From the NCBI GenBank assembly GCA_050260815.1, contig JBLNCQ010000070.1, forward strand, positions 10,518 to 74,517: a DNA stretch of 64,000 bases, written 5' to 3'. Of the stretch, positions 1 through 64,000 are shown piece after piece (position 1 is the stretch's first letter; every line of letters starts with the position of its first letter). The position numbers were made by a program, and so were the translations under genes. The DNA comes from Bacillota bacterium (lineage in GTDB: Bacteria > Bacillota > Sulfobacillia > JAMDAP01). The notes beneath the pieces are model-generated. The model was given only the letters and a program-made list of their open reading frames with translations, was not told the origin of the DNA and made no database searches.

Positions 1-400
1 AGATCATCGTCGGGCGCAGGATAGTATAGGGGACACCCGACGCTCGGATCGCGTCCTCTGCCGCTAGGTACCCAGCAGCCGCAGAGCGGTATTTTGAGAA
101 GGCCCCGGTGGTGGTAACAAATACCGCCCTGGGGATCCGCTCAATAACGCACGCGGTGGCGACGTTTGGTGATGTCAGGGGATGCGCCATCGAGATCACG
201 ACGTCCGCGCCGCGCACCGCTCCACGGCAGAAATCAGCGTTGTAAACGTCACCCGCCAACGTCCCACAATCAGGGAATAGCGCCCGTTGTTCATTCCGGT
301 GGACGACGGCGCGCACCTCAAGACCCCTATTGATTAGGCGCCGCACCACGCGCTGCCCAGTAAACCCGGCAGCTCCAGTGATGGAGATCAAACCCGTCAC
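1..400 (-). CDS. NAD-dependent epimerase/dehydratase (SDR) family protein, start-proximal part only; the gene runs off the window start
   Basis: Not in the ORF track because it runs off the edge. The minus-strand frame from GTG at 400 (alternative TTG at 391) reads VTGLISITGAAGFTGQRVVRRLINRGLEVRAVVHRNE... This is a Rossmann GxxGxxG N-terminus typical of sugar-nucleotide epimerases/reductases. There is an in-frame stop just upstream at 452-454, and the frame is open to position 1. Confidence 0.5.
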   Translation of the reverse strand, partial: MTGLISITGAAGFTGQRVVRRLINRGLEVRAVVHRNEQRALFPDCGTLAGDVYNADFCRGAVRGADVVISMAHPLTSPNVATACVIERIPRAVFVTTTGAFSKYRSAAAGYLAAEDAIRASGVPYTILRPTMI

Positions 401-489
401 CCCCGGTCGGAGTATTTGGGCCGATCGGACAAGGGGCTGGAGAAGGTTGGCTTAGCGTTCGCCGCACCAACCCCCTGCAGAGGCTTTAT

Positions 490-1101
490 CTAGTACGCTC
501 CCCGTGCGGTCACTACAGCGACCAGTGTGTCTATGAGTAACCGGATGTACAGACCTGGGCCAAGCGATTCCGCCAGTTGGCGGTCAAAGGCAACTTTCTC
601 TTCAAGAGATAGGTCTTCGCGACCCCGGACTTGCGCAATGCCTGTGATCCCTGGGCGGATGCGATGGATCCCGAGATCCGTACGCATGGCAATGAGGTCG
701 TACTGGTTGTAGAGCGCTGGTCGAGGGCCTACTAAGCTCATATCACCCATGATGACGTTGATCAACTGAGGTAGTTCATCAATGCTGGTTTTACGCAAAA
801 ATGAGCCAACCACCGTCACGAACTCTCCTAGGTTCGTCAGCGACTCCTTCGCGACCTCCGGTGTTCCTACTCGCATCGTTCGCAGTTTATACAGTGTGAA
901 GAGCCGGTTGTGTTGGCCCACTCGCTTCTGCGTAAAGAGGACGGGGCCGGGCGACTCAATCTTGATGGCTACAGCTGCGGCCAACATAACCGGAGCCGTT
1001 AGGATGAGCATCACGACTGAGAAGACCACGTCCATGATCCGGATAAGGATGGTGCCGGGCCACGCAGATCTTTCATGTTGTTGGGTTACTAACCCCGCCA
1101 T
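490..1101 (-). CDS. polyprenyl-phosphate sugar phosphotransferase (bacterial sugar transferase, WbaP C-terminal domain / Cap5M-like initiating transferase)
   Basis: 203 aa. Motifs KRVGQHNRLFTLYKLRTM, DELPQLINVIMGDMSLVGPRP and RPGITG are characteristic of the small bacterial sugar transferase family. Confidence 0.85.
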   Translation of the reverse strand: MAGLVTQQHERSAWPGTILIRIMDVVFSVVMLILTAPVMLAAAVAIKIESPGPVLFTQKRVGQHNRLFTLYKLRTMRVGTPEVAKESLTNLGEFVTVVGSFLRKTSIDELPQLINVIMGDMSLVGPRPALYNQYDLIAMRTDLGIHRIRPGITGIAQVRGREDLSLEEKVAFDRQLAESLGPGLYIRLLIDTLVAVVTARGAY

Positions 1102-1121
1102 GGCACCGCACTCCTCGTTCG

Positions 1122-2363
1122 CTATCCGGCCGCTGCGGCCGACCCGTCTGAAGTTCCATGAGCCACTTCAACCAACCACCGCTCAAGGCGGGTAAGGAGC
1201 GTCTTCCGGTCGTAGTTTTCCCGGTAGAAGGCTCGTCCGCGGCTACCCATCGCAGCCCGCTTGCCGACAGGCATCTCATACATGGTCAACACTGATGCTG
1301 CTAGGCTGTCTGGATCGCCGGGCAAGCAGACAATGCCTGCACCAGCGCCCCGCACAAGTTCCGCGCCTTCTCCAGGCAGAGCCGCGACGATGGGTTTTCC
1401 ACTAGCGAGGTAAGTCCGCAGTTTTCCCGGGACCGTAAGTGCAAATGCGTCGTCATTTCTCAGCGTAACAAGCAAGACGTCCGCCTCGCTGAAGAAGCGC
1501 GGCATCATCTCCGCGGGAAACTGACCTAAGAGATGAACGGACTGCAATCGGCCCAACCGAATGCGCTCTTCGACCCAGGTTCTCTGGCTCCCGTCGCCAA
1601 CAATGAGCCAGTGAATGTCTTCATAGCTGCGCAGTCGTTCAGCTGCACTCAGGATGGTCCCGAAGTCCTGCGCCACGCCGATGTTGCCAGCAAACATTAC
1701 GCGAAAGCCCCTCGGCAGACTTGGAAATGGGGTATGCTCCTCGATGTATGCATCTGCGGGCCCGGCCCAATCGGGAAAGTAACGAACAGTTGGCGCACTA
1801 CCAGCTATTCGCCGAATCTGAGTCTCGAAGCCGCGTGATTTCACTAGGATGAGGTCACTGTGAAGGTAGATGAACCGAACTAGGCGCTCGACCCAGGACA
1901 AGATTGTTGGAGAACTAACAGCACCGGTTGCTGTCAGACTTTCAGGCCACAGGTCCTGCACCCAGAGTACAGACGGAACGTGCTTGAGGCATCGAAGCAC
2001 CAGGGCCGGAATAGCCGCCGTTACCGGTGATGCCTGATAGATCAGTACCACGTCCGGCCTTCCCAGTGCCAGGAACGGTAGGAGGAGCGATGCATTGAAT
2101 GCAAATGAGAAGTAATTCAACGCCAACCTGAGTCCGCTACGCCGTCCGCGGGGCAATATGGGCACTCGAAGGATCCGTATACCATTCCTGTTTTCGCGAA
2201 AAGGACCAAACAACCCGTAGCCGCTGAAGAAGTGCCCCTGTGGGTAGTTGGGGAGGCCGGTGAGCACAGTGACTTCGTGCCCCAAATCCATCAGGCCCTT
2301 AGTGACTTCGTTGATGTGAAAGGTTTCGGGCCAGTAATATTGGGTGATCACGAGGATCTTCAT
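1122..2363 (-). CDS. glycosyltransferase family 4 (WcaI/Cap5L-like)
   Basis: 413 aa. N-terminus MKILVITQYYWPE, with a C-terminal GT4 retaining-transferase core (E...E motif region). Confidence 0.8.
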   Translation of the reverse strand: MKILVITQYYWPETFHINEVTKGLMDLGHEVTVLTGLPNYPQGHFFSGYGLFGPFRENRNGIRILRVPILPRGRRSGLRLALNYFSFAFNASLLLPFLALGRPDVVLIYQASPVTAAIPALVLRCLKHVPSVLWVQDLWPESLTATGAVSSPTILSWVERLVRFIYLHSDLILVKSRGFETQIRRIAGSAPTVRYFPDWAGPADAYIEEHTPFPSLPRGFRVMFAGNIGVAQDFGTILSAAERLRSYEDIHWLIVGDGSQRTWVEERIRLGRLQSVHLLGQFPAEMMPRFFSEADVLLVTLRNDDAFALTVPGKLRTYLASGKPIVAALPGEGAELVRGAGAGIVCLPGDPDSLAASVLTMYEMPVGKRAAMGSRGRAFYRENYDRKTLLTRLERWLVEVAHGTSDGSAAAAG

Positions 2364-2403
2364 GGCGTCGTACCTTCTCCGGCCAAGATGTTAGGAAGTG
2401 GCG

Positions 2404-3513
2404 TCACTTCTGCCACACAACCCGGTTGACGTATCCCACGTAGCTCAGAATGATGCGAACGACCTTCTCAGAGACGTTGGGCGTGCTATAGTCGTCAACG
2501 CGACGTAGCGTTCTGACGGGTCCTCGTCCTTGCCGCTTCAGAACCGTTAGTCCGCGCAGAACATTATCAAGGTCAAGACCTGTCATGATGACAGCCCCCT
2601 CCTCCATCCCCTCCGGCCGCTCGTGGGCTTCCCGAATGTTTACGGCGGGGAAGTTGAGGATGGAGGATTCCTCCGTAATGGTGCCGCTGTCGGAAAGAAC
2701 CGCGGTCGCATGCGTCTCGAGATGCACGTAATCAAAGAAGCCGAGGGGCTTCAACAACTCTACCTCAAGGGGGAGAGTAACGCCCTCGCCCTCGAGCCGC
2801 TTTCGCGTTCGCGGGTGGGTTGAGACGATGACGCGCTTACCGAACGACTCGGCAAGCCCACGCAGCAAGGCGACGAGCTTTCTAAACTGCACGAGCGAGT
2901 CAATGTTTTCCTCGCGGTGGGCGCTGACCACAAAGTAGTCGTTCTCCGTGAGACCGAGCCGACTGAGGACATCGGAACGTTCGATGCGATCGGCGTAGTA
3001 GTTGAGGACTTCTAGCAAGGGACTGCCCGTTTTGATAACCCTGTCAGGGGGCAGACCTTCCCTGAGTAGGTACTCTCGGCTTATCGAACTGTATGGCATG
3101 TTAATGTCGCTGATATGGTCGACGATGCGTCTATTGATTTCCTCAGGGACGCGCTCATCAAAGCACCTATTGCCAGCTTCCATGTGAAACACCGGCACCT
3201 TGCGCCGTTTGGCGCTAATGGCGGCGAGGCAGCTGTTGGTATCACCGAGCACCAGCAGAGCATCGGGTGATTCTTGAGCGATAACCTCGTCGCTCGCAGC
3301 GATGACCTGACCAATGGTCTGCGCGGCGGTAGCTCCCGCCGCGTCAAGGAAGTAATCAGGGCGCTGAATGTCGAGATCGTCAAAGAAGATTTGGTTCAGT
3401 TCATAGTCATAGTTCTGGCCGGTGTGGACCAGGACGTGGTGAGTGGTCTCATTGAGCGCAGCGATTACGCGCGAAAGGCGAATGATTTCTGGTCTGGTCC
3501 CCACGACAGTCAT
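2404..3513 (-). CDS. fnlC: UDP-N-acetylglucosamine 2-epimerase, non-hydrolysing (CapG/FnlC/WbjD-like)
   Basis: The ORF 2404..3618 was trimmed to the internal start [13 protein letters not shown] to avoid overlapping the upstream gene. The product has the WecB/MnaA family fold and is adjacent to CapE/CapF homologues. Confidence 0.8.
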
Positions 3514-3523
3514 GACCTTAAGC

Positions 3524-4645
3524 TTATTCACGTTCCACCTCAAGCCGATAGGTGTCGGGCCTTTCCGGATCAAAGACTTCGTTGGCCCAAAACAGTACGA
3601 TGAGTTCCGAGTCACCAATGTTGGTGATGGAATGAGTGTACCCGGGGGGAATGTCCACTACACGGAGGTTCGCCCCCGATACGGAGTACCGCACGATCTC
3701 ATTCGATGACACGTGGCGGAAACGGACTTCCGCTTCTCCCCTTAAGACAATGAACTTTTCGGCCTTAGTGTCGTGAAAGTGGTTTCCCCTTGTTACGCCG
3801 GGCTTGGTGGTGGAGACAAAGACCTGGCCAAAGGGACTAGACTTCAGCAGTTCGGCCAGCGTCCCCCGGGAGTCCGTCTTGGTTTCAAGGCTATAGGCGA
3901 AGTCCTTTGTGTCCAGATTCGCCAGATATGTGGCATATAGCGCCTTGGTCAGCCCGTCCGAGAAGTCCGGAACCCAACCACTTCGCCGCGATTGATGAAA
4001 CCCGTGAATCCTTGAGGCTAGCTCGGCAACAGTGATGCGGTAACTCACGGGAACATCTGCGTACGAGAAGGGTGTTGATGCAGTACGCTCGATTTCCGCC
4101 ATAAAGGCTGCAACTACGTCGTCAATATAGACCAGCTCGAGAACCCTTGCCGGATCACTAATGGTAATGGGCAGCCCCCTCGCAACGTTATGGCAAAACG
4201 TCGCCACTACCGAGTTGTAGTTTGGTCGAGACCACTTGCCGAAGATGTTCTTGAGCCTATATGCGACAACTTGACAACCGGTGGCCTCGGCGAACTGACG
4301 TAGGTCTTCTTCCGCCTCTCGTTTGCTCCTTCCATAGAGGGAGTCGTTTTCGGCCTGGATCGAAGACGCAAAGATAAGCCGCGGCCGACGACCCAGTGCC
4401 GACAGGGCCCGGATTATAGCGCGGGTAAGGCCTACGTTTACGGCCTCGAAGGCAACGGGGTCAGTTGGACGGTTCTCGCCGGCGATGTGGAACACCACGT
4501 CTGCAAGCGCCAATCTCTCATTGAGCCGCTCTGCAGGCGAATTCCGGTCAAACTCCCAAACCACATACTGGCGGTTGCGCCTAAGGGCATGTACGAGGTT
4601 CTTCCCAATGAAGCCAGCTGAGCCGGTAACAAGAATGTTCAGCAT
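3524..4645 (-). CDS. fnlB: UDP-2-acetamido-2,6-dideoxy-L-talose 4-dehydrogenase/reductase, CapF/FnlB/WbjC-like (N-terminal SDR plus C-terminal cupin)
   Basis: 373 aa. N-terminus [17 protein letters not shown] (Rossmann fold), plus a C-terminal cupin-like domain (GNHFH...[12 protein letters not shown]). This two-domain layout is diagnostic of CapF. Confidence 0.8.
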
Positions 4646-4649
4646 CTGC

Positions 4650-5678
4650 TCACCCTGCTAGCTCGGATTGGATGTACTCCTGTGCTAGGAGCAAGTCTAC
4701 GATCGCCTCTACGCTCAATCGGCGCGTGTTGTGAGAGTTGTAGTCCTGCTGTTCCGATACTCTCGTCTCGCCAATGGCATAGTACTTGTCATAGTTGAGA
4801 TCACGCGTGTCAGCCGGAATCCTATAGTAGTGCCCGTTATCGCAGGCGCGGGCAAGCTCCTCGCGGGTCAGAAGGGTCTCGTAGAGCTTTTCGCCATGCC
4901 GCGTACCGATCACGCGTATCGGATTGTCAGCGTGGAACACTCGCTTCACCGCTTCCGCCAGGTCTTCGATCGTAGCAGCTGGGGCTTTCCGGACGAAAAT
5001 GTCGCCCGGTTCCGCATGGAGAAATGCGTGGAGGACAAGATCAATTGCATCATCAATGGACATCAAGAACCGTGTCATTTGGGGATCTGTAACTGTAAGG
5101 GGCACTCCATCCTTGATTTGCCTCACGAATAGCGGGATCACGGAACCGCGTGAGGCCATTACGTTCCCGTATCTAGTGCCGCACAATATACACCCTCGTT
5201 CAGCAGCGAGGCGTGCTTTGGCCACCATAATTCGCTCGGCCATAGCCTTTGATATGCCCATGGCGTTAATCGGATAGACGGCCTTATCGGTACTGAGTAG
5301 GACGACCTTCTTCACACCGTTGGCAATTGAAGCATTGATCACGTTTTCGGTTCCTAGAGCATTAGTCCTAAGCGCTTCGACTGGATAAAACTCACACGAC
5401 GGAACCTGCTTCAATGCGGCAGCATGAAAGACGTAATCGATGCCTGCAGTAGCCTCGGCCACGCTGCCGTAATCTCTCACGTCACCAATATAGAAAGTGA
5501 TCGTAGAGTCCTGGTACTGGCGCCGCATATCGTCCTGCTTTTTCTCGTCTCGGCTAAATACGCGGATCTCACGCAAACCGCTATCCAGCATCCTTCTAAC
5601 GACCGCATTGCCAAATGTGCCAGTGCCACCGGTGACAAGTAAGCGCCTGCCTTCAAACACAACCCCACGCTCCTGCAA
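4650..5678 (-). CDS. fnlA: UDP-GlcNAc 4,6-dehydratase/5-epimerase, CapE/FnlA/WbjB-like
   Basis: 342 aa. N-terminus LLVTGGTGTFGNAVVRR. The CapD-like short form sits in a triad with the CapF and CapG homologues. Confidence 0.8.
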   Translation of the reverse strand: MQERGVVFEGRRLLVTGGTGTFGNAVVRRMLDSGLREIRVFSRDEKKQDDMRRQYQDSTITFYIGDVRDYGSVAEATAGIDYVFHAAALKQVPSCEFYPVEALRTNALGTENVINASIANGVKKVVLLSTDKAVYPINAMGISKAMAERIMVAKARLAAERGCILCGTRYGNVMASRGSVIPLFVRQIKDGVPLTVTDPQMTRFLMSIDDAIDLVLHAFLHAEPGDIFVRKAPAATIEDLAEAVKRVFHADNPIRVIGTRHGEKLYETLLTREELARACDNGHYYRIPADTRDLNYDKYYAIGETRVSEQQDYNSHNTRRLSVEAIVDLLLAQEYIQSELAG

Positions 5679-5906
5679 GCCAAATGCTTGGATGACCTTA
5701 CGTCCCTCTTGGTTCCCTCTTTGGCACCCTGAAGAACACCGTTATGCCACCGGCCTGGTGTGCACTGTGTCCGAACTACCGAAGAGGGGCACATGGACCA
5801 CGTCGTTGGTTCTCCTCTCTCCCAACTTAGGTGTGGGCCATGCCGCATTGCCGTGATCAGTCGATCCGTAACCCCGATTTCCTGCAGCAGTAACCAGCGT
5901 CCCAAC

Positions 5907-7238
5907 CTAGTCTCCAACCGTTAACGTCTCGGGCGTGATACCACGCATGTTATACTGGCCAGAACCGACTGTGGCCACGCGGAAACCGGCAGCTGTCCAA
6001 CTTGCTGCATCGAGGTAACCTCGCGTATCCAGCAGGAGTCGTTGAGAAACCAATCCACTAACAACTCGGGGGTCGAGGGCAAGATAGTCAACGTGGTCCG
6101 TCAAAAGCAGCACTGCATCCGCCCCGGCTAGTACACGCTCGACCGGGTGTGCGTAGCGCCCAATATGCGGATCATGGATTGCAACGTTAATGCCCTCGGA
6201 CTCGAGAAGCCGGGCCACTTCGAGCGCAGGGCTTTCGCGCTCATCTCCAACGTTCGCTTTGTATGAAGCGCCAAGAATGGCAGCCTTTCGCACGACTGTC
6301 CCTTGGGCCAGTCGCCGGAAGAGATCCAACACATGAAGTGGCATTTGGCGGTTGACTCGGCGGGCGGCTTGGATAAGGGAGGTCAGCTCAGGCGCAGCCT
6401 CTATTACGAAATAGGGATCTACGGCAATGCAATGCCCACCCACCCCGGGACCAGGCCGCAGGTAGTTGACCCGAGGATGGAGGTTGGCGAGCCGGATAGC
6501 ATTCCAGATATCCACGCCTAGATGCTCGCCTACGAGGGCGAACTCGTTTGCCAATGCGATGTTCACGTCCCGATAAGTGTTTTCCATTAACTTAACAAGT
6601 TCGGCTGTTGTACAGTCGGTTTCCTCCACCTGAGCCTTGACGAAGGATCGGTAAAAGTCCGCTGCAGCCCGACTCGCCTGCGGTGTGAGGCCTCCCACCA
6701 GTCGATGATTGTAGACCAGTTCGCGCAGTATATTCCCCGGAAGCACCCGTTCGGGTGCATGAGCGAGAAGAACAGTTGACGTATCCACCCCTTCGCTCTG
6801 CAAGAGTGGGAGAACCGTGCGGTCTAGCGTGTGTGGGGGGACCGTTGATTCAAGAATCAGCAGATTACCCGCCCGCAAAAAGGGTGCAATTGCCTTCGTA
6901 GCGGCAACGACATACGATAGATCAGCTCTGTAACGGTACTCCAGGCGGGAGTGCTCAGGACTCGCCACTTCGCGATCATCCTGAACCGGTGTCGGGACGG
7001 CGATGATGAAGACGTCGGCTACTTCCGGTTCTGTACTGATCTTCAGTTTGCCCGATTGTAGAACCGAGTGTGCTAAGTCAGTCAATCCTGGCTCGTTCAC
7101 GATAGGGATATCTCCAAGAGACAGTCTGTCCACTAGCACAGGGTTCACGTCAACCCCAATGACGTCGTGCCCCGCTTGACCAAGAACGCACGCTGTTGGA
7201 AACCCGATATATCCCAGACCCATGATACATACTCGCAT
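5907..7238 (-). CDS. UDP-N-acetyl-D-mannosamine dehydrogenase (WecC/Cap5O-like nucleotide-sugar dehydrogenase)
   Basis: 443 aa. N-terminus MRVCIMGLGYIGFPTA, UDP-glucose/GDP-mannose dehydrogenase family. Substrate specificity is inferred from the cap5-like context. Confidence 0.75.
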   Translation of the reverse strand: MRVCIMGLGYIGFPTACVLGQAGHDVIGVDVNPVLVDRLSLGDIPIVNEPGLTDLAHSVLQSGKLKISTEPEVADVFIIAVPTPVQDDREVASPEHSRLEYRYRADLSYVVAATKAIAPFLRAGNLLILESTVPPHTLDRTVLPLLQSEGVDTSTVLLAHAPERVLPGNILRELVYNHRLVGGLTPQASRAAADFYRSFVKAQVEETDCTTAELVKLMENTYRDVNIALANEFALVGEHLGVDIWNAIRLANLHPRVNYLRPGPGVGGHCIAVDPYFVIEAAPELTSLIQAARRVNRQMPLHVLDLFRRLAQGTVVRKAAILGASYKANVGDERESPALEVARLLESEGINVAIHDPHIGRYAHPVERVLAGADAVLLLTDHVDYLALDPRVVSGLVSQRLLLDTRGYLDAASWTAAGFRVATVGSGQYNMRGITPETLTVGD

Positions 7239-7268
7239 ATAGAACCCCCCGGTTTGCGGAATTGGCGC

Positions 7269-8432
7269 TTAAAGGAGCGTTTCCTTGCGCCTGCTTTCCT
7301 GAGACGTAGAAACGCCCAATTCGGTGTACATGCGTATTAGCTTGGCCGCTTCGGTCTCCCAATTATAGAGCTCCAAAACCGCAGATCGTCCGTTCTCTCC
7401 TAGCTTCCTCCTACGTTCGAAATCCGTGGCCAGTCCATCTATTGCCGCAGCTATACTTCCGGGATCCGTGGAGTCCACGAGCAATCCGCAATCGGCTTCT
7501 TTCACGATTGTCGACACCTCTTCGGTAAAGCCTGGCACAATCACGGGCAGTCCCGCCAGCATGTAGTCGAAAAGCTTATGTGGCAGTGCCCAAACGTTAT
7601 TCTGAATTCCGGGCTGGAATAGCACCAAACCGACGTCACTGGCGATAAGATAACTGTAAGCCTCCTCAAAAGGCAACCATCTTTCTACGCGGATCCGATC
7701 CGTTAGTCCCAGGTGACGGGCTCGTTCATGAAACTCGGGTTCACTACCATCATCAAACGCACCTATAATATGAACCCGTACTGATTTGGATTTGGCGATC
7801 ACGAGAGCATCTAAGAGTTCTGGCCACCCGCGCTGTCGATCCATCAGCCCAAGATGAACCAGGGTAATAGCTGCAACATTTATGTGTTCACGCTTAGTAG
7901 TGCCAGCGCTCAGCCGCGCAAAGTTTTGAACCAGTACCAACCGCTGTTCGTAGCCGGTGAAGTCCAACGCCACCGATCGCTTAGCAAGGACGAGGCGATC
8001 CGTGATGGGAGCGAGCGAACGCAAAACCGCCCTTACGAGTCCAGCAACGGGAGAGCGCAACAGGAGTGGGAATCGGCCTTCGGCAAAAGTACTCGGGTAG
8101 TGCTCATGAACATCAAAGACCAGTATTTTCTGCCGGAACCGTTTTAGCATTACTCCTACAAACCAGGAGTCCACCTCATTGCAGTGGTAGCAGTCAGCCT
8201 CTATCTGGGCGGCCATAAGGTACAGGCGGGGGAGCTGCAATAGACGGCCGATTAGCCCGGCGGGTCTGGGGTACGTAACGATCTTTACCCCATCCTGCTC
8301 CCATCGGTGGTAACCATCACTGGGTGCCAAATGGGTGACGTCAAACCCTGCCTTAGCTAGGGAGACAGCCTCTTTCTGGAACACGCGCTTGTCCAGTGGT
8401 GGGTGCATCGAGGACAAGAAGCAAATCTTCAT
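7269..8432 (-). CDS. glycosyltransferase family 4
   Basis: Start taken at MKICFLSS (the track ORF extends to 8447). GT4 core. Confidence 0.75.
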   Translation of the reverse strand: MKICFLSSMHPPLDKRVFQKEAVSLAKAGFDVTHLAPSDGYHRWEQDGVKIVTYPRPAGLIGRLLQLPRLYLMAAQIEADCYHCNEVDSWFVGVMLKRFRQKILVFDVHEHYPSTFAEGRFPLLLRSPVAGLVRAVLRSLAPITDRLVLAKRSVALDFTGYEQRLVLVQNFARLSAGTTKREHINVAAITLVHLGLMDRQRGWPELLDALVIAKSKSVRVHIIGAFDDGSEPEFHERARHLGLTDRIRVERWLPFEEAYSYLIASDVGLVLFQPGIQNNVWALPHKLFDYMLAGLPVIVPGFTEEVSTIVKEADCGLLVDSTDPGSIAAAIDGLATDFERRRKLGENGRSAVLELYNWETEAAKLIRMYTELGVSTSQESRRKETLL

Positions 8433-8487
8433 AACCATCAACACCATTCCGTAGACGTCCTGATCGTCGTCTTTGGACGCGCCGCAA

Positions 8488-9759
8488 CTACGGGGAATTG
8501 ACTCTCTTCCGATGCGGATATTGCCGATAAAGGCGCGCAGACACGGAGACTACGTAGAGCAGAAAGATCCAGTTGATCGGTTGTTTCAGGTACGCGCTAT
8601 TCGCCCACGTCATTATCCCGTACCCCACTAGAGCCACTAAGCTAGCCACGACTAACGGTTCGGCGACAGAGCGCCGGCGATAGATAAGCAGGGCGCACCA
8701 AAGTAGGAAAGTGACAAAGGCTGTAAAGATGAACAAACCATACTGGGACAATATCTCGATCCAGAGACTATGGGGGTTCAGGATACCGCTAGTGTTATAT
8801 CGTCCTAAGCCTCGTTCCGTATAGACCTCGAAGCCACCCGCACCAGTCCCTAGCCCATATGATAGCCAGAGATAGTGTAGTCCGTCCTTTACCAAATTCA
8901 CGCGTTCGACTACAGAGGCATCATGCCCGCTTAAGGTAGACAAAGAGTCTATACCGCGAATAGCGATCATTGGGAACACTAGAATGAAAACGAGTAACGC
9001 CTGCCGCACTGCCGCCCTCCGAGTGCTCAGCAGAAGGTAGGCTACTGCCTCGAATGCCAGCGCAATGATGCCAAGTCGGCTCCGGGTTGCTACGAGGAGA
9101 ACGGGAATGCTGGTAGCTAGAGCAAGGTATACCACGCGCATAAGAGACCTCGCGCGGTGTACTGCTAGTGCCATTAGGGGCAGAACAATGGTAAGGAAGG
9201 CCGCGTAGTTGTTGGGATTGTCGAAGGTAGCTGCGACTACGCCGTCCTTGGCGTAGGCCGGAGCGTTTAGCGCCCAGTAACTTGACAAGTGGTGCGCCGT
9301 AATGAGCTCCCATGCCGCAACGGCTCCCGTTAGGATAAACGCCCACACCCAACCCCGCTCTAGATAGGCCAGGCCTTCCTCAGTTGAAGCACCAAAGTGG
9401 AGAAGCCCCCATGCTCCAACAATCCCAATAGCCAAATCGCCTATTTCGCGTAGGGCGGTCAGTCCATCCGGGGCCCAGTAGTATGAGGCGGTTCCCCCGA
9501 GAAGCCACAGGGAGGCTAAGGCTGAGAACATTACAGCGGGCAAGGCTGAATCTCGAGGCAATCGCCTCCGGACAAGGCCGAAGCCAACAACACTGACGAC
9601 CGTGGCAAGGACTATAAGACGAAACCCGTAGAGGGTGACTCCGAATAACTGAACAGGGAGGAGATGCTGACCTAAAGCAGCCACTGGGACTGCCAGACCG
9701 ATTAGGAATCGTTGAAGACGGCTGAGCCGGACTGGCGCCCCTGAACTAGTGGCGCTCAT
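8488..9759 (-). CDS. O-antigen polymerase/ligase family membrane protein (Wzy-like)
   Basis: 423 aa polytopic membrane protein. The Wzy_C-type loop motif NPHSLWIEILSQYG sits after about 8 TM segments. Confidence 0.7.
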   Translation of the reverse strand: MSATSSGAPVRLSRLQRFLIGLAVPVAALGQHLLPVQLFGVTLYGFRLIVLATVVSVVGFGLVRRRLPRDSALPAVMFSALASLWLLGGTASYYWAPDGLTALREIGDLAIGIVGAWGLLHFGASTEEGLAYLERGWVWAFILTGAVAAWELITAHHLSSYWALNAPAYAKDGVVAATFDNPNNYAAFLTIVLPLMALAVHRARSLMRVVYLALATSIPVLLVATRSRLGIIALAFEAVAYLLLSTRRAAVRQALLVFILVFPMIAIRGIDSLSTLSGHDASVVERVNLVKDGLHYLWLSYGLGTGAGGFEVYTERGLGRYNTSGILNPHSLWIEILSQYGLFIFTAFVTFLLWCALLIYRRRSVAEPLVVASLVALVGYGIMTWANSAYLKQPINWIFLLYVVSVSARLYRQYPHRKRVNSP

Positions 9760-9794
9760 CTATGCACCTCCCTTCGCATTCACTTCAATACCAG

Positions 9795-10727
9795 TCAGTC
9801 TCTAAGCAACGTACCGACTCGGCGCCCGACATGCTTCAACACATCTATTGCCAAAGAACCAAGAATAAGGGCGGGTTGAGGGCTTCGGAACAGCGTATGC
9901 TGCGCTTCGCCATAAAGTCGCAAGTGCAAGAAACGCTTCACAAGCTCCACTCGATGCTTGTACTCGGGGCCGGGAGCGGTTGTAAGCCGTCGATCTATAC
10001 GTGCTCGAGTTTCGTCGTCTAGGAACCGCGTAATGAGCAGCGCGTTCTCTTTGATGATGGCTCTTCTCACAGCAGGCTGCTGACTGAGTTGACGTTCATG
10101 AATCCTCCTCAATCCAACGACGTCATTCATGTAGACTGAAGAATAGCCGTGATAAGTCAGCAACAGCCACATTGCGTAGTCCTGGGAGTAGAGAATTCCG
10201 GTGTCGAACAGGCCTAGTTCGAGTGCCGTCTGGCGCTTGACTATCGTCGTTGCCCCATTAACGAAGCAACCAAACACCAAATCGACGAACCAGTCGTGTT
10301 CTATTAGGCCATCGACGTCCCAACCAAGAGCGAAACGAACTAGTGGAGGGAAGAACTCCTGGTGGTTATTGAACTGCCTATAGTCACCAAAATAGAAGTC
10401 AGCATCTGGGTATCGGTTCATATAGTGGCTGATGACCGCTCCAGCTTCAGGTGTGTAGAGGTCATCTGAAGATAGCCAAGCAACGTACTTGGTTTCTGCG
10501 GCAGCGATTCCCGTGTTCAGTGCTGAGGAAATACCTCGGTTGGATGCATGCCTAATGCATCGGACACCCGATTCTCTGGCCTCGTCGAATGTGCTATCAG
10601 TGGAGCCATCATCGACAACTATTATCCGCTCGCGCTGGGAACCGAGGGCCCGTTGAGCCGACTCAATTGACTCCCGCAGATAGGCAGCTGCGTTATAGGC
10701 AGGAATAATGACGGTGATGTCGTTCAC
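9795..10727 (-). CDS. glycosyltransferase family 2
   Basis: N-terminus ITVIIPAYNAAAYLRESIES...VVDDGSTD, with DxD-type motifs. Confidence 0.8.
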   Translation of the reverse strand: MNDITVIIPAYNAAAYLRESIESAQRALGSQRERIIVVDDGSTDSTFDEARESGVRCIRHASNRGISSALNTGIAAAETKYVAWLSSDDLYTPEAGAVISHYMNRYPDADFYFGDYRQFNNHQEFFPPLVRFALGWDVDGLIEHDWFVDLVFGCFVNGATTIVKRQTALELGLFDTGILYSQDYAMWLLLTYHGYSSVYMNDVVGLRRIHERQLSQQPAVRRAIIKENALLITRFLDDETRARIDRRLTTAPGPEYKHRVELVKRFLHLRLYGEAQHTLFRSPQPALILGSLAIDVLKHVGRRVGTLLRD

Positions 10728-10798
10728 GGTATCTTGGCAACCTCCTTGCCACCCGGATCATCTTGCACTTCATTGGGCGAGGCCGCTCTGAGGGTTGC

Positions 10799-12037
10799 TC
10801 ACATGACGCTACGTACAGGCTCTGGCGCAAATAGTTTACGAGCCCCGTTGCCTTGCCGTCCTACTAGTCCTTCGTAGATGCGTGCCATGGTAGCGGCATT
10901 GTGGTCCCAGGTGTACTCTTGACTTACCATTTGCTGGCCTCTTTCCCCCATCTCCTGGGCACGAGCAGGGTTACTGAGGAGGTCATCCATCGCGTCCACT
11001 AGTTCGTCTAGCGCCTGGCGAGCGACAAGACGTCCATGGACGCCGTCTACTACAAAGTCCGCTAATCCTTCTCCTTTGCAGCCGATTACCGGCTTGCCAC
11101 AAGCAAGGGCCTCAAGGTAAACGATACCAAATCCTTCCTGCCAGCTAGGCAGAGAGAATATACTGCAGGTCGCCATGGCGGCCATTACTTCATCGTGTGG
11201 GCGCCTGCCCAAGAACGTAACGTGCTCTTGGAGCCCCAGTTCTTGCGTCAACGCAACAAGGTTAGGGCGTTCAGGACCGTCTCCTATGATCAAATAGTGC
11301 AGGTCTGGGTACTTTGGTAGAATCTCCTTTACTGCCCGAAGGTTTAGGTCAATGCCTTTACTCCTAATAAGGTTTGATACGCTCAAGATCAGAGGCGGTG
11401 ACGCAGTCCGGAGACTCGGACGCCGCACCCTGGAGAGGGCGGTCGTCCCATTGGGTACCACTCTCCAATTGGAGCGATTACCGAAGAGAGAAACGGCTAA
11501 CCCATGAAGCTTTCTGCTAACAAAGACAACTTGTGTTGCCCCGATCAGCACCTCTCCTACTGCCGAGGCACATGCCGAATTTAGCTTTACCGTTGTCTGT
11601 AGGTCCTGACCGTGGACCGTCACCACTAGCGGCTTAGCGTAGGCCTCCGCTATCTTCATCGCGGCGTACCCCGCAGGAAGCGCGACGTGAGCATGAAGTA
11701 CGTCGAAAGGAAAGACACCGTATGTTAGGTCGACCAGTTGTGCTATTGAGTACAAGAGCCGCTTACCGGAAGACGCGTAGAACAACGATCTAGGGAACTG
11801 CAGAAAACGGGGATAGGAAATCTGAATCCCATCGAGCGCACCCTGCTGAGGAATGGCATGATACATCCTCCATTTGGGGTTGATCTGGGCCAGAAGGGCA
11901 GGTGCCCATGGCACAGGTGAAATGACGCGAACATCGATGCCCCTTCGCGCTAAAGCCTGAACCTGTTGATGGACGAACACACCGAAGACCGGGTTGGCTG
12001 GCGAGGGGTATAACGTAGAAAGAACCAGTACTCTCAT
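10799..12037 (-). CDS. glycosyltransferase family 4
   Basis: 412 aa. N-terminus MRVLVLSTLYPSP, with the GT4 core motif (EGFGIVYLEALACGKPVI). Confidence 0.8.
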   Translation of the reverse strand: MRVLVLSTLYPSPANPVFGVFVHQQVQALARRGIDVRVISPVPWAPALLAQINPKWRMYHAIPQQGALDGIQISYPRFLQFPRSLFYASSGKRLLYSIAQLVDLTYGVFPFDVLHAHVALPAGYAAMKIAEAYAKPLVVTVHGQDLQTTVKLNSACASAVGEVLIGATQVVFVSRKLHGLAVSLFGNRSNWRVVPNGTTALSRVRRPSLRTASPPLILSVSNLIRSKGIDLNLRAVKEILPKYPDLHYLIIGDGPERPNLVALTQELGLQEHVTFLGRRPHDEVMAAMATCSIFSLPSWQEGFGIVYLEALACGKPVIGCKGEGLADFVVDGVHGRLVARQALDELVDAMDDLLSNPARAQEMGERGQQMVSQEYTWDHNAATMARIYEGLVGRQGNGARKLFAPEPVRSVM

Positions 12038-12088
12038 GACATGACCCTCCTCTACGGGGACGGGACTTGGAAGTGGTGTTTCATCACA

Positions 12089-14083
12089 TCAGTCGGTTCT
12101 GCTATGGTGGGTAACTGGCATCCCTGGCGCGTCCAAACTTGCGGCTGTTTCCTCCCACGCCGGTGGTACATACGTAGGGATTACCTCCTGCAACTTGGCT
12201 ATGGTGTGAGGTGCAGGGGCCCCTAGGCTTATGACCTCTGCCAAAACCGCCAGCTGCCCCTCCAGCCAAGCGCGCTCAACGGAATGGGCCGCCCCGATGT
12301 AAATGCGTTTGTGGCGGGTTGAAACCGTATCCTCATCAGCTGTCATCAGCTCTTCATACAGTTTCTCCCCTCTGCGTGGGCCTGTGAAAACGATAGGAAT
12401 ATCCACTCCTGGTTCAAGCCCCGAGAGCCGAATGAGGTTCTCCGCCAGGTCCAGGATGCGTACGGGTTCACCCATGTCCAGGATGAAGATCTCACCGCCC
12501 TCACCCATGGCGCCGGCTTGGATGACAAGCTGAACGGCTTCGGGGATCGTCATGAAGTAGCGCCGCATGTCGGGATGCGTGACCGTCACCGGACCACCCC
12601 GAGCGATCTGTTCCTTGAAGACGGGCACGACGCTCCCCCTGCTGCCCAGCACGTTTCCAAAGCGCACGGCTACGAAGCGTGTACCAGAGGGGTCAAGCCT
12701 GCGGCGCTCGCCGTCCAGAGCCTGGACGACCATCTCCGCCACACGCTTGGTGGCGCCCATGACGCTGCTGGGGTTGACCGCCTTGTCGGTGGAGATCATC
12801 ACAAACCGCTTTGCCCTGACCTGAAAGGCGGCATCGGCAACGTTCTTGCTGCCGAAGACATTCGTCTTGATGGCCTCATCCGGCTGGGCTTCCATGAGCG
12901 GCACATGCTTATGGGCGGCGGCGTGGAAAACCACTTCGGGGCGGTAATGTTCGAAGACCTGCAAAATTTTGTCGCGATCCCGCACATCAGCGATAACCAC
13001 GGTGGCTTCCAGGTCCGGGAAGCTATGGCGCAGATGAAGGGATGTTTCAAATACCCCATTTTCGCCGTGATCTAAGAGGATGAGCTGTCGTGGGCGGAAA
13101 GAAGCCACCTGCCGGCAGAGTTCGGAGCCGATGGAGCCGCCGGCGCCAGTGACCAGAACGCGTTCCCCAGATAGGTAGCCCGCAATCTCCTCGAGGTTGA
13201 CAGCCACAGGTTCGCGGCCAAGCAAGTCCTCGATCTGAACCTCGCGAATCTGGCTGATGCTAACCGTCCCGTCCAGGAGTTCGTACATGCCGGGAAGCGT
13301 CTTCACCTTGACATGCAGGTCCCGGACGCTGGCGACCACTTCACGAACCACGCGTCCGGCCGCGGAAGGCATGGCAATGATCAGCTCGGCTACGTCCAGG
13401 TCCCGGACCAACCTGGGAAGGTCCTGCCGGGTGCCCAGTACGGGGAGACCATGAACCTTCATCCGCTGCTTGTAGGGATCGTCATCGACAAAGCCAAGCG
13501 GCTCATAGCCAAGCTCCTGGTGCTTGGCCAGCTCCCTGGCTACCAGAGCCCCCGCATCCCCAGCGCCCACGATCAGGGTGCGGTGCCCACGCCGCGCGCC
13601 TGCACCTCGGTCGCCCGTGCTGGACCAGGGGAACCTGCTTCGGGACGCCCAGGCGGTCCGGCGTGCATAGCGAATGGAGAACCTCAACCCGCCCACGAGT
13701 ATGGTGTTTAGCAGGAACGTAAGGATGATCACGCTTCGCGGAAAGCTCTTCACAAAGCCGGCGCTGGACCATCCCGCTTCGTGAGCCAGGGCCGGGAGGG
13801 CATAGATCAAGAGGAACAACGCCAGGGTGGACAGCATCGTTCCTCGGAGGATCGTGAACACATCGTCAACGCTGGCGTAGCGCCACAAGCTGGAGTAGAG
13901 CCCCGCCAGCAAGAAGACAACCAGTGTCATCAGGGTAAAGGCAACGGCGACTTTTCCATACTCCTGCAGGTAGCGGTGCGGCGGGTTGCCTTCAAAGCGG
14001 ATGAGCAGTGCGAAGAAGACCCCGGCATTGACCAGCAGGGCGTCGGACGCAAGTAGAATCAACCGTTGGCTGAGTGCTCGCAC
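12089..14083 (-). CDS. membrane-bound UDP-N-acetylglucosamine 4,6-dehydratase (CapD/PglF/WbpM family)
   Basis: 664 aa. An N-terminal 4-TM region is followed by two Rossmann segments (LIVGAGDAGALV and VLVTGAGGSIGSEL), the long CapD form. Confidence 0.85.
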   Translation of the reverse strand: MRALSQRLILLASDALLVNAGVFFALLIRFEGNPPHRYLQEYGKVAVAFTLMTLVVFLLAGLYSSLWRYASVDDVFTILRGTMLSTLALFLLIYALPALAHEAGWSSAGFVKSFPRSVIILTFLLNTILVGGLRFSIRYARRTAWASRSRFPWSSTGDRGAGARRGHRTLIVGAGDAGALVARELAKHQELGYEPLGFVDDDPYKQRMKVHGLPVLGTRQDLPRLVRDLDVAELIIAMPSAAGRVVREVVASVRDLHVKVKTLPGMYELLDGTVSISQIREVQIEDLLGREPVAVNLEEIAGYLSGERVLVTGAGGSIGSELCRQVASFRPRQLILLDHGENGVFETSLHLRHSFPDLEATVVIADVRDRDKILQVFEHYRPEVVFHAAAHKHVPLMEAQPDEAIKTNVFGSKNVADAAFQVRAKRFVMISTDKAVNPSSVMGATKRVAEMVVQALDGERRRLDPSGTRFVAVRFGNVLGSRGSVVPVFKEQIARGGPVTVTHPDMRRYFMTIPEAVQLVIQAGAMGEGGEIFILDMGEPVRILDLAENLIRLSGLEPGVDIPIVFTGPRRGEKLYEELMTADEDTVSTRHKRIYIGAAHSVERAWLEGQLAVLAEVISLGAPAPHTIAKLQEVIPTYVPPAWEETAASLDAPGMPVTHHSRTD

Positions 14084-14182
14084 CTTACTACCTCCAGATC
14101 CGCCCGGCGCTGCGCCACCCGGCAGAGATCCGCTTCATGGCAGGGTCTTGCTTGGGCCGTCACCCGATGCGCCGTTGCTGCT

Positions 14183-16918
14183 CTACGGTTTGGTGAGCAT
14201 CGCAGTGACGCTCGCGTATCGTGCTTTCAGATCGTGTCCGCCGGCATCAACCTTGGCCAGGTAGGGCGCAGCCTTCTTTGGCTCCTTCTGCACGGTGTAG
14301 AGAGCCGCCAGCCAGACATTGGCTTCCTGCGCTGTGTCCTTGTTCTGGACTGCAAAAGCCAGAGTAGACAAAGCTTCCTGATTCTCACCCAGGAGGGCCT
14401 GGGCCCTTCCCGCGGTCAGTGCCAGGACCGGCGCATTCTCAGTGAGCCGGTAGGCCTTGGGTACGCCGGCGGGAATCGCCGCTGCACGATCCTTTGCCTG
14501 CTGGCGGATGCCAAGGACTTCCTCCAGGAAGGCCCTGGCCTCGTCGGCCTTGCCCGCCTGATACAGGGACTCCCCGATGCGGTAGAAAGCCTCTGCAACT
14601 TGCTGGTAGCCTTGCTGCTGGTAGGGTTCAAGGCCGAGGGCTTGCTGCATGGCAGCAAGGCCATCTTTCACGTTCCCCTGCCGCAGGTAGAGAGCGCCCC
14701 GCACCATCCGGTACTGCGGATTGAGGGGGTCAAGTGCAATGCCGCGGTCTAGCTCGGCTGTGGACTCCGTGATTTGCCCCAAGTCCACACGATAAGAGGA
14801 AGTCCAGGGGTCATAGGAAATGGCCTTCTGGTACGTGGTCTTAGCTAACGCGACGTTCTGCAGCCGCATGAGCGTCGCGGCACGAGCGCCCGCTGTGTAC
14901 CCGAGCAACAGCCGGCTCGAGAAGACCGCCAGGGCAACCGCCAGAATGATCGGCACAGCCGTCGCCACGCTCGGCGTCGACCGGCCCTTAACCGGCAAAC
15001 CTTCGGTAAGGGGCCTCTCGGCTCCCACGATGCCCATAAGCGACCACAGATAGAGGCTGATGGCGGCTAGTGACAGGTTGAAATCAATGAACGAGTGGAC
15101 TCCAACGGCAGCGGCCCCGGTCAGCACGGCAGCCAGGGCCACCCGTGACGGATCGTGCAGGCTGCACAGCCTCGTCCAGCCCAGATACAGAAGAGCGCCC
15201 CACAACGCCAGCCAGGTGAGCAACCCCAGCGTACCGGTCTCCACCCATGTCTGCAGGAAGTGGTTGTGTGCCTCCCGCGAGACGTACCCATAGCTCTGGT
15301 ACTTCATGAAGGCGGACGCCCAGCCGCGGCCCCCCAGCCCCAGCACGGGGAAGTCCCGAATCATCTTCAGGCCGTCCTGGTAGAACACCAGGCGTGATTC
15401 AGAACTGGTAGTCTCCAGGCTAATGTCCGCGAGGCGGCGGTAGATGGCGTTGGGCAGCACCTTAGCCAGGGTGAAGGTCGGCCGGACCACCACTTTGCCG
15501 TTCGCAGTTTGTATCACTACGTCGCGGTACGTGACCTGCGTGCCGGCATAGTAGTTGCCCAGCTGGATCGTCAGGCGCGTAAGCTCTTCCGGCACGGTGA
15601 TCTTGGCCTGCTTCTGTTCCCAGTCCCCACTGGGCTTGCCCGTGAGGTTGGCCAGGTAGGTGGTGGCGCCGCTGTCCTCGTTGAAACCGTACACCACTGC
15701 TCTCCAGGCATACGGCTTCTTGGCGTCGCCGGAGGCCTTCACCTCCAGGGACAGGGTATACGCTTCGCCGGGGTTCAGGTTGGGCAGTCCCTGCTCGAAG
15801 GTCTTCCAGCTGTCCTTCTCCCCGGTGCTATGAGCCAGTGTCAGTGGCCGGGTCGTGGCCAGACCCACGGCAATGATGCCGGCTACCGCCAACAGGCCGG
15901 CAAGTCCGGCGGCCAGCCCAACCTTCCACCTCACCGACTGGCGGAGGTAGAGCTCACCCAAGTATCCGAACGCAACCCCCAGCGCCACAGCGATCAGCAC
16001 CGAGAGACCGACGTACCCGGCGTGCTGGGCACTGACACCCTTGGCCAGGAAAGGCGAGGCCGCGCCCGCCGCGAGCAGAGTCGCGACAAAGGAGGTTCCC
16101 GCCCTGAGCCGCCATCCCGCGGGGACGAGGCCCATAAAGAGGAGTAACGCCACCGGAAAGACCAGCCAGGCGCCGCGGGACAGAGTGAAGATGAAAGTCA
16201 GAAACACAAGGGACAGGGAGGCCGAAAACGCACCGGTCCGCACACGGGCCCAGGTCCGCGAGACTCGGCTCGTGATAGGCCTGAGGTCACGCGGCTCAAT
16301 GGAGGCCCACAATCCCAGTCCAACAAAGAACGCCGCCGTCAGATAGGAGGCCAGTGAGTTCGGATACTGGATGGTGGAGCTGATGCGCCCACTCTGTACG
16401 GCGCCGTTGTAGGTGATGATCCCAGCCGCCGCCCCCAGGCCCACCAGAGCTACCCCTGGAGCACTCAGGTATACGGCTCCAAGAATCAAGCGCACGCGGG
16501 CTTCACGCCCGGTGCGCAAGGTTCTGATCTGCTCGGCGACCAGCCAGTACGCAAGAAAGTAATTCAGGTTCTTGAGGGCTTCCTGAATGGCTCCCCTCGG
16601 GTTGACGGCCACAACGCTGGACAAGGTCCAGGCCAGGGCGGCGGCTAGGGCAAAGTAGTCCAGCACACTTCCGAAGAACCGAACGTCACCGCTCCGCCAC
16701 TTGTGCACCCACCAGAGCGTGAACAAAGCGAGAGTGTAGAGGAGGGTCACCAGTTGCTCTTGCGTGAAGTAGAGCCCCCTGAAGAACGGGGGGTATAGCA
16801 GCAGCACGATAAGACCCATGAGGACAACCGTTGAAAGTACGTCCCGCGAGGCCTGAGGGACGCGACGGCCCTCGCTTCGCCTGCTCCGCGCGCCCATCCT
16901 AGTCCAGACCCCCTGCAC
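14183..16918 (-). CDS. large membrane protein: O-antigen ligase (Wzy_C) domain with an inserted extracytoplasmic beta-rich domain and C-terminal TPR repeats
   Basis: 911 aa, multi-TM. The Wzy_C-like loop is REAHNHFLQTWVETG. There is a roughly 130 aa hydrophilic insert (EKDSWKTFEQG...TFTLAKVLP). The TPR-like C-terminus is AISYDPWTSSYRVDLGQ... The true start may be an internal Met. Confidence 0.7.
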   Translation of the reverse strand: MQGVWTRMGARSRRSEGRRVPQASRDVLSTVVLMGLIVLLLYPPFFRGLYFTQEQLVTLLYTLALFTLWWVHKWRSGDVRFFGSVLDYFALAAALAWTLSSVVAVNPRGAIQEALKNLNYFLAYWLVAEQIRTLRTGREARVRLILGAVYLSAPGVALVGLGAAAGIITYNGAVQSGRISSTIQYPNSLASYLTAAFFVGLGLWASIEPRDLRPITSRVSRTWARVRTGAFSASLSLVFLTFIFTLSRGAWLVFPVALLLFMGLVPAGWRLRAGTSFVATLLAAGAASPFLAKGVSAQHAGYVGLSVLIAVALGVAFGYLGELYLRQSVRWKVGLAAGLAGLLAVAGIIAVGLATTRPLTLAHSTGEKDSWKTFEQGLPNLNPGEAYTLSLEVKASGDAKKPYAWRAVVYGFNEDSGATTYLANLTGKPSGDWEQKQAKITVPEELTRLTIQLGNYYAGTQVTYRDVVIQTANGKVVVRPTFTLAKVLPNAIYRRLADISLETTSSESRLVFYQDGLKMIRDFPVLGLGGRGWASAFMKYQSYGYVSREAHNHFLQTWVETGTLGLLTWLALWGALLYLGWTRLCSLHDPSRVALAAVLTGAAAVGVHSFIDFNLSLAAISLYLWSLMGIVGAERPLTEGLPVKGRSTPSVATAVPIILAVALAVFSSRLLLGYTAGARAATLMRLQNVALAKTTYQKAISYDPWTSSYRVDLGQITESTAELDRGIALDPLNPQYRMVRGALYLRQGNVKDGLAAMQQALGLEPYQQQGYQQVAEAFYRIGESLYQAGKADEARAFLEEVLGIRQQAKDRAAAIPAGVPKAYRLTENAPVLALTAGRAQALLGENQEALSTLAFAVQNKDTAQEANVWLAALYTVQKEPKKAAPYLAKVDAGGHDLKARYASVTAMLTKP

Positions 16919-18200
16919 GGCTGACAGGGGCGCGGCCGGAGGTCGGCGCGCTCTTGCGCCAGAAGTCCATGAAGAAGGCCAGGAACACGCTGGCCATCAG
17001 GCCAAGCACGCCCGCCAGAGCAATGTTAAGCATCTTGTTGGGACCAGTGGGCTCATCAGGCACGAGGGCTTTGTTCGCAATGGAAAGGGTTACTTCGGCG
17101 TACTGGGACGCCGCGTTGATCCGCGTTTCCTCGTACTTCTGAGCAATGGCATCGTAGGCCTGCTTGAGGAAGTCTACCTTCTGCTGAAGCTTGTCCTGCG
17201 CAATCTGGCGCGTCACCTGCTCAGCGCGGAGGGACTCCAGGTCCTTCTCGGTCGCGGCAATGGCCCGCTCCAGGGCGTCGCGCTGCGCCAGGGCCTCTGC
17301 CAGCGTGACCTTCTTCTCTGCCAGAGCCACGGTCAGATCGGCGTGAGCAGTGTTGACCTCTTCGGACTGCACCTGCAGCCCGGCCAGGCGGGCAAGATCC
17401 TGCTGGCTGACAGAACCGGCCAGGTCCTTCATCAGGCTGTCGTCCAGAATCGACTTCTTAGTGATCGTCACCGTCGGCGCGTTGGCCAGTGCCTCCGCGG
17501 CAGTCTGGGCTCCGGCCTCAGCCTGTGCAATCGACACGCCCAGTTCAACCTGGGTTGTCTTGAGAGTCGCCAGGAGATCAGCTTTCGCATCAATCTCCTT
17601 CTGCAGGATTTCCGCGCTGGGAGACTGCTGCAGGTAGGTCTTGAGCTCATCCATGGCGGTGGATAGCTGTTTCTCCTGGTCCAGCATCTGCTCGTTCAAG
17701 AACTGTCCCGATTTCTGCATCTGCTCCCGGGTAAGGCCAGTGACGAACGTCTGGTATTCGTCGACAACGCGGTTGGCTATGCCGGCAGCGGTAACGGGGT
17801 CCCGGTCGGTAACCACGATCTGCAGAATGCCGGTGTCTTTGAAGGACTTCACCTGAATATGGGAGGCCAAGGCCGAGGGCGAAACGTGAAGCCTCAGCCC
17901 CTCGATAACCCGCGTGAGGACCGCCGGGTTGGTCACCTGCATCCGGTAGGTCTCCAGGGTCATCGTGGGCGTGCTGGAAAGTCGCGACAGAAGCTGGTCC
18001 AGGCCCGGTTCCGTAGCAGGTTTGGGAGTCGGGGTGGGATTGTTCACCAGGATGTTAGCCGTCGCCTCATAGGTGGGCGGCAGCATAAAACTGACCGCGC
18101 CGCTGATGACCATGGCCACAACGGTGACCCCAACGATCAGCCAGCGGGCGCGCAGCAGGACTTCGATCAGGTCTCGTAGGTTTACTTCTTCCACACCCAC
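16899..18200 (-). CDS. polysaccharide chain-length determinant (Wzz/PCP family, no kinase domain)
   Basis: 433 aa. N-terminal TM plus PTYEATANILV, the Wzz signature. A long coiled-coil middle region, then a C-terminal TM (LNIALAGVLGLMASVFLAFFM). Confidence 0.7.
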   Translation of the reverse strand: MGVEEVNLRDLIEVLLRARWLIVGVTVVAMVISGAVSFMLPPTYEATANILVNNPTPTPKPATEPGLDQLLSRLSSTPTMTLETYRMQVTNPAVLTRVIEGLRLHVSPSALASHIQVKSFKDTGILQIVVTDRDPVTAAGIANRVVDEYQTFVTGLTREQMQKSGQFLNEQMLDQEKQLSTAMDELKTYLQQSPSAEILQKEIDAKADLLATLKTTQVELGVSIAQAEAGAQTAAEALANAPTVTITKKSILDDSLMKDLAGSVSQQDLARLAGLQVQSEEVNTAHADLTVALAEKKVTLAEALAQRDALERAIAATEKDLESLRAEQVTRQIAQDKLQQKVDFLKQAYDAIAQKYEETRINAASQYAEVTLSIANKALVPDEPTGPNKMLNIALAGVLGLMASVFLAFFMDFWRKSAPTSGRAPVSRAGGLD

Positions 18201-18422
18201 TCTTCCTCTCCATGGGGCCTAGAACCGACGATTCTCTATAATTCACCACAGTCTCCCTCAGTCCTGCCAATTCTGCCGAGAAAGTCCATGTAACAAAGTG
18301 GAAGGGCTGCCCCAGTGACCATGCCCGCGGCAGTGCGGCTGTCGCGGTGCAGCAGGGCCCGGTGCGGGGTGACTCCAGTGGCAGCGCCGATTCTCCCCCA
18401 TGAGGAGGTTCCACGGACAAAA

Positions 18423-18450
18423 CCCCCGCCGTCAGTCTTGACGGTGGGGG
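18423..18450 (-). terminator. putative intrinsic terminator downstream of the SLH gene
   Basis: Hairpin cccccgccgtc/gacggtggggg (11 bp stem with one G-T mismatch, 6 nt loop). It is followed on the minus strand by TTTTGTCC, 37 nt after the stop at 18487. Confidence 0.45.
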
Positions 18451-18486
18451 TTCTTGCTTGCTCAGGAGCACCGGGGACCGCAGTGC

Positions 18487-20328
18487 TCAAGGTGCGTCCG
18501 TGAACGTCACCACAATGGTCTGCGCCGTGTAGGTCCCGGAGGAGATGCTCCCGGCCGCCATGACGCGGTCGCCCACTTCAAGGCTGCTGAACGAGACCTC
18601 GCCGCCGTGCTTGATCACGATAGCGCCGGTAGGCACCTTGATGACCTTGCGCGTTGCACCGCTGGGGGCGATCGGCTCATCCGTGATGGCAATGGTGATC
18701 TCACGCCGGGATGCGTTGACCGCCGTGATGACCCCGGCCAGTTCCTGCAGGTATTCCTTGTTGGCGATCGTCACCCGCGTGGCGCTGCTGCCGGAGGCCG
18801 TGATCTCCACGTAGGCCCCCAATCGTACATCGGAGATGGTGATGGCCCGGCTGTTCTCGTAGATGCTCACGTTGGAGGGAATCTGGTAGACCTGCTCCGG
18901 GTTGGTGCCCACCGTCACGCCAATGGCGGGAGCCGTAGTTGACACAACCACCGAGGTGACGAAGCCCCGCACCGTGCGGCTGACGCTGCTAGCGCTGATA
19001 GCCGTCACCCGGTCGTTGGCCAGGGTCAGGGTGACCCGATCACCGACCCAGATGTCGTCGGCCGAGGCCGACCGGCCATCCTTCTTGATGCTGATAGAGG
19101 TTGAGGACAAGGTGTACGACCTGTCCGTACCGCTGACCGTCAGGGTGATGGTGCGGGCCCCCACCGGGAAGGCGTCGGCCAGGGTGCCGGTTACGCTGGT
19201 GGTGTCGGTGGTGGCGTCGATCTCCGTGACCTTGTCGTCCACCAGGGTGAGCGTGAGCCGGTCGCCGACCATCAGGTCGTCATCGTTGGCCGCCACGTCG
19301 TCCCGGTGGATTACCGGCGACGTGGTGGCCACCGCGTAGGACGTGGTCGAACCACTCACCGTGACAACGATCCGCTTGGTCGCGGCATTGAAGTCGTCGG
19401 CCAGGATGCCGGTCACCGTGCGGTTCGACGTGCCCTCCGCCTCCAGGTAGCCGTAGCCGCCGAGGGGATCGCGCACTGCCGTCACCCTGTCGCCGACGCG
19501 GATAGAACTGAACGTGGTGGGGCTGCCGCCCCGCGCCACCCAGGCCCCCTGGTTGAGGTAGAGGGTGGTGCTGGTGCCGTTGGCCAGGGTCAGCTCCAGG
19601 TGGGGAGCCGTGCCCAGGATCACATCCGTGACCGTGCCCTCCATATCCGTGGTGTCCAGGTTGTTGTCCTGGAGCTTGTCAAGTCGGTCCAACAGGGCGG
19701 CCATCTCGCCGCGGGTCACCGTGTCCAGGGGCCGGAACTTGCCGGCAGCATCGCCCTTGAAGAGCCCCTTGGTGGTGGCGAGGGACACGTAGCCCCGGGC
19801 CCAGAGAGGAATCGAGTACGCGTCCGTGTAGTTGGGCAGCGTGGTGATGCGCTTGGCTTCAGCTTCCTGGCCCAAGGCGCGCACCATCATCACCGCCACC
19901 TGGTAGCGCAGGGCGTCGTCGTTGGGACGGAAGTTGGCGAGGTCCTCATCGTCCAGCAGGCCCAGCGCGATGGCGTAACTCATGTAGCCCCGCGACCAAC
20001 TGGGTAGGGACTGATAGCCCACCATCTGCACGGGCGCCGTGGTGGAGGACCTCGCCTCCTGGTCCAAGCCCTCGGCGCGGACCAACATCACCGCCAGTTC
20101 CAGTCGGCTCACGGCCCGGTTGGGCTCGAACTTGCCGGCGGCCGTGCCCTGCAGGACGCCTTTCAGGCTCATCTTGCGGATGGGCGACTCCGCCCAGTGG
20201 CCGGAGGCATCAGAGAAGTAGGTAGCGGCCTCCACCCTGGTTGTTGGCGCCACGGCAGCAACGGAAGCCAGAACCGCCCCCGCCAGGGTCAGGCTCAGGA
20301 AGCGCTGTATCATCTTCACGTACATCAC
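18487..20328 (-). CDS. SLH-domain surface protein with three tandem ~100-aa repeats
   Basis: 613 aa. Signal peptide, then three N-terminal SLH domains (FSDASGHWAESPI..., YQSLPSWSRGYMSYAIALGL..., YTDAYSIPLWARGYVSLATTKGL...). Three repeated modules follow, of the form TVTG.LAD.F......I.VTVSG...SY.....S..I...D. Confidence 0.8.
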   Translation of the reverse strand: MMYVKMIQRFLSLTLAGAVLASVAAVAPTTRVEAATYFSDASGHWAESPIRKMSLKGVLQGTAAGKFEPNRAVSRLELAVMLVRAEGLDQEARSSTTAPVQMVGYQSLPSWSRGYMSYAIALGLLDDEDLANFRPNDDALRYQVAVMMVRALGQEAEAKRITTLPNYTDAYSIPLWARGYVSLATTKGLFKGDAAGKFRPLDTVTRGEMAALLDRLDKLQDNNLDTTDMEGTVTDVILGTAPHLELTLANGTSTTLYLNQGAWVARGGSPTTFSSIRVGDRVTAVRDPLGGYGYLEAEGTSNRTVTGILADDFNAATKRIVVTVSGSTTSYAVATTSPVIHRDDVAANDDDLMVGDRLTLTLVDDKVTEIDATTDTTSVTGTLADAFPVGARTITLTVSGTDRSYTLSSTSISIKKDGRSASADDIWVGDRVTLTLANDRVTAISASSVSRTVRGFVTSVVVSTTAPAIGVTVGTNPEQVYQIPSNVSIYENSRAITISDVRLGAYVEITASGSSATRVTIANKEYLQELAGVITAVNASRREITIAITDEPIAPSGATRKVIKVPTGAIVIKHGGEVSFSSLEVGDRVMAAGSISSGTYTAQTIVVTFTDAP

Positions 20329-20443
20329 CCCTACAATACCTTCGGACGCTCCTGGTCACTTCTGGGTTATGGGCGGTGGGTCCTGCCCGAAAAGACGAAT
20401 GGGGTCGGATGATATCCCGGAGGGACGAAACGCCGGGAATGCC

Positions 20444-20471
20444 GGGGGAGAGGTCGCCCGACCTCTCCCCC
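20444..20471 (-). terminator. putative terminator after the toxin gene
   Basis: Perfect 13-bp inverted repeat gggggagaggtcg cc cgacctctccccc, 44 nt downstream of the toxin stop on the minus strand. Confidence 0.4.
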
Positions 20472-20514
20472 GTGCCTTCCGGCCTTCCTCAGCATGACGA
20501 CTTCGCTGTACACT

Positions 20515-20832
20515 CTAGGTTTCTTGCTCGTCGAAGCGTCCCTGAACAAGGCGGTAGATCTCGTCCTTGTCCCGCTTACCGACACCCAGGATGACCACCC
20601 TACCAGGCTGCACCTGCCAGACAATCCGAAGGCGCTTATCATTCACGTAGATCTTTCGGCAGCCTGCCAGGTCTCCTCGAAGGGGCTCACCCGTCAGGGG
20701 GTTGTCACGAATCTTGAGTAGCTGAGCGAGGACCTTCTTCTTCACGGACCCATCCAGATCGATAGCCTCCTGCCAGGCGGAGCGCTTGAAGGTCAGCTTC
20801 ATACTAGTCGGGGTCGACTCGTCGGAGCTCAT
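20515..20832 (-). CDS. type II toxin, RelE/ParE family
   Basis: 105 aa; KLTFKRSAWQE...RKIYVNDKRLRIVWQV...VVILGVGKRDKDEIY. A strong AAGGAGG RBS lies upstream of ATG at 20832 and overlaps the antitoxin 3' end, which indicates translational coupling. Confidence 0.7.
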   Translation of the reverse strand: MSSDESTPTSMKLTFKRSAWQEAIDLDGSVKKKVLAQLLKIRDNPLTGEPLRGDLAGCRKIYVNDKRLRIVWQVQPGRVVILGVGKRDKDEIYRLVQGRFDEQET

Positions 20833-21151
20833 CCTCCGTCACGCCCTCCTTACGGAGTAGGGCTTCCAGGTCACCAACCTCAGGCTCCCTGCGGCGGGCC
20901 TTAACCAATCCGTCGATCGCCAGGGTCTCCACCAGTTCCTCGAGCTCAAGCAGTCGCTCGTAGTCCTCGATGCCAACGAGGACCGCTTCGATCTCATTGT
21001 TGCGCGTCACGAAGAGGCGCTCTTGGCCTCGATGGCTGCGGTCAAGGTACTCGGCAAACCGACGGCCCATGTCCGTGCTGGAGATCATCTGGCTGCGGCT
21101 CAGTTTCAGAGTGGCCACGGCGAAGCCCCCCTCAGTTGCGGCACTCATCAT
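20804..21151 (-). CDS. type II antitoxin, Phd/YefM family
   Basis: About 115 aa. RFAEYLDRSHRGQERLFVTRNNEIEAVLVGIEDYERLLELEE is the Phd/YefM fold signature. Start taken at the internal Met, which has a GGTGGGG RBS. Confidence 0.65.
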   Translation of the reverse strand: MMSAATEGGFAVATLKLSRSQMISSTDMGRRFAEYLDRSHRGQERLFVTRNNEIEAVLVGIEDYERLLELEELVETLAIDGLVKARRREPEVGDLEALLRKEGVTEDELRRVDPD

Positions 21152-21189
21152 GGCATCCCCACCCATCTTTTCTCGATTCCCTGGCCATC

Positions 21190-21245
21190 ATGTTGGGATG
21201 CCTCTGGTGCGCGGCCTTGTTACGGATTATTATACGTAAAATTCG
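21190..21245 (-). promoter_or_regulatory. AT-rich promoter/operator candidate for the Phd-RelE operon
   Basis: The minus strand reads gattgtacggcgaattttacgtataataatccgtaa. It has a TATAAT -10 box embedded in the palindrome TTACG-N10-CGTAA/TACGTA, a typical autoregulated TA operator layout. Confidence 0.3.
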
Positions 21246-21336
21246 CCGTACAATCAAGCGCCGACTATCGGGGAGGCGCCGACCGCAAGCGCCCTCCTCT
21301 GCTGAATCCGAAGTCATTCTCACGAACACGTGAAAT

Positions 21337-21362
21337 GGGAGAGGGGCCTTTAGCCCCTCCCC
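21337..21362 (-). terminator. putative terminator of the sgc-like PTS operon
   Basis: Hairpin gaggggc cttta gcccctc, followed on the minus strand by TCCCATTTCACGTGTTCG. It lies about 75 nt after the EIIA stop. Confidence 0.35.
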
Positions 21363-21435
21363 CGTCTGTTCGGTGATGCCACAGGCCCCCTGTCCAGTGC
21401 TGCGCAGGCAGCCCCACAGCAACGTGCTGACGGCA

Positions 21436-21984
21436 CTACGGCGTTGGACCCGGGCCCAACCGATGCTGGATCAGCTGATATGCCTGGCCGCCCGATGATG
21501 CAGCCACCAGCCCCTCCAGGAATGCCACATCCTGCACCAACTCGACGACCTGACTCAGCATCTCGGCCTGCTTGTCCTGCTGCTGGATGGCTAGAAGGAA
21601 GATGACCTGTACGTCCACCGTGTTGGACGGATCGCCCATCACGTGGAAGGTGACGGGCCGATGCAGGATGCCCACCGCTACGGCCGACTCGTTCACCCAC
21701 TGGGCGTCGGTGTGGGGAAGGGCCACCTTGACGCCCGGCGTCGGCAGCCCGGTCGGAAACTCACGCTCCCGCTCCAGGACGCGGATGCCAAAGTCCGGGT
21801 GCACGGCGCCGTTCGCCAGAAGAGCATCCGCCAGCACTCGAACGGCGGACTCGCGGTCCGCTGCGGAATCCATGACCCGGAGGTACTCCGGCCGAATCAG
21901 GTCCGCCAGGCGTAGAGGCAGCGATGAAGCGCGCGGTTCCTGCCGCACCCCGCCCGATTCCCGCAGTTCAGTCACCCGCTCCAC
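21436..21984 (-). CDS. PTS EIIA component (PTS_EIIA_2 family, SgcA-like)
   Basis: LADLIRPEYLRVMDSAADRESAVRVLADAL...GVKVALPHTD is the mannitol/fructose-type EIIA fold. Confidence 0.75.
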   Translation of the reverse strand: MERVTELRESGGVRQEPRASSLPLRLADLIRPEYLRVMDSAADRESAVRVLADALLANGAVHPDFGIRVLEREREFPTGLPTPGVKVALPHTDAQWVNESAVAVGILHRPVTFHVMGDPSNTVDVQVIFLLAIQQQDKQAEMLSQVVELVQDVAFLEGLVAASSGGQAYQLIQHRLGPGPTP

Positions 21985-22624
21985 CCCCGCTCAGGTCCGC
22001 CACGGCAGATGCAAGGTCGGCGGCCCCGAACAAGGCCCGGCCCACCACCAGCAGCGAAACGCCGACGGCACGCAGTCGCGCGGCTTCCACCGGGCCAATC
22101 CCCCCGTCCACGCCAATGGCCGCGCCGGGGCCCAATAGCTCCCGCGCCTCTAGAACCCGGTCGTAGGTAATTGGCATGAACGCCTCACCCGCCCCGTCCG
22201 GCTCGGAACTGAGAAGCAGCACTCCGTCCAACAAGTCGCGGTATGGGGTCAGCACCGAGACGGGCGTGCGGGGGTTAAGGGCTATCCAGGCTCCGGCCCC
22301 CAGCCTGCGCATGCGGTGCAGGACGCGACGAGGGTAGGGGCACGCCTCCCAATGCACCGCCAGCGTGTCGGACAGGGCGGCAAAGGAGTCCAGATATGGC
22401 TCCGGGTCGGCCACCATCAGGTGGACGTCCACGGGCAGCGTGGTCAGGCGCCGCACCGCCCTCAGCACGGGGAAGCCAAAGGTGAAGTTCGGGACAAAAG
22501 TGCCGTCCTCCACATCAAAGTGGACTCTCGGTACGCCGGCCGCTTCCAGGCGTTTCAGTTCCTCGGCCAGCCGCCCAAGATCAGCCGAGACCAGCGAGGC
22601 CGAGAGGGCGCACGTCATGGTCAT
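21968..22624 (-). CDS. ribulose-phosphate 3-epimerase family protein (SgcE/AlsE-like)
   Basis: 218 aa; HFDVEDGTFVPNFTFG...VDVHLMV...WIALNP...GVDGGI is the Rpe TIM-barrel signature. Confidence 0.8.
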   Translation of the reverse strand: MTMTCALSASLVSADLGRLAEELKRLEAAGVPRVHFDVEDGTFVPNFTFGFPVLRAVRRLTTLPVDVHLMVADPEPYLDSFAALSDTLAVHWEACPYPRRVLHRMRRLGAGAWIALNPRTPVSVLTPYRDLLDGVLLLSSEPDGAGEAFMPITYDRVLEARELLGPGAAIGVDGGIGPVEAARLRAVGVSLLVVGRALFGAADLASAVADLSGGGAGD

Positions 22625-22717
22625 GCCTCCTTGTACACTGGCGGCAGACAGCCGCCAAACGGGGAGAGGCCCCGCCCCTGCGGGAAGGGGCGAGGCCTCG
22701 CCGCAAGGCCACCCGGC

Positions 22718-23968
22718 TTAGAACAGGCTGGAGATCTTGACCAGCAGCCAGGCGATGGGGTTGCCAAAGTTGGTGATGGTGGTGGCGCCTTCGGGGAAGG
22801 CGAAGCCGGCGCTGGCCGCGGCCTTGGTCACCAGCGGCGCCCAGTCGGAGCCCATGTAGGTGATGACGACCATGAGCAGAGTGCCGACGATGATGTTCTT
22901 GACCATATTGCCTTTGGTGAAGGGCGTGATCATGACGGCGAAGAACGTGGTGCCCGCCAGATCGCCGAAGGGCAGCAGCCGGTTGCCGGGCAGGATGACG
23001 GCCAGCAGCAGGGTGATGGGCACCAGCAGCAGGCCGGTGGCCAGAGTGGCGGGGTGGCCGATCAGCAGGGCGGAGTCCATGCCGATGTAGACCTCGCGGC
23101 CCTTGCTGTAGCGCTGCAGGAAGGTCTTGGCGTCTTCCGCCAGTGGGGCCAGGCCTTCCATCAAGATGCCGACCACGCGCGGCATCAGCAGGAAGACGGC
23201 GCCCATGGACACACCCAACTGAAGGATCTTCTGCAGGTTGAAGCCGGCGGCGATGCCGATGATGATGCCCAGCACCACGCCGATCACAGTGGGCTGGCCC
23301 AGAACGCCAAACCGCTTGGAGATCGACTCTGGATCGGCCTGTAGTTTGTTGATGCCGGGGATGCGGTCAACCAGCCAGACCAGGGGGTAAACAATCGGCA
23401 CGGAGGCCATGGCCCAGCCCTGGGAGATGGACAAGCCGGGGAAGCCAAAGGTCTCCTGAATCCGTGGCGCCGTCCAGTCCGCCATCTTCAGCGTGTAGCC
23501 GGCGTGCAGCACGGAGGCGATGACGCCAAACGTCAGACTGCCGGTGGCGAAGTAGACCAGTGAGCCGGACATGGCCCAGTGCCAGTAGTTCCAGATGTCG
23601 ATGTCCAGGGTGCGGGTGAAACGGAGCAGGAGGAGCACCAGGTTGGTGACAATCCCGATGATGAAGATCAGCGCGCCAATCTGTGTGCCAAAGGCAATGG
23701 CGGCTCCGGCGGGCCATCCCACGTCAAGGGCCGTCAGATTGAGGCCCAGGCGCTTGACCATGGCGTCGGCCGCGGGGGCCATGTACTGAAAGAAGAGGCC
23801 GATGACCAGGTTGATACCCACAAAGCCGAAGCCGACCGTCAGACCGGATTTGAGCGCCTTGCCGAAGGACTGCCTGAAGACCAAACCCAGGATGGTGATG
23901 ATGACCGGCATCATAACGGTTGGGCCCATGTCCACCAGGAACTGGATTCCCTTACTTATTGCCTGCAC
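22718..23968 (-). CDS. PTS EIIC, galactitol family (GatC/SgcC-like)
   Basis: 416 aa. FLVDMGPTVMMPVIITILG...GLTVGFGFVGINLVIGL...LDVGWPAGAAIAFGTQI...DIDIWNYWHW closely matches the GatC family. Confidence 0.85.
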   Translation of the reverse strand: MQAISKGIQFLVDMGPTVMMPVIITILGLVFRQSFGKALKSGLTVGFGFVGINLVIGLFFQYMAPAADAMVKRLGLNLTALDVGWPAGAAIAFGTQIGALIFIIGIVTNLVLLLLRFTRTLDIDIWNYWHWAMSGSLVYFATGSLTFGVIASVLHAGYTLKMADWTAPRIQETFGFPGLSISQGWAMASVPIVYPLVWLVDRIPGINKLQADPESISKRFGVLGQPTVIGVVLGIIIGIAAGFNLQKILQLGVSMGAVFLLMPRVVGILMEGLAPLAEDAKTFLQRYSKGREVYIGMDSALLIGHPATLATGLLLVPITLLLAVILPGNRLLPFGDLAGTTFFAVMITPFTKGNMVKNIIVGTLLMVVITYMGSDWAPLVTKAAASAGFAFPEGATTITNFGNPIAWLLVKISSLF

Positions 23969-24013
23969 GTGATACCCTCCTCTGTAGGGTCATGCGGGCC
24001 GCCGGCCGCTCCG

Positions 24014-24301
24014 TCAGGAGGTTGATTGCAGCTTGGCCAGGATCTCCGCGTCCAGTCGGTCTGCCCCCACACCTGTGATGTAGGGGAGGGCGGAAACAAC
24101 CGGTACGCTCAGATCCCGCGGAGTGGCCGTGGTTGAAACAACAAGGTCAATCCCGGCGATCCTGCTGCGCAGCTCGGCGGCGCTGATCTGAGCGATCTCG
24201 TGCTCAATGCCGTGCTTGCTCAGCAGGTCCCGCACCTTTCCGGCCACCACGGTCGAGGTGGCAATGCCGCTGCCGCAGACAATCAGAATCCGCTTCTTCA
24301 C
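24014..24301 (-). CDS. PTS EIIB, galactitol family (GatB/SgcB-like)
   Basis: 95 aa; MKKRILIVCGSGIATSTVVAGKV. The cysteine at the start of the first strand is the EIIB phospho-cysteine site. Confidence 0.8.
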   Translation of the reverse strand: MKKRILIVCGSGIATSTVVAGKVRDLLSKHGIEHEIAQISAAELRSRIAGIDLVVSTTATPRDLSVPVVSALPYITGVGADRLDAEILAKLQSTS

Positions 24302-24368
24302 GCTCCGTCCCCTGCCTTTCTTCCTATACTCATCCCCCCGTCCCGCAGGTCCCGCCCCTCACCTCCGG

Positions 24369-25490
24369 CTAGCCGCGTGAGAAGTCGGGCACCTGCTCTA
24401 GCCCCAGAAGATACTCGGCCACCAGGGTGGCCGCCGCCTCGGCGTCCGCGATGGCCGCCGTCTCCACGGGCGTGTGTGTGTACCGGCAGGGGAATCCCAC
24501 GTCGACCGCGGGGATGCCCCGACGTACCAACTGCATGAAAGACGAGTCGCCCAGGCCGCCAAAGAAGACGTTGCGCTGGACCGGCATGACCAGCCGGCGA
24601 GCCGTGTCCTCGATGCCCTGCCGCAGCTTGGGGTTGGGAATCAGGCCGCCCAGGGTGCCGCGGCCATGAAAGCTGTAGTAGCCGATAACCGGGCCCCTGC
24701 CCAAAGCCAGGTCCGCCCGCGCCGCCAGGTCCGGAGTGTCGTGCGCCACCGCCACGTCCAGGCAGATACCCAGTGTGGGCTCCAGCGCGTACGCCGCCGG
24801 CAGCACTCCGCGGATGTTGAACTCTTCCTGTACGGTGGCCACCAGGGCGACGTCCAGGGCAGGACGATCGGCGTGCAGCCGCTCCGCCAGGGCCAGAAGA
24901 GCGGCACATCCCAGCCGGTCGTCCAGGGCCTTGCCTGTCACAAGTCCGCCTGGCATCGTGCGAAGAGCGATGTCATAGGTGATGGGCGTGCCCACATGGA
25001 CGCCGAGCGCCTCCACCTCGTCGACGCTGCCGGCACCGATGTCGATGTAGCAGTCATCCACCGGGACCACCTTGTATTTCTCGTCCGCCGTGGTGACGTG
25101 ATGTGACTTCACCCCAATGACGCCGTACACCAGGCCGGCGTCGCCGGTAAGCACCACACGCTGGCCCTGCAGCACGCGCTCCGGGATTCCGCCCACGCGA
25201 ACCACACGCAGGTACCCGGTAGCCTCCACCTTGCGGACGATCAGGCCCAACTCGTCCATATGGGCAAAGACCATGGCCGGCCCGCTGGTTACGCCGCCGG
25301 CGCTCACACCGCCGCTTCCGCCGCTGCCACTGCGGCCGCGGATCCGACAGATGACGTTGCCCAGCGCGTCAACCTCCATGTCGTCCACAAAGGGGGCAAA
25401 GTGCTCCTTCATGTAGGCGATCATGGGCTCTTCGTGGCCCGACAGCGCCGTGATGGCGCTCAACTCACCCAGGGTTTCCAGCCAGTTCAT
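24369..25490 (-). CDS. M42 family metallo-aminopeptidase (FrvX/SgcX/CelM-like)
   Basis: 373 aa; ALSGHEEPMIAYMKEHF...VFAHMDELGLIV...VKSHHV; peptidase M42 family. Confidence 0.8.
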   Translation of the reverse strand: MNWLETLGELSAITALSGHEEPMIAYMKEHFAPFVDDMEVDALGNVICRIRGRSGSGGSGGVSAGGVTSGPAMVFAHMDELGLIVRKVEATGYLRVVRVGGIPERVLQGQRVVLTGDAGLVYGVIGVKSHHVTTADEKYKVVPVDDCYIDIGAGSVDEVEALGVHVGTPITYDIALRTMPGGLVTGKALDDRLGCAALLALAERLHADRPALDVALVATVQEEFNIRGVLPAAYALEPTLGICLDVAVAHDTPDLAARADLALGRGPVIGYYSFHGRGTLGGLIPNPKLRQGIEDTARRLVMPVQRNVFFGGLGDSSFMQLVRRGIPAVDVGFPCRYTHTPVETAAIADAEAAATLVAEYLLGLEQVPDFSRG

Positions 25491-26302
25491 GCCGCGTCCC
25501 CCCTGACGGACCTGACGGCCGCCATGAAGCGCTTCACGCGCTCCGGATCGACACGGTTCCAGGTGATCCCACCCTCCTTGAGGTGGGTGCCCACAATGGC
25601 CCCGTCCGCGTACCGGAGCTTCTCCTGCACGTTGTCCGCCGTAACGCCGGTGTTGGCAAACACCGGAACGTCCTTGACCGACCGCTTGGCCGCCATGATG
25701 CTCTCCGTGTCCACTTCCGAACCGGTCATCATGCCGGACACACAGAGTCCGTCCGCCAGCGAGCTGAACACCGCCGTCTGCGCCACCTGCTGCAGGCTCC
25801 GGGCCGCCAGCGGCGCCGCAAACTCGGCGTTGATGTTGTAAAGCAGCTTGACGTTTTCGGCCCCTATCTGGCGGCGGAAGCGCAGGGCTTCACCCGCGTT
25901 GGTGTTCCAGATGCCAATGTCGCCCGCATAGGCGCCCGTGAAGACCTCACGGACAAACACGCCGCCGGTGGCATGGGCAATGGCGATGGCGGCCACGGGG
26001 TCCCACAGGACATCTACGCCGAAGGGCACGCTTAATTCCGGCCGGACCTCGGTGATGACGCGAGTCATGGTGGCCGCGGTCTCCGGCCCCACTTTCAACG
26101 AATACGGCCGGTCGTTCTCGTTGCAGAACATGATGGCGTCAATGCCGCCGGACTGCAGGGCCGCCACGTCATCCCGGATGCGCTGAATGATCCCCTGAAC
26201 GCCCCGCGCCTCGTCATACAGCGGCGTCCCGGGAAGCGGCGGCAGATGAGCCATGCCGATGACCACTTTGTCCTTGCCGAAGACGTCCCTCAGCCAGGTC
26301 AA
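25487..26302 (-). CDS. BtpA/SgcQ family TIM-barrel protein
   Basis: 271 aa; KVVIGMAHLPPLPGTPLYD...GIDAIMFCNENDRPY is the BtpA family. It overlaps the downstream gene by 4 nt (coupled). Confidence 0.8.
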   Translation of the reverse strand: MTWLRDVFGKDKVVIGMAHLPPLPGTPLYDEARGVQGIIQRIRDDVAALQSGGIDAIMFCNENDRPYSLKVGPETAATMTRVITEVRPELSVPFGVDVLWDPVAAIAIAHATGGVFVREVFTGAYAGDIGIWNTNAGEALRFRRQIGAENVKLLYNINAEFAAPLAARSLQQVAQTAVFSSLADGLCVSGMMTGSEVDTESIMAAKRSVKDVPVFANTGVTADNVQEKLRYADGAIVGTHLKEGGITWNRVDPERVKRFMAAVRSVRGDAA

Positions 26303-26394
26303 TGGAAAAGCCCCCTTCTTGGTGTGCTCTCCGGGGCGGCGCCGCGGGCTTCTCGTCCCTCCGCCACCGCCATCAACGCTTGATCAGAATTGCC

Positions 26395-27156
26395 TTATGC
26401 CAGAATGAGCTTCACGCCCCGCTCCTCGATGCGGGCCGCCAGGTCTGCGGGCAAGCCGGTATCCGTCACGATGACGTCCACTTTCTCCAGAGGGCAGACC
26501 GTGGCGAAAACCCGCTGCTGGAACTTGTGGCTGGCCGCCACCAGGACCACCTGGGAGGCGGCCTCAATCATGGCCTGCTTGACGGCGACCTCGTGCAGCG
26601 TGCGGTTGGTGACGCCGTCCTCAAGGGAGATCGCATCGGCCCCCAGGAAAACGCGGTGCACGTGCACGGAGCGAAGCATTGCCTCCGTCCGCGGTCCGAC
26701 CAGCGTGTACACCGACTCCAGCAGCATGCCGCCGGTGTCAATGACGGTCATGCCCCCGCGCCGGGCCAACTCACCCAGGACCTCCAGGTCATTGCTGACC
26801 ACGGTCAGCCGCGTGTTTTCCTTAAGGTGGCGCGCGACCTCCAGGGTGGTCGAGCCGGCGTCCAGAATCAGGGTCTCACCCACCCCCACCAGCTCGGCCG
26901 CCTTCCTGCCGATGCGCCGCTTCTCTTCCAGGTGCTCCGCCCGCTTGCGGCGGTAGGGGATCTCCGTGGCTCCGTTGATTTCGGGCGAATACGCCCCGCC
27001 GTGGACCCGCACCAGCATGCCGTCCCGCTCCAGGGCCGCCAGGTCCCTGCGGACGGTCATGGGCGAGACCTCCATCTTCTCGCTGAGTTCCTTAACGGTG
27101 ACGACTCCGGACCGGATAAGCTCTAGAATATGGCGTTGACGCTCCTGAGCCAGCAA
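26395..27156 (-). CDS. DeoR family transcriptional regulator (SgcR-like), likely operon repressor
   Basis: 253 aa; N-terminal HTH ERQRHILELIRSGVVTVKELSEKMEVSPMTVRRDLAALE, plus a C-terminal sugar-phosphate-binding DeoR_C domain. Confidence 0.85.
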   Translation of the reverse strand: MLAQERQRHILELIRSGVVTVKELSEKMEVSPMTVRRDLAALERDGMLVRVHGGAYSPEINGATEIPYRRKRAEHLEEKRRIGRKAAELVGVGETLILDAGSTTLEVARHLKENTRLTVVSNDLEVLGELARRGGMTVIDTGGMLLESVYTLVGPRTEAMLRSVHVHRVFLGADAISLEDGVTNRTLHEVAVKQAMIEAASQVVLVAASHKFQQRVFATVCPLEKVDVIVTDTGLPADLAARIEERGVKLILA

Positions 27157-27197
27157 TAGCCTTCCTCCCGATAGGAGTTCAATAGCTTCAGTGGTGT

Positions 27198-27277
27198 GAT
27201 TGTATGTTCGTTCTTGATTGTACGTGTTCGACTCTGTTCTTAGAACTCCTTCTGAGCGGCCAGAGTTTTCTTAGAAC
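27198..27277. promoter_or_regulatory. candidate DeoR operator region: two copies of the 11-bp palindrome (G)TTCTTAGAAC, plus a direct repeat GATTGTAYGT(G)TTCG
   Basis: The palindromes are at 27236-27246 (GTTCTTAGAAC) and 27267-27277 (tTTCTTAGAAC), 31 bp apart and just upstream of the regulator start at 27156. Direct repeats are at 27198-27210 and 27216-27230. Confidence 0.35.
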
Positions 27278-27369
27278 CTTCCGTACGCCAACCTGCTGGC
27301 CGGGGCCCCGCCGTCGCTCGGGCTTCCGGCATTCCTCCGCTGTGCGGCCGCCCCGGTGACACGAGCCGG

Positions 27370-27404
27370 CCTTGAAAACACGAGACCCCGCCGTTTGGCG
27401 GGGT
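27370..27404 (-). terminator. intrinsic terminator after the small gene pair
   Basis: Stem ACCCCGCC/GGCGGGGT with loop GTTT, followed on the minus strand by CUCGUGUUUUCAAGG. It lies 75 nt after the stop at 27479. Confidence 0.5.
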
Positions 27405-27478
27405 TGTTGCCACGTGAGGTCCCGATGACAGCCGTTTCTACCCTCCAGCCGGTGCCTCTGGCACGCGGAAACGGCCCT

Positions 27479-27739
27479 TCATCGACTGCTCAGGAGTCTC
27501 TCGAACCACTCAATTACTGACGCTGCATAGGCCCTGCGCAGCCGCGCAGGCTCCTGCCGCGCCTGACGTACGGCCGCCTTTGTGAGTACGTCGGGGTGGA
27601 GGTCCTTGCCGCCAAATGTCTGAGCGGGGGCGCCCCATGCGGAACGAAGACCAGAGGGGCTTGCGATCTCCCTCTGGTCTTCGGCCTCCTCAGCCATTTC
27701 ACTAAAGTGCCGGTCCACAATCACGAAGTGGACCGCCAA
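27479..27739 (-). CDS. hypothetical small protein (86 aa)
   Basis: An ORF only; moderate GC. It lies 35 nt downstream of the previous small ORF in a different frame, so it could be the distal half of a frameshifted gene. Confidence 0.3.
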   Translation of the reverse strand: MAVHFVIVDRHFSEMAEEAEDQREIASPSGLRSAWGAPAQTFGGKDLHPDVLTKAAVRQARQEPARLRRAYAASVIEWFERLLSSR

Positions 27740-27774
27740 GATATCCTCGACGCTCAGGTAACGAACGCGGTTGG

Positions 27775-28059
27775 CTATCGCTTCGACAGCTCCTTCAGCA
27801 CGATCCTGTACTTCTCGGCCGTCCTGACAACACGTTCAACGAACTGGGGGGCAACCTTCTTGTTCCAGTCCTTGTCAAGTCCAAGCTCCTTGAGCTGGTG
27901 AGGCGGGAGGTTGACTCCCCGCAACTTCTGGATCATCTCGGTCACGAGGTTCTCCTCCTTCCCGGTCGCTCGTCCGGATGGTGACGGCTTGTGTCCCCAC
28001 TTGTCCCCATCCTTGTCCACAGTATAGCCCCCTTTTGCTACCGTTGCCAATACCAACAT
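27775..28059 (-). CDS. hypothetical small protein (94 aa) with a KGG-type motif near the N-terminus
   Basis: The N-terminus VAKGGYTVDKDGDKWGHK carries a KGG-type motif, as in KGG-repeat stress proteins. A helical C-terminal part (MIQKLRGVNLPPHQLKELGLDKDWNKKVAPQFVERVVRTAEKYRIVLKELSKR) looks protein-like. There is a terminator downstream. Confidence 0.45.
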   Translation of the reverse strand: MLVLATVAKGGYTVDKDGDKWGHKPSPSGRATGKEENLVTEMIQKLRGVNLPPHQLKELGLDKDWNKKVAPQFVERVVRTAEKYRIVLKELSKR

Positions 28060-28567
28060 ATGTAGCTGGGTCGCTACCAGCGTCTATATCTTGTGGTCTA
28101 CGGGGCCACGGCATGGCAGGCCAGTATGGGGTCCTACACGTGCCGCCAGCAATCCCTATGATTCCCATGACGGCCTCATTCCAGGCAGCAAAGAGCGGCC
28201 TACCGAAGACATCGGCAGGCCGCTGAACGCATGAAGCACAACGAGGCCGAGTGGCCTCCCCGTTCCATCTGGCGCTACTTGTCATGCAGGACGCCGCGCG
28301 AACTGCGGCGATGGCCCAGGCCGTTTGAGTCAAACGGCCTGGGCCTCTGGCATGTCTTTCACCCTTCCTCAATGCGACGAACCCCTCACGTTTGGACCCC
28401 CTGGGGCACGGGCATTTCCGTCCAGGGCGGTGGGAGCCTCGGCGACCTCCAAGCTGCGCCGCGCCTGCATCTCAACGAGAATGCGAGGTACACCCCGTAC
28501 CGTCGAGGGGCTGAGGGGCTGCCGCCCTGGCCCGGCCGCCGCTCCCGCGCCGCAGGCGCCCAGACGC

Positions 28568-29299
28568 CTACCCCATCCGGCTGAGCCCAATCGCCACCAT
28601 GCCCATGGTGATGCCGTACTTCACCAGCCACACGGGCACGTTGATCCAGGCGGACTTCTTCACGGAATACTGCATGATCAGGGCGTAGCCAAGGATCAGC
28701 AGCACCAGCGACCAGATGCTGAACGGGTCAAAAGCGGAGAGCACGTACCAGAGCCCGCTGCCCACCGACTCACTGGGGAGAAACGCAGCCAGACTGGTGC
28801 TGATGCGCCCAACATTGGCCGCCGGCGTGAGCATCGTCATGGCCGCGTTGATGAGCGTGGCAAAGATGGACGAGGGTACGGAGGAATAAAGCGTGACGGA
28901 CCAGATCTGCATAAACGAGCCCTCGCCGCCGAACATGGTGCCGATGAGCGCCAGCACCCCCGCCAGAATCAGGGTGCCGACGGCGATGGTCAGCAAGGAG
29001 CTGAAGGGTACCGACACGTAGGCAATGGTGGTAACGGTCCGTCGCATGGCCTCAATGTCGACCCCGGGAGACTGGGCCTGGGCCGCAGCCAGGCCGGCCT
29101 CGATGCCCTTGGGCACGGCCGCCAGACCGACGATGGTGGTCAGCAGCCAGAAGGCCAGCAGTGGCTGCCACCACAGCGGCTTGGCTCGCAGGGCCTCAAA
29201 TGTGGCTCGCGGCTCCGTCATGACCGACAGGAGCATGGCCCAGGGGCTGCGACGCGGACCGGGAGCGGGACCGGTGGCTACGGGAGTGGCGCTGGACAC
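28568..29299 (-). CDS. Yip1-domain membrane protein
   Basis: 243 aa, 5 TM, with the Yip1-like topology and composition. A second copy is at 50767..51519. Confidence 0.65.
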   Translation of the reverse strand: MSSATPVATGPAPGPRRSPWAMLLSVMTEPRATFEALRAKPLWWQPLLAFWLLTTIVGLAAVPKGIEAGLAAAQAQSPGVDIEAMRRTVTTIAYVSVPFSSLLTIAVGTLILAGVLALIGTMFGGEGSFMQIWSVTLYSSVPSSIFATLINAAMTMLTPAANVGRISTSLAAFLPSESVGSGLWYVLSAFDPFSIWSLVLLILGYALIMQYSVKKSAWINVPVWLVKYGITMGMVAIGLSRMG

Positions 29300-29432
29300 G
29301 GTGCATTCTCCTCTCTGCCAGTAGACAGGCAGGTATCAGGCCAACCGCCGGCAGGCCGGTGGCAAACCGACGGCGGGTATGGCCAGTCTGAGGCGCGCGG
29401 GGCGGGTGAAAACCCGGGGGCCCCAACGCCCA

Positions 29433-30635
29433 TCACTCGTAACGCAAAGCCTCAATGGGATCCAGGCGCGAGGCCTTGTTCGCCGGGTAGACGCCAAACA
29501 CCACGCCTACAATCAGCGAGAAGAAGAACGCCAGGGCGACGGACCAGACCGACACCAACCCCGGCAGTCCGGCCAGCTTGCTGATCAGGAAAACCAGCAG
29601 GCCGCCGAACAAGATGCCAATGATGCCGCCCACCACCGAGACCACCACGGCCTCAATCAGGAACTGCCAGAGCAGGTCCTGGCGGGTGGCACCAATGGCC
29701 TTGCGCAGGCCGATCTCGCGGGTGCGCTCGGTCACGGACACCAGCATGATGTTCATGATGCCGATGCCGCCCACCAGCAGGGCAATGGCGGCCACGCCGG
29801 CCACCACGGAGGTCAGGATGTTGGTCACGGACTTCACCGACTGGACGATGGTGTCCATGCTCATGACCTCAAACTTGTCCTTGCCGCGCTGCTTGTCGAT
29901 GGCGGCCTTCAGGTCCTCGACCACCTTGTCGGTCTGGCGGGTGTCGGCCGGCTGGACGTAGACCACCATGATGTCCTCGGTGCCCACAATGCGGCGCGCC
30001 GTGGTGTAGGGGATGTAGACCGTGTACTGGCCGTTGGCGGAGTCGCCGGTCATGGCCATCATGCCCGTGTCCTTCTTGAGCACACCCACCACCGTGTAGG
30101 GAATGCCGTTCAGGTGCACCGTCTGGCCCACGCCCTTGCCGGCGCCGTAGAACTTCTCCGATACGCCGGAGCCAATCACGGCCACTTTGGCGGACCCGTC
30201 CACGTCCAGCTTGCTCAGGAAGCGGCCGGACTCCACCTTGACGTTGCGGACCTCGCCGTAGCCTGCGGCCACGCCCATGACGCCGGCGTCCATGGATTCA
30301 CTGCCGTGCTTGGCGGTGACGTTGACGCGGATCTCCGGCGAGTAGTCCTTGACGCCGGGCACCGAGGCAATGACCGGAAGGTCCTCCGGCTTGAGCATCT
30401 CCATCTTGGTGAAGTCCACGGTCTTGGTGGGGTCGAACTTGGGCTGGACCCAGACCATGCCGGCGCCCACGCCCTCGATCTCCTTGATGACCATGGCCTG
30501 GCCGCCCTGGCCGATGGCCACGACGGCAATGACTGCGCCCACGCCAATGATGATCCCCAGCATGGTGAGGAAGGAGCGCATCTTGTTGGCGCGCAGGGCG
30601 TCGAAGGCGATGGCAAAGCTCTCGAGGAAACTCAT
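29433..30635 (-). CDS. ABC transporter permease, MacB/FtsX family
   Basis: 400 aa. N-terminal TM ([23 protein letters not shown]), a large extracytoplasmic domain, then 3 C-terminal TM. Typical MacB/FtsX. Confidence 0.85.
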
Positions 30636-31471
30636 ACTCCCTCCACCCCCTGTTCGCGCGCAGCGGCCGTTTCGGCCTTGGCGGCTCCGTTCCCGTTGAC
30701 TCCGTTCTGCGGCCCCAGCAGGTCGGCCGCGGCGGGCATGGTCTTGAGCAGGGCGGCGGCATCCAGGGGTTCATCCACCGGCTCGTCGCCCACCACGCGG
30801 GCGTCGCGGACGTAGATGACCCGCTTGGCGTGCCTGGCGATGTCCGGCTCGTGGGTGACCACCAGCAGGGTCACGCCCTCCCGGTTGAGCCGCTGAAAGA
30901 TGGCCATGATCTCCTCGCCGGAGCGGCTGTCCAGGTTGCCGGTGGGCTCGTCGGCCAGGAGGATGTCCGGCTCGTTGACCAGGGCGCGGGCGATGGCCAC
31001 GCGCTGCTTCTGGCCGCCGGACAGCTCGTTGGGCTTGTGGTGCACGCGCTCCGCCAGGCCCACGCGCTCCAGGGCCTCCATGGCCCGGCGGCGGCGCTCC
31101 GCGGCACCCACCCGAGCGTAGATGAGGGGCTGCTCCACGTTGCGCAGGGCGCTCATGCGGGGCAGCAGGTTGAACGTCTGAAAGACGAACCCGATCTTGC
31201 GGTTGCGGACGGCGGCCAGCTCCTGCTCCGACTTCTGCGAGACCAGCTCCCCGCCCAGGAAGTACCGGCCGGAGGTGGGCCGGTCCAGGCAGCCCAGGAT
31301 GTTCATCAGGGTGGACTTGCCTGACCCGGACGGGCCCATTATGGCAACGAACTCGCCCCGCGTCACCGTGAGGCTCACGTCCGCCAGGCCCACCACCTGG
31401 ATGGCGCCGGTGTCATACACCTTACCCAGGCGGTCCAGGCGGATCATCACGTCGTTTGCCGGAGAGGTCAT
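30632..31471 (-). CDS. ABC transporter ATP-binding protein (MacB/LolD-type)
   Basis: Walker [10 protein letters not shown], signature [15 protein letters not shown], Walker [13 protein letters not shown]. It overlaps both neighbours by 4 nt. Confidence 0.9.
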
Positions 31472-33045
31472 TTCTGCACCTTCACCCTGTCGCCGTCCTT
31501 AAGTTTGGCCAGCACGTCGGAGGGGCCGGTGACAACCTGCTCGCCTTCCTTGATACCTTCGGTGATCTCCACGTGCGTCTGGGTCATGATGCCGGTGGTG
31601 ACCTTGCGCTGGTGGACAACAGAGCCGTCCAGGACGAAGACGACCTTCTCGCCGCCGCGGTCCAGCACCGCCTCCAGGGGCAGGGCCAGCGCCGCGTCCT
31701 TCTGGTTGGAGCTAATCTCCACGTCCACATTCATGCCGGGCTTCAGCAGGTCGTCCGGATTCTTCACGGTGATCTCAGCGATGAAGACCGAGATGTTGCC
31801 GTCCCGGACCGCGCGGGGGGCAAGCTTGGTTACCGTTCCCTCGAAGACCTGGCCCAGGTACGCCGCGGACGTGATCTTCGCCTTCTGGCCAACGGCCACC
31901 TTGCCGATGTCCACCTCGTCAACCTTGGCCTTGACCACCAGGTCATGGGTGGCGCCGATGGTGAACAGCGGCGTGCCCGGGGCGACGATGTCGCCCTCCT
32001 TTACATAGACAGCCAGGACCTTGCCGTCGATGGGCGAGAGGATGTCGGGCGTCTTGTAGTCCTCCAGGGCCTGCTGGTAGGCGGCCTCAGCGGAGCGGGC
32101 CGCGGCCTGGGCGGCGGCCACGTCGTCGTCCGTGGTCTGCGTAAGCTGATGCTGCAGCTTGACCTGGTCGAGGGCGGCCTGCGCGTCATCCAACTGGGCT
32201 TGCGCCAGGGCAATCTGCCGCTCGGCACCACCGTTCTTCAACTGGTCAAGCTGATCCCTGGCGGTGTCTACCCGGTTCTGGGCCTGCAGCAACTGGTCGG
32301 CGATGGTCTTGTCCTGATTCGCCAGCGCGTCCTGGATCTTCTCCACATTGTCCCGCGCCTGCACCAGCGACTGGTAGGCCGCCAGGTAGGCTGAGCTGCC
32401 GTAGACCTCGCCGCCCTTGTTCTGGTTGAAGGCCATCTGCGCGTTGTCCAGGACCTTCTGGGCTTCCGCTAGGTCCTCCGCCGTCACGCGGCCCTGCTCC
32501 AGCTCCTGCTTCAGCAGATCGAAGGCGGCCTCGGCATCCTTGAGAGCCCGGTCAGCCTGTGCCGACTGCGCGGAGGTGTCCTGCGTCGCCTGCTCAAAGG
32601 AGAGGCGCGCAGACGCCAGGTGCCGCTCAGCGGCGGCCAAGTCCTGGGCGTATTGCTGGGGGTCCAGTTCACGCTTGCGAGCGACCTGCGTCGCCTGGGC
32701 GCGGGCCTGAGCCGCCGCGGACTCCGCTTTGGCGAGCTGGGCCGTGACTTCACCGGCCGCATACGAGCCGAGGACATCGCCCGCCTCGACCTCGTCGCCT
32801 TCCTTTGCGGTCTGGTGGGCAAACGTCGCGGCAAGCTTGGCCTTGACGTCGACCTGGTCCAGGCCTTCGGTGTAGCCCGTAGCTGTAACCGTCGTGGTGA
32901 GGGCGGTTGTGATCACCCCCTGCGTCTGAACGGCCATACCGGCCTGAGCACTCCGGCTGCGGAGTGCCGCGAGTCCCACGAATGCGCCCGCCAGAAGAAT
33001 AAGGGCGGTCGGCACAATTATTTTGGGGTTGCGCACCAGGTTCAT
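31468..33045 (-). CDS. efflux membrane-fusion protein (HlyD/MacA family periplasmic adaptor)
   Basis: 525 aa. N-terminal TM, a long coiled-coil, and a C-terminal beta-barrel/lipoyl-like region. An AGGAGG RBS is present. Confidence 0.8.
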
Positions 33046-33174
33046 AACTGCCTCCTACAGATGTAGCCTTGGAGTGAGTTACACGTACGAGTATACGGCT
33101 GTCGGCGTCAAAAAGTCTGCCAAAAACCCGCTTTCCCAAGGCTTCACTCTTTACGGGCGTGACGCGCCTGTCGC

Positions 33175-33204
33175 TTGACCCGTCCTATGCCGGTCCGCTA
33201 TCCT
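33175..33204 (+). promoter_or_regulatory. sigma-A-type promoter candidate for 33242 gene
   Basis: TTGACC - 18 nt - TATCCT. Confidence 0.4.
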
Positions 33205-33241
33205 CGAGGCGGACACATTCCGATATCGTAAGGAGGCACTT

Positions 33242-33616
33242 GTGTATTCCATCATCTCTGGCATCTATCTCGTGCTCGCGTTGGTGCAGGTTTTCGTCTA
33301 TCTCTGGGCTGCATCTACCTACAAGAAGGGGTGGGTCTGGGCCGCGGCGTTATTAGCCTTGCTACACGTGGTGCTGCTCATGACACCGGACATGGATCTG
33401 GTCAAGTTCATCGTTGGCCTGAACCTGCCGGGGGACCTGCCTCTCTACCTGTCTTCGGCCCTTTACGTGCCTTCCCGGTGGGGTGTAGCGACCTACGGTG
33501 TGCTGACGGTACTGCCCTTCGTGTTGGCCCGGCCTTGGGCGTGGGGAGCCCCTCGCGGGGGCAGCGCCCACGTGCGAGGAGTCGCAAGTAGCGATAACCA
33601 CGCCAGCAACAGATAA
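33242..33616 (+). CDS. small hydrophobic membrane protein, unknown function
   Basis: 124 aa. GTG start preceded by a strong RBS (AAGGAGG, 6 nt spacing). 3-4 TM. Confidence 0.6.
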   Translation: MYSIISGIYLVLALVQVFVYLWAASTYKKGWVWAAALLALLHVVLLMTPDMDLVKFIVGLNLPGDLPLYLSSALYVPSRWGVATYGVLTVLPFVLARPWAWGAPRGGSAHVRGVASSDNHASNR

Positions 33617-33797
33617 GGAGGTCCTCGTTCCGCTGCGGCCTGTCTGTTCTTCATTCTTGGGGTGGTAGCTTCGAAGCGAACCGTAATAGCCAGCTGACCG
33701 GAGGCCATAAGGTCCACGGCCTCCCTTGTCAAAGGCTGCCAACGAAATGCAAAACTGGGGAGCACCAGAGGTGCTCCCCAGTCTCGTGTTAGGCCTG

Positions 33798-36221
33798 CTA
33801 CTCGACGATCACGATCGCCACGACGATACCATCGCCGTCCACGTACACCTTGACCGAGTTATCAGTCGAGATGTTAGCGAACTCGGTGGCACCCGGCGTG
33901 GAGCCCGTGTAATCGAACACCTGAGTGTCCTCAGTCGCAGTCACAGGATCGCCGGTAGTCGGGTAGACGACCAGGTTGGTGGCGTCCACAGAATCGACAG
34001 TGATCGGGGCAGGATCAGCAAACTCACTGAGGTTCGAGATCTCAGTGCCGTCTGCAAAGAAGCTGATTACATCGCCCACTGCCAAATCGTCATAATCGCC
34101 GCTGGCAACCTCGTAATCCTTCGAGGCGCCCTCAGAGATAACGGAGACAAAGTAGCCATCGGCGGTCCGGTAACGACCGGAGACGATGCCGACCTTGTCG
34201 GTGGCGGCGGCGATGTCACCCTTGACCACGATGGTGCCGACAACGATGCTGTCGGTCTTCAAGGTGATCGCGGCGCTGACAGTCGAACCATCCTTCGCAG
34301 CTTCGAGTTCCGCCCGGGTCAGGACAGCGAAACTCGTGCCGTCAGCGGACTCCTGGAAAATCGGAGTGCTGCTGCCAAGTGCGTAAACCGCATTAGTGAC
34401 AGTATCCTGCAGAGTGTGGTTGTCCTTCTTAACGTTGTACGTGGTGGGGCTGTCCACATCAGCATACAGGCTGATCTCATCAATTGCACCGTCGGAGTCG
34501 ACGGTGTAGCCAATAACGGTACCAGCCTTGTTCGTCAGGGCAGCCTGAGCAGATGCAAAGCCAGCGTCGTAGTCGACCGTGTTGCCATCAACATCAGCCT
34601 TGTTGGCGATCTTCAGCGTCGCCTTGGTACCATCGGACTTCAGCACCTTGACGTACATGACCTGGCCGTCCGTGGTGGTAACCACGAGCGGAGCCTCAGC
34701 CGTCAGGAGCGCATAGGCCTTAGTCGGGGCAGCCGCGGCATCAACTGCAACGACCTTGCCATCCTTGTTCAGGTAGACCGTGGTGGTCTCACCAAGCGAG
34801 GAATCAAAATCGTTGGGATCAAGCTTGGCACCATCAGCCTCAGCCGACTGGTCAGCAGCCTTATAGGCAGTCCCGTCGATATAGAAGGAAGAGGACGTGA
34901 TCTTCGTCAGCTCGCCCTTCTTGGCATTACGGGTAACTACCACGAGGTAGCTGTTGTCAGTGGCGCTGATCTTCGCGTATTGGACAACGTCGCCAGCCTT
35001 GATGTCCTCGAACTTGGTGGCAGCGCCAGAGTAGGTGACGCTTTCACCGTCTAGAGTGATGGACTTGCCATTCTCGAAGTACACACGGGTGTAGGTCGAG
35101 CTCGTCTTGTCAACAAGACCAGTCTCGTAGCCGATGCCAACAACATAAGACACGCTACGACCGTCGTAGATCACAGCGATCTCGTCGCCAGCCTCGAAGG
35201 CACTGACGCCGCCCTCAGTCGCGAAGTTGCGGACGTACGTGGTTTCCGCGGGCAGAGTGACCTTGACGTTATCATCCGTGACGGAGATGCCGTCGGTGAT
35301 TCCATCGGCGGGGCTAGTATCAACTACGGTACCGGTCTTGATGCTGGTGGACGGAGTCTTGTCCTCGACAAAGAAGACGCTACCGTCCTTGCCAGTCCAA
35401 GCCTTCACCTTGTGGCCAAGGAGGCGAGCAACATCGACGCTGCCAAGGTCCAGAACCTCGTCACCATCAGCGGTGGCGACGGTAATGGTGGCATCAAGAG
35501 AGCCGTCAAGGCCCGGGACGGACGTCAGCGTGCCTTCGTAAGCGGTGGCGCCCAGGGCAGTGTTCAGCAGGTTCTTGCCCTCGGCGATCTTGTAGGTGAT
35601 CTGGCCGTTCGTAACGCCATCCTCAACCATCAGGTCGATGGTCAGGGAATTGTCGACGAACAGGGCCACGTCACCACGGGTCGCCGGAGCAGAGCCGCCG
35701 CCGGAGATGGCGACGCCGCTGCTAACGCCAATCTGAGCAGCCTTGGCGAGATAGTTTGCGGGCCAGATTCCCCGGCCTTCGGTCACCGGAGCATAACCCA
35801 GCATGCGAACGATGATCGTCAGAGCCTGAGCATAGGTGACCGGATCTTCCGGACCGAACTTACCGTCCGGATAACCGGCAATCAGACCCTGCTGGCTGGC
35901 CACGTTGATGTAGCCAGAAGCCCAGTAATCGGCAGCCACGTCAGAGAACTTGGTAGCGCCCTTGGCGAAGTTCGCCGCGGACTCGAGGCCAAGCGCACGG
36001 ACGGCGATAGCCGCAAACTGAGCGCGGGTAACGCTGTCCTTAACGCCGAAGTTGCCATCCGGATAACCGGTGACAATTCCGAGGGCGTTCAGGCGGGTAG
36101 CGGCAGCGGCGGTCTTGCTGTCAGTGATGTCCGGGAAGGACGTGGCAGCAAACGCAGTGCCGACCATGCCGAAGAGCATCGCGACCACGGTGATGGCCAC
36201 GAGCGCCTTCTTCAAAGTCAT
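33798..36221 (-). CDS. S-layer (SLH-domain) protein, probable major surface-layer protein
   Basis: 807 aa. Signal peptide MTLKKALVAITVVAMLFGMVGTAFA, then three SLH domains (FPDITDSKTAAAATRLNALGIVTGYPDGNFG..., FSDVAADYWASGYINVASQQGLIAGYPDGKFGP..., then IWPANYLAKAAQIGV). A long Thr/Val/Asp-rich beta region follows. RBS AAGGGGGA; about 800 bp of upstream leader. Confidence 0.85.
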   Translation of the reverse strand: MTLKKALVAITVVAMLFGMVGTAFAATSFPDITDSKTAAAATRLNALGIVTGYPDGNFGVKDSVTRAQFAAIAVRALGLESAANFAKGATKFSDVAADYWASGYINVASQQGLIAGYPDGKFGPEDPVTYAQALTIIVRMLGYAPVTEGRGIWPANYLAKAAQIGVSSGVAISGGGSAPATRGDVALFVDNSLTIDLMVEDGVTNGQITYKIAEGKNLLNTALGATAYEGTLTSVPGLDGSLDATITVATADGDEVLDLGSVDVARLLGHKVKAWTGKDGSVFFVEDKTPSTSIKTGTVVDTSPADGITDGISVTDDNVKVTLPAETTYVRNFATEGGVSAFEAGDEIAVIYDGRSVSYVVGIGYETGLVDKTSSTYTRVYFENGKSITLDGESVTYSGAATKFEDIKAGDVVQYAKISATDNSYLVVVTRNAKKGELTKITSSSFYIDGTAYKAADQSAEADGAKLDPNDFDSSLGETTTVYLNKDGKVVAVDAAAAPTKAYALLTAEAPLVVTTTDGQVMYVKVLKSDGTKATLKIANKADVDGNTVDYDAGFASAQAALTNKAGTVIGYTVDSDGAIDEISLYADVDSPTTYNVKKDNHTLQDTVTNAVYALGSSTPIFQESADGTSFAVLTRAELEAAKDGSTVSAAITLKTDSIVVGTIVVKGDIAAATDKVGIVSGRYRTADGYFVSVISEGASKDYEVASGDYDDLAVGDVISFFADGTEISNLSEFADPAPITVDSVDATNLVVYPTTGDPVTATEDTQVFDYTGSTPGATEFANISTDNSVKVYVDGDGIVVAIVIVE

Positions 36222-37035
36222 GTCTTCAAATCCCCCTTGTGATTTGGTCTTTCCTCGGTTCCCCGAGAAAAACGAAGCCTGTTGGACACTCCTACGCTAG
36301 TTGGGAGCATCACTCCTTTCACAGGAAAGCCTGTGAAACTTTATCATTCATACCTGCCAAAGGCATGTGCAGCGCACGCGTTGCAGATTCCTCTGAGAGG
36401 TTTGAAGGATTCATGACCTTGTGTTGCCTATTCAGCTTTCAAGGTGCGGGCCCTTGCGGGCCGGGGTCCGCCGTCCAGCGGCGGGTCTTGCGCCCTACTG
36501 AATGAGGGCTATGAGATCACGGGCTGGTTCACCGCCCTTGCAGGGGTGGCCCGGACCTGACGGGGTAACATAGTTCGGTGCCTGACAACCCTCTCCTGCT
36601 TTGGAGCCCCTAGAAAGTTTCGGAGCTTGTTGGCAAGATTTGTGGGCCATCCTGGGTCCTCTGCCTGTTCCTTTATAAACTGGCGTCCTTGCCCAAGCTG
36701 GAGGGCACCGTGGAGCCCCTGGCCGATCGGGACAGGGCCGTGGTCCTGGTTCCTTTCGACCAGCTTTTCCACAAATCCTCCCGGTTCTTGGGGCTTCGCC
36801 TTGTCGTCCGCCCCCGGGAGGCTATTCCTGGCCGACGGTAGATGGACGTTCGGTTCCCCCGATTTGTTCCCAACCGGCGAAGATTTTTCTTGGGTTTTTA
36901 AGGACAGCCTGTATTGGCAAGCCTTGGACCCCTTTGGTAGAACCGGTAATCAGACGAAGCCCCGGCAAAGTTCCGGGGAGCGCCGACGTAGGTTGTTGCC
37001 AGCTCAGATTTGGCCAGCGGACGCCAAAAGGCGCT

Positions 37036-38348
37036 TCAGGATGACCACGGCCTCCGCTCGGGTGGCGTGCTCGGCCAGGGCAAACCGCCCCCGTCTCGCC
37101 CGCGCATCCAGCCGTTGGCCAGGGCGAGGGCAGCCGCCTCACGTGCCCAGGCGGACACGGCGGGCCCGTCGGCCATGCTGTGGAGCCTCGCCAGCGCCTG
37201 ATCCGGGTCCGTGGGGGGCATTCCGTACTTCGCCGCAGTCCGCTTGATCATCACCGCCATTTCCTGCCGGGTGATCGGTGCGTCCGGGCGGAACTGCCCG
37301 TCGGAGCCAAGGATCAGGCCTTCATGGGCTGCCGTGGAGACTGATCGGGCGTACCAGGCTGACGGCGCCACGTCGGCGAAGGGGCTCGGCCCCTGCGATT
37401 CCGCTAGCCCCAGGGCTCGCACCAGCAGGGCGGCAAACTGCGCGCGCGTGATGACCCCAGCGGGGTCGAACCGGCTGCCGTCGCCCCCACCGCGGGCGAT
37501 CTGGCGGGCGGCCATCATTTCCACGTCATCTTTGGCCCAATGGGCGGCCAAGTCGGCAAAAGACCGGGCGTACTCCAGCACGGCGTACTCGCTGAACGAC
37601 GGCGCGGTGAAGGTGATGGTTCGCGCCTGCGTATCCGCCCTCCCGCCGCGGTAGTCCCAGGCACCGGCCTCCTCGTTATAGCGGTACACGCCCAGTCTGG
37701 CGGGGTTGGAGCCGGGCGAGTAGGGGAGGGTGACCTGCAGGGGATGCCGGGGCAGCGAGACCAGGGACGCCGTCACTGCCGCTGGTCTCCAGCACCAGCA
37801 GGTACGCACCGCCCGCCGACGTGAGCCCTCCCCTGCGCGCCTCTTCCAGGCGGTCGGAGAGGGTTTCGGGGGCCTTGCCGATCACGACGTGGGGGCGGCG
37901 TCTGGACGTCGGCCATGGCCTCCTTGGGCAGGGCGAGCCTGGCGCCCAGCGCGGTCACAGTGACGGCCGCGCCCCTCTCCGCCAGTGCCTGCACCACCTC
38001 AGGCGGCAGGTCCACCGTGACGGTGTGGACCGCAGCGCGACCCGCAGGCGGGTCGGCGGGGATAGTCAGCATGCCGCCCGTTGCGCGGTCGGCTGCAAAC
38101 GACGCCAACGTTAAGGTGCCTTCCCTGCCCGTGTCGTCGAACGTCCAGGTTCCCAGAGGGGGCGGCTCGAAGGATCGGGACGGGCCGGCGGACGGCGAAG
38201 GCGTGGTGGATTGGGCGGTGGCGGTGAGCAAGCCCTGGTAGTCGCCGGTGTTGATGATGGCGGTCAGGGTGTACGGCTCCTCAAACGTGCCCGACGGGAT
38301 GGCCACCGTGCTGCTGCCCAGTTGGAGCAGCGTGCCGTTGAACATCAC
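37036..38348 (-). pseudogene. decayed SLH-domain protein gene (5'-truncated and frameshifted)
   Basis: Two overlapping ORFs in different frames, 37773..38348 (N-terminal part) and 37036..37809 (C-terminal part with SLH domains RFDPAGVITRAQFAALLVRALGL and FADVAPSAWYARSVSTAAHEGLILGSDGQFRPDAPITRQEMAV). No signal peptide. The protein-like in-frame sequence continues upstream of the first Met until a stop at about 38425, where the AT-rich insert begins. Confidence 0.5.
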
Positions 38349-38481
38349 GGCGCCGTTCTTGTCCTGGATCTGCAGCGTGGGCAGGACGGCGTTGTAGGAG
38401 GCGTCCAGCAGTGCAAGGTCGAAACTCTTGTTCGCTTTTCTCGTCTAAACTCTCGCGATAATTTCGTGGAGGTGCTTCAAA

Positions 38482-38679
38482 ATGCTTCGGCTGCTGGTGA
38501 GAGTCAGGGACAGCCAAACAATTGAAAAGCTTAAGGCCCTGGCAAAGATCACCTACATCTCGCAGTTGACCAACACGGTCGGGATTGAGGTGGCTTCTGA
38601 GGCGGCTGCAGCTAAGATAGCTAGGATCCAGGGTGTTCTGACGGTCGACGAAGATACTGAAGTGAGCATCTTAAAGTAG
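38482..38679 (+). CDS. small protein (65 aa), possible peptidase-inhibitor-I9/propeptide-like fold; unknown function
   Basis: RBS GGAGGTG 9 nt upstream of ATG. It has its own terminator and is embedded in an AT-rich segment (38400-38480) unlike the flanking DNA. IEKLKALAKITYISQLTNTVGIEVASEAAAAKIARIQGVLTVDEDTEV resembles the C-terminal half of subtilisin propeptide (I9) domains. Confidence 0.45.
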   Translation: MLRLLVRVRDSQTIEKLKALAKITYISQLTNTVGIEVASEAAAAKIARIQGVLTVDEDTEVSILK

Positions 38680-38702
38680 GTCGCCAAAGTCTTTGTTTGG
38701 CG

Positions 38703-38733
38703 GAGCCCAGGGTTGCCCTGGGCTCATTGTTTT
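38703..38733 (+). terminator. intrinsic terminator of the small gene
   Basis: GAGCCCAGGG ttg CCCTGGGCTC (10-bp stem) followed by ATTGTTTT. Confidence 0.55.
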
Positions 38734-38852
38734 CCCAGAGTCCTTACGGGGCGATCTGATGCAAATCCCGGGAGATCGCCACGGCCTCTGCCCGGCTGGC
38801 CGGTCCCCGGAGAGCGATGCGCCCGCCGTCCCGGCCCTTCATTGCGACTAGA

Positions 38853-38875
38853 AAGGGCGCCCGCTGGGGGCGCCC
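38853..38875 (-). terminator. GC-rich palindromic hairpin after the SLH gene (terminator or REP-like element)
   Basis: agggcgccc gctgg gggcgccct, 19 nt after the stop at 38894. It shares an identical 13-mer ggcgcccgctggg with the hairpin at 48082-48106. Confidence 0.35.
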
Positions 38876-38893
38876 TCTTGACCAGGGTCTGCG

Positions 38894-40111
38894 TTACGGT
38901 GTAGCAGTGGTCTCCACGGTGGTCGTGCCCGTCGCCGGCTGGACCGGGTTCACCGTCTCCTTTAGCTGCAGGAACCGCTCAATCAGGGCCGCGGCCTGGG
39001 CCCTGTCCGCCGGCAGGTTGGGCTGGAACGTGCCGTCGTCCATGCCCTTGATCAGGCCCAGCCTGGCCGCCAGCTCCACCGAGCCGCGGGCCCACTCGGG
39101 AACGCTGCTCGCATCCGTGAACTGGGTGGCGCCGCCCTGCTTCGCCAGGGCCTCGGCCTGGTCCTCCAGGCCCAGGGCCCGGATCAGCAGGACGGCCATC
39201 TGGGCGCGGGTGAGGGGCTGAGTGGGATCAAAGGCCTCGTCGTTATCGCCCTTGACGATGCCGTGGGACTCCGCCGCTCCAATGTATTGCGATGCCCAGA
39301 AGCCGTCGGGAAGGTCCTGAAAGCCCTTCATCGCCTGGTTGTCGGTGTTCAGGTTGGCCGCCAGCGACAGCATCTTGATGAACTGGGCGCCCTCCACCTT
39401 CTCCTGGGGCTGGAAGGTCCCGTCCGCCGTGCCGTTCACGATCCCCATGGCCACCAGCTTGGCGATGACGTCCTCGGCCCAGTTGCCCTTGACGTCGGTG
39501 AGCTTGGCCATGGCCGCGCCGGGCTTGACGATGCGCTTCTCGACCTCGCCCACCTTCTTGCCGCTGGCGTCGTAGACCGAGAGCTTGATGCTGTTCTTGC
39601 CCGGTTCCAGGGGCAGATCGGCCAGATTGAAGGTGCCGTCTGCGTTAACCGGCACGGTGAGGACCTGCTCGCCGCCCGCGTTCTCCACCTTGACCTTCAC
39701 GGTGTAGCCGTCCTTGACCAGACCGCTGATGTCGATGGCGGCGTCGCTAGTCACGGAGCCGTCCTGGGGAAGGGTGATGACAACGCCGTCCTCCATCTCC
39801 TCTTCCACTTCATCCAGAGCCTCGGCCTGGGCCTCGAGAGCGGCCTCCAGGGCATCGTCCTCTTCGTCGCTGCCCTGGTCGTCCGCCTCGTCCTCCGGCT
39901 CATCCTCGTCCTCCGCGTCCTGGTGGTCGTCTTCTTCGTCCAGGGTCGATGAAGAGGAGTCACCTTGCAGGGCCGGATCAGAGGGACCGGAACTGGTTGG
40001 GGTCACCGGGCTGGTGGCATCCGTCCCCGAGGCGCCGGCATAGGCCACGCTGGCATTCACCAGCAGCACCGCCAGGGCCACGGCGAGGAGCCGCATGATC
40101 CGCTTGCTCAT
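38894..40111 (-). CDS. SLH-domain surface protein with acidic N-terminal region and Ig-like domain
   Basis: 405 aa. Signal peptide, a D/E-rich low-complexity stretch, a beta-domain (TVKVKVENAGGEQVLTVPVNADGTFN), then three C-terminal SLH domains (LTDVKGNWAEDVIAKLVAMGIVNG..., FQDLPDGFWASQYIGAAESHGIVKG..., FTDASSVPEWARGSVELAARLGLIKG). Confidence 0.8.
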   Translation of the reverse strand: MSKRIMRLLAVALAVLLVNASVAYAGASGTDATSPVTPTSSGPSDPALQGDSSSSTLDEEDDHQDAEDEDEPEDEADDQGSDEEDDALEAALEAQAEALDEVEEEMEDGVVITLPQDGSVTSDAAIDISGLVKDGYTVKVKVENAGGEQVLTVPVNADGTFNLADLPLEPGKNSIKLSVYDASGKKVGEVEKRIVKPGAAMAKLTDVKGNWAEDVIAKLVAMGIVNGTADGTFQPQEKVEGAQFIKMLSLAANLNTDNQAMKGFQDLPDGFWASQYIGAAESHGIVKGDNDEAFDPTQPLTRAQMAVLLIRALGLEDQAEALAKQGGATQFTDASSVPEWARGSVELAARLGLIKGMDDGTFQPNLPADRAQAAALIERFLQLKETVNPVQPATGTTTVETTATP

Positions 40112-40227
40112 GTATCGTTCCTCCCTTTACCCTCCCATACGGGTGGGTGGCCGGGGTTTCGGGGGGTACCCCTGGGGTCGGTCCCCGCCTCCCGAGGGCC
40201 GAGCCTGCTCCCCCGACGCCGGCACAG

Positions 40228-41517
40228 CTAGTGGTCCGGGGTTTCAGGGGCGTCCGCTTCGGCGGATTCCTCCTCCGGGCCCTCCCTTGCGTCGTCCGGG
40301 GCGTCAATCGACGGGGTATCCGCCGGCTCCGCTTCCTCTAGACCCAAGTCTGTCTGCTCGTCGCGGTCTTCGGTCTCCGCTGCCGGGCCATCAGGCTCGG
40401 CGCGTTCCGGTTCGGACGGCGCCTGCTGGGCGCCCTCCAAGTGGGCGGGGGCTGACGAGGCATCGTCCTGCTCGTCGCCTTCCTCGCGGGCGGCGGGCAC
40501 CGTCTCGTTTCGCTGCTCAGCCGCGCTGCCGGATTCCCCATCCGCGGTACCGTCGGCGGATCGGTCCTCCGGGTCGTCACGCCCGCTGTCGCCGTCGTTG
40601 GGGCCTTCCGCCTGGGCACTCTGATCAACCCGCTGGCCCGCAGGGTAGAGGTCGCTGGGGTCCATCCCCGCCCCGCGGAAGAAGTCGGCCAGGCTCTGGC
40701 CGCGCAAGGCCTCCTCGGAGTAGAGCACGCCCCTGCCCGTCAGCTCCCGTTTCACGGCTTCCCGGTTGACGGAGAGGCGGTCGAGCTGGGCGTCCTTGCG
40801 AAGGCTGGCGGTGGTCTGCGAAACGGCCACAAAACCGCTCAGGCCCTTGTCCTTCAGGCGGGTGGCGATGTCGCGCTGCACGGCGGCCGGATCCGGCCCC
40901 TCCCCACCTGTGAGGGAGACGACCGCCGCCACTACCACGTTGTCACGGTCGGGCCCCAGATAGCCAAAAGCCGCTGCCTGGTCGATCACGCGGTTGACAG
41001 CTTCATCTAGAGTCAGTCCCTTTACCGGCTGGGCCTCCAGAACGCGTTGGGCATCATGGTTGAGGGCGGTGCTCTGCAGCACCTCCCCCTGCCGATCCAC
41101 CTCCAGCTCCAGGCTGGGGTTGATGTCGATGGCTACTACGGCCACGGGCCGGGGCAGCAGAACCCGCGGCAGAACGGTGAAGGCCAGGACGGCCGCCGTC
41201 GCCAGCGCGAACCCTGCCCGCGCCCACGTGGCCGGGCCAACGCGGGCGTGCAGCCACGATTCCGCCCAGCTCCGGGCCGGTCGGTCTGCCGGGGCGTCCT
41301 CGGCGGCTCCTCCCTGCTGCGCCACGGCTGCCTCCGGAGGAGGCCAGGGGAGTTCAAGTTCCCTGCCCCGCCAGGCCCGCAGGACCTCGACAGGCAGTTC
41401 CGACTCGGCGGCGGGCAGGTGGCCCCGCAGGAACTTCAGGGAGACGGTGCGAAACTCGCCCTCCCGGGTCATGAGGACGGCCTGGTCGTCCAACACCTGC
41501 GCCAACAGGCATTTCAT
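40228..41517 (-). CDS. rsgI: anti-sigma-I factor RsgI-like. It has an N-terminal RsgI_N domain, one TM, a juxtamembrane folded segment and a long acidic disordered C-terminus.
   Basis: N-terminus MKCLLAQVLDDQAVLMTREGEFRTVSL matches the RsgI_N pattern G.V.EV.D.YAVVLT.DGEF. TM is GFALATAAVLAFTVL. The last 130 aa are very D/E/A/P-rich. It overlaps sigI by 4 nt. Confidence 0.7.
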   Translation of the reverse strand: MKCLLAQVLDDQAVLMTREGEFRTVSLKFLRGHLPAAESELPVEVLRAWRGRELELPWPPPEAAVAQQGGAAEDAPADRPARSWAESWLHARVGPATWARAGFALATAAVLAFTVLPRVLLPRPVAVVAIDINPSLELEVDRQGEVLQSTALNHDAQRVLEAQPVKGLTLDEAVNRVIDQAAAFGYLGPDRDNVVVAAVVSLTGGEGPDPAAVQRDIATRLKDKGLSGFVAVSQTTASLRKDAQLDRLSVNREAVKRELTGRGVLYSEEALRGQSLADFFRGAGMDPSDLYPAGQRVDQSAQAEGPNDGDSGRDDPEDRSADGTADGESGSAAEQRNETVPAAREEGDEQDDASSAPAHLEGAQQAPSEPERAEPDGPAAETEDRDEQTDLGLEEAEPADTPSIDAPDDAREGPEEESAEADAPETPDH

Positions 41518-42299
41518 AGGGCCCGTCCCCCCTCTTCCCCGGTTTGACCTGGCGAGGCCTCGCCGTTCGATGCCACCGTGCCGGTCGGCTCCAGCTTAAT
41601 GAAGCCCTTCAAATGGGTGTAGTCGTCGGTCCCCAGGATCAGGGCTACGGCGATGATGTACTTGCGCCCGGTCTCCAGCACCTTGCGGCTGAGGCCGGTG
41701 ACCCCCTGCAACTGCTTGATGGGCAGTTGGCCCTTACGCGTGAGGCTGCGCATGAGGGCCGCGTCCGAGGCCAGCCGTGCGGCGGCGCGCTGCAGGGAGA
41801 GGCGCGTATCCCGGTGGCGGGGACAGATTACGCCCAGCTCCGCCAGGGACGTGCCGTATCGTCTCAGGGCCAGATCGTAGCGCGCCAGGTCATCGGCCCG
41901 GTCCGCCATGTCCTCCTGCTCCCGATAAGCCGACGCGGCTGGCCCTGCCTCCAGGGGCGCGATCGCCCCGTCGTCGCCCTCCTCATCGGGGACGGCGCCG
42001 TCCAGCAACAGGGGCGCCTGTGCCGGCTGGCGGCGGAACCAGTCGACCAGCCGGTGGTGAATGACCATACTCGCGTGCCCAAGGAAAGACCTACCCGCCT
42101 CCGGGTTGAAGGTGTCGATAGCCTCGTTGAAGGCCAGCAGGCTCACGCTCAGTTCGTCGTCGTTGTGCCAGTCCAGGGGGCGGCGGCAGACCCTGGACGC
42201 GGCCTGCCTGATAAACGCCCGATGCCGGCTGATCAGCTCTTCCCGGGCCTGCTCGTCGCCGTCCTGCGAGTGGCGCAGCAGGTCCATCAGGACCGTGTC
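41514..42299 (-). CDS. sigI: RNA polymerase sigma factor SigI
   Basis: MDTVLMDLLRHSQDGDEQAREELISRHRAFIRQAAS...DDELSVSLLAFNEAIDTFNPEAGRSFLGHASMVIHHRLVDWFRR is highly typical of SigI region 2. Start taken at the internal Met with RBS AAAGGTGGGGAG; the track ORF's 96-aa N-extension was rejected. Confidence 0.75.
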   Translation of the reverse strand, partial: DTVLMDLLRHSQDGDEQAREELISRHRAFIRQAASRVCRRPLDWHNDDELSVSLLAFNEAIDTFNPEAGRSFLGHASMVIHHRLVDWFRRQPAQAPLLLDGAVPDEEGDDGAIAPLEAGPAASAYREQEDMADRADDLARYDLALRRYGTSLAELGVICPRHRDTRLSLQRAAARLASDAALMRSLTRKGQLPIKQLQGVTGLSRKVLETGRKYIIAVALILGTDDYTHLKGFIKLEPTGTVASNGEASPGQTGEEGGRAL

Positions 42300-42732
42300 C
42301 ATAGCTCTCCCCACCTTTCCATCCGACGAGCCGCCCTCCGTTTCGGGGGGCACCCGGCCGCGGCTCTCTCCACTAGCCGGCCGTCTTGGACCCGCTCCGT
42401 CACCCGGTCGCGCGAACGCAAAAACCGGCAAGCATGCCGAAGGCCTGGTTGCCGGTCGAATGGCGGGTCGGGAATCCGCCCCTTGCGGGCGGCGCCGAAT
42501 AACGCCTTGGCTGCGGCAACCGGCTGTCCTGGCCTCCCCGTCCGCCCCGACTCCCCTTGGGAGCCGGCTGGCGCGCTTTACCCGCATCCAGCAGGCAATG
42601 AGGCTGTAGACCCATGGCTTTGCGCCCCCGAGCTTTCACCCGGGGTGGCCCTTTTCGGTTTTCCGGCTATACGCATTCGACGGAAAGGGGTAAATTCCTT
42701 CCGTTTGAGGCAGAAAGTTCCTGCTAGTGTCG

Positions 42733-43005
42733 CTATGCGTCGTCGTCTCGCTCTACCTCGACGGCCTCCGCGAAGTACTTGTCATGGTTCTCCGCCAGGT
42801 CCGGCGGGCCCTGGGCCACTCCGATCAAGGATTGGAGGTCGTCGGGGCGCAGCGGCCGAAGGACGGGTTGGGGTTCGTCCTTCCTCAGGTGAATCTCGTC
42901 CCCCACCAATTTCACGGTCAGCCTGTCGCCCGGGTGCCACCCCAGGACACGGCAGGCCTCGACCGGCAGCGTGATCCGCCGCTTCCCGGTAATCTTGACC
43001 ATGAC
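42733..43005 (-). CDS. SpoVT/AbrB-domain protein (MazE/AbrB-like), orphan
   Basis: MVKITGKRRITLPVEACRVLGWHPGDRLTVKLVGDEIHLR is a swapped-hairpin AbrB fold. There is a strong RBS AAGGGAGG. No cognate toxin ORF lies next to it. Confidence 0.6.
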   Translation of the reverse strand, partial: VMVKITGKRRITLPVEACRVLGWHPGDRLTVKLVGDEIHLRKDEPQPVLRPLRPDDLQSLIGVAQGPPDLAENHDKYFAEAVEVERDDDA

Positions 43006-43200
43006 GCGGCCTCCCTTGAGCCTGTTGAGACCAGAGTACCCCCGAGGGAGCCACGTGGCAACCAGTCCTGAGCGCGGTGGTTGCATCCATTCTGGGTACC
43101 GGAGAACGAGTACCCCAGCAGACTACGAAGGGGTTGGTCGGGTGGCGTCGAATAATGGTAGTTGCTCCCATTTTCGCTCAAAGCCCGGGAGAGTGGTTGA

Positions 43201-43722
43201 GTGAACTACGCCAGATACCGACTCGCAGTGCTGGTGGCTCTATGCGATCGTAACCTACTCAATGATTATGCCGAGCCTTTGCCCGAGGCCCTCTTTGAGC
43301 AGAGTGAAACGGAATGGACGTACGTGGGCCCCGATGTCCTAAAGCTTGAGGGTGCAGACCTTGAGGTGAACGAAAGCGGGACTTTAGTTCGTCATCAGTC
43401 ACGTCACGTGGAAGCATCGGAGATGATATGGCAGAGGTTCCGCTTTCACTTCCAACCCCGTGATGCCACTTCTCATCGGGCGTGGAGAGTCGAGCTCAAC
43501 CGCACGCGCGACAGTCTCCATGCCAACACCGACCACCCCCCTCGCCACCCACGTCACCGGCTGGAACCAACCCAACTGACCCTGCGGATTGACGACTTCA
43601 ATGTGCTGTTGGCCCTTGAGGTGGCGGAGCGCTACCTGGCTACTCGTGAGTATCCAGTAGACCAGAGGTATGGTGGCAAGTATAACGCCGCCCTGGAGAC
43701 GGTGAGGAGGCAGAACTCTTGA
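43201..43722 (+). CDS. hypothetical protein (173 aa), first gene of low-GC island
   Basis: GTG start with RBS GGGAGAG. Coding-like composition, local GC clearly lower than the surroundings. No recognisable motif. Confidence 0.5.
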   Translation: MNYARYRLAVLVALCDRNLLNDYAEPLPEALFEQSETEWTYVGPDVLKLEGADLEVNESGTLVRHQSRHVEASEMIWQRFRFHFQPRDATSHRAWRVELNRTRDSLHANTDHPPRHPRHRLEPTQLTLRIDDFNVLLALEVAERYLATREYPVDQRYGGKYNAALETVRRQNS

Positions 43723-44354
43723 AACAGGGAATCAGCGTGACCACGTTCTACTTCGAAGATGAGGGACGCCACCACATGAAAAAGGCCGCCCAGTTGGCGG
43801 CTAAACGGGGCAAGGATCTCGCCATTAAGCACTTTGTAGTCTTCACGCGTGACGGTGAAGGCGCCGTACTCCTGAAGGATCTCCTTCAGCCATCGGACGC
43901 ATCAGTCGTGGCTGTGACTTTCCCGTACAAGCACCCTCTGTTTGTCCCTGATGAATCAGGAGAGTATCGGGACTTGATTCCTGAAACGTCAGTTCCAAAG
44001 ACCGTCAAGTACCTGACGGACCGAGGAATTGAGTTGGTCCGCGGAACAGCGCCGTTTACAGAGGGTTTCTTCATCCCGGGAGTCCGGGATCCCAAACTTG
44101 AAGGCATACGGTACGCCCTGCAACTGTTCTCAAGCGGTCTCCATCTATGCGTCCAGGCGGTAGCTATGGCGACAGACGCCGGGGCTATTGAGCCAGGTGA
44201 TGAAGTAATCGCCATGTCGGCCGACACCGCAATCGTGGCGCGAGCATCCTCTAGCCGTTACGTGTTTCACCCGACGGAGGGGATGGAGATTCGCGAGATA
44301 ATCTGCAAGCCTAGGCAGCTAACTCTCAGGGACGGAGAGAGGCGGGGGCGCTAG
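43719..44354 (+). CDS. hypothetical alpha/beta protein (211 aa), translationally coupled to the upstream gene
   Basis: The TTG start overlaps the upstream stop (cTTGA). Alternating hydrophobic beta-strand/helix pattern (HFVVFTRDGEGAVLL, VVAVTFPYKH, GDEVIAMSADTAIVARAS). Faint resemblance to pyruvate-kinase C-terminal-like alpha/beta domains, unverified. Confidence 0.5.
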   Translation: MKQGISVTTFYFEDEGRHHMKKAAQLAAKRGKDLAIKHFVVFTRDGEGAVLLKDLLQPSDASVVAVTFPYKHPLFVPDESGEYRDLIPETSVPKTVKYLTDRGIELVRGTAPFTEGFFIPGVRDPKLEGIRYALQLFSSGLHLCVQAVAMATDAGAIEPGDEVIAMSADTAIVARASSSRYVFHPTEGMEIREIICKPRQLTLRDGERRGR

Positions 44355-44718
44355 CCCCCGCCTCGTGTTTATCATTGTTGCTGGCTTGTCCCCGCGACGG
44401 GGACCCCGCTGTGCCCGCCGGTGGCAGCGTAAAAGGGTCGCCGCCAGCGTCCAAAAACCTCTCGTAACGGTGAACCCACTCAAGAGCGTCGAACTTCGGC
44501 ACCTGGGCGCTGTAATCAAAGTAGTTCTCGCGAAAGCTGCGGTAGAATTCGAGCGTTTCAATGTGGTACTTCCGCTCAAATTCAATCAACCGATTCCGCT
44601 GGAAAGTGAGGTCGTCAACAACACGAACTACCCCCAACCGGATCAGGTCCGCCTCAGAAATCTCAACGCCCGAATCAAGCAACTTTCTCAGCTCTTCAAC
44701 GCTTGTCATGGAGATCAC
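44326..44718 (-). CDS. hypothetical protein (about 127-130 aa), convergent with and tail-overlapping the previous gene
   Basis: Low-GC, protein-like N-terminal 95 aa (MTSVEELRKLLDSGVEISEADLIRLGVVRVVDDLTFQRNRLIEFERKYHIETLEFYRSFRENYFDY...). The C-terminal 30 aa is low-complexity and runs through the terminator hairpin and into the neighbour, so the 3' end is uncertain. Confidence 0.4.
   Translation of the reverse strand: MISMTSVEELRKLLDSGVEISEADLIRLGVVRVVDDLTFQRNRLIEFERKYHIETLEFYRSFRENYFDYSAQVPKFDALEWVHRYERFLDAGGDPFTLPPAGTAGSPSRGQASNNDKHEAGASAPASLRP
44355..44394 (+). terminator. intrinsic terminator of the two-gene unit
   Basis: GGCGGGGGC gcta GCCCCCGCC (9-bp stem; the stop codon sits in the loop), followed by TCGTGTTTATCATTGTTG. 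Confidence 0.55.
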
Positions 44719-44866
44719 CTCACTCCACTAAGGGAAAGGGCACTTCGTCAAGTCTCAGCCAGAATCCTGCTACTGTCCCCTGAAATCTACGATTAGCCTC
44801 TCCAGAAGTAGAACTGGCATTCACTCTATCGCCAAGTGCCAAGATGGTCAAGTAATAAATTGCCTA

Positions 44867-47797
44867 TTAGTACCTCAGCATCCTCGCCACCAGGGCCGCG
44901 CCCTGGGCTCGCGTCAGGCTGCCGCTGGGGTTATAGATCATCCGCCCGCCTTCCACGTAGCCCGTGACCAGCCCCTTCTCCTCCAGCGCCTGCACGGCGG
45001 ACCGGCCCGCGTACGAGCCCAGGTCCGTCAGGTTGCTGTGGAATCCGGCGCTGGGGGCACTGAGCCGCAGGGCCGCGGCGATGAGCTGCGCCGCCTCACC
45101 CCGGGTGATGGGATCCTGGGGGTGGAAGGGCGACACCAGGATCTGCCCCGCCCCGGGCTGGCCCGCCTGGTCGGGCGGCAGGGAGGTCGGATCGATGTTC
45201 ACCAGCTGCCCCTCCGCCTCGTCCACGAGTCCGGCCAGCAGGCCCTTTTCCTCTAACGCCTCCACGTAGGGCTTGGACCAGTGGCCGTTCAGGTCGCTGA
45301 TGCGGCTGCTGAAGTTGACCGAGGGCTGGGTCAGGGCCAGGTAGCGGGCCACCATGGCGGCCAGCTCCCCTTTCAGCAGGGGCAGGTCCACGCCGAAGCG
45401 ACCGTCCGGCAGGCCGTTGACCATGTTGGCGGCGGCGATGGCCTGGATGTCGGTCCGGGCCCAGTTGGTGGCCGTGTCGCTGAAGGACGGCTGCGGCAGG
45501 GCCGGCGACGGCCTGGCCGCCACGGCGTAGAGGTAGCCGTCCATGGATCCCACGTAGGCGGTGTAAGTGCCTGCGAAGCCGCTGCCGGCTGTCGACGGGG
45601 TCGGCGCCGCGGTAGGCGTCCCAAAAATGAAGTTGTCACCCAGGGCGTAGGTCCAGAGGACCTGGCCGGTGGTGGGGTTCTCGCTCACCAGGCGGCCGCT
45701 CAGGCTGCCCACGACCACGTCGCCGCCCTGCCCAAAGTCGACCGGGCTGGAGTCATACGTGGACCAGCCCGACGAGGCCTTCCCCTGAATCTGTCCGGTG
45801 AGGGGGTCCAGGGTGAGGGCGCTGCCGTCCGAGGTGCCCACCAGCAGGCTGCCCGCGCGAAGCTGCGGGCTGGAGAAGCTGGTGCCCAGGCTGGATGTCC
45901 AGAGGGCGGTGCCATCGTCCGGGTTGAGCGCCCGCAGCCCGATGGACCCGGTCTTGGCGTCCTGCGGCGTGGTCACGAACAGGCGGCCGAAGCCGTAAAT
46001 GGGCGAGCCGTTCGATGGCGAGTAGTAGATGTCACGGCCCAGGGCCTGGGTCCAGCGGACCCGGCCGGTCACTGCATCCAGGGCGTACAGGTTCCGGTCC
46101 CACGCGCCCACGTAGACCAGGCCGCGGCCGTAGGCCGGCTTGACGCGTATGGCGTCACCGGCGGTGAAGTGCCAGCGCTCGCTGCCGTCCGACGCCTTGA
46201 GAGCGTAGAGATTGTGGTCGGTGGAGCCGATGTAGACGGTGTCACCCACTACCAGCGGCGCGCCCACCACGGAGCCCTGGGTGGCGCGCGACCAGACCAG
46301 GCGGCCATTGGCGGCATCAAGGGCGTAGACGCGCCCGTTCGCCGAGCCGAAGTAGAGGCGGCCGTTGGCCAGGGTGGGGCCGGAGATAATCGCCCCGCCG
46401 GTCGAGAAGACCCAGGCCTGCGTGCCCTTGTCGGCGCGAACGGCGTAGAGACGGCCGTCCGACGAGCCAACGTACACCAGCGACCCGTCCGTCGCGGGCT
46501 GGCCCTGGATGCCGCCGCCGGTGGCGAAGCGCCAGCGCAGGGTCGGCACGCTGTCGAAGAGCGGCCCGTCGGAGACGGCGCCGTTTGTGCCGCCGGCCGC
46601 CCCGTCGCTCCCGGCCGGCCGCAGGTAGCCGTCCAGCCGGATCTCGACGTGGTCGACGTAGCGCTTGCCCGCCGGGTCATAGGCCTGGACGTAGAGATCG
46701 TGGATGCCCGGCGGCAGGCCCTTCAGGTCGATGGAGCCCGTGCCGTTGTACGTACCCTCCGCCCCGTAGGCTACGGGGACGTCAAGATTCTGCCACGAGC
46801 CCGCGTCCAGGCGGTACTGCGCCTTGTCAGGCGCCTGCTCAACGAAGCCCGTGAGCTGATACTTGAAGCTCAGCGTCTGCGTGGCCGGGCCCTTGACGGT
46901 CGTCCCCGTGACCGGCGAGGTGATGCGCAGCAGTTGCCGCTGGGTGGGCCTGGTCAGCGGGATCGTGGCGGCCAGCTCAGGCTGGGCGCCCGCCACCTGG
47001 TTGTAGATCCTGGCCTCACCGCCCTCCACCTGGATGACCTTGAAGCCGGCGTCCATGACGGCGGCGGTCATGAAGGCGGGGATGCCGTTCACGCTCCACT
47101 GCAGGTTCGTGTGGCCGTGGCCGGAGAACAGGGCCACCACGTTATACGGTTGCACGATGTCCAGGAAGTCCTGGTCGTTGTCCAGGAAGCGGCTGGGCGT
47201 GTACCCGATGGGATGATGGCTGAAGACCATCACCGGCGTCGAGGTGCCCACCTTCTTCAGGTCGGCGGCCAGCCAGTCCAGCATGGCCTTCTCCAGGTGG
47301 CCGTGGGTCTCGGCGCTGATGGACGTGTCCAGCAGCACGAAGTGGATGCCGCCCTGATCGAAGGACGAGTAGGGCTGGCCGAAGCGGGCGGTGAAGCCCA
47401 TCTTGCCGGCGTCCGACCAGCGGGCATCGTGGTTGCCGGGGACGTGGTAGACGGGAATGTTGGCGTCCCGCCAGGGCTTGATCATCTGCTGGTAGAGGTC
47501 ATAGTGGTGGGGCAGGCCGAACTCGGTCACGTCCCCGCCGTTGATAATAAAGGCGGGCCGCGGGTTGTTGGCCAGCACCTGGTCCACAACCTTGGGCATG
47601 TTGGTGTTGCCGGCGCTGGACCCGGCGTGCGGGTCGGTGATGGTGACGAAGGTGAAGTCGTCCGCCGCCAGGGCGGTGCGGGGCCGGAACAAGCCGGGGC
47701 CCGGCGCCAGGATGGAGCCGAAACCCATGACGAACAACAAGGCCAGGGCCGTACCCGCCGCCAGCAGCCGGGCCGGCCTGCGGAGCCGTTGAAGCAT
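44867..47797 (-). CDS. S-layer-anchored multidomain protein: calcineurin-like metallophosphoesterase, PQQ-repeat beta-propeller and three C-terminal SLH domains
   Basis: 976 aa. Signal peptide. Phosphoesterase motifs ITDPHAG, GGDVTEFG, GNHDARW and SGHGHTN. There are many copies of the PQQ-like repeat (G.LYA.DA.TG...W). SLH domains begin FSDTATNWARTDIQAIAAANMVNG..., ISDLNGHWSKPYVEALEEKGLLAG... and LTDLGSYAGRSAVQALEEKGLVTG... Confidence 0.85.
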   Translation of the reverse strand: MLQRLRRPARLLAAGTALALLFVMGFGSILAPGPGLFRPRTALAADDFTFVTITDPHAGSSAGNTNMPKVVDQVLANNPRPAFIINGGDVTEFGLPHHYDLYQQMIKPWRDANIPVYHVPGNHDARWSDAGKMGFTARFGQPYSSFDQGGIHFVLLDTSISAETHGHLEKAMLDWLAADLKKVGTSTPVMVFSHHPIGYTPSRFLDNDQDFLDIVQPYNVVALFSGHGHTNLQWSVNGIPAFMTAAVMDAGFKVIQVEGGEARIYNQVAGAQPELAATIPLTRPTQRQLLRITSPVTGTTVKGPATQTLSFKYQLTGFVEQAPDKAQYRLDAGSWQNLDVPVAYGAEGTYNGTGSIDLKGLPPGIHDLYVQAYDPAGKRYVDHVEIRLDGYLRPAGSDGAAGGTNGAVSDGPLFDSVPTLRWRFATGGGIQGQPATDGSLVYVGSSDGRLYAVRADKGTQAWVFSTGGAIISGPTLANGRLYFGSANGRVYALDAANGRLVWSRATQGSVVGAPLVVGDTVYIGSTDHNLYALKASDGSERWHFTAGDAIRVKPAYGRGLVYVGAWDRNLYALDAVTGRVRWTQALGRDIYYSPSNGSPIYGFGRLFVTTPQDAKTGSIGLRALNPDDGTALWTSSLGTSFSSPQLRAGSLLVGTSDGSALTLDPLTGQIQGKASSGWSTYDSSPVDFGQGGDVVVGSLSGRLVSENPTTGQVLWTYALGDNFIFGTPTAAPTPSTAGSGFAGTYTAYVGSMDGYLYAVAARPSPALPQPSFSDTATNWARTDIQAIAAANMVNGLPDGRFGVDLPLLKGELAAMVARYLALTQPSVNFSSRISDLNGHWSKPYVEALEEKGLLAGLVDEAEGQLVNIDPTSLPPDQAGQPGAGQILVSPFHPQDPITRGEAAQLIAAALRLSAPSAGFHSNLTDLGSYAGRSAVQALEEKGLVTGYVEGGRMIYNPSGSLTRAQGAALVARMLRY

Positions 47798-48043
47798 GTT
47801 ACGCGTTGTAGAACCCTCCCCCGATATGGAAAGGCCAGACCCGCGGTTCAGGGCCGCGGGTCCAGGCTGTCCTTGCTAGTTGTAGAGACGGGCGGAATGC
47901 TCAAAGGTTCCGCCTGCTCCCGCTTTTACCAGTCATTTCGTGCTCTTCCAGATGGGTGTGTCCGTTGCATTGGCCGGGTCGACGCGAGACGTACGCAGTG
48001 GCCCCCCTGTTGTCCCCATTCGTCCTCTTTTGTCCCCGTTCGG

Positions 48044-48073
48044 TTGCATTTGTCCCGGGCGGTCGGCTATACT
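48044..48073 (+). promoter_or_regulatory. sigma-A-type promoter candidate preceded by three 20-bp direct repeats (48006-48062)
   Basis: TTGCAT - 18 nt - TATACT. The upstream units are CCTGTTGTCCCCATTCG, TCCTCTTTTGTCCCCGTTCG and GTTGCATTTGTCCCGGGCGG, all sharing TTTGTCCC. Confidence 0.35.
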
Positions 48074-48079
48074 CAAGGC

Positions 48080-48196
48080 GAAAGGCGCCCGCTGGGCGGG
48101 CGCCTTCCCCGAGGCAGGCAACGCAGCCTGTAGGTGAACCTACTGTGGATGGTTACCGGGTTCTAGGCGCCTTCACGGGGCGCCTAGAACGTTTTT
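48080..48196 (+). ncRNA. candidate small RNA (about 117 nt) bounded by the predicted promoter and an intrinsic terminator
   Basis: 5' hairpin aaggcgcccg ctggg cgggcgcctt (48082-48106). 3' terminator CTAGGCGCC ttcacgg GGCGCCTAG AACGTTTTT (48163-48196). No credible ORF. Speculative. Confidence 0.3.
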
Positions 48197-48456
48197 CGCC
48201 CTGGTGAGGGCGCCGATTCTTGAGCCAGGCAACCACAATCATAGCGGTCCCTTTCAGAACCTCCACGATGATGGCCGTCAGGTCAAAGCCCAACCGTTCC
48301 CACCTCCCTCCGCAGAACCCGTGGTGGACACGTTGTTAGCCAACGGTCCACCCACAGGTGCGCGCACCGCCCCGCGCGCGGAGAGAGGAGGCTGGGAGGG
48401 TTTGTCCCCTCGCCTCACTTTGATGCTAACATGTGAACGTCCGTTCGGAAAGGCGA

Positions 48457-48483
48457 ACAGAGGCCGCTTGGCCTCTGTTTTTT
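48457..48483 (+). terminator. second plus-strand intrinsic terminator in the non-coding region
   Basis: ACAGAGGCC gctt GGCCTCTGT followed by TTTTT, a textbook rho-independent terminator with no plus-strand gene upstream. Confidence 0.5.
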
Positions 48484-48540
48484 CATGCGTATGGGAGGCC
48501 CGGGGTGCTCTGTAACATTGGGGCTCGCCATAAACAGCAT

Positions 48541-48569
48541 GACCCCGCACGACCCACCCGTGCGGGGTC
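48541..48569 (-). terminator. hairpin downstream of the HD-GYP gene
   Basis: GACCCCGCAC gacccaccc GTGCGGGGTC (10-bp stem), 16 nt after the stop at 48585. The downstream tract is only moderately U-rich. Confidence 0.35.
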
Positions 48570-48584
48570 ACAGCACCTCAAACC

Positions 48585-49649
48585 CTACAGCTCCGCCGGC
48601 CCGATGATGGACAGGTCCGACCCGGCCAGGTCCACGACAATCGGCGTCTGGCTAAGGCGGCGACCGGCGGGATCGCGCATCAGGCGCACCTGCGGGCGGT
48701 AAAAGTCGGCGACGTTCACGGACACCACCAAGGCCACGGAATGGTCGCTCAAACGCACCACGGTAGCTGGTGGATAGGGCACCACAAAGCTGGTCAGCCG
48801 GCGGATGAAGATCTCGTCCAGCTTGGTCCCGGCCTGCTCGTGCAGGATGCGCAGCCCGGCCTCAGGGCTGAGCCGGCTGCGGTAAATGCGGTCGCTGGTG
48901 ACGGCGTCGTACACGTCGGCCACGGCCACCAGCTTGGCATATTCGATGATGTCCTGGCCCTTCAGGCCGCGCGGGTAGCCGGTGCCATCGAGCCGCTCGT
49001 GGTGCTGGAAGGCCACATGGGCCACCATCAGCCCCACGTCAAATTGGCTGCGAAGGGTGTTGAACCCCAGTTCCGCGTGCTTCTTGACCTGCTCGAACTC
49101 CGGCGCGGTCAGCTCACCCTGCTTCTGCAGGATCTCCTGCGGAACCAGGCACTTGCCGATGTCGTGCAGGAGGGCCCCGGTCCCCATCTCCAGAAGCTGG
49201 CCCCGGCTGTATCCCAGGGTGCGGCCCACCATCAGGGACAGGATGGCCACATTCACCGAGTGGGCGAAAGTATACCCGTCGAGCGACTTCAAGTCGATCA
49301 TGCCGACGACCAGGTCCTTGGCCGCCATGATCTCGTCCACCAGGTTCTCCACGGCGCGACACACCGATGTCAGGTCCGGCAGCCTCTCCTGGGGAATCTG
49401 CGACATGACCTTGTGGATGACCTGCACGGCCTCCATACGCGTCTCCTGCTGCACCACCGTGGGAAGGTCAATGTCGTCGGCCACGCCGTCGCTGACAAAG
49501 ACCGCCGTGTGGCCGAACTCCTGCAGTTTCTTGATGTACGAGCCCTGCAGGGTGACGCCGGCGGACAGCAGAACACGACCGTCCGGTGAATAGACGGTCT
49601 TGGCCAGGCGCATTCCGGATTCGATATGCGGCAAGTCTACGACTCTCAT
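48585..49649 (-). CDS. HD-GYP domain c-di-GMP phosphodiesterase-type protein with N-terminal sensory domain
   Basis: 354 aa; HD motif ALLHDIGK, HHERLDGTGYP (the GYP motif), metal-binding histidines. N-terminal roughly 120-aa uncharacterised domain. Confidence 0.85.
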   Translation of the reverse strand: MRVVDLPHIESGMRLAKTVYSPDGRVLLSAGVTLQGSYIKKLQEFGHTAVFVSDGVADDIDLPTVVQQETRMEAVQVIHKVMSQIPQERLPDLTSVCRAVENLVDEIMAAKDLVVGMIDLKSLDGYTFAHSVNVAILSLMVGRTLGYSRGQLLEMGTGALLHDIGKCLVPQEILQKQGELTAPEFEQVKKHAELGFNTLRSQFDVGLMVAHVAFQHHERLDGTGYPRGLKGQDIIEYAKLVAVADVYDAVTSDRIYRSRLSPEAGLRILHEQAGTKLDEIFIRRLTSFVVPYPPATVVRLSDHSVALVVSVNVADFYRPQVRLMRDPAGRRLSQTPIVVDLAGSDLSIIGPAEL

Positions 49650-49723
49650 AACGAAATCAGGGATTCGCCGCTATTCGACAAATCCCTCTTGAACAAATGA
49701 GTTTTGTTATTGCGAACCCAGAG

Positions 49724-50749
49724 CTAGAGGTTCATGACCCCACGGAAGACGGTCACAGCCTGCCCCCCGACCCGCACTCCGGAGATCGCCGCGGCCGGTG
49801 TCCAGCGCCCACCGAAGTCCTCCAGGCGGTCCTGGTCCACCTCCACCTGAATCTGGCTGGGGCGACCCAGGGTGTGGCCCTGCTCCATGAGCATCCGCAC
49901 GGTCCCGGCGCCGGCAGACGGGGTCTCAGCCGGCGACGCGAACGGGGCGGGCGACGTCATCGGGGCCATCGGGGCCGGGGCCAGCCGGTTAAGCACCAGG
50001 TAGGCGCCCAGGGCGCCGTTGGCCGTCCCGGTGGCGGATTCCTCCGGGATGCCCACCGTGGGGGCGAAATCGCGGGCCTGGGCCGTGGCCTGGGGGGACT
50101 CCGTCTCCAGGGTGAAGGGGTGGACGCTCACCAGGTCGTTGGCGGCCATGAACTCCCGCAGGTGCGCCATGTCGGGCCGGCAGCGCCGCAGGGCGTCAAG
50201 GCCGTTCAGGGGCACCAGCAGGTCGGGTACACCCGTGGAGATGACCTGGGCGGGGGCGTGGGCCTCGCGGATGTCGGAAGGGCTCAGGCCCAGAACTTCG
50301 GCCACCACGTCGGGGTCCACCTCGGTGGCGATGACCCGCGGCAACTGCTGCGACATCATCACCCGCTGCACACGGCCCTCCCGACAGTGGATGCGCACGG
50401 CCAGAACGCCGGCGCGGGTCTGCTGGTGGAGGAGCGTCTCACCGTCCGGGTTGAGCGACTTCCCGGTGATGGCCGGGATCAGCCCCTCCTGGGCCAAATA
50501 GAAGAAGGTGCCGATGGTGGCGTGGCCGCACAGGTCGATTTCCTGGGTGGGCGTGAAGAAGCGCACCCGCAGGTCGGCCCCGGGCTGCGTGGGTGCGCAG
50601 ACGAAGGCCGTCTCCGACAGGGCCATCTCGCGGGCGATGCGCTGCATGAGGTCGTCCGTCAGCGCGTCGGCCCGGGGCACCACCCCGGCGGGGTTTCCTC
50701 CAAAGGGGACCGACGTAAAGGCGTCCACCTGAGCAATGTCCAGAAGCAC
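49724..50749 (-). CDS. PhzF family isomerase/epimerase-like protein
   Basis: Start set to GTG at 50749, with AAGGAGG 7 nt upstream, instead of the 80-aa-longer track ORF that overlaps the neighbour. N-terminus LLDIAQVDAFTSVPFGGNPAGVV is the PhzF signature. Confidence 0.8.
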   Translation of the reverse strand: MLLDIAQVDAFTSVPFGGNPAGVVPRADALTDDLMQRIAREMALSETAFVCAPTQPGADLRVRFFTPTQEIDLCGHATIGTFFYLAQEGLIPAITGKSLNPDGETLLHQQTRAGVLAVRIHCREGRVQRVMMSQQLPRVIATEVDPDVVAEVLGLSPSDIREAHAPAQVISTGVPDLLVPLNGLDALRRCRPDMAHLREFMAANDLVSVHPFTLETESPQATAQARDFAPTVGIPEESATGTANGALGAYLVLNRLAPAPMAPMTSPAPFASPAETPSAGAGTVRMLMEQGHTLGRPSQIQVEVDQDRLEDFGGRWTPAAAISGVRVGGQAVTVFRGVMNL

Positions 50750-50766
50750 GAGGCGGGGCCTCCTTG

Positions 50767-51519
50767 CTAAACTCCGTTGAGCCCCCGGGGCAGGAACGGC
50801 ACCGCCAGCAGCACCATCGAGATGACCAGGGCCACCACCACGGCCACGGTGAAGAACAGCGGCAGGACCAGCACCAGGATGGCGCGGCCGGTGCCGAAGC
50901 GGTAGTTGGCGCGCAGGGCGATCACCTGCAGCACTAGCACCCACAGCTCAATGGCCAGGCTGATGGGCGTGGCCAGTCCGCGCCAGACGAGGGCGGTCAG
51001 CAGCGTGAGCGGCGCCAGGAACAGCTCAGGGATGCGGTAGAACGCGCCCAGGGTAAAAAGGTCGGCGGCGCGTCCCTGGCCGCCCAGCCACTCGGCGAGC
51101 AGGTGCAGCACCGCCGCCCCCACGATCCACAGAAGGACGGTCACCACCAGGTAGATGGGCGTGAGAAAGCCGGCAATGGAGCCCATCATGGAGCCCAGGC
51201 CGGCATCGGTGAGGCTTTTCTCCAGGGCCGGCAGGCTGGCCAGGCCGCCCACCGCCAGGATAAGGGCATAGAGAACCAGGGCCATCCCGGCCGGCGGCCG
51301 CGCCGCCAGGTCCTCAAAGGTGGCCCGGGGCGAGAACAGAACCCCGTAGATGTCGTCCAGGAACCGCGCCATGGCGGAGTCCTTGGGGGCGTCGCCCCAT
51401 AGGTGAGCCCGCGGCGAATCCGGCGCGGTTGGCCTCTCCGCCGCGCTCTGCGCACCCGTCACACTCGTCGCATCCGACACCTGGGCCCGGGCCGCCACTT
51501 CCTTCTCTTCGTCCGTCAT
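50767..51519 (-). CDS. Yip1-domain membrane protein (second copy)
   Basis: 250 aa. A hydrophilic N-terminal 50 aa, then 5 TM, with the Yip1-like LFSPRATFEDLAARPP entry motif. It resembles 28568..29299, which has MTEPRATFEALRAKP. Confidence 0.65.
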   Translation of the reverse strand: MTDEEKEVAARAQVSDATSVTGAQSAAERPTAPDSPRAHLWGDAPKDSAMARFLDDIYGVLFSPRATFEDLAARPPAGMALVLYALILAVGGLASLPALEKSLTDAGLGSMMGSIAGFLTPIYLVVTVLLWIVGAAVLHLLAEWLGGQGRAADLFTLGAFYRIPELFLAPLTLLTALVWRGLATPISLAIELWVLVLQVIALRANYRFGTGRAILVLVLPLFFTVAVVVALVISMVLLAVPFLPRGLNGV

Positions 51520-52562
51520 TTGCCGGCCGCCCCCCCTTCCAGCAGGTTTTGCAGCAGCACGGTGTCCAGGCCGAAGGGCGTGTTCCGAAGCCGGGCCACG
51601 CCGCCCAGCAGGCTGGGCAGGCCGTCCCTCAGCCCCAGCCCCTGCAGCAGCTGCTCCAGGGGGGAGATCGGCTGCATGTCCACGGTGCTGTAGTCGTGCT
51701 CAATGCCCGCCAGTTCGGCGGCCTTCTTCACGGCGTCCTCAAAGTTGCCCAGGCCGTCCACCAATCCCAGGTCCTTGGCCTGTCGGCCGGTGAACACGCG
51801 GCCGTCGGCCAGTTGGCGGACCTGATCTTCGGGGAGGTGGCGGCCCTGGGCCACCACCTGGACGAACTGGTTGAAGATGTCGTCCACCATCGCCTGAAGA
51901 ATGGTCTCCTCCTCCGGCGTCATGGGGCGCGTGGGCGAGCCGATGTCCTTGTGGGCGGCGCTCTTGATGGTCACGGAGCGCAGCCCCAGCTTCTTATACA
52001 GCTCTTCGTAGTTCAGGAGGTCCATGATCACGCCAATGCTGCCCGTTTCCGTGGCGGCGTTGGCCATGATGTAGTCGGACTGCGCGGCGACCCAGTAGGC
52101 TCCGGAGGCGGCCACATCCGCCATGGAGACGACGACCTTCTTGCCTTCCTGTCGCAGCTTCTGAATCTCGCCGGCGATCTCCTGGCTGGCGGCGGCGGAG
52201 CCGCCCGGGCTATTGACCCGCAGGACGACCGCCTTGATGGCCGGGTCATCCTTGGCGTCGCGAAGCTGGGCCATCAAATCATCACTGCCGGCAATGGCGC
52301 CGCCGAACACGTCGCCACCGCTGCCACCGGCAGAGATCACGCCGGTGATGTAGACAATGCCGATCTGATTGCCGCCGGCTGCGCCCCCGGCGCCCAGGAA
52401 GCCTGAGCCGCCCCGGCCGCCGCGGCCCAGCAGGGCCACCGAGCCGATGGCCGAACCGATCACCAGCACCAGAACCAGCACCACAATCCAGACCCGATTG
52501 TTCAAGGGTTCGCCCTCCTGACGGGATCCGCGGGGCCGGGGTCCGTGGGGCGGACCGCCCAC
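51516..52562 (-). CDS. sppA: signal peptide peptidase SppA (36K type, S49 family)
   Basis: N-terminal TM, then IGIVYITGVISAG...AVVLRVNSPGGSAAASQEI...VVSMADVAASGAYWVA; the catalytic Ser/Lys are in context. The exact start is uncertain. Confidence 0.8.
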   Translation of the reverse strand: MGGPPHGPRPRGSRQEGEPLNNRVWIVVLVLVLVIGSAIGSVALLGRGGRGGSGFLGAGGAAGGNQIGIVYITGVISAGGSGGDVFGGAIAGSDDLMAQLRDAKDDPAIKAVVLRVNSPGGSAAASQEIAGEIQKLRQEGKKVVVSMADVAASGAYWVAAQSDYIMANAATETGSIGVIMDLLNYEELYKKLGLRSVTIKSAAHKDIGSPTRPMTPEEETILQAMVDDIFNQFVQVVAQGRHLPEDQVRQLADGRVFTGRQAKDLGLVDGLGNFEDAVKKAAELAGIEHDYSTVDMQPISPLEQLLQGLGLRDGLPSLLGGVARLRNTPFGLDTVLLQNLLEGGAAGK

Positions 52563-52571
52563 GCCGCGGCG

Positions 52572-54263
<1,692 letters not shown>

Positions 54264-54264
54264 T

Positions 54265-54342
54265 TACAAACACAAAGACCGGGGGCCGTCGAAAGGGCGG
54301 CCCCCGCACTTCATTTTAGCCTGAGATTTTGGAGTGAGTCAA
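54265..54342 (-). promoter_or_regulatory. pyrG promoter plus leader terminator (candidate CTP-sensing reiterative-transcription attenuator)
   Basis: On the minus strand: TTGACT (54337-54342) - 18 nt - TAAAAT (54313-54318). About 7 nt later the G-run CGGGGGCCG begins the hairpin CGGGGGCCG cccuuucga CGGCCCCCG (54280-54306), followed by GUCUUUGUGUUUG. The loop contains CCCUUUC. Confidence 0.45.
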
Positions 54343-54366
54343 GAAGACCGGGCAACCTTGCCCCGG

Positions 54367-54831
54367 CTACTCCCACTCGTCTCCGTCCAGGTCGTGAGCG
54401 GGGTCCGGCTCTTGGGCCAGGCTGTCATCTTCTTCGTCTCGATATTCCTCATGCTCTTCCTCATCGCGCTCGCGGAAGTCGTCCTCGGTCTCTTCGTAGT
54501 CAAGGAAGAGGCGGGGCGACTTGGGGACGCTGGCGCCGGCCTTGCCGGAGCGAGGCTTCACCGGGCGGGGCGCCGGTTTGGGCGCCCAGTCCCTGAGCCC
54601 CCATTCACCGTGGCCCTTGTGGAAGAAGCGGGAGTCCAGGTTGATCTCCGTGTGAATCTGGGCGATGACGCGCCCCTGATTTTCGACGGCAATCGACTTG
54701 GCCTGGAGGATGGAGTCGATCAAATCCTTATAGTACATGGCTTGGCCCCGATTTTTCAGGATGCTGTAGGCCATGTCCGTGACCGACATCTCGCGGCTCG
54801 GTGCCGTAGGTGTCTGGGAACCGCGGCTCAT
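54367..54831 (-). CDS. rpoE: DNA-directed RNA polymerase delta subunit
   Basis: N-terminal HARE-HTH-like domain (MSVTDMAYSILKNRGQAMYYKDLIDSIL...) and a long acidic D/E C-terminal tail. Classic rpoE-pyrG synteny of Firmicutes. Start chosen at ATG 54831, with AAAGGAGG upstream. Confidence 0.8.
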   Translation of the reverse strand: MSRGSQTPTAPSREMSVTDMAYSILKNRGQAMYYKDLIDSILQAKSIAVENQGRVIAQIHTEINLDSRFFHKGHGEWGLRDWAPKPAPRPVKPRSGKAGASVPKSPRLFLDYEETEDDFRERDEEEHEEYRDEEDDSLAQEPDPAHDLDGDEWE

Positions 54832-55210
54832 GCTGGGCACACGCCTCCTTTTTGGACGGTAAACCATTCTATTCCCGCCCTGGTTTTCCTGCTGCACCGC
54901 TGTTGTTCCACAAGCGAATTTTTTCAGGCTCGCGAATGGCTCCCGAGGTCGGATTCTGGCGGCCTCTGGCTCCTTTGTGGAGAATCGTGGTATCTGTCTC
55001 TGAGAGCCAGCAAATTGGATGATGTCTGTGGAGTTGTCGGGTGGCTGTCCACCCGGCAGGGTCAGGACGAATCATGGGCGCTCGTGCCGTTCTCTGCCGG
55101 ATGATGACATAATCACCTGTATGGTAAAGTTGTCACGTGAACGCTGTTTGTCCGGATTGCCGGCCGACATCCCCGGACGGACGGTCAACCTCAACGAAAG
55201 GTGGGTTCTC

Positions 55211-55969
55211 ATGCACCACTACAAGAAGACCATCAGTGCCTTCCTTGCAGCGCTGTTCGCCGTTGCCGCAGTGTCCGGTTCGGCGCTGGCCGCTCCGGCT
55301 GTTGCCGCTGCTGCCGCCGTTCCGGCCGCCGCCGCCACGGAGGCCACCGCCCCTGCTCTCGATGCCGATCTGTTGGACGAGATCCCCTCTCTCACCGACC
55401 TCTCCTCCGCTATCTATGACTCCCGGCTTGAACTGAACATGCTGGCGGCCGATGCCGACCAGTTCGGCCCGGCTGACCCGGATCAGGCCGCGATTGCACC
55501 GGCTGACGACACCGCCCTGCCTCCCGTGACCCCGACCAACGACGCGATCCAGCCCGCTGACGGCACCCAGGCCGCGCCCGAGCTCATGTACTCCTCGACC
55601 CGTGCACAGCGCGTCATCGCACACGCCCGCACCCACATGGGCGACCCCTACAAGTTCGGCGCTGAGGGCCCCCGGTACTGGGACTGCTCCTCCTTTGTGC
55701 AGCACGTGTACAGGCAGGCGGTCGGCATTTCGCTGCCCCGTACCTCGCTGTACCAGTCCCGCCGCGGCACCTTCGTGTCCAAGGCGAACCTCCGCCCCGG
55801 CGACCTGGTCTTCTTCAAGAACACCTGGAGGGCCGGCGTGTCCCACGTGGGCATCTACATCGGCAACCAGAAGATGATCCACGCCTGGCCCGGTGCCGGC
55901 GTGACCATCGGCGACATGAGCCGTCCCTACTTCGTCAGCCACTACTGGGGCGCCCGCCGCGTCCTGTAG
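55211..55969 (+). CDS. NlpC/P60 (C40) family cell-wall peptidase, secreted
   Basis: Signal peptide, an Ala/Pro-rich linker, and a C-terminal C40 domain with catalytic YWDCSSFVQHVY...HVGIYIGNQKMIHA. RBS GAAAGGTGGG. Confidence 0.85.
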   Translation: MHHYKKTISAFLAALFAVAAVSGSALAAPAVAAAAAVPAAAATEATAPALDADLLDEIPSLTDLSSAIYDSRLELNMLAADADQFGPADPDQAAIAPADDTALPPVTPTNDAIQPADGTQAAPELMYSSTRAQRVIAHARTHMGDPYKFGAEGPRYWDCSSFVQHVYRQAVGISLPRTSLYQSRRGTFVSKANLRPGDLVFFKNTWRAGVSHVGIYIGNQKMIHAWPGAGVTIGDMSRPYFVSHYWGARRVL

Positions 55970-55983
55970 TTCTCTGATCGTGC

Positions 55984-56014
55984 GCAGGCCCGCACTCGTT
56001 GAGTGCGGGCCTGC
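55984..56014. terminator. bidirectional terminator hairpin between convergent genes
   Basis: Perfect 13-bp stem gcaggcccgcact cgttg agtgcgggcctgc, lying between stop 55969 (+) and stop 56020 (-). Confidence 0.5.
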
Positions 56015-56019
56015 CGGCT

Positions 56020-56805
56020 CTAGCCGAGGCCGGCTGGGGCGGCACCGGGGGCGGGGGCAGCGTCGCCAGCACGACCGCTGTCCTGCCGCCGGATCAGCTC
56101 TTGCACCAGGAAGGATCCCACCTCAGAGGCAACGGTGCCGGGGCCGAACCCGGCGTCGTAGCCCAGCTCCACCGCCAGCTCGTGGCTGATGCGCGGCCCG
56201 CCGCAGATCAGGACCAGGCGGTCGCGAAGGCCCTCGGCCTCCAGAAGGTCGACCAGCTCGGTCAGGTCGGTGACGTGGATGTTCTTCTGGGTGACCACCT
56301 TACTGACCAGGATGGCGTCGGCGCCGACTTCCACGGCCCTGGCGACCAGGGCCTCGTTGGGCACCTGGGAGCCCAGGTTGTGCGTGATGAAGGCGGGGCT
56401 GGACTCCAGGCCGTAGTGGCCGTGGAAACCCTTGCGGTTCATGATGGCGTCGAGGCCCACGGTGTGGGTGTCGGAACCGGTGCAGGCCCCGACCACCACC
56501 AGGGGGCGGCCGAGCTTCTCCTGGGCCAGGGCGGTGACCTCGTCCATGGTCAGGTGATGGTAATCGGCCTGGGCGGCCTGGAGGTCGTCCGTGTCCACCT
56601 CGTGTCGGCAGGAGCCGTAAAGGATGAAGAAGGTGTAGCCGACGCCCATGTCCTGGTGATGGACCACCAGCGGGTTGTCCAGGCCCATGGCCAGGGCGAG
56701 GCGCCGCGCGGCTTCAACCGCCTGCGGGCCGTCGGACAGGGGCAGGGTGAAGCTGACCTGGACCTTGCCGTCACCGGTGGTATCGCCGTAGGGCTTGATC
56801 TTCAC
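56020..56805 (-). CDS. kamE: L-beta-lysine 5,6-aminomutase beta subunit (B12-binding)
   Basis: 261 aa; MKIKPYGDTTGDGKVQVSFTLPL N-terminus, then a B12-binding Rossmann domain (VVGACTGSDTHTVGLD). 4-nt overlap with kamD. Confidence 0.8.
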   Translation of the reverse strand: MKIKPYGDTTGDGKVQVSFTLPLSDGPQAVEAARRLALAMGLDNPLVVHHQDMGVGYTFFILYGSCRHEVDTDDLQAAQADYHHLTMDEVTALAQEKLGRPLVVVGACTGSDTHTVGLDAIMNRKGFHGHYGLESSPAFITHNLGSQVPNEALVARAVEVGADAILVSKVVTQKNIHVTDLTELVDLLEAEGLRDRLVLICGGPRISHELAVELGYDAGFGPGTVASEVGSFLVQELIRRQDSGRAGDAAPAPGAAPAGLG

Positions 56806-58526
56806 TGGGCGGCCCCCCTTTCGGCGAGGTCGGCGGTGGCGCCGGCGGAGGCAGGGACGGGGCCGGATCCGCCCCGGACCCGGATGGCCGCCTCGGCGTC
56901 GGCGTGCGCCTGGCGCAGGGGCTCGGGCAGCATCAGGTAGGGGAACGGCCCGAGGTAATCGGGGCCCTTGGCGACAACGCCGTCCAGGCCCTTGCCGCCG
57001 TCGACCGAACGCTTCATGCCGGCGAACAGGCCCTGTTCGATGGCCTGCATCAGGCCAACGCGCTCGATCTCCTCCAGCAGGTCGGTGGCGCGGTTCAGCA
57101 CCAGTTGGGCCCGCTGCTGCACGCGGCCGCCGGGCTTGAAGGTGATCTCCTCACCCAGGTGGCGGGCGTTGTTGACGATGTAGCGGAAGTTCTCGATGGA
57201 AAGGTAGCGGTCCTGGAGGAACGGGGTGTGGATGGCCTCGGTCAGCATGCCGACCAGGTGGACGTGCTGGTCGGTCATGACGGAGACCAGGTTGTGCATG
57301 GCGTCCAGCAGGTGGCCCTGAAAGATGTTGCCGGTCATGTGGCGGGTGGGCGGCATGTACTTGAGCGGTGCGCCGGGGAAGATCTCGCGGGCCATCTGGG
57401 CCTGGGCCAACTCGTGAAGGAAGCCGTCCTCGATGGTCGGGTCCATCTGGAAGGCGTGGCCAAGGCCCATCTGCTCGACGGGCAGGCCGGAGCGCAGGGC
57501 GAACTGCTCGTTGATGAACTGGCTGGCCAGCACGGTGTGGGCGGCCTCGTAGGACTCGGTGGTGGTGAGATAGTTGTCCTCGCCGGTGTTGATGATGATG
57601 CCGGCGTAGGCGTTGAGCATGCGGGAGAAGTGCTGGTCAATGAAGGTCCGCCTCATGTTGATGTCGCGGAAGAGGATGCCGTAGAGGGAGTCGTTCAGCA
57701 TCATGTCCAGGCGCTCCAGGGCGCCCATGGCGGCGATCTCGGGCATGCACAGGCCGGAGGCGTAGTTGGTCAGTCGGACGTAGCGGCCGACCTCCTCGGA
57801 GGCCTCGTCCAGGGCCTGCCGCATGATGCGGAAGTTGGCCTGGGTGGCGTAGGTGCCGGCGAAGCCCTCGGTGGTGGGGCCGTAGGGCACGTAGTCCAGC
57901 AGGCTCTGGGCAGTGGAGCGGATGACGGCGATGACGTCGGCGCCCTGCTTGACGGCGGCCCGGGCCTGCACCACGTCCTCGTAGATGTTGCCGGTGGCCA
58001 CGATGATGTAGAGCCAGGGGGTGGCGGGGTCGCCCAGGCGGCGGATGCGCTCATCGCGTTCCTGCCGGTTGCTGCGGATCTTGACGGCGGCGGTCTCGGC
58101 CAGGGAGTAGGCCAGGTCGTGGATGGCGCCGTCGTCGACGGGCTTGACCTGGATGAGGTTCAGCGCGCCGCGGCCGACGGCCTCAGCCACTTCCTGCGCC
58201 GATAGCTCCAGCCGCAGCATGGCGTTGCACAGCCAGTAGGCGGCGCCGCGGGACAGGGCACTGTGGGGGCCGCCGGCTCCGCCCGCGATGGTGACGGGAC
58301 CGGACGGGGAACTGACCTGGCCGGCCATGATGTTGTCGACCACGCAGTTGGGCAGCGGCACGCCGTCTGCGTCCACGCCGTTGACGTCCAGCAGCCGCAG
58401 GATGGCACGCTCCGTGGAGGTGGTGGTGTGCTGGTCAATATAGGCCTGAACCTGGCCGGTGATGCGGCGTGCTGCGTCCCGGGCACGGCGGATCTGGCCG
58501 GGGTCGAGGCCGAGCTGGCTCTGCAT
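56802..58526 (-). CDS. kamD: L-beta-lysine 5,6-aminomutase alpha subunit (PLP-binding TIM barrel)
   Basis: 574 aa; ...TERAILRLLDVNGVDADGVPLPNCVVDNI... and the overall KamD/OraE-like architecture. Confidence 0.8.
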   Translation of the reverse strand: MQSQLGLDPGQIRRARDAARRITGQVQAYIDQHTTTSTERAILRLLDVNGVDADGVPLPNCVVDNIMAGQVSSPSGPVTIAGGAGGPHSALSRGAAYWLCNAMLRLELSAQEVAEAVGRGALNLIQVKPVDDGAIHDLAYSLAETAAVKIRSNRQERDERIRRLGDPATPWLYIIVATGNIYEDVVQARAAVKQGADVIAVIRSTAQSLLDYVPYGPTTEGFAGTYATQANFRIMRQALDEASEEVGRYVRLTNYASGLCMPEIAAMGALERLDMMLNDSLYGILFRDINMRRTFIDQHFSRMLNAYAGIIINTGEDNYLTTTESYEAAHTVLASQFINEQFALRSGLPVEQMGLGHAFQMDPTIEDGFLHELAQAQMAREIFPGAPLKYMPPTRHMTGNIFQGHLLDAMHNLVSVMTDQHVHLVGMLTEAIHTPFLQDRYLSIENFRYIVNNARHLGEEITFKPGGRVQQRAQLVLNRATDLLEEIERVGLMQAIEQGLFAGMKRSVDGGKGLDGVVAKGPDYLGPFPYLMLPEPLRQAHADAEAAIRVRGGSGPVPASAGATADLAERGAAQ

Positions 58527-58589
58527 GGGTGATTCCTCCTCGTCGGAGTGTCGGGGTGTGGGTCTCAGCGGTTGCCCGGGGTGCGGGTT

Positions 58590-59657
58590 TCAGCGGTTGC
58601 CCAGACCCGCCACCAGGTCGAAGGCGGGGGCCGGCGCGGCCACACGGGCTACCTCGCGCCACAGCTCGGACGCGGGCAGGGACGGCCCGGTGGGTGACCA
58701 GGGATTGCAGGTGACGGCCTGCACCCGCAGCGGGTGCAGCACCTCCACCGTGCCGCCCTGGCGGCGGAAGCGGCGCCAGTCCAGGGGCTCGGGGAAGACG
58801 CGGGTGGCGTCGCGGACGACGAAGCGCAGACGCGAGGCCAGCCCCGGTTCGTTGGCCGCGGCGCGCAGCAGTCCAACGGGCAGGGCGCCGCCCAGGACTA
58901 CGGCGTGCGTGGCGGGCCGGAGCTCGGCCAGGATGTCGGCAAAGGCTCCGGCGGCAGTGGCCAGCCCAAGGCGGCGCGGGACCAGGCCGTCGCCCTCCAG
59001 AAGGGTCACGGCGGCGCCGTGGTCCAGGGCCTCTGAGGTCCTGTCGCGAAGCGTCCCCGGCGGGAGGCCGGGGAGGCGCAGGACGTCCAGGGACAGGTCG
59101 GTCTGGCGGGCCACGTCCAGCGGCGTCGGGCCAAGGGCGGCGCCGGTTGACACCACGGCGGCCTCGGTCACGCCGGGGGCGGCGGCGGCCAGTCGGTCCA
59201 GCGACCCGTCCACCAGACACAGGCAGGCCCCGCGGCTTTCCATGACCTCCAGGGCCAGGCGCAGCCGCGAGGCACTGCCCGGACCAATCAGCAGCACGGT
59301 TCCGGCCCGCGTGACGCGCCCCACCAGCACCTGCCCGAAGGGCGTGGCAAAGGGCAGCCGCTCCAGCGTTTCGATGGTGGCGGCGCCTTCGCCCAGGGCG
59401 TCCTCGGTGGTGGTCACCAGCGCCCCCTGCGGGGCCTGAATGGCGGGCTTGGGAAGCTCGGTGACGGCGTCCTGCCGCTCGCCGTCCCGGCCCGTGGAGC
59501 AGAGCCCCAGGGTCAGGCCGCGGGCCGCGGCTTCGGTCGCCAGGGTGCCCAGCGTTACCGTCTTGCCGACATTCTTGGCCAGGCCGATGACGGCCAGGCG
59601 GCGGACGCCGGGGGCCACCGTGGCGTCAAACAGGGCGGCCGAGACGTCAGTCGGCAT
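58590..59657 (-). CDS. P-loop NTPase-like protein conserved between kamA and kamD; function unknown (possible aminomutase accessory/reactivation factor)
   Basis: 355 aa; Walker-A-like GLAKNVGKT near the N-terminus; Ala/Leu/Gly-rich. Assigned only by position within the lysine-fermentation cluster. Confidence 0.4.
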   Translation of the reverse strand: MPTDVSAALFDATVAPGVRRLAVIGLAKNVGKTVTLGTLATEAAARGLTLGLCSTGRDGERQDAVTELPKPAIQAPQGALVTTTEDALGEGAATIETLERLPFATPFGQVLVGRVTRAGTVLLIGPGSASRLRLALEVMESRGACLCLVDGSLDRLAAAAPGVTEAAVVSTGAALGPTPLDVARQTDLSLDVLRLPGLPPGTLRDRTSEALDHGAAVTLLEGDGLVPRRLGLATAAGAFADILAELRPATHAVVLGGALPVGLLRAAANEPGLASRLRFVVRDATRVFPEPLDWRRFRRQGGTVEVLHPLRVQAVTCNPWSPTGPSLPASELWREVARVAAPAPAFDLVAGLGNR

Positions 59658-61008
59658 CGACGAGTTCCAGGGGAGCGCCGGGCGCCGGACCAGCGCTGCC
59701 CGCGGATCCCCCCGCCTCCTCCTGCCGGCGGCGCGCCGGGCCGCGGTAGGGCACCGCCTGTCTGGGCGACAGCACCCGCTGGTGACCGCTCTCCAGGGAG
59801 GCGACGCCGTAGTCGATGGCCTCGTGCCGGGTCTTGCAGATGGGGCAGATGCCGCCGTTCTGCTCCTGCTTCACCGCGGTCTCGTAGGCCTCGGTGGGCT
59901 CGTTGTACACCGTGATGACGCCTTCAAAGTTGCGCAGCACCGTCTTGCCGGGGGCCTGGGAGAGAACGTAGTTGGGCATCACCGGGATCTTGCCGCCGCC
60001 GCCGGGGGCGTCCACCACAAAGGTGGGCACGGCGTAGCCGGAGGTGTGGCCGCGCAGGGCCTCAATGATCTCGAGGCCGCGGCTGACCGGCGTGCGGAAG
60101 TGGGAGAGCCCCTCGGAGAGGTCGCACTGGTAGAGGTAGTAGGGCCGCACCCGGAACTTGACCAGGCCGTGCACCAGCTTCTTCATCGTCACCGGGCAGT
60201 CGTTGATGCCCTTCAGCAGCACGCTCTGGTTGCCCAGGGGGATGCCGGCGTCGGCCATCAGGTCCAGGGCCCGCTTGGACTCCGGCGTCAGCTCGTTGGG
60301 GTGGTTGAAGTGGGTGTTGACCCAGATGGGGTGGTACTTCTTCAGCATGTTGACCAGCTCAGGCGTGACGCGCTGCGGCATGACCACCGGCATGCGCGTG
60401 CCGAAGCGGATGATCTCCACGTGCTCAATCTCGCGGAGCTTCTTGACCACGTACTCAATGTTCTTGTCCGCCACCATCCAGGCGTCGCCGCCGGAGATGA
60501 GCACGTCGCGGATCTCGGGGTGGCTGCGGATGTACTCGATGCCCGCGTCCACCCGCGGGAAGTTGAACGGCACCTCGGCGTGGGAGACCAGGCGCCGGCG
60601 CGTGCAGTGGCGGCAGTACATGGGGCAGACGTCGGTAATGAGGAAGAGCACGCGGTCCGGGTAGCGATGCGTCAGGCCCGGCACCGGCATGTCCTCGTCT
60701 TCGGCCAGGGGGTCCTCCAGCTCAAAGCGGGAGACGTTCAGCTCCACCTGCCGCGGCACGGACTGGAGGCGAACCGGGTCGTTCGGGTCGCTGGGGTCAA
60801 TGAGGGAGGCGTAGTAGGGCGGAATGGCCATCTTGAAATGGTCCAGGCCGGTGCGCAGCACCGCCTCCTCCTCCGGCAGCAGGTCGATTACCTGGCGGAG
60901 TTCATCGGCGGTCTGAATGCGGTTTGCAGCCTGCCACTTCCAGTTGTTCCACTGCTCGTCGGTCACGTTCTTCCACAGCGGGATGTCCCGAAAATGCCGT
61001 GCGGCCAT
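59647..61008 (-). CDS. kamA: L-lysine 2,3-aminomutase (radical SAM)
   Basis: Start at MAARHFRDIPLWKNVTDEQWNNWKWQ (internal Met of the track ORF). CPMYCRHCTRRR is the radical-SAM CxxxCxxC motif. The C-terminal zinc-site CPICK is present. Confidence 0.85.
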   Translation of the reverse strand: MAARHFRDIPLWKNVTDEQWNNWKWQAANRIQTADELRQVIDLLPEEEAVLRTGLDHFKMAIPPYYASLIDPSDPNDPVRLQSVPRQVELNVSRFELEDPLAEDEDMPVPGLTHRYPDRVLFLITDVCPMYCRHCTRRRLVSHAEVPFNFPRVDAGIEYIRSHPEIRDVLISGGDAWMVADKNIEYVVKKLREIEHVEIIRFGTRMPVVMPQRVTPELVNMLKKYHPIWVNTHFNHPNELTPESKRALDLMADAGIPLGNQSVLLKGINDCPVTMKKLVHGLVKFRVRPYYLYQCDLSEGLSHFRTPVSRGLEIIEALRGHTSGYAVPTFVVDAPGGGGKIPVMPNYVLSQAPGKTVLRNFEGVITVYNEPTEAYETAVKQEQNGGICPICKTRHEAIDYGVASLESGHQRVLSPRQAVPYRGPARRRQEEAGGSAGSAGPAPGAPLELVDAD

Positions 61009-61070
61009 GGGCTCTTCCTCCTTGATGGGATCGAGGCTGCACAGGGTGGCGGCGCGGAGCGCCGGCGGTT

Positions 61071-62135
61071 TCAGGTGTACAGGGTCTCGAACATGCGGCG
61101 CAGGGTCTCGCTCTCCCGCAGGCACTGCAGGGCCAGGTCCGCGTGGCCGCGGGTATAGCCGTTGCCGATGACCATGTTCACGTCCAGTCCCACGCCCTCC
61201 GCGCCCAGCGCGGCGGCGGTAAAGCTGGTGGCCATGCTGAAGAAGTACACCGTGCCGCCGTCGCGGGTGGCCAGGATGGAGGCCATCTCCGTGCCGGGCA
61301 CGTTGACGCAGTTGATAGTCACGTCGGCCATGGCGCCGCCCGTGGCCTCCGCCACGGCGGTCATGGCGTCCAACGACCGGGTGGCGTCGACCTGGATGAC
61401 CTGGTCGGCAAACCCGGCCTGCCGCGCCCGCTCCAGGCTGGCAGGGCCGTAGTCGAGCACGATGACCTGCCCCTGGGGCCCCGCCTGCTTCTTGGCCTGG
61501 TAGGTCACCGGGAGGCCGGACTTGCCGCCACCGCCCAGCACCACCACGCGGTGGCCGGACTTGACCAGCCGCGCCGTCTGCGCCGGGGCGCCGGCCACGT
61601 CCAGGACCGCAAGGGCCAGGTTCTCCGGCAGGTCATCCGGCAGCTTGGCGTAGAGGCCGCTGGCGAACAGCACGGCCTTGCCCTGAACGTCCACCTGATC
61701 GGTGTCCAGGTGGACCTTCTCGATCCGGTTGATCGAAAGCGGCGTCAGCGACAGCGAGACCAGGGTGGCGACGCGGTCGCCTGGCTGCAGATCGACCCGG
61801 CCCTGCAGTTCGCGGCCCACTTCGGCCACGGTGCCGTTCAGCATGCCGCCCGAGCCGGTGACCGGATTGTGCATCTTGCCGCGGCGCTCCACGATGTCCA
61901 GGATGGCGGCGGCGACCGCCTCCTCCAGCCCGGGACCGTCCAGGCCCGGGCGCGCCTCCCTCGCCGCCCGCACCAGTTGGGTGAAGCTGGCGGCGTCAAT
62001 GTTGAGGCGGCGGACGTCGATGAGGATCTCGTCCGGGCCGCACACGGGCCGGTCGTCGATGCGCCAGGCGGGCTGGGGCAAGGAGCCTGCGGGCTCCAGT
62101 GAGCGGTGAATGCCGAGGCGTCGGGCCAGGTCCAC
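61071..62135 (-). CDS. kdd: L-erythro-3,5-diaminohexanoate dehydrogenase
   Basis: Start set to GTG 62135 with GGGAGGAGG RBS; the track ORF is 53 aa longer. SLPQPAWRID...ILIDVRRLNIDAASFTQ is the Kdd N-terminus. NAD(P)-binding VVVLGGGGKSG. Confidence 0.75.
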   Translation of the reverse strand: MDLARRLGIHRSLEPAGSLPQPAWRIDDRPVCGPDEILIDVRRLNIDAASFTQLVRAAREARPGLDGPGLEEAVAAAILDIVERRGKMHNPVTGSGGMLNGTVAEVGRELQGRVDLQPGDRVATLVSLSLTPLSINRIEKVHLDTDQVDVQGKAVLFASGLYAKLPDDLPENLALAVLDVAGAPAQTARLVKSGHRVVVLGGGGKSGLPVTYQAKKQAGPQGQVIVLDYGPASLERARQAGFADQVIQVDATRSLDAMTAVAEATGGAMADVTINCVNVPGTEMASILATRDGGTVYFFSMATSFTAAALGAEGVGLDVNMVIGNGYTRGHADLALQCLRESETLRRMFETLYT

Positions 62136-62379
62136 GGTGGTTCCTCCTCCCGGGGCCGCGCGGCCATCCGGCCTGCGGCCCTGTTGCGCCGGCCTCCGCG
62201 CGACCGCGGGGGACAGACGCCGGTAACTCCTCTCGATGCAAGAACCGTGCCAGTGGCGGCGCGCGGTCGGTGTAGGGCCCGAAGCCCGCGCCACCTGGCG
62301 GTTTTTGCCCGTTGCGAAAGGCGCTCGGGCGAAGGGGCGTGACGACCCGGGTGCTGAATCTTCGGCACCGCGCCGGGCG

Positions 62380-62420
62380 CCGAGAAAGGATTTGGAAATC
62401 CCTGTGTGCTATAATGGTGG
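62380..62420 (+). promoter_or_regulatory. promoter with extended -10 (TGcTATAAT) and a GGATTT-gg-AAATCC inverted repeat
   Basis: ggatttggaaatccctgtgtgctataatgg; TATAAT at 62410-62415, about 38 nt upstream of ATG 62454. Confidence 0.35.
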
Positions 62421-62453
62421 CAAGCTGTAGCCGCAGTGGCAGACTGTGAGCGG

Positions 62454-64000
62454 ATGGAGGTGTGGGCTTTGGATCGGCAGGACATCCTCAACGTTATCGA
62501 GGCGATCAGATCCGGTAGCGCCGCCGGTGACCTAGAGTCGGATGTCCTGGATATCAAGGACTTTCCGCTGGTCATTCAGGGAAGCGTTACACGGCCGAAT
62601 CACCAGCGCTTGGCGGACATGGTTCGTGAGTACGCCGTGTGCTTCGCTAATGCGCAGGGTGGCACGATCCTGTTGGGCATTCGGGACAGGGTCAAGGGCC
62701 CTCGTGCCATAACGGGATGCTTCGGCTACGATATTGACGATATAAAGCGAGCCGTTTACGACGGTACGGTACCTCCTCTGACCGTCGACGTGGTGGAAAT
62801 CACTGTAGAAGAAGGCACTCTCCTCGCAGTGCGCGTTCCAAAAAGCCCCCGTATCCACTCCTTGCAGGATGGTCGGCGTCTTCGCCGTGTGGGGCGAGAA
62901 TGCAGAGCTGTGTTGCCCGGTGACGACGTCGCCCTTGAGGTGGAAAAGGGCGGCGACTTCACGGCCAAATTGCTTTATGGAGTTGGCATGGAGGCGGTCG
63001 ACCCACTGGAGGTTCACCGCCTGCGCCGTTGGATCAGCCGCTACCGGCCAGGAGCCGAGATTTTGGATCTTGAGGACCTGGATCTCCTGAAGGGTCTGCA
63101 CCTGGTGGTGGACGGCCCTCGGGGACCGGCGCCCACTATTGCATGTGTTTTGCTTGTCGGCAGCGAGACCAGTCTGGCTGATCGGCTTCCGCAGAATGAA
63201 ATCCGCTACGCGGTATTTGAGCATGACGAGACGCAACCCGTTCAAGACGTGTCACTTCGGCTGCCGCTTCTCGCCACCATCGACCGCCTGCTGGAACTCA
63301 TCCAACCCTATAATCGAGTGACCACGATCCGCGATGGTCTTCTGGAACTGCCCATCCCCAGCTTCCCGGAGGAGGTTGTCAGGGAAGGACTTCTCAATGC
63401 CGTTATCCATCGGTCCTACGTTGAGCCCGAAGGGATTAATGTACGCCTTTACGAGGAGCGCCTTGAGATCGGCAATCCTGGCGGCTTTATTGGTGGGATC
63501 ACGCCGAGTAACATCCTTACCCATGAGCCACGCAGACGAAACCCGCTTCTAGCCGAAACGCTCCAGCATGTGGGAGCCGTCAATAGGCTGGGGCTGGGCG
63601 TTGACCGCATGTACAAGTTGCTGCTGTCATATGGCAAGGCCCCCCCCGAATACATCCCCCAGGAATCAGCCGTAACGCTGGTCATTCGAGATGGATCCGT
63701 GGATGAGCCGCTGGCCCGATATGTGGGTAAGCAGTCGTTGGAAGGGCACTCCTGGTCGGTTGAGGAGCTCATCGTACTCAGATACCTCCGGGTGCATGAT
63801 TCCATTCAGTCAGCACAGGCCGCGGAGCTTTGCCAGAGACCGCAATCTCACGCCTCCACCCTCCTTGCTCGCATGGAGGGCAGACTCCTTGAACGATTTG
63901 GCACAGGCCGAGGAACGTATTACCGCTTGTCCCGCAATGTATACGAAGCACTAGGGGCAGTCGAACGATTTGCCCGTGATCGGGGAATTGACGAAACTCG
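62454..64000 (+). CDS. Schlafen/AlbA_2 ('divergent AAA') domain plus HATPase_c_4 (RecG-C-terminal-like) protein, 3'-truncated at window end
   Basis: Not in the track because the frame is open to the window end, giving at least 515 codons. N-terminus MEVWALDRQDILNVIEAIRSG...DVLDIKDF...FANAQGGTILLGIRDR is AlbA_2-like. The middle EEVVREGLLNAVIHRSYVEPEGINVRLYEERLEIGNPGGF...HEPRRRNPLLAETL is HATPase_c_4-like. A C-terminal wHTH-like segment follows. GC is lower than in the neighbouring lysine cluster. Confidence 0.65.
   Translation, partial: MEVWALDRQDILNVIEAIRSGSAAGDLESDVLDIKDFPLVIQGSVTRPNHQRLADMVREYAVCFANAQGGTILLGIRDRVKGPRAITGCFGYDIDDIKRAVYDGTVPPLTVDVVEITVEEGTLLAVRVPKSPRIHSLQDGRRLRRVGRECRAVLPGDDVALEVEKGGDFTAKLLYGVGMEAVDPLEVHRLRRWISRYRPGAEILDLEDLDLLKGLHLVVDGPRGPAPTIACVLLVGSETSLADRLPQNEIRYAVFEHDETQPVQDVSLRLPLLATIDRLLELIQPYNRVTTIRDGLLELPIPSFPEEVVREGLLNAVIHRSYVEPEGINVRLYEERLEIGNPGGFIGGITPSNILTHEPRRRNPLLAETLQHVGAVNRLGLGVDRMYKLLLSYGKAPPEYIPQESAVTLVIRDGSVDEPLARYVGKQSLEGHSWSVEELIVLRYLRVHDSIQSAQAAELCQRPQSHASTLLARMEGRLLERFGTGRGTYYRLSRNVYEALGAVERFARDRGIDET

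Follow-up and report, generated by a model that had tools for sequence, protein, structure and literature searches.

The 65-codon open reading frame at 38482–38679, which lies on the plus strand in an S-layer gene block of an uncultured Bacillota bacterium, is a real gene, and its product is well supported as a stand-alone protein resembling the prodomains of subtilases. The minus-strand gene for an SLH protein beside it is a decaying pseudogene. Both are located in a stretch of 64,000 nucleotides (contig JBLNCQ010000070.1, positions 10,518–74,517), hereafter called the window. A first-pass annotation of the window had proposed that an AT-rich insertion carrying the small gene decapitated the SLH gene; the comparison with related contigs described below makes this unlikely.

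The small gene proved to be as self-contained as the first-pass annotation had claimed. The proposed ribosome-binding site is present in the form of a GGAGG motif upstream of the ATG, and the strong terminator placed at 38703–38733 was recovered by terminator scan as a hairpin at 38703–38725 (10-bp stem with eight G-C pairs) and a T-run. Together with a preceding hairpin at 38682–38702 it forms a region with a predicted folding energy of −30.9 kcal/mol (z = −4.81). The closest homologue of the protein, P0033, has the motif GTGGAGGT in front of its start, as does the window gene. A promoter scan revealed no convincing full sigma-70 promoter for the small gene, and no ncRNA was found within or beside the low-GC segment on which it resides (Table 1).

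Table 1. Features of the small-gene locus and of the adjoining SLH pseudogene in the window.
Feature	Position	Strand	Basis
65-aa ORF, ATG to TAG	38482–38679	+	ORF list; GenBank hypothetical protein MGE5590119.1 (ACM3ZA_05825)
−10-like GATAAT, 5' of the small-gene GGAGG	38457–38462	+	direct sequence reading
Shine-Dalgarno-like GGAGG, 9 nt 5' of ATG	38468–38472	+	direct sequence reading
Intrinsic terminator of the small gene, two tandem hairpins and T-rich run	38682–38735	+	scan, RNA fold
Low-GC segment, 351 bp, 52.7% GC, with leader, ORF, terminator and 11-bp inverted repeat (38747–38757 / 38773–38783)	38433–38783		blastn and alignment versus L005
Relic of upstream paralogous SLH gene, last 32 codons and stop (MKGRDGGRIALRGPASRAEAVAISRDLHQIAP, then stop)	38744–38842	−	translation
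64-bp stretch inside the relic, missing in L001 and L003	38759–38822		alignments
SLH pseudogene, 5'-truncated, body and three SLH repeats	37004–38444	−	three-frame translation
Frameshift 1, 14-bp deletion at about 37901	37893–37902	−	versus L004 and L005
Frameshift 2, 2-bp deletion, the one seen in the first-pass annotation	37766–37767	−	versus L004 and L005
Frameshift 3, 1-bp deletion at about 37090, in the third SLH repeat	37087–37090	−	versus L004 and L005

Could the ORF nevertheless be a non-functional leftover, either a gene in the course of decay or an open frame present by chance between two pseudogene relics? The surrounding stretch is visibly decaying (deletions of 64, 4 and about 365 bp, each specific to certain strains), the ORF is gone from one related contig (L004) and carries two non-synonymous changes in another (L001), no promoter was found for it, and it has no partner gene. 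However, the ORF is full-length and intact in four contigs despite the indels that hit the DNA on either side of it, and its ribosome-binding site and terminator are conserved. All five changes within the ORF that distinguish L003 from the window are synonymous (P about 0.001), as are five of the seven when L001 and L003 are pooled (P about 0.012). One further contig, L002, matches the window at 100% identity and probably stems from the data underlying the MAG; it was left out as independent confirmation. Taking into account also the conservation of core residues across domains of life and the confident fold prediction, we regard a leftover ORF as very improbable.

The 65-aa protein has no signal peptide or other export signal and produced no match above threshold in Pfam, NCBIfam, PADLOC or PHROGs. 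An exhaustive phmmer search retrieved relatives of 63–64 aa (E = 2.7e-6 and 1.3e-4), and a profile search assembled 84 clusters, nearly all of them 61–67 aa long. These unannotated proteins come almost exclusively from archaea (Methanosarcinales, ANME and alkanotrophs), and a scan of a genome collection returned archaeal MAGs alone, without the window's own species. A 705-aa leucine-rich-repeat protein (P0032), matching over eight short stretches, was rejected as a homologue, the match being one of repeats or composition.

In each of the 11 archaeal loci, the start of the homologue falls in the final codons of a gene, or of its remnant, for a Peptidase_S8 protein of ~327 aa. The archaeal subtilases lack signal peptides and begin directly with their prodomain, which shares 36% identity with the small protein and aligns with it in profile–profile comparison at a probability of 94.6% (hhalign, E = 6.5e-8). 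On these alignments, the small protein and the N-terminal prodomain of the archaeal S8 proteases are paralogues. No S8 peptidase is encoded in the 64-kb window or in the 10 kb beyond its left end, and therefore no partner for the window protein was identified; neither does a protease gene lie beside the P0033 copy.

The structure of the 65-aa protein was predicted with AlphaFold2 from an alignment of 84 sequences (pLDDT 85.8), the single-sequence model (pLDDT 52) being unusable. Four strands (residues 2–8, 22–27, 32–37 and 52–57) and two helices (11–20 and 40–47) make up the model, bearing out the beta-alpha-beta pattern read from the sequence in the first-pass annotation. The top Foldseek matches were propeptide chains of Tk-subtilisin (TM 0.70–0.75, 22–28% identity), followed by the prodomains of BPN', subtilisin E, fervidolysin and furin/PC1. 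Subtilase propeptides (MEROPS I9; Tkpro 2Z2Y_B/3A3O_B/9UES_A; BPN' 1SPB_P/3BGO_P) were also the only sequence-profile matches in the PDB, 16 out of 16 being to the Tk-subtilisin propeptide (best E = 0.029). The Inhibitor_I9 model (PF05922) did not match the window protein and matched one of the 84 relatives (E = 0.029).

By inspection, the tail of the window protein, V55-D-E-D-T-E-V-S-I-L64, has the spacing of V68-E69-E70-D71-…-Y77 in BPN' and of V-E-F-D-…-L in Tkpro, and hence of the V-E-x-D…(Y/L, P1) pattern of these two propeptides. The shared motif, V-[ED]-x-D-x-x-[AV]-x-[ILA]-[LY], ends one residue short of the C-terminus in the small protein. In the BPN' propeptide, Glu69 and Asp71 are helix-capping residues (PMC6993865). 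The acidic capping pattern D-x-D is missing from the archaeal relatives (…VRESSKGVIAV), and the argument from the tail is therefore drawn from the window protein alone. Unlike the propeptides, the window protein is encoded by a separate gene with no protease nearby, whereas its archaeal relatives are paralogues of a genuine cis-prodomain. Taken together, the gene context of the homologues, the paralogy with the prodomain and the predicted fold strongly support the likeness to subtilisin propeptides (I9) suggested in the first-pass annotation, and the 65-aa protein is, judging from these comparisons, homologous to a subtilase prodomain.

An identity unrelated to proteases was considered as well, namely that of a ferredoxin-like regulatory or binding module, either a distant member of DUF2129/UPF0298 (YlbG) or a ligand-binding domain of the ACT/RAM type. 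The small size and the beta-alpha-beta sequence pattern are similar to those of the Bacillus subtilis YlbG-type proteins, 76 of the 84 family members match DUF2129 weakly (best E = 4.6e-5), three are named YlbG by JGI, and the window and P0033 copies are not adjoined by a protease gene. However, no DUF2129 match was obtained for the window protein itself, and its relatives reach 14.5 bits against an NCBIfam cut-off of 115 (PF09902 / NF002777). The structural and profile matches to subtilase propeptides, the invariable S8 linkage in archaea and the paralogy with the protease's own prodomain also speak against such a module, which we therefore consider improbable. Moreover, DUF2129 has no known function, our literature search having turned up no functional studies of DUF2129/YlbG; as the family might itself adopt a prodomain-like fold, it is not necessarily a true alternative.

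That the small ORF sits on a compositionally foreign segment is supported by several measures. The GC content is ~0.49–0.57 over 38350–38700 compared to 0.64–0.77 in the flanks, which confirms the AT-rich stretch noted at the end of the SLH frame in the first-pass annotation. The 351-bp segment, as delimited by comparison with the outgroup contig L005, is flanked by DNA of 69.8% (left) and 67.2% (right) GC and falls below 99.5% of the 351-bp windows lying outside the initial 12 kb of the window; GC3 is 0.65 versus 0.81–0.88. By blastn and alignment, L005 lacks the segment and carries at that interval the 3' end of a paralogous SLH gene located upstream, followed by a spacer of 40 nt and 41 extra SLH codons. 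A relic of this upstream gene is still recognizable in the window, where positions 38842–38784 are 92% identical to positions 436–494 of L005, the 3' end of the gene that is intact there. The polarity of the segment (gain versus loss) is read from this one outgroup, because a metagenome scan for further SLH-gene relatives returned the L005 contig alone and a query with the neighbouring 87-aa protein yielded L001 and L002 alone.

With regard to the origin of the segment, insertion sequences, MITEs and integron cassettes were rejected: neither a target-site duplication nor terminal repeats, a transposase or an integrase were found, and the segment is present in a single copy in the window. Its flanks contain no repeats beyond chance-level 11–13-mers, no IS3-type transposase is encoded within the window, and no relatives of the segment were found among phage and plasmid vectors.

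The minus-strand SLH gene was claimed in the first-pass annotation to lack a signal peptide and to remain open beyond its first Met. This is indeed the case: the frame continues (…TRKANKSFDLALLDASYNAVLPTLQIQDKNGAV) up to a TAG at 38447–38445, and its translation contains neither a start codon nor an N-terminal hydrophobic or signal segment. The body and the repeats can be read only with three frame changes; the frame-corrected translation matches Pfam SLH (PF00395) in three stretches (E = 1.6e-25). The frameshift reported near 37773–37809 corresponds to the 2-bp deletion of Table 1, and the two other lesions had been missed. The orthologues in L004 (P0002) and L005 (P0003) are uninterrupted across all three sites. 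All three lesions recur in L001, which was assembled from a different sequencing run (SRR24035588) and has SNPs of its own; a sequencing artefact in the window record is therefore ruled out. Full-length SLH surface proteins of the same family (P0004 and P0006–P0011; ~585–600 aa) resemble the pseudogene in their central body (…LGVYRYNE..G.WDY.GG.VD…) and in three SLH repeats at the C-terminus (34–48% identity), but the pseudogene is short of ~110–150 N-terminal residues, including the signal peptide. The more distant full-length relatives (500–600 aa) all have signal peptides, as do the products of the neighbouring surface genes. The SLH locus shows step-wise decay and strain-level turnover by indels and recombination within an S-layer gene block, and is in this respect an ordinary case.

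According to the proposal of the first-pass annotation, a single insertion, or insertion with deletion, brought the segment and removed the start and signal peptide of a functional SLH gene, which decayed thereafter. The segment does begin where the SLH frame ends, homology to L005 being lost at ~38433, and relative to L005 it stands in place of the spacer and the 41 codons. Furthermore, the frameshifts are confined to the haplotypes bearing the segment (the window and L001), the L004 copy being one open frame, and dN/dS values of 0.21 to L005 and 0.49 to L004 are consistent with recently relaxed selection. However, the latter value does not exceed those of the neighbouring intact surface genes (omega 0.33–0.49), and the hallmarks of insertion are absent. 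The L005 copy, which is free of the segment, has no signal peptide either, only 13 non-hydrophobic codons lying between it and the stop of the upstream gene. The segment is therefore not required to explain the missing export signal, which the truncated SLH copy probably lacked before the segment arrived. A dN/dS of 0.21 for the SLH copies of the window and L005, however, is difficult to square with a gene that never possessed an export signal.

Alignment with relatives, which the first-pass annotation had suggested as a check, thus fixed the ends of the segment through L005 and at the same time revealed the L004 contig, which lacks 38462–38826 (about 365 bp) and hence the ORF, and still has the AT-rich leader, as far as 38461, together with the same truncation point as the window. 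On its face this argues against decapitation by the segment. Since L004, L001 and L003 have in common two SNPs and a deletion end-point that is derived, L004 has probably lost the ORF secondarily, and therefore does not settle whether the segment caused the truncation. Microhomology between GCGAT repeats was rejected as the cause of the deletions in L004 and L001, the observed junctions not being exactly reproduced. On balance, decapitation of a functional gene by the segment appears unlikely.

The reading that we consider fairly probable is that of a real, horizontally acquired prodomain-like gene situated between SLH relics, whose product would bind tightly to and inhibit an S8 protease encoded at another site in the genome, and/or assist its folding. 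As judged from subtilase propeptides and the known stand-alone propeptide-like inhibitors (PMC6993865), the beta-sheet of the small protein would most likely dock on the surface of the protease, with the C-terminal tail (V55–L64) most likely inserted into the active-site cleft. The gene would have come to lie, on its low-GC segment of ~350 bp, between the relics of two tandem SLH paralogues, one a 3' remnant of 99 bp and the other a copy truncated at its 5' end; the latter, probably already export-less, would later have acquired its three frameshifting deletions in this lineage. We infer from these comparisons the inhibitor or chaperone activity, the presence of a partner protease in this bacterium and the sequence in which the rearrangements took place. 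The alternative offered in the first-pass annotation, an inhibitor of surface proteases, is unlikely because there is no S8 partner in the window and no export signal on the protein; the archaeal partner proteases are likewise without signal peptides.

More speculatively, the proteins might constitute a hitherto unrecognised prokaryotic family of trans-encoded prodomains, in which translation of the archaeal small gene would be coupled to that of a cytoplasmic S8 protease already equipped with a cis-prodomain of its own. Such a module of protease and extra inhibitor, located in envelope-glycan islands, would possibly be self-restraining, toxin–antitoxin-like or defence-like, and the Bacillota copy, having arrived by cross-domain transfer, would survive as an orphan in the S-layer block, with the role of an 'anti-protease' or immunity gene. 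We put this forward only tentatively.

Stand-alone propeptide-like inhibitors of subtilases have so far been characterised in eukaryotes only, in fungi, plants and apicomplexans (PMC6993865), and no account of stand-alone prodomain genes in prokaryotes turned up in our literature search. The eukaryotic examples include POIA1 of Pleurotus (1V5I_B), yeast PBI2, Arabidopsis SPI-1, Toxoplasma MIC5 and Plasmodium SUB1-ProM (PMC6993865). Their inhibitory activity has been shown by experiment and some are secreted, whereas the small protein is prokaryotic, lacks a signal peptide and has a predicted role. The gene for the Plasmodium inhibitor adjoins subtilase genes (PMC6993865), as do those for the archaeal relatives, which differ from the eukaryotic inhibitors in their demonstrable homology to the neighbouring protease's own prodomain. 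The results thus indicate a compact prokaryotic family lacking a Pfam model, the archaeal members of which are hard-wired to a cytoplasmic S8 protease and which has crossed into Bacteria at least once. About 85 clusters of 'hypothetical' 63-aa proteins hereby receive a name and, if the inhibitor role holds true, the family would provide a simple system for understanding how intracellular subtilases are restrained.

The region between 37.0 and 38.9 kb is part of an S-layer-homology (SLH) gene block in the MAG of this uncultured Bacillota bacterium, and every element listed in the first-pass annotation was found in the sequence. The stretch reported as AT-rich has about 50% GC at the small gene versus 64-77% around it. 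The 351 bp that are new relative to the sole outgroup locus, L005 (38433-38783), have 52.7% GC, which is below the value for 99.5% of windows of that length, with the low-GC glycan cluster (1-12 kb) left out. As had been described, the 65-codon ORF (GenBank MGE5590119.1, locus tag ACM3ZA_05825) carries GGAGG 9 nt before its ATG, and a terminator scan located two tandem hairpins with a T-run 3' of it (fold -30.9 kcal/mol, z = -4.8).

Features of the small-gene locus and of the damaged SLH genes
Feature	Position	Strand	Remark
65-codon ORF	38482-38679	+	
SLH pseudogene	37004-38444	-	5'-truncated
14-bp deletion in SLH pseudogene	~37901	-	Alignment with relatives P0002/P0003; not in first-pass annotation
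2-bp deletion in SLH pseudogene	37766/37767	-	Alignment with relatives P0002/P0003
1-bp deletion in SLH pseudogene	~37090	-	Alignment with relatives P0002/P0003; not in first-pass annotation
Second SLH relic	38842-38744	-	Between small-gene terminator and next intact gene; translation MKGRDGGRIALRGPASRAEAVAISRDLHQIAP followed by stop
SLH/Glucodextran_B protein gene, 405 aa	38894-40111		Next intact gene past the relic

On sequence evidence the small ORF is a genuine gene: four contigs carry it intact, with strain-specific indels in the DNA on either side. The five substitutions inside the L003 copy all fall at third positions and leave the protein unchanged (P about 0.001); two non-synonymous changes occur in L001, and with both contigs pooled five of seven changes are synonymous (P about 0.012). 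When 1.84 billion representatives were searched exhaustively with phmmer, the protein's own cluster came back together with proteins of 64 aa (E = 2.7e-6) and 63 aa (E = 1.3e-4); a repeat protein also matched by this query was discarded. Profile searching yielded 84 clusters, nearly all of 61-67 aa and lacking a Pfam domain, from sources including Ca. Syntrophoarchaeum, Methanophagales and Ca. Methanolliviera, and a genome scan found further homologues in Methanosarcinales, Ca. Argoarchaeum and ANME-2 MAGs.

Three lines of evidence, independent of one another, give good support to the suggestion that the product resembles subtilisin propeptides (I9): gene context, paralogy with the S8 prodomain and structural matches. 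At all 11 archaeal loci the homologue starts inside the last codons of a Peptidase_S8 gene of ~327 aa or its remnant; in L014 and L015 the protease gene is reduced to a remnant and the small gene is intact. The archaeal protease has no signal peptide and begins directly with its prodomain (MRYIVEVEEL…), which shares 36% identity with the small protein (profile-profile probability 94.6%, E = 6.5e-8). The best Foldseek matches in the PDB were Tk-subtilisin propeptide chains (TM 0.70-0.75, 22-28% identity), followed by the prodomains of BPN', subtilisin E, fervidolysin and PC1/3, and all 16 PDB sequence-profile matches were to the Tk-subtilisin propeptide, at E = 0.029 only. By inspection only, the C-terminus (V55-D-E-D-T-E-V-S-I-L64-K65) has the spacing of the BPN' prosegment (V68-E69-E70-D71…Y77), in which E69 and D71 cap helices and the last residue sits in S1 (PMC6993865), and of Tkpro (V-E-F-D…L). 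ACT/RAM-type domains have the same fold, with slightly lower scores. The window protein had no match in the model libraries searched (Pfam, NCBIfam, PADLOC, PHROGs); 76 of the 84 relatives weakly match DUF2129/YlbG, a family of no known function. An archaeal 63-aa protein (L009 1735-1926) weakly matches a same-size phage family whose function is not known, phrog_19642 (E = 1.2e-4), to which the window protein has no match.

The neighbouring SLH gene is a pseudogene, damaged beyond what was first reported. It has neither start nor signal peptide, its minus-strand frame running on upstream until a TAG at 38447-38445, and its product is readable only with three frame changes; the corrected translation contains three SLH repeats (Pfam E = 1.6e-25). 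The orthologue P0002 (445 aa, in the closer relative L004) and the related P0003 (515 aa, in L005) are uninterrupted across all three sites. The frameshift noted previously, corresponding to the 2-bp deletion, is real: L001, from a separate sequencing run and with SNPs of its own, has the identical three lesions, which are thus not read errors (L002, identical to the window and probably from the same data, was left out as confirmation). P0002 is otherwise open and lacks a signal peptide; an in-frame 87-bp deletion (L004 6478-6483, window 37056-37141) has removed part of its third SLH repeat, and this gene is probably dying in the L004 lineage too. Between the pseudogene and the gene for an 807-aa S-layer protein lies an 87-aa ORF (36509-36772, minus strand) without a family match in Pfam, NCBIfam or PHROGs. 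It is near-identical in L004 (2 amino-acid differences), whereas its neighbours differ by 8-50%.

Of the layouts available, that of L005 is the most ancestral, with two tandem paralogous SLH genes 40 nt apart. Relative to it, the upstream paralogue in the window is cut down to its last 32 codons, the first 59 nt of this relic being 92% identical to the 3' end of the intact gene directly upstream of P0003. The downstream paralogue lacks its first ~41 codons, and between the two relics lies the low-GC segment that carries the small gene. The proposal that arrival of the segment decapitated the SLH gene is only partly supported: L005 lacks the segment, whose start coincides exactly with the end of the SLH frame, and the frameshifts are restricted to segment-bearing haplotypes. 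However, P0003 has no signal peptide despite lacking the segment, with only 13 non-hydrophobic codons between it and the upstream stop, whereas the full-length relatives farther removed (498-603 aa) all have one. Nor were terminal repeats, a target duplication, a transposase or a second copy found for the segment. Furthermore, positions 38462-38826, and with them the ORF, are missing from L004, although its truncation point is identical and the AT-rich leader is retained as far as 38461. This lineage has probably lost the ORF secondarily, since the gap takes out part of the relic common to the window and L005, and its end-point (38822-38826) and two SNPs are shared with ORF-bearing L001 and L003; it therefore neither proves nor refutes the segment as the cause. 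For the SLH gene, dN/dS comes to 0.21 versus L005 and 0.49 versus L004; intact surface genes nearby span 0.33-0.49, a range that takes in the second figure. So low a ratio over the longer term is hard to square with a copy that always lacked an export signal. At L005 1-700 the upstream SLH gene and P0003 share a reading frame, separated by TAG and 13 codons; P0003 could represent an incomplete tandem duplication or, possibly, a read-through fusion. The pseudogene story is one of ordinary genome decay.

Horizontal acquisition of the small gene, possibly across domains, is indicated by the low GC, by the lack of the segment in L005 and by a family found almost only in archaea. The gene's GC3 is 0.65 versus 0.81-0.88 in its neighbours; phage, plasmid and IS were looked for as vehicles of the segment and none was found. 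Between the window and L001, all 7 SNPs in 6.8 kb are confined to ~400 bp around the small gene (38326-38729), the left flank being identical and the right (38823-41900) only about 96.6-98.6% identical, a pattern suggestive of mosaicism between strains, with a recombination breakpoint here. Farther along, a c-di-GMP-I riboswitch aptamer (42512-42660, minus strand; RF01051, 46.9 bits, E = 8e-7) sits at the 5' end of a gene for a SigI-like sigma factor (41514-42587 as the long ORF), and translation must really start downstream of the aptamer. Next come an RsgI-like anti-sigma gene (40228-41517) and, after it, the SLH/S-layer block, an order that suggests c-di-GMP control of the surface-protein cluster.

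By analogy with cis-propeptides and the eukaryotic stand-alone mimics POIA1, PBI2, AtSPI-1, TgMIC5 and SUB1-ProM (PMC6993865), the small protein would act in the cytoplasm as a free-standing prodomain, docking on an S8 protease to inhibit it tightly in the manner of a reaction product, to help it fold, or both. The alternative of a surface-protease inhibitor is unlikely, since the N-terminus of the small protein is not hydrophobic and the S8 partners of its archaeal relatives are likewise not exported. Weak points of the prodomain reading are that no S8 gene is present in the window or in 10 kb beyond its left end, and that the closest homologue, P0033 (42% identity), stands alone as well, next to an IS3 element but not inside it; the lack of library matches, the weak DUF2129 matches and the fold shared with ACT/RAM-type domains weigh on the same side. 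The archaeal modules of S8 and 63-aa genes (L008 2627-3983, L009 761-1926, L011 1016-2184, L014, L015 2936-3535) lie within nucleotide-sugar, glycosyltransferase and flippase clusters, in L008 interleaved with the toxin-antitoxin genes MNT/HepT, PIN and HicAB. Positions 1-12000 hold a lower-GC (52-59%) envelope-glycan biosynthesis cluster (GT4/GT2 glycosyltransferases, Wzy, UDP-glucose dehydrogenase, epimerases, flippase) of the same functional class, reaching at least 10 kb past the left end of the window (L022).

The small gene encodes a stand-alone subtilase-prodomain-like protein, new as the prokaryotic form of a type already known. Its interest comes mainly from the archaeal module of a protease plus an extra prodomain, which appears to be without prior description in the literature searched.

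Follow-up and report, generated by a model that had tools for sequence, protein, structure and literature searches.

A SigI-RsgI envelope-sensor unit with predicted sigma-I promoters and a predicted c-di-GMP riboswitch in a Symbiobacteriia-related Bacillota bacterium

The DNA analyzed, a 64-kb stretch referred to below as the window, derives from an uncultured, Symbiobacteriia-related Bacillota bacterium that is high-GC, SLH-rich and known from MAGs only. Its minus strand carries sigI and rsgI, which overlap by 4 nt (ATGA), and, after a gap of 116 nt, a gene for an SLH protein (SLH405). These genes and the elements around them are as follows:

42666..42694 (-): P1, candidate sigma-A-like promoter; TTTACC (42694-42689), 17-nt spacer, TATAGC (42671-42666)
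42512..42660 (-): c-di-GMP-I (GEMM-I) aptamer, Rfam RF01051, second hairpin enlarged by a structured 64-nt insertion
42419..42457 (-): intrinsic terminator of the riboswitch, GACCGGCAA...UUGCCGG followed by UUUUUG, from a terminator scan
42322..42350 (-): P2, predicted sigma-I-type autoregulatory promoter, CCCCCCGAAA-N15-CGGA
41514..42302 (-): sigI, 262-aa sigma-I factor (NCBIfam SigI models, PDB SigI6 match)
40228..41517 (-): rsgI, 429-aa anti-sigma-I factor (Pfam RsgI_M, AF2 model, Foldseek)
41116..41121 (-): codons of Asn133-Pro134, predicted autoproteolytic site-1 bond in the DINPS motif (aa 131-135)
40138..40166 (-): P3, predicted sigma-I-type promoter, CCCCCCGAAA-N15-CGTA, in the rsgI-SLH405 gap
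38894..40111 (-): SLH405, 405-aa SLH protein, third gene of the unit (three Pfam SLH domains)
38850..38875 (-): intrinsic terminator at the end of the unit, GGGCGCCC-CCAGC-GGGCGCCC then UUUCU (RNAfold hairpin)
33798-36221, 37036-37776, 38894-40111 and 44867-47797: SLH genes (Pfam) inside 33.8-47.8 kb
18487-20328: fifth SLH gene (Pfam), outside that block

The locus is best explained as a three-gene sigma-I unit, sigI-rsgI-slh405. The gap between rsgI and SLH405 contains no terminator, the terminator after slh405 is strong and its sequence is kept in the related locus L013, and the gene order of the unit is conserved among related loci. The initial annotation had described a SigI-RsgI pair with a 4-nt overlap, and both gene identities and the overlap were upheld. 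Its start of sigI at 42299 was corrected, as the ATG lies at 42302 in the NCBI annotation and in homologs. For the same reason, a longer sigI reading frame of 357 aa reaching 42587, which would overlap the riboswitch and its terminator, was rejected as spurious.

SigI (identical to NCBI MGE5590122.1) matched ten NCBIfam SigI models over aa 4-237 with E below 1e-30. The best of these was NF006175 (E=1.8e-71), with 240.5 bits, 3.5 below the curated cutoff of 244. Pfam Sigma70_r2 was also found (E=6e-8), and among PDB sequences SigI6 (8i24_F) matched over aa 4-225 with E=4e-25, along with SigI1. The residues R162-H163-R164-D165-T166 align with KHRDS of SigI6, in which K170-H171-R172 read the A-tract through the minor groove (PMC10575876); the aligned residues of the present SigI are invariant in the clade.

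RsgI comprises an N-terminal domain (aa 1 to ~50), a Pro/Ala-rich cytoplasmic linker (~50-97), a TM segment (~98-121), a periplasmic or SEAL domain (125-297) and an acidic tail (298-429). The clear sigma-I and RsgI_N signatures of the initial annotation were borne out for the sigma factor by NCBIfam and PDB, but not for RsgI_N by Pfam, as this model (PF12791) scored 11.4-14.4 bits, below its cutoff of 25. The same model is passed by 89 of 109 relatives. Residues 2-49 scored 22.3 bits against a profile built from the N-termini of 86 relatives, and AF2 predicted aa 1-60 to be folded, with three beta-strands and pLDDT above 90. The hydropathy maximum at aa 101-121 and an AF2 helix at aa 95-119 indicate a single TM helix. 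The ectodomain contains Pfam RsgI_M (PF23750) with E=1e-24 over model positions 1-131 of 133, and the HMM search that had been suggested earlier thus places the 429-aa protein in the RsgI family. AF2 gave pLDDT above 95 for aa 125-297, so the folded part measures ~170 aa rather than the ~200 aa first estimated. Foldseek aligned the model with RsgI2-PD (8hdj_B; TM-score 0.80-0.82) and B. subtilis RsgI (8t9n_A; 0.80), normalized by target length. One relative already bears the name 'RsgI family protein' at NCBI.

Cleavage-site and disorder prediction, also suggested by the initial annotation, pointed to an Asn133-Pro134 motif and a disordered tail. The PDB sequence matches of RsgI (8her, 8hdj, 8heq, 8u9o) all begin exactly at P134, which aligns with the first residue of the cleaved chain B in these entries. 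In C. thermocellum, autocleavage at Asn-Pro followed by RseP action has been demonstrated experimentally (Chen et al., PMC10328401). D131, I132, N133, P134 and S135 are each at least 90% conserved among 109 relatives and invariant in the clade, and in the AF2 model the motif sits between strands 126-131 and 135-140 (beta1/beta2). An extra cytoplasmic linker of ~50 aa moves the Asn-Pro site to residue 133, compared with a median of 89.

The tail was described at the outset as long, acidic, disordered and ~130 aa in length, and composition and AF2 (pLDDT about 50) agree on this. It spans 130-140 aa with a net charge of -38. Residues 289-429 hold 46 D/E and 8 K/R (zero Lys), corresponding to 33% D/E and 6% hydrophobic residues with one aromatic, and the tail is disordered in the AF2 model (pLDDT 47-59). 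Besides RsgI_M, no Pfam match that could represent a C-terminal sensing domain was obtained at E up to 10, and AF2 showed nothing folded after aa 297. The absence of a sensing domain therefore stands, but the special status given to it does not: an extra Pfam domain occurs in 2 of the 109 nearest RsgI representatives and is missing in 107, with a median tail of 146 aa. Relatives came from a search of all representatives in which aa 1-290 served as the query and 3437 matches were obtained (5 with a full-length word-index query that included the acidic tail). The lone tail is thus the default architecture among close relatives, which speaks for IDR-based sensing as a general model. The earlier assignment to the Bacillus-type architecture, with an autoproteolytic juxtamembrane domain and a disordered tail, rather than the CBM-bearing C. 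thermocellum type, also holds. SigI-RsgI is a genuine but fairly ordinary cell-envelope sensor, and another member of a well-studied family.

A search of the 64 kb for the bipartite motif CCCCCC-N-AAA-N15-CG[G/T]A gave exactly two matches, P2 upstream of sigI and P3 upstream of SLH405, where 0.22 would be expected by chance even with one mismatch permitted. Both have the right orientation and are at most 50 nt away from a start codon: P2 lies 48 nt upstream of sigI and ends 19 nt before its ATG, and P3 lies 27 nt upstream of SLH405, with 26 nt from motif end to ATG. The boxes and spacing of P2 are invariant in L013, L002, L017, L015 and L034 while the spacer varies, and P3 is kept at the equivalent position in L013, L002, L014, L015, L016, L017, L034 and L035. 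All related loci have the motif at the P2 and P3 positions alike, and the phylogenetic footprint comprises nine P2/P3 promoters from five lineages. In 19 of 23 distant loci, the motif was located 50-86 nt upstream of sigI. It matches the Bacillales sigma-I consensus ACCCCC--AA N15 CGAA (PMC4711584), with a spacing from AA to CG[G/T]A of 16 nt against the published 15 and with G or T, instead of A, as the third -10 base; promoter activity is predicted from this resemblance. It was initially reported that no sigma-I promoter could be found upstream of sigI, a view that P2 and its conservation across related loci overturn. With P2 and P3, two such promoters are now predicted nearby, where finding none anywhere had been named as grounds for abandoning the original reading.

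Two look-alikes were taken as chance occurrences: 38489-38458 (-) lies in a ~330-nt insertion absent from L013, and 27253-27222 (-), within direct repeats ahead of the gene for a DeoR regulator, resembles the operator of that regulator. The sequence CCCACAAA-N16-CGAA upstream of SLH807 (36641-36614) was rejected as a sigma-I promoter because its spacing is out of range; the region around it is 96% conserved over its whole length, so the conservation of this sequence is uninformative.

SLH405 consists of a signal peptide, an acidic low-complexity region of ~80 aa, an Ig-like (Glucodextran_B) domain (E=2.6e-9) and three SLH domains (Pfam, E=9.7e-39). In all clade loci, the gene after rsgI is an ortholog of SLH405 with 65-86% identity, compared with 47-64% for RsgI itself. 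SLH405 is the predicted SigI target, an assignment that follows from P3. The remaining SLH genes in the 64 kb and the polysaccharide genes lack the sigma-I motif, even with one mismatch. A check of the upstream regions, as first advised, left SLH405, directly downstream of rsgI, as the sole positive, so the regulon of all SLH genes and the polysaccharide cluster that had been proposed is narrowed to this gene. The count of five SLH genes within 33.8-47.8 kb was likewise revised to four by Pfam, with the fifth at 18487-20328.

The leader of sigI contains a riboswitch and terminator, a new finding here that was missing from the initial annotation. RF01051 matched the aptamer over the full model (1-87) with 46.9 bits (gathering score 35) and E=4.3e-8, and with 38.8 bits in the whole-window scan. 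Matches in L013 (37.0 bits), L002 (35.1) and L017 (35.1) were all above the gathering score. The alignment showed a G at model position 11, an intact GCGCAAAGCC core, a 3' GCCGCA tail with CC, and a GAAA loop on the first hairpin. The aptamer presumably keeps the ligand-contacting nucleotides equivalent to G20, A47 and C92 of Vc2, and we take GAAA to be a GNRA tetraloop. Two alternative 3' strands give rise to competing aptamer alignments, and 70-nt alignments in L002 and L017 were judged sub-optimal, covering the same aptamer but passing over its long insertion. The riboswitch is carried by three distinct lineages with a nearly identical core, for which reason covariation support is thin; the changes seen were one-sided in the first hairpin or fell in variable hairpins of the insertion. 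No riboswitch was detected in about 30 more distant sigI loci (L003-L012, L018-L034). L034, a distant Symbiobacteriia relative, has the sigI-rsgI-slh unit without it, indicating that the riboswitch is accessory and not core.

The riboswitch and its terminator are placed between P1 and P2. The predicted start of P1 (~42660) is the first base of the aptamer, and P1 agrees with the sigma-A consensus at 8 of 12 positions; it is a promoter, and one of sigma-A type, by prediction. The window, L002 and L013 share a 39-nt block bearing P1, altered in L013 by a single C-to-T change, and the homology of the window to L002 starts just upstream of this block. An alternative reading of 42703-42665 as a sigma-I promoter (AA-N15-CGAA-N4-T) was dropped, since the CCCCCC and AAA boxes found in each of the nine P2/P3 promoters are missing from it and one SigI would be expected to recognize one type of -35 element. 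In three lineages, conservation on the sigI strand covers the whole 430-nt leader as far as the sigI RBS. The MFE z-score of the leader, -0.91, is unremarkable, so the global folding energy supports neither side.

The terminator lies 55 nt downstream of the aptamer, and its 5' arm is complementary to the aptamer 3' strand. Its hairpin can be folded from all four sequences (the window, L002, L013 and L017); the lower stem is the same in each, and the upper stem varies. When the aptamer strand is free, an antiterminator is favored over the terminator by 2.3-7.9 kcal/mol; its pairing, GGUUGCCG/CGGCAACC, is invariant, and in each of the three lineages it is stabler than the terminator state. Use of c-di-GMP by the organism is shown by an HD-GYP gene at a distance of 6 kb. 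Most likely, the riboswitch binds c-di-GMP and acts as an OFF switch on basal sigI-rsgI transcription, although the polarity is uncertain because the unconstrained MFE folds of L002 and L013 retain the terminator even with the aptamer strand free. These folds make the OFF logic less than decisive and leave some room for an ON switch, or for a switch responsive to 3'3'-cGAMP, in which a high signal would raise the supply of sigI-rsgI. The weak, sub-threshold match of L002 to the c-di-GMP-I-GGC variant model would also fit such a reading, but we judged it a sub-optimal alignment of the same aptamer. We consider either version unlikely, given the invariant and stabler antiterminator and the G, instead of A, at model position 11 (the G20 equivalent); from the Vc2 structure and the GEMM-Ib literature we take an A there to be typical of cGAMP-selective GEMM-Ib.

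Accordingly, we hypothesize the following sequence of events. The N-terminal domain of RsgI would hold SigI at the membrane, while the SEAL/periplasmic domain would cleave itself at Asn133-Pro134 with the halves remaining associated. A changed wall or S-layer environment may then pull on the acidic disordered tail and separate the halves, upon which a site-2 protease (RasP/RseP) would cut the TM helix and free SigI. Free SigI would transcribe from P2, giving positive autoregulation, and from P3, which would drive slh405 and hence a wall-anchored Ig-domain protein with an acidic disordered region of its own. P1 would transcribe the riboswitch and intrinsic terminator ahead of P2. As transcripts from P1 must read through these elements first, the basal, SigI-independent sigI-rsgI mRNA would be gated by c-di-GMP, with high levels most likely switching the supply off. 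P2 is placed after the terminator, and the autoregulatory loop would thus bypass the riboswitch. In this way, the riboswitch appears to link a second messenger to a stress sensor. No published work linking c-di-GMP riboswitches with sigI-rsgI was found in the literature searched. We regard the overall account (an RsgI envelope sensor, two sigma-I promoters and a c-di-GMP-gated basal supply) as probable. A more specific form of it is offered tentatively and stands at somewhat less than even chances: c-di-GMP would determine how much of a mechanosensing RsgI is present at baseline and, through this, how sensitive it is, positive feedback from P2 would let an activated system escape the riboswitch, the output would be an acidic SLH protein, and the tail would probe the S-layer or SCWP and not peptidoglycan alone.

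The tail could go further and be a specific sensor of the S-layer, a secondary cell-wall polymer or divalent cations, instead of a generic probe of peptidoglycan gaps, with SLH405 as a repair or replacement protein. The unit is located among SLH genes, its sole conserved local target is an SLH protein, and the acidic low-complexity region of SLH405 resembles the RsgI tail. Moreover, the tail ranks as the 5th most acidic of 102 relatives, and the four clade homologs all retain this acidity, although the tail sequence itself is poorly conserved. However, the net charge of tails among relatives spans -66 to +29, so charge is no family-wide requirement, and no binding domain was detected in the tail. 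In B. subtilis the RsgI IDR is required, but scrambled and heterologous IDRs still function (Brunet et al., PMC9732909), which argues for non-specific sensing. We regard a dedicated sensor of this kind as doubtful.

It is improbable that the riboswitch has nothing to do with sigI. It would then belong to the MazE/AbrB-like gene upstream, as an element of its 3' UTR or as its terminator, or would be an independent RNA that binds c-di-GMP, and sigI-rsgI would be expressed from P2 only. In favor of this, P2 lies downstream of the riboswitch terminator and occurs alone in L034 and distant loci, the MazE-like gene is found together with the riboswitch and L034 has neither, and P1 is a weak consensus match. 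Against it, an aptamer followed by a canonical terminator with a complementary 5' arm is the layout of a cis-acting platform for a downstream gene, the whole leader is conserved to the sigI RBS on the sigI strand, and riboswitches are almost always 5' leaders.

The SigI-RsgI system of B. subtilis serves cell-wall homeostasis (Brunet et al. 2022, PMC9732909), and its RsgI contains the SEAL domain (bioRxiv 10.1101/2023.06.27.546760; PDB 8T9N). The present unit shares with it the order of sigI then rsgI in an operon, an RsgI whose predicted layout has an N-terminal sigma-binding domain, one TM helix and a juxtamembrane autoproteolytic domain, an IDR of similar length (157 aa in B. subtilis, about 135 aa here) and a predicted autoregulatory promoter of the ACCCCC--AA-N15-CGAA type. 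It differs in its divergent N-domain, which is sub-threshold for Pfam RsgI_N, in the additional cytoplasmic linker and in a tail that is strongly acidic without Lys. Furthermore, the B. subtilis targets are lytE, mreBH and bcrC, whereas the local target here is an SLH-anchored protein, a c-di-GMP riboswitch precedes the operon, and the host is from a high-GC, SLH-rich lineage related to Symbiobacteriia. C. thermocellum uses SigI1-9/RsgI1-9 for polysaccharide sensing (PMC10328401, PMC4711584, PMC10575876; PDB 8HDJ, 8I23, 8I24). Its RsgI proteins have the same periplasmic domain fold, with an Asn-Pro motif that aligns residue for residue, its SigI factors have a C-terminal domain with a K/R-H-R A-tract reader, and its promoters resemble those described here in the A-tract, the CGWA-like -10 box and the short 5' UTRs. 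In contrast to its 8-9 paralogues, one SigI-RsgI pair was found within the 64-kb window, without CBM, GH, PA14 or other C-terminal sensing modules and without cellulosomal targets, and the -35 region is C-rich and Bacillales-like. The comparison across loci defines the sigma-I promoter cleanly, as CCCCCC-N-AAA-N15-CG[G/T]A, for a lineage remote from both Bacillus and C. thermocellum, where the minimal conserved sigma-I regulon, as predicted here, is one SLH protein.

If functional, a riboswitch that is connected in series with an autoregulated sigma-I promoter, and that this promoter bypasses, would join c-di-GMP lifestyle signalling to envelope-stress signalling. In C. difficile, the c-di-GMP-I riboswitch Cd1 precedes the flgB operon, of which sigD is a part. 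Like this and other Firmicutes c-di-GMP-I riboswitches, the present element pairs the same aptamer class with an intrinsic terminator and is predicted to be OFF; like Cd1, it would also determine indirectly how much of an alternative sigma factor and of surface structures is made. Unlike Cd1, the riboswitch here directly precedes a sigma/anti-sigma pair that is predicted to be under regulated proteolysis, the sigma-dependent promoter downstream of the terminator would let autoregulation proceed independently of the riboswitch, and the second hairpin of the aptamer is enlarged by its 64-nt insertion.

The ORFs of sigI and its partner rsgI overlap by a shared ATGA on the minus strand, confirming the 4-nt overlap reported in the initial annotation; the end coordinate given there, 42299, stops 3 nt before the first base of the sigI ATG, 42302. 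The positions of these genes and of the elements discussed below are as follows.

Genes and regulatory elements in and around the sigI unit
49649-48585, minus strand: HD-GYP gene, 354 aa, Pfam HD_5 (HD at 162, HHERLDGTGYP at 214-226, GYP at 224)
43086-42733, minus strand: MazE/AbrB-like gene, 117 aa, directly upstream of the riboswitch
42694-42666, minus strand: P1, candidate sigma-A-like promoter, TTTACC-N17-TATAGC
42660-42512, minus strand: c-di-GMP-I aptamer (Rfam: 46.9 bits, gathering score 35; E=4.3e-8)
42457-42419, minus strand: predicted riboswitch terminator, GACCGGCAA...UUGCCGG-UUUUUG, 55 nt downstream of the aptamer
42350-42322, minus strand: P2, putative sigma-I-type promoter, gtgCCCCCCGAAAcggagggcggctcgtCGGAtgg, ending 19 nt before the sigI ATG
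42302-41514, minus strand: sigI, 262 aa, ATG at 42302
41517-40228, minus strand: rsgI, 429 aa
40166-40138, minus strand: P3, putative sigma-I-type promoter, gtaCCCCCCGAAAccccggccacccaccCGTAtgg, ending 26 nt before the slh405 ATG
40111-38894, minus strand: slh405, encoding a 405-aa SLH protein with signal peptide, acidic stretch, Glucodextran_B and three SLH domains
38875-38850, minus strand: strong terminator after slh405, GGGCGCCC-CCAGC-GGGCGCCC-UUUCU
0.5-18 kb: polysaccharide cluster (glycosyltransferases, Wzy, Wzz, epimerases)

SigI was matched end to end by ten NCBIfam SigI models, the top one (NF006175) with E=1.8e-71 and 240.5 bits (curated cutoff, 244). Residues 4-225 aligned with the SigI6 (8I24) and SigI1 (8I23) chains of C. 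thermocellum, both from open-complex structures, at E-values of about 1e-25. R162-H163-R164-D165-T166 was aligned to K170-H171-R172-D173-S174 of SigI6, which has been shown to read the promoter A-tract via the minor groove (PMC10575876). The identical NCBI record (MGE5590122.1) is named 'MAG: sigma factor [Bacillota bacterium]', and in a more distant syntenic relative from a Symbiobacteriia MAG the partner was named 'anti-sigma-I factor RsgI family protein' by PGAP.

RsgI carries the Pfam domain RsgI_M (PF23750) at residues 125-256 (E=1e-24). Its N-terminus had been described as a clear RsgI_N signature; this did not hold for the curated Pfam model (only 11-14 bits, cutoff 25), but a profile made from 86 related RsgI N-termini matched residues 2-49 with 22.3 bits (KCLLAQVLDDQAVLMTREGEFRTVSL against kGlVlevkgrtviVltpdGeFrrvpl). 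The structure predicted by AlphaFold2 from a 109-sequence alignment consists of three beta-strands with short helices (residues 1-60, pLDDT above 90), a low-confidence linker (61-100), a helix at the place of the hydropathy peak (95-119), a domain with pLDDT above 95 (125-297) and a tail with pLDDT of about 50 (300-429). The only significant Foldseek matches of this model in the PDB were RsgI ectodomains, with TM-scores of 0.80-0.82 (target length) for C. thermocellum RsgI2-PD (8HDJ) and 0.80 for the SEAL domain of B. subtilis RsgI (8T9N). Sequence searches aligned P134 to residue 1 of chain B in 8HER, 8HDJ, 8HEQ and 8U9O, which is the start of the fragment made by Asn-Pro autocleavage (PMC10328401). 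The motif around this predicted cleavage bond, D131-I132-N133-P134-S135, does not vary within the clade, and among the 109 relatives its conservation is 90% or more. The tail (residues 289-429; A24, E24, D22, P15, G12, S10) lacks lysine and is 6% hydrophobic, with 46 acidic and 8 basic residues.

When RsgI residues 1-290 were used for an exhaustive HMMER search, 3437 representatives were retrieved at E <=0.001. RsgI_M was present in all of the best 109 of these and RsgI_N in 89, while a further Pfam domain, PepSY, was found in only two. The missing sensing domain pointed out earlier is thus not unusual, since the other 107 have no extra Pfam domain, and the 'Bacillus type' with only a tail is the default architecture of the family. 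The related proposal that this RsgI is a Bacillus- rather than a polysaccharide-type sensor was upheld: it falls outside the polysaccharide-sensing subclass of C. thermocellum because a C-terminal module is absent, and it fits the B. subtilis/Bacillus IDR subclass. Tails of the best 109 relatives were 146 aa long and 13% hydrophobic at the median, with net charges from -66 to +29; the present RsgI ranked 5th of 102 in acidity. Its Asn-Pro position, 133, is the latest among the relatives (median 89), owing to about 50 additional residues that form a Pro/Ala-rich cytoplasmic linker. What sets this RsgI apart is this linker, together with the divergence of its N-domain and its strong acidity.

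Sigma-I promoters follow the consensus C-----AAA N13-14 CGWA in cellulosome-producing clostridia and ACCCCC--AA N15 CGAA----T in Bacillales (PMC4711584, Table 1). Scanned with CCCCC-NN-AA-N14-17-CG-N-A, the window has two sites, P2 and P3, on the minus strand. When one mismatch was permitted in the stricter pattern CCCCCCNAAA-N15-CGKA, only P2 and P3 matched in the window (expectation from shuffles 0.22), and the matches added by permitting two were at chance level. The motif was found at both positions in every related locus (L013, L002, L017, L014-L016, L035 and the distant Symbiobacteriia locus L034), with invariant boxes and spacing and a freely variable 15-nt spacer. Among 23 more distant sigI loci (SigI 32-45% identical), 19 have CCCC(C)-N-AAA-N14-15-CG[T/G]A at 50-86 nt upstream of sigI. 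On these sequence grounds we conclude that P2, a site where the initial annotation had seen no sigma-I promoter, is probably the autoregulatory promoter of SigI, and that P3 would make slh405 a SigI target. The SLH genes and the surface polysaccharide had been suggested as the SigI regulon; this is retained for SLH405 through P3, while pattern scans found the motif neither at the other SLH genes in the window nor anywhere in the 0.5-18 kb polysaccharide cluster. A sigma-I-like match within 27222-27300 (minus strand) was rejected as false. It arises from tandem direct repeats, GAAGG(A/T)TTCTAAGAA, which look like a DeoR operator and lie upstream of a DeoR-family regulator gene (27156-26395) at the head of a PTS/sugar operon.

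Orthologs of SLH405 follow rsgI in all clade loci and are better conserved than RsgI (65-86% against 47-64% identity). The acidic low-complexity stretch of SLH405 is about 80 aa long and its Glucodextran_B domain is Ig-like. No terminator was found in the 116-nt gap between rsgI and slh405, and the terminator after slh405 is conserved in L013. Residues 26-108 of SLH405 are D/E-rich with a composition similar to the RsgI tail, a hint that both proteins may reside in, or sense, one and the same compartment of the wall.

The 430 nt from the MazE/AbrB-like gene to sigI are conserved in L002 and L013 (79-84% identity), with an abrupt onset of homology at about 42722. Apart from the c-di-GMP-I aptamer in this leader, no Rfam family passed the threshold anywhere in the window. 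The match extends over the entire model, its second hairpin holding a 64-nt insertion, and the orthologous leaders also exceeded the threshold (L013, 37.0 bits; L002 and L017, 35.1 bits). All evidence in this analysis is computational and from uncultured genomes, and for the riboswitch it covers three lineages. The alignment retains the GAAA tetraloop, the GCGCAAAGCC core and the 3' CC, with a G at what we take to be the equivalent of G20 in Vc2. The riboswitch was not found in about 30 more distant sigI loci, including the syntenic L034, where the 74 nt between the preceding SLH gene and sigI contain only P2. A 39-nt block directly upstream of the aptamer is nearly invariant (one C-to-T change in L013) and contains P1, whose predicted start is the first aptamer base. 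Two copies of a direct repeat, AGGAAYTTT, lie 21 nt apart around the -35 box of P1 (42700-42730) and could be an operator.

The lower stem of the riboswitch terminator is invariant, and the upper stem is variable yet paired in three lineages. The 3' strand of the aptamer (GGUUGCCG) is complementary to the 5' arm of the terminator (CGGCAACC). A forced antiterminator was more stable than the state with the aptamer strand sequestered and the terminator formed, by 7.9 kcal/mol in the window, 2.3 in L002 and 5.2 in L013, which is the logic of an OFF switch. Because the free aptamer strand pairs with other partners in unconstrained folds of L002 and L013, we lean only slightly towards OFF polarity. 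Two similar strands of the aptamer on the minus strand, 42556-42573 (CCAGCCGGCUCCC) and 42512-42529 (ACAGCCGGUUGCC), can each close the second helix and give competing Rfam alignments of 38.8 and 46.9 bits; L002 and L013 have kept both strands, which might serve the switch as an element for alternative pairing.

The elements are thus ordered P1, riboswitch with terminator, P2, sigI, rsgI, P3, slh405 and terminator, for which we infer the following steps. Basal transcription from P1 would reach sigI-rsgI only if the riboswitch permits, probably at low c-di-GMP, and RsgI would tether SigI to the membrane. Judging from the homologous systems of B. subtilis and C. thermocellum, the RsgI ectodomain would be constitutively cut at N133|P134, the signal would be the cleaved halves being drawn apart through the disordered tail, and site-2 proteolysis would then release SigI (PMC9732909, PMC10328401). 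Free SigI would amplify its own operon from P2, which should be independent of c-di-GMP because it lies downstream of the riboswitch terminator, and would induce SLH405. The SigI/RsgI pair per se is of a known type, and what the sequence appears to add is a c-di-GMP riboswitch before an autoregulated operon. A full-text literature search did not find such a riboswitch in series with an autoregulated sigI-rsgI operon. The nearest analogue known to us is the Cd1 riboswitch of C. difficile, located upstream of the flgB operon, which includes sigD.

The HD-GYP gene, 6 kb upstream of the riboswitch and syntenic in L034, encodes a candidate c-di-GMP phosphodiesterase, consistent with the use of c-di-GMP signalling by the organism. 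The MazE/AbrB-type gene has no obvious toxin partner; it accompanies the riboswitch in L013, L002 and L017, and L034 lacks the gene. A 976-aa protein (44867-47797, minus strand) is made up of a calcineurin-like phosphoesterase, a beta-propeller of the PQQ/BamB type and an SLH domain. Its gene lies upstream of the sigI unit in every case, and the L002 version is 86% identical.

The stretch of roughly 800 nt that precedes the gene for an 807-aa, likely S-layer, SLH protein (stretch at 36215-37045, minus strand) is 96% identical to L013 6520-7325 and includes an 87-aa ORF (36772-36509; 97.7% identical), while the 807-aa protein itself is only 40% identical to its L013 counterpart and neighbouring proteins 64-86%. 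The pattern suggests either ultra-conservation of a long leader or small gene, or a recent recombination event between populations that co-occur; none of the Rfam families scored above threshold at 36215-37045. At 37036-38348 (minus strand), a 191-aa ORF shares 4 nt with a 246-aa SLH ORF, and the pair is equivalent to one 445-aa SLH gene in L013 (5192-6529), representing either a split gene or a frameshift. Upstream of them, in the region 38350-38700, the window has an insertion of roughly 330 nt that is not present in L013; it carries a 65-aa ORF in the opposite orientation (38482-38679). The surface-polysaccharide genes at 1-12000 (GT4 glycosyltransferases, UDP-GlcNAc 2-epimerase, UDP-sugar dehydrogenase, Wzy) have a GC content of 54-58% against 62-70% in the rest of the window, which suggests that this cluster was acquired horizontally.

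Follow-up and report, generated by a model that had tools for sequence, protein, structure and literature searches.

A low-GC island in a Bacillota genome carries a candidate three-gene toxin-antitoxin-type cassette with remote relatives of TumE and TumA and a stand-alone PK_C protein

Results

We analyzed a stretch of DNA of 64,000 nt, hereafter referred to as the window; all coordinates below are window positions, and the gene names A, B, and C are those used here. The segment 43151-44866 exhibited a GC content of 55.5%, as compared with 66-73% in its flanks, and 300-nt windows between 43100 and 44900 ranged from 0.51 to 0.60, against 0.66-0.75 on either side. The same difference was observed at third codon positions (GC3), with values of 0.64 for A, 0.63 for B, and 0.66 for C versus 0.81-0.92 in the flanks (AbrB-like gene, 0.81-0.86; SigI/RsgI, 0.81; PQQ-SLH, 0.92). 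Sliding 1.7-kb windows were as low as the island in 11.6% of cases, all of them within a polysaccharide cluster at 0.5-12 kb, and none was as GC-poor beyond the first 12.5 kb. The GC dip that the original prediction had placed at 43.2-44.87 kb is therefore real and exceeds local variation, and the right edge, described there as AT-rich, has indeed a GC content of 47% (44719-44866). The borders of the island were not definable: the sole flanking direct repeat is 13 nt long with 12/13 matches (42719-42731 and 44765-44777), and by a rough estimate chance alone would produce about two such 13-nt repeat pairs per 2.8 kb. No tRNA gene was found in the 64-kb window.

The island contains three intact genes. 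Gene A (43201-43722, plus strand) starts with GTG and encodes a putative TumE-like toxin of 173 aa. Gene B (43719-44354, plus strand) starts with TTG and encodes a stand-alone PK_C protein of 211 aa, a putative ligand-binding subunit. As had been pointed out, the two ORFs are translationally coupled and overlap as cTTGA, the TTG start of B lying on the TGA stop of A, and this 4-nt overlap is also found in four loci of other genomes (L001, L003, L010, and L017). Both genes are preceded at 7-8 nt by GGAG-type ribosome-binding sites, namely GGGAGAG at 43187-43193 for A, 7 nt 5' of the GTG, and GAGGAGG at 43704-43710 for B. Gene C (44326-44709, minus strand), encoding a putative TumA-like antitoxin of 127 aa, is convergent to B, the two ORFs overlapping by 29 nt. 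Its ATG at 44709 is preceded by AGGTGA (44720-44715) and gives the same protein as the one called by NCBI (P0067, 127 aa); the longest C ORF begins at a GTG at 44718. The AT-rich intergenic region 44719-44866 lies upstream of C on the minus strand, and its predicted promoter is a sigma-70-like consensus match, with a -35 element TTGACC at 44851-44846 and a -10 element TAGAGT at 44828-44823.

A strong terminator shared by A and B had been proposed at 44355-44394. We did find a G+C-rich hairpin, but at 44339-44364, where the 3' ends of B and C overlap, and the T-tract behind it is weak. Its stem of 11 bp, with 10 G-C pairs, has a predicted energy of about -28 kcal/mol (z -3.2 on the plus strand and -4.9 on the minus strand); it covers the stop codon of B and lies inside the 3' end of C. 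An equivalent hairpin occurs at the end of C in L011, the syntenic locus of a relative. The element is probably a two-way terminator or a transcript-stabilizing element.

On the other side of A lies a divergent intergenic segment (43006-43200, 56% GC), presumed to hold the promoter region of the A-B operon and the left edge of the island, followed by a SpoVT/AbrB (MazE-type) gene (42733-43005, minus strand). This identity, already recognized in the original prediction, was supported by matches to Pfam MazE_antitoxin (PF04014, 3e-7) and TIGR01439 (1e-8), and the protein probably begins at the internal MVKITGKRR (43005), like its L011 orthologue. A link between this gene and the module had also been implied, whereby the AbrB/MazE-like protein would be the antitoxin or a regulator of the A-B pair. 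It is a MazE-type swapped-hairpin protein, it is encoded divergently 195 bp from A, and in one other locus (L020) an AbrB-like ORF lies about 440 bp from C. However, its GC3 of 0.86 is that of native genes, versus about 0.64 in A, B, and C. No AbrB gene stands beside the module in nine loci (L001, L003, L005, L010, L012, L013, L014, L017, and L019), a homologue being near the module in just L011, the orthologous locus, and L020. Moreover, the orthologue was retained in L011 (dN/dS 0.26) despite the deletion of A and B there. Such a partnership appears largely refuted and very unlikely, and we judge the AbrB gene to be a resident neighbour outside the module.

The original prediction had also stated that none of the island proteins belonged to a nameable family, a statement that did not stand. 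The clearest case is B, which matched Pfam PF02887 (PK_C) with 28.2 bits, for a gathering cut-off of 28.0, and the PDB entries 1vp8 at 2e-14 (residues 10-200) and 1t57 at 3.8e-11, with similarity over the full length. The module clade has 28 conserved positions in common with 66 solo homologues of archaeal and bacterial origin, and the residues that B keeps family-wide include G46, D153-G155, A168-A171, and I191-R199. By these comparisons, B is a full-length MTH1675/AF0103-like PK_C protein. This family is structurally solved and functionally uncharacterized, and is not a housekeeping one. B had no match in PADLOC or PHROGs.

The protein A of the window had no match in Pfam (E <= 1), NCBIfam, PADLOC, or PHROGs. 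Its family is rare, with only 25 matching cluster representatives among 1.84 billion proteins, and is characterized by the motifs YHFQP, FRIDL/WRVEL, LHANxD, H, and YP..YN. The TumE model (PF20126/DUF6516) found no match in five A-family members at E <= 10, a weak Pfam match to DUF6978 (0.041) was seen in two A-family members, and a profile search of the PDB with the A family returned none. The AF2 model of A is a confident alpha+beta one (pLDDT 88.8, pTM 0.86) and shows an N-terminal helix, a seven-stranded antiparallel sheet, and two C-terminal helices. TumE has been described as helices packed on a seven-stranded antiparallel sheet, likewise without a PDB match (PMC10584680); at the level of this description, the architecture of the A model agrees with the published account.

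An hhalign comparison between the A family (22 sequences) and 92 real TumE ORFs gave Prob 83.8, P 7.9e-6, and a score of 40.1 over 84 columns, as opposed to scores of 8.5-16.4 and P of at least 0.047 for 23 controls (reversed, 20 column-shuffled, and unrelated profiles). The TumE profile was made from metagenomic ORFs collected with the single motif FRYDNAPHH and so covers only part of the superfamily. Two TumE-like probe sequences scored 88 and 59 bits with Pfam TumE but gave weak single-sequence hhalign results (P 0.006 and 0.6), which is why the comparison reported here is based on the real metagenomic ORFs. Once extended, the alignment between A and TumE is collinear over the whole protein, pairing the N-terminal helices, YRYHY with YHFQP, FRYDN with FRIDL, PHH with LHaN, HHKH with h, and the C-terminal helices. 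From the TumE motifs YHY, RYDNxPHH, and PHHKH, protein A keeps YH, FRxD, and two histidines (H83, R96, H107, and an H near 120), whereas other residues stand at the second His of PHH and at most of HHKH, N109 and D111 being new invariant residues. In addition, a TumE HMM run on 3451 ORFs ranked one canonical TumE first, then five A proteins. Altogether, this is suggestive of A being a remote relative of TumE, the hhalign probability of 84% being not conclusive.

As for C, the NCBIfam TumA model (NF045776) gave 15.4 bits (E 0.016), below its threshold of 100, and matched one of five C-family members; a match to the PADLOC model PDC-M44A was also weak (E 0.031). In profile comparison, hhalign of the C family against the partners of real TumE genes yielded Prob 95.2, P 2.5e-8, and a score of 49, for controls at 7-14. 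The C-family HMM matched genes upstream of TumE (E from 4e-7) and none downstream, and, reciprocally, a TumA HMM run on the 3451 ORFs retrieved the C of the window at E 1.6e-6. The AF2 model of C consists of an all-helical core (residues 1-98, pLDDT about 85) and a disordered tail, and a profile search of the PDB with the C family gave no match. On these alignments, C is remotely related to the antitoxin TumA.

About 17 Bacillota loci, which differ in their neighbouring genes, carry the A-B-C trio. All close homologues of B are accompanied by C and almost all by A, in line with the original view of the convergent third gene as part of the module, whereas about 70 more distant B homologues stand without A and without C. 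B was absent from 120 of 120 canonical TumE loci. The orientation of C is convergent to A-B in most loci, the window included; in L001 and L003, C follows A-B on the shared strand. Five loci (L011, L015, L021, L022, and L024) have lost A and/or B wholly or in part and retain an intact C; in no locus did we see A-B without C. The case of L011 is the most informative. Its positions 703-1225 align to 43251-42762 of the window, which means that the relative still has 43006-43200 and the initial 50 nt of A, and dN/dS for C is 0.13 between the window and L011. This syntenic copy has a GC3 of 0.66, also non-native. Since L011 carries the same island in a decayed state, acquisition is older than the split of the two lineages, which goes against a recent insertion. 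The island is a horizontally moving three-gene cassette, and the decay of A and/or B with C left intact fits toxin loss with retention of the antitoxin.

These observations also bear on a non-toxic interpretation, in which B would share the job of the solo MTH1675/AF0103 proteins, A and C would be its specificity or regulatory partners, and the likeness to TumE and TumA would reflect fold ancestry. Indeed, B keeps nearly all the residues conserved in the roughly 66 solo homologues, A has lost part of the TumE histidine cluster, and the same chromosomal locus has been occupied since before the two lineages diverged. On the other hand, a non-toxic accessory role sits badly with sporadic, unrelated neighbourhoods and a foreign composition, with repeated one-sided decay in which A and B are lost and C stays under purifying selection, and with the relatedness of A and C to both halves of an experimentally validated toxin-antitoxin pair. 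We hold this interpretation to be improbable and keep to a toxin-antitoxin-type cassette.

The neighbourhoods of the module were varied and included a prophage edge and toxin-antitoxin gene clusters. In L001 (L001/L002), it sits at the serine-recombinase edge of a prophage-like region; in L012, it belongs to a cluster with PIN, HicB, GmrSD_N, and nSTAND-type genes; and in L013, it adjoins a 1340-aa AAA_11/12 helicase with DUF559, plus PIN. Together with the weak match of C to the PADLOC candidate PDC-M44A and a ligand-binding third subunit that would suit a sensor, these settings evoke abortive infection or phage defence instead of a toxin-antitoxin pair of the plasmid-addiction type, whereby B would respond to a nucleotide, flavin, or sugar-phosphate pool altered by phage and release A, otherwise restrained by C. 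Yet, neither A nor B has a significant match in PADLOC-DB 2.0, many loci are ordinary chromosomal ones (thiamine genes beside the module in L003, SLH/Wzy cell-envelope genes in L005), and proximity to defence genes is anecdotal, occurring in 2-3 of about 17 loci. No copy of A was found in GenBank phage records by tblastn, nor any copy of B in a scan of IMG/VR. A defence function so defined strikes us as rather doubtful. It is a refinement of the explanation that we prefer, from which it differs in the biological role.

Discussion

The explanation that we prefer, and that we regard as reasonably probable, is that the island is a mobile three-component cassette of the toxin-antitoxin type derived from the TumE-TumA superfamily. 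The original description of the island, as a small coherent module that is foreign in composition and resembles toxin-antitoxin or defence cargo, agrees with this and is still the best reading. A would be a divergent TumE-like effector, putatively toxic. Canonical TumE arrests growth by blocking translation, an effect relieved by its cognate partner, and is suspected, though not proven, to be an RNase (PMC10584680); the activity predicted for A is second-hand, by way of TumE. C would bind and neutralize A. It would be expressed from a promoter of its own on the opposite strand or, in some relatives, from a position downstream of A-B in the same orientation. The start/stop overlap would allow B to be produced in a fixed ratio to A, with which it may form a complex.

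B would then make the activity of A, or the release of A from C, responsive to a metabolite or nucleotide acting as signal. That B is a ligand sensor seems probable, the two grounds for it being its fold and its coupling to A. The stronger proposal, that B is a metabolite- or nucleotide-sensing subunit gating a TumE-like toxin and thereby provides a small-molecule trigger for a toxin-antitoxin or abortive-infection system, is one that we put forward tentatively, as a possibility. The A-B-C combination was not found described in the literature searched.

Several consequences follow if the cassette is what it appears to be. It would extend the TumE-TumA superfamily to a branch that current models miss, with no Pfam TumE match for A and an NCBIfam TumA score far under the cut-off for C, and the association of a TumE-like toxin with a conserved third protein of ligand-binding fold suggests that small molecules control what the toxin does. 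An orphan family from structural genomics (1VP8, 1T57) gains a testable biological context. If B is a sensor, this would be the first functional handle on the widespread MTH1675/AF0103 family, and the module copy might, for instance, mimic a cellular sensor or target represented by the solo proteins. The five loci without intact A and/or B, and with C kept, are natural knock-outs that predict which gene is the toxin.

The TumE-TumA superfamily was defined in 2023, with the toxin DUF6516/PF20126 (Durairaj et al., Nature 2023, PMC10584680). Its genes are small, adjacent, and mobile, as in the cassette reported here. A aligns with TumE over the N-terminal helix, YHx, FRxD, H, H, and a C-terminal helix in the same order, but it exceeds TumE by about 45 aa, has one more C-terminal helix as well as the YP..YN motif, and carries LHxNxD in place of PHH and a single H in place of HHKH. 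C shares with TumA the core L..FE.KY.I.T..F...F....D...W. Both A and C score below the thresholds of the curated TumE and TumA models. Gene order also differs: in canonical tumA-tumE, the antitoxin is upstream in a single operon, whereas here the toxin comes first and C is downstream or convergent. Finally, the third conserved gene, B, coupled to the toxin, is special to this cassette (0 of 120 canonical TumE loci).

Third components are known elsewhere. In tripartite toxin-antitoxin systems, such as the toxin-antitoxin-chaperone systems (HigBA-SecB-like) and HipBST, a third conserved protein is added to a two-part core, as is the case here. To our knowledge, B has no similarity to SecB chaperones, to HipS, or to DNA-binding regulators; the third part of the present cassette has a small-molecule-binding PK_C fold, and it is the toxin gene, not the antitoxin gene, to which it is translationally coupled. 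The closest relatives of B are MTH1675 and AF0103 (PDB 1T57 and 1VP8), with which it aligns end to end, the conserved residues of the family being present. Yet, B belongs to a distinct subclade, with at least about 40% identity among its members and at most 37% to the remainder, and shows subclade-specific residues, namely FT for AS at 42-43, S167 for G, and an inserted HP..G at 184-188. About 70 other members of the family are solo, whereas B is flanked by C and nearly always also by A. Elsewhere, the PK_C fold serves as a regulatory domain with phosphorylated small molecules as ligands: FBP is bound by pyruvate kinase and FMN by AF0103, which was crystallized with it; in the archaeal diadenylate cyclases DacZ/CdaZ, a PK_C domain makes up the N-terminus (PMC6741144). 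The PK_C domains of pyruvate kinase and DacZ/CdaZ have the same fold as B and offer a precedent for the control of a catalytic partner by a ligand-binding module joined to it. There, PK_C is attached to the enzyme, whereas here it is a separate polypeptide, whose presumed partner is toxin-like and not a metabolic or signalling enzyme.

Composition and gene layout of the island

The drop in GC content that had been claimed over genes A, B, and C was confirmed. In 300-nt sliding windows, a sharp trough lay at ~43.1–44.9 kb, with a GC of 0.51–0.60 as compared with 0.66–0.75 on either flank (43151–44866 has 55.5% GC), and third-codon GC split the island genes cleanly from their neighbors. Indeed, GC3 values were 0.64, 0.63, and 0.66 for A, B, and C, versus 0.81–0.86 for the AbrB gene, 0.81 for SigI and RsgI, and 0.92 for PQQ-SLH. 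Since two further zones of the window are GC-poor, at 1–12.5 kb (53–59%) and 33–36.5 kb (57–59%), low-GC patches are not unique to the island, yet the 43.1–44.9 kb trough is discrete, and no equally low 1.7-kb stretch occurs past the first 12.5 kb. A 13-nt direct repeat, TCCTGCTAGTGTC / TCCTGCTACTGTC, flanks AbrB and the module (42719–42731 and 44765–44777), but chance alone should yield about two such pairs per 2.8 kb, which makes it no evidence of an insertion site.

The predicted ORF layout was also correct. A (43201–43722, + strand) and B (43719–44354, + strand), each with a GGAG-type site 7–8 nt upstream, overlap through a common cTTGA, and C (44326–44709, − strand; ATG with AGGTGA before it) overlaps the 3′ end of B by 29 nt. 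The hairpin, in contrast, had been misplaced at 44355–44394. It lies at 44339–44364, spans the B stop codon inside the 3′ end of C, and is significant on both strands (11-bp stem, about −28 kcal/mol). Convergent layout and a common strong hairpin suggest separate, possibly mutually interfering transcripts.

Genes surrounding the island

The neighboring gene at 42733–43005 (− strand) encodes a genuine SpoVT/AbrB protein, as proposed, whereas its proposed link to the module was not supported: its composition is native, it persists in L011, a syntenic locus in a relative, where A and B are lost, and it was found near the module in just one other locus. We therefore treated it as a resident neighbor. 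AbrB/PK_C adjacency does recur, with an AbrB-like gene abutting a solo PK_C gene in a Desulforudis MAG (L054, 5965–6824) and a two-domain AbrB-like ORF ~440 bp from C in L020 (6467–6979), but this is probably coincidence.

The longest SigI ORF (41514–42587, − strand, 357 aa) carries a ~95-aa N-terminal extension lacking from its 262-aa L011 orthologue, which starts with MDTVLMDLL; the true start is probably at 42302. Farther away, 490–12037 (− strand) holds at least 10 co-directional polysaccharide-biosynthesis genes (Bac_transf, GT4, UDP-GlcNAc 2-epimerase, Polysacc_synt_2, UDP-glucose dehydrogenase, Wzy_C, and GT2). With a GC of 53–59%, ~10 points under the rest of the window, it is a second, much larger island of atypical composition. 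The third low-GC patch (33000–36500, 57–59%) holds an 807-aa SLH-domain protein (33798–36221, − strand), with further SLH proteins as far as 40.1 kb; the module thus sits among cell-envelope genes. The module copies of L005 and L012 likewise adjoin envelope or glycosyltransferase genes.

Relationship of A and C to TumE and TumA

A had no match in Pfam, NCBIfam, PADLOC, or PHROGs. When 5.8 billion proteins were searched by word index, the exact protein was absent and the sole match was a 99% identical copy, which comes from a read-archive assembly. B and C are present in that collection with NCBI annotation (ACM3ZA_05855 and ACM3ZA_05860), so the public MAG record may lack an annotation for gene A. 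Searching 1.84 billion cluster representatives exhaustively with phmmer yielded 25 relatives of A, whose alignment shows the motifs YHFQP, FRIDL, LHANPD, one more His, and YP..YN. The AlphaFold model of A was confident (pLDDT 88.8, pTM 0.86), with one helix at the N terminus, two at the C terminus, and seven antiparallel strands.

TumE–TumA is a toxin–antitoxin superfamily defined in 2023, in which TumE (DUF6516) blocks translation and is neutralized by its upstream partner; its published description gives a seven-stranded antiparallel sheet with two helices packed against it and no PDB match (PMC10584680). We fetched TumE genes from metagenomes with the back-translated FRYDNAPHH motif, pre-checked on two probe sequences that Pfam accepts as TumE, and obtained 92 distinct complete TumE ORFs with their upstream partners. 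Against the resulting profile, which represents a motif-selected subset of TumE, the A family scored 40.1 over 84 columns (Prob 83.8, P 7.9e-6), while controls (reversed, 20 column-shuffled, and unrelated B and C profiles) scored 8.5–16.4, with P of at least 0.047. The extended alignment was collinear along the whole protein, matching, in order, the N-terminal helix, YRYHY with YHFQP, FRYDN with FRIDL, PHH with LHaN, HHKH with h, and the C-terminal helix. When a TumE HMM was run on 3451 ORFs, five A proteins ranked directly below one canonical TumE.

The C family is small (18 clusters) and has a helical core of ~98 residues, then a variable disordered tail. No solved relative was found, and the sole library hints were NCBIfam TumA (E 0.016) and the PADLOC candidate PDC-M44A (E 0.031). 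Aligned with the TumE partners by hhalign, it scored 49.3 (Prob 95.2, P 2.5e-8; controls 7–14). C proteins were the best matches of a TumA HMM among the 3451 ORFs, the window C reaching E 1.6e-6. Profile–profile scores above controls, together with plain HMM searches, argue that A and C are remote relatives of TumE and TumA, respectively the toxin and antitoxin halves of a validated pair, although both fall short of the curated family thresholds.

B reached the Pfam PK_C gathering score (28.2 vs 28.0 bits) and aligned along its full length with AF0103 (1VP8, 2e-14) and MTH1675 (1T57, 3.8e-11), both structural-genomics proteins. B shares 28 conserved positions with 66 solo homologues. The ligand of the PK_C fold is FBP in pyruvate kinase and FMN in AF0103, and in DacZ/CdaZ cyclases the fold precedes the catalytic domain (PMC6741144).

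Distribution and decay of the module

We collected B-homologue neighborhoods, added a scan covering a single genome from each species, and ran the A, B, and C HMMs against all ORFs. This gave ~17 module loci, a count that includes near-duplicate contigs. Within the close B subclade (roughly at least 40% identity), C adjoined B in every case and A lay upstream of B with a 4-nt overlap almost always. Hosts were Syntrophomonadaceae, Thermacetogeniaceae, Syntrophomonas palmitatica, a Paenibacillus isolate, a Thermaerobacter MAG, and other Bacillota. A and C were both missing from all of the ~70 B homologues that are more distant (in Archaeoglobi, Bathyarchaeia, Desulfobacterales, and others), and none of 120 canonical TumE loci (599 kb) had a PK_C gene. 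Most loci had C convergent with A–B; in L001 and L003 it ran in the same direction. Neighborhoods varied: a large serine recombinase, then ImmA-like peptidase, HTH, and Mu Gam genes (L001/L002); thiamine genes (L003); SLH and Wzy genes (L005); PIN, HicB, and GmrSD_N genes (L012); or a 1340-aa helicase with DUF559, and PIN (L013). In L007/L008 (2486–2749), a small DUF6504 gene immediately precedes a solo PK_C gene, and another, adjoining an ImuB-like polymerase gene, lies near the L003 module (7353–7601).

A recent insertion was contradicted by L011. Its flanks are 81–94% identical to the window in nucleotides, its order (PQQ-SLH, C, AbrB, SigI, RsgI) is the same, and it carries the island in decayed form: window positions 43252–44129 are deleted, so that A is almost entirely gone and B has lost two thirds; what survives is a 95-nt piece of B and the initial 50 nt of A. 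The island therefore predates the split of the two lineages. C is intact there (75% amino-acid identity, dN/dS 0.13, GC3 0.66 as in the window). Its dS (window 44326–44709 vs L011 191–574) is 1.28, 2–4 times the values for SigI, AbrB, and RsgI, which flank it (0.30–0.66). This difference is unlike dN/dS in its cause, which could reflect weaker codon bias in a low-GC gene or exchange of island alleles.

Other loci showed the same asymmetry. L015 kept B and C and lost the TumE-like core of A; in L021, L022, and L024, A and/or B were fragmentary and C intact; and no locus had A–B without C. This one-sided decay fits the toxin–antitoxin prediction if A, perhaps with B, is harmful and C protective. 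The L022 contig also holds, ~3 kb from its decayed module, a canonical TumA–TumE pair (3611–4296; TumA HMM 1e-6, TumE HMM 6e-13).

Proposed function and comparison with TumE–TumA

Alongside the observed gene anatomy, family relationships, co-occurrence, mobility, and decay pattern, we propose that A-B-C is, somewhat probably, a TumE/TumA-type toxin–antitoxin cassette. A would be a TumE-like effector that stops growth, and C would bind and neutralize it. B would be produced at a constant ratio to A and, from its fold, might be a ligand-sensing subunit tuning toxin activity or toxin release, a role in which we have less confidence than in the cassette itself.

A search of the accessible literature turned up no account of a combination like this. 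Systems of this kind are known, but the branch, the gene order, and the third component appear new. A and C belong to a superfamily branch undetected by current family models; the partner lies upstream of the toxin in TumE–TumA, whereas the A-B-C order is inverted or convergent; and A-B-C adds a strictly conserved third component with a small-molecule-binding fold.
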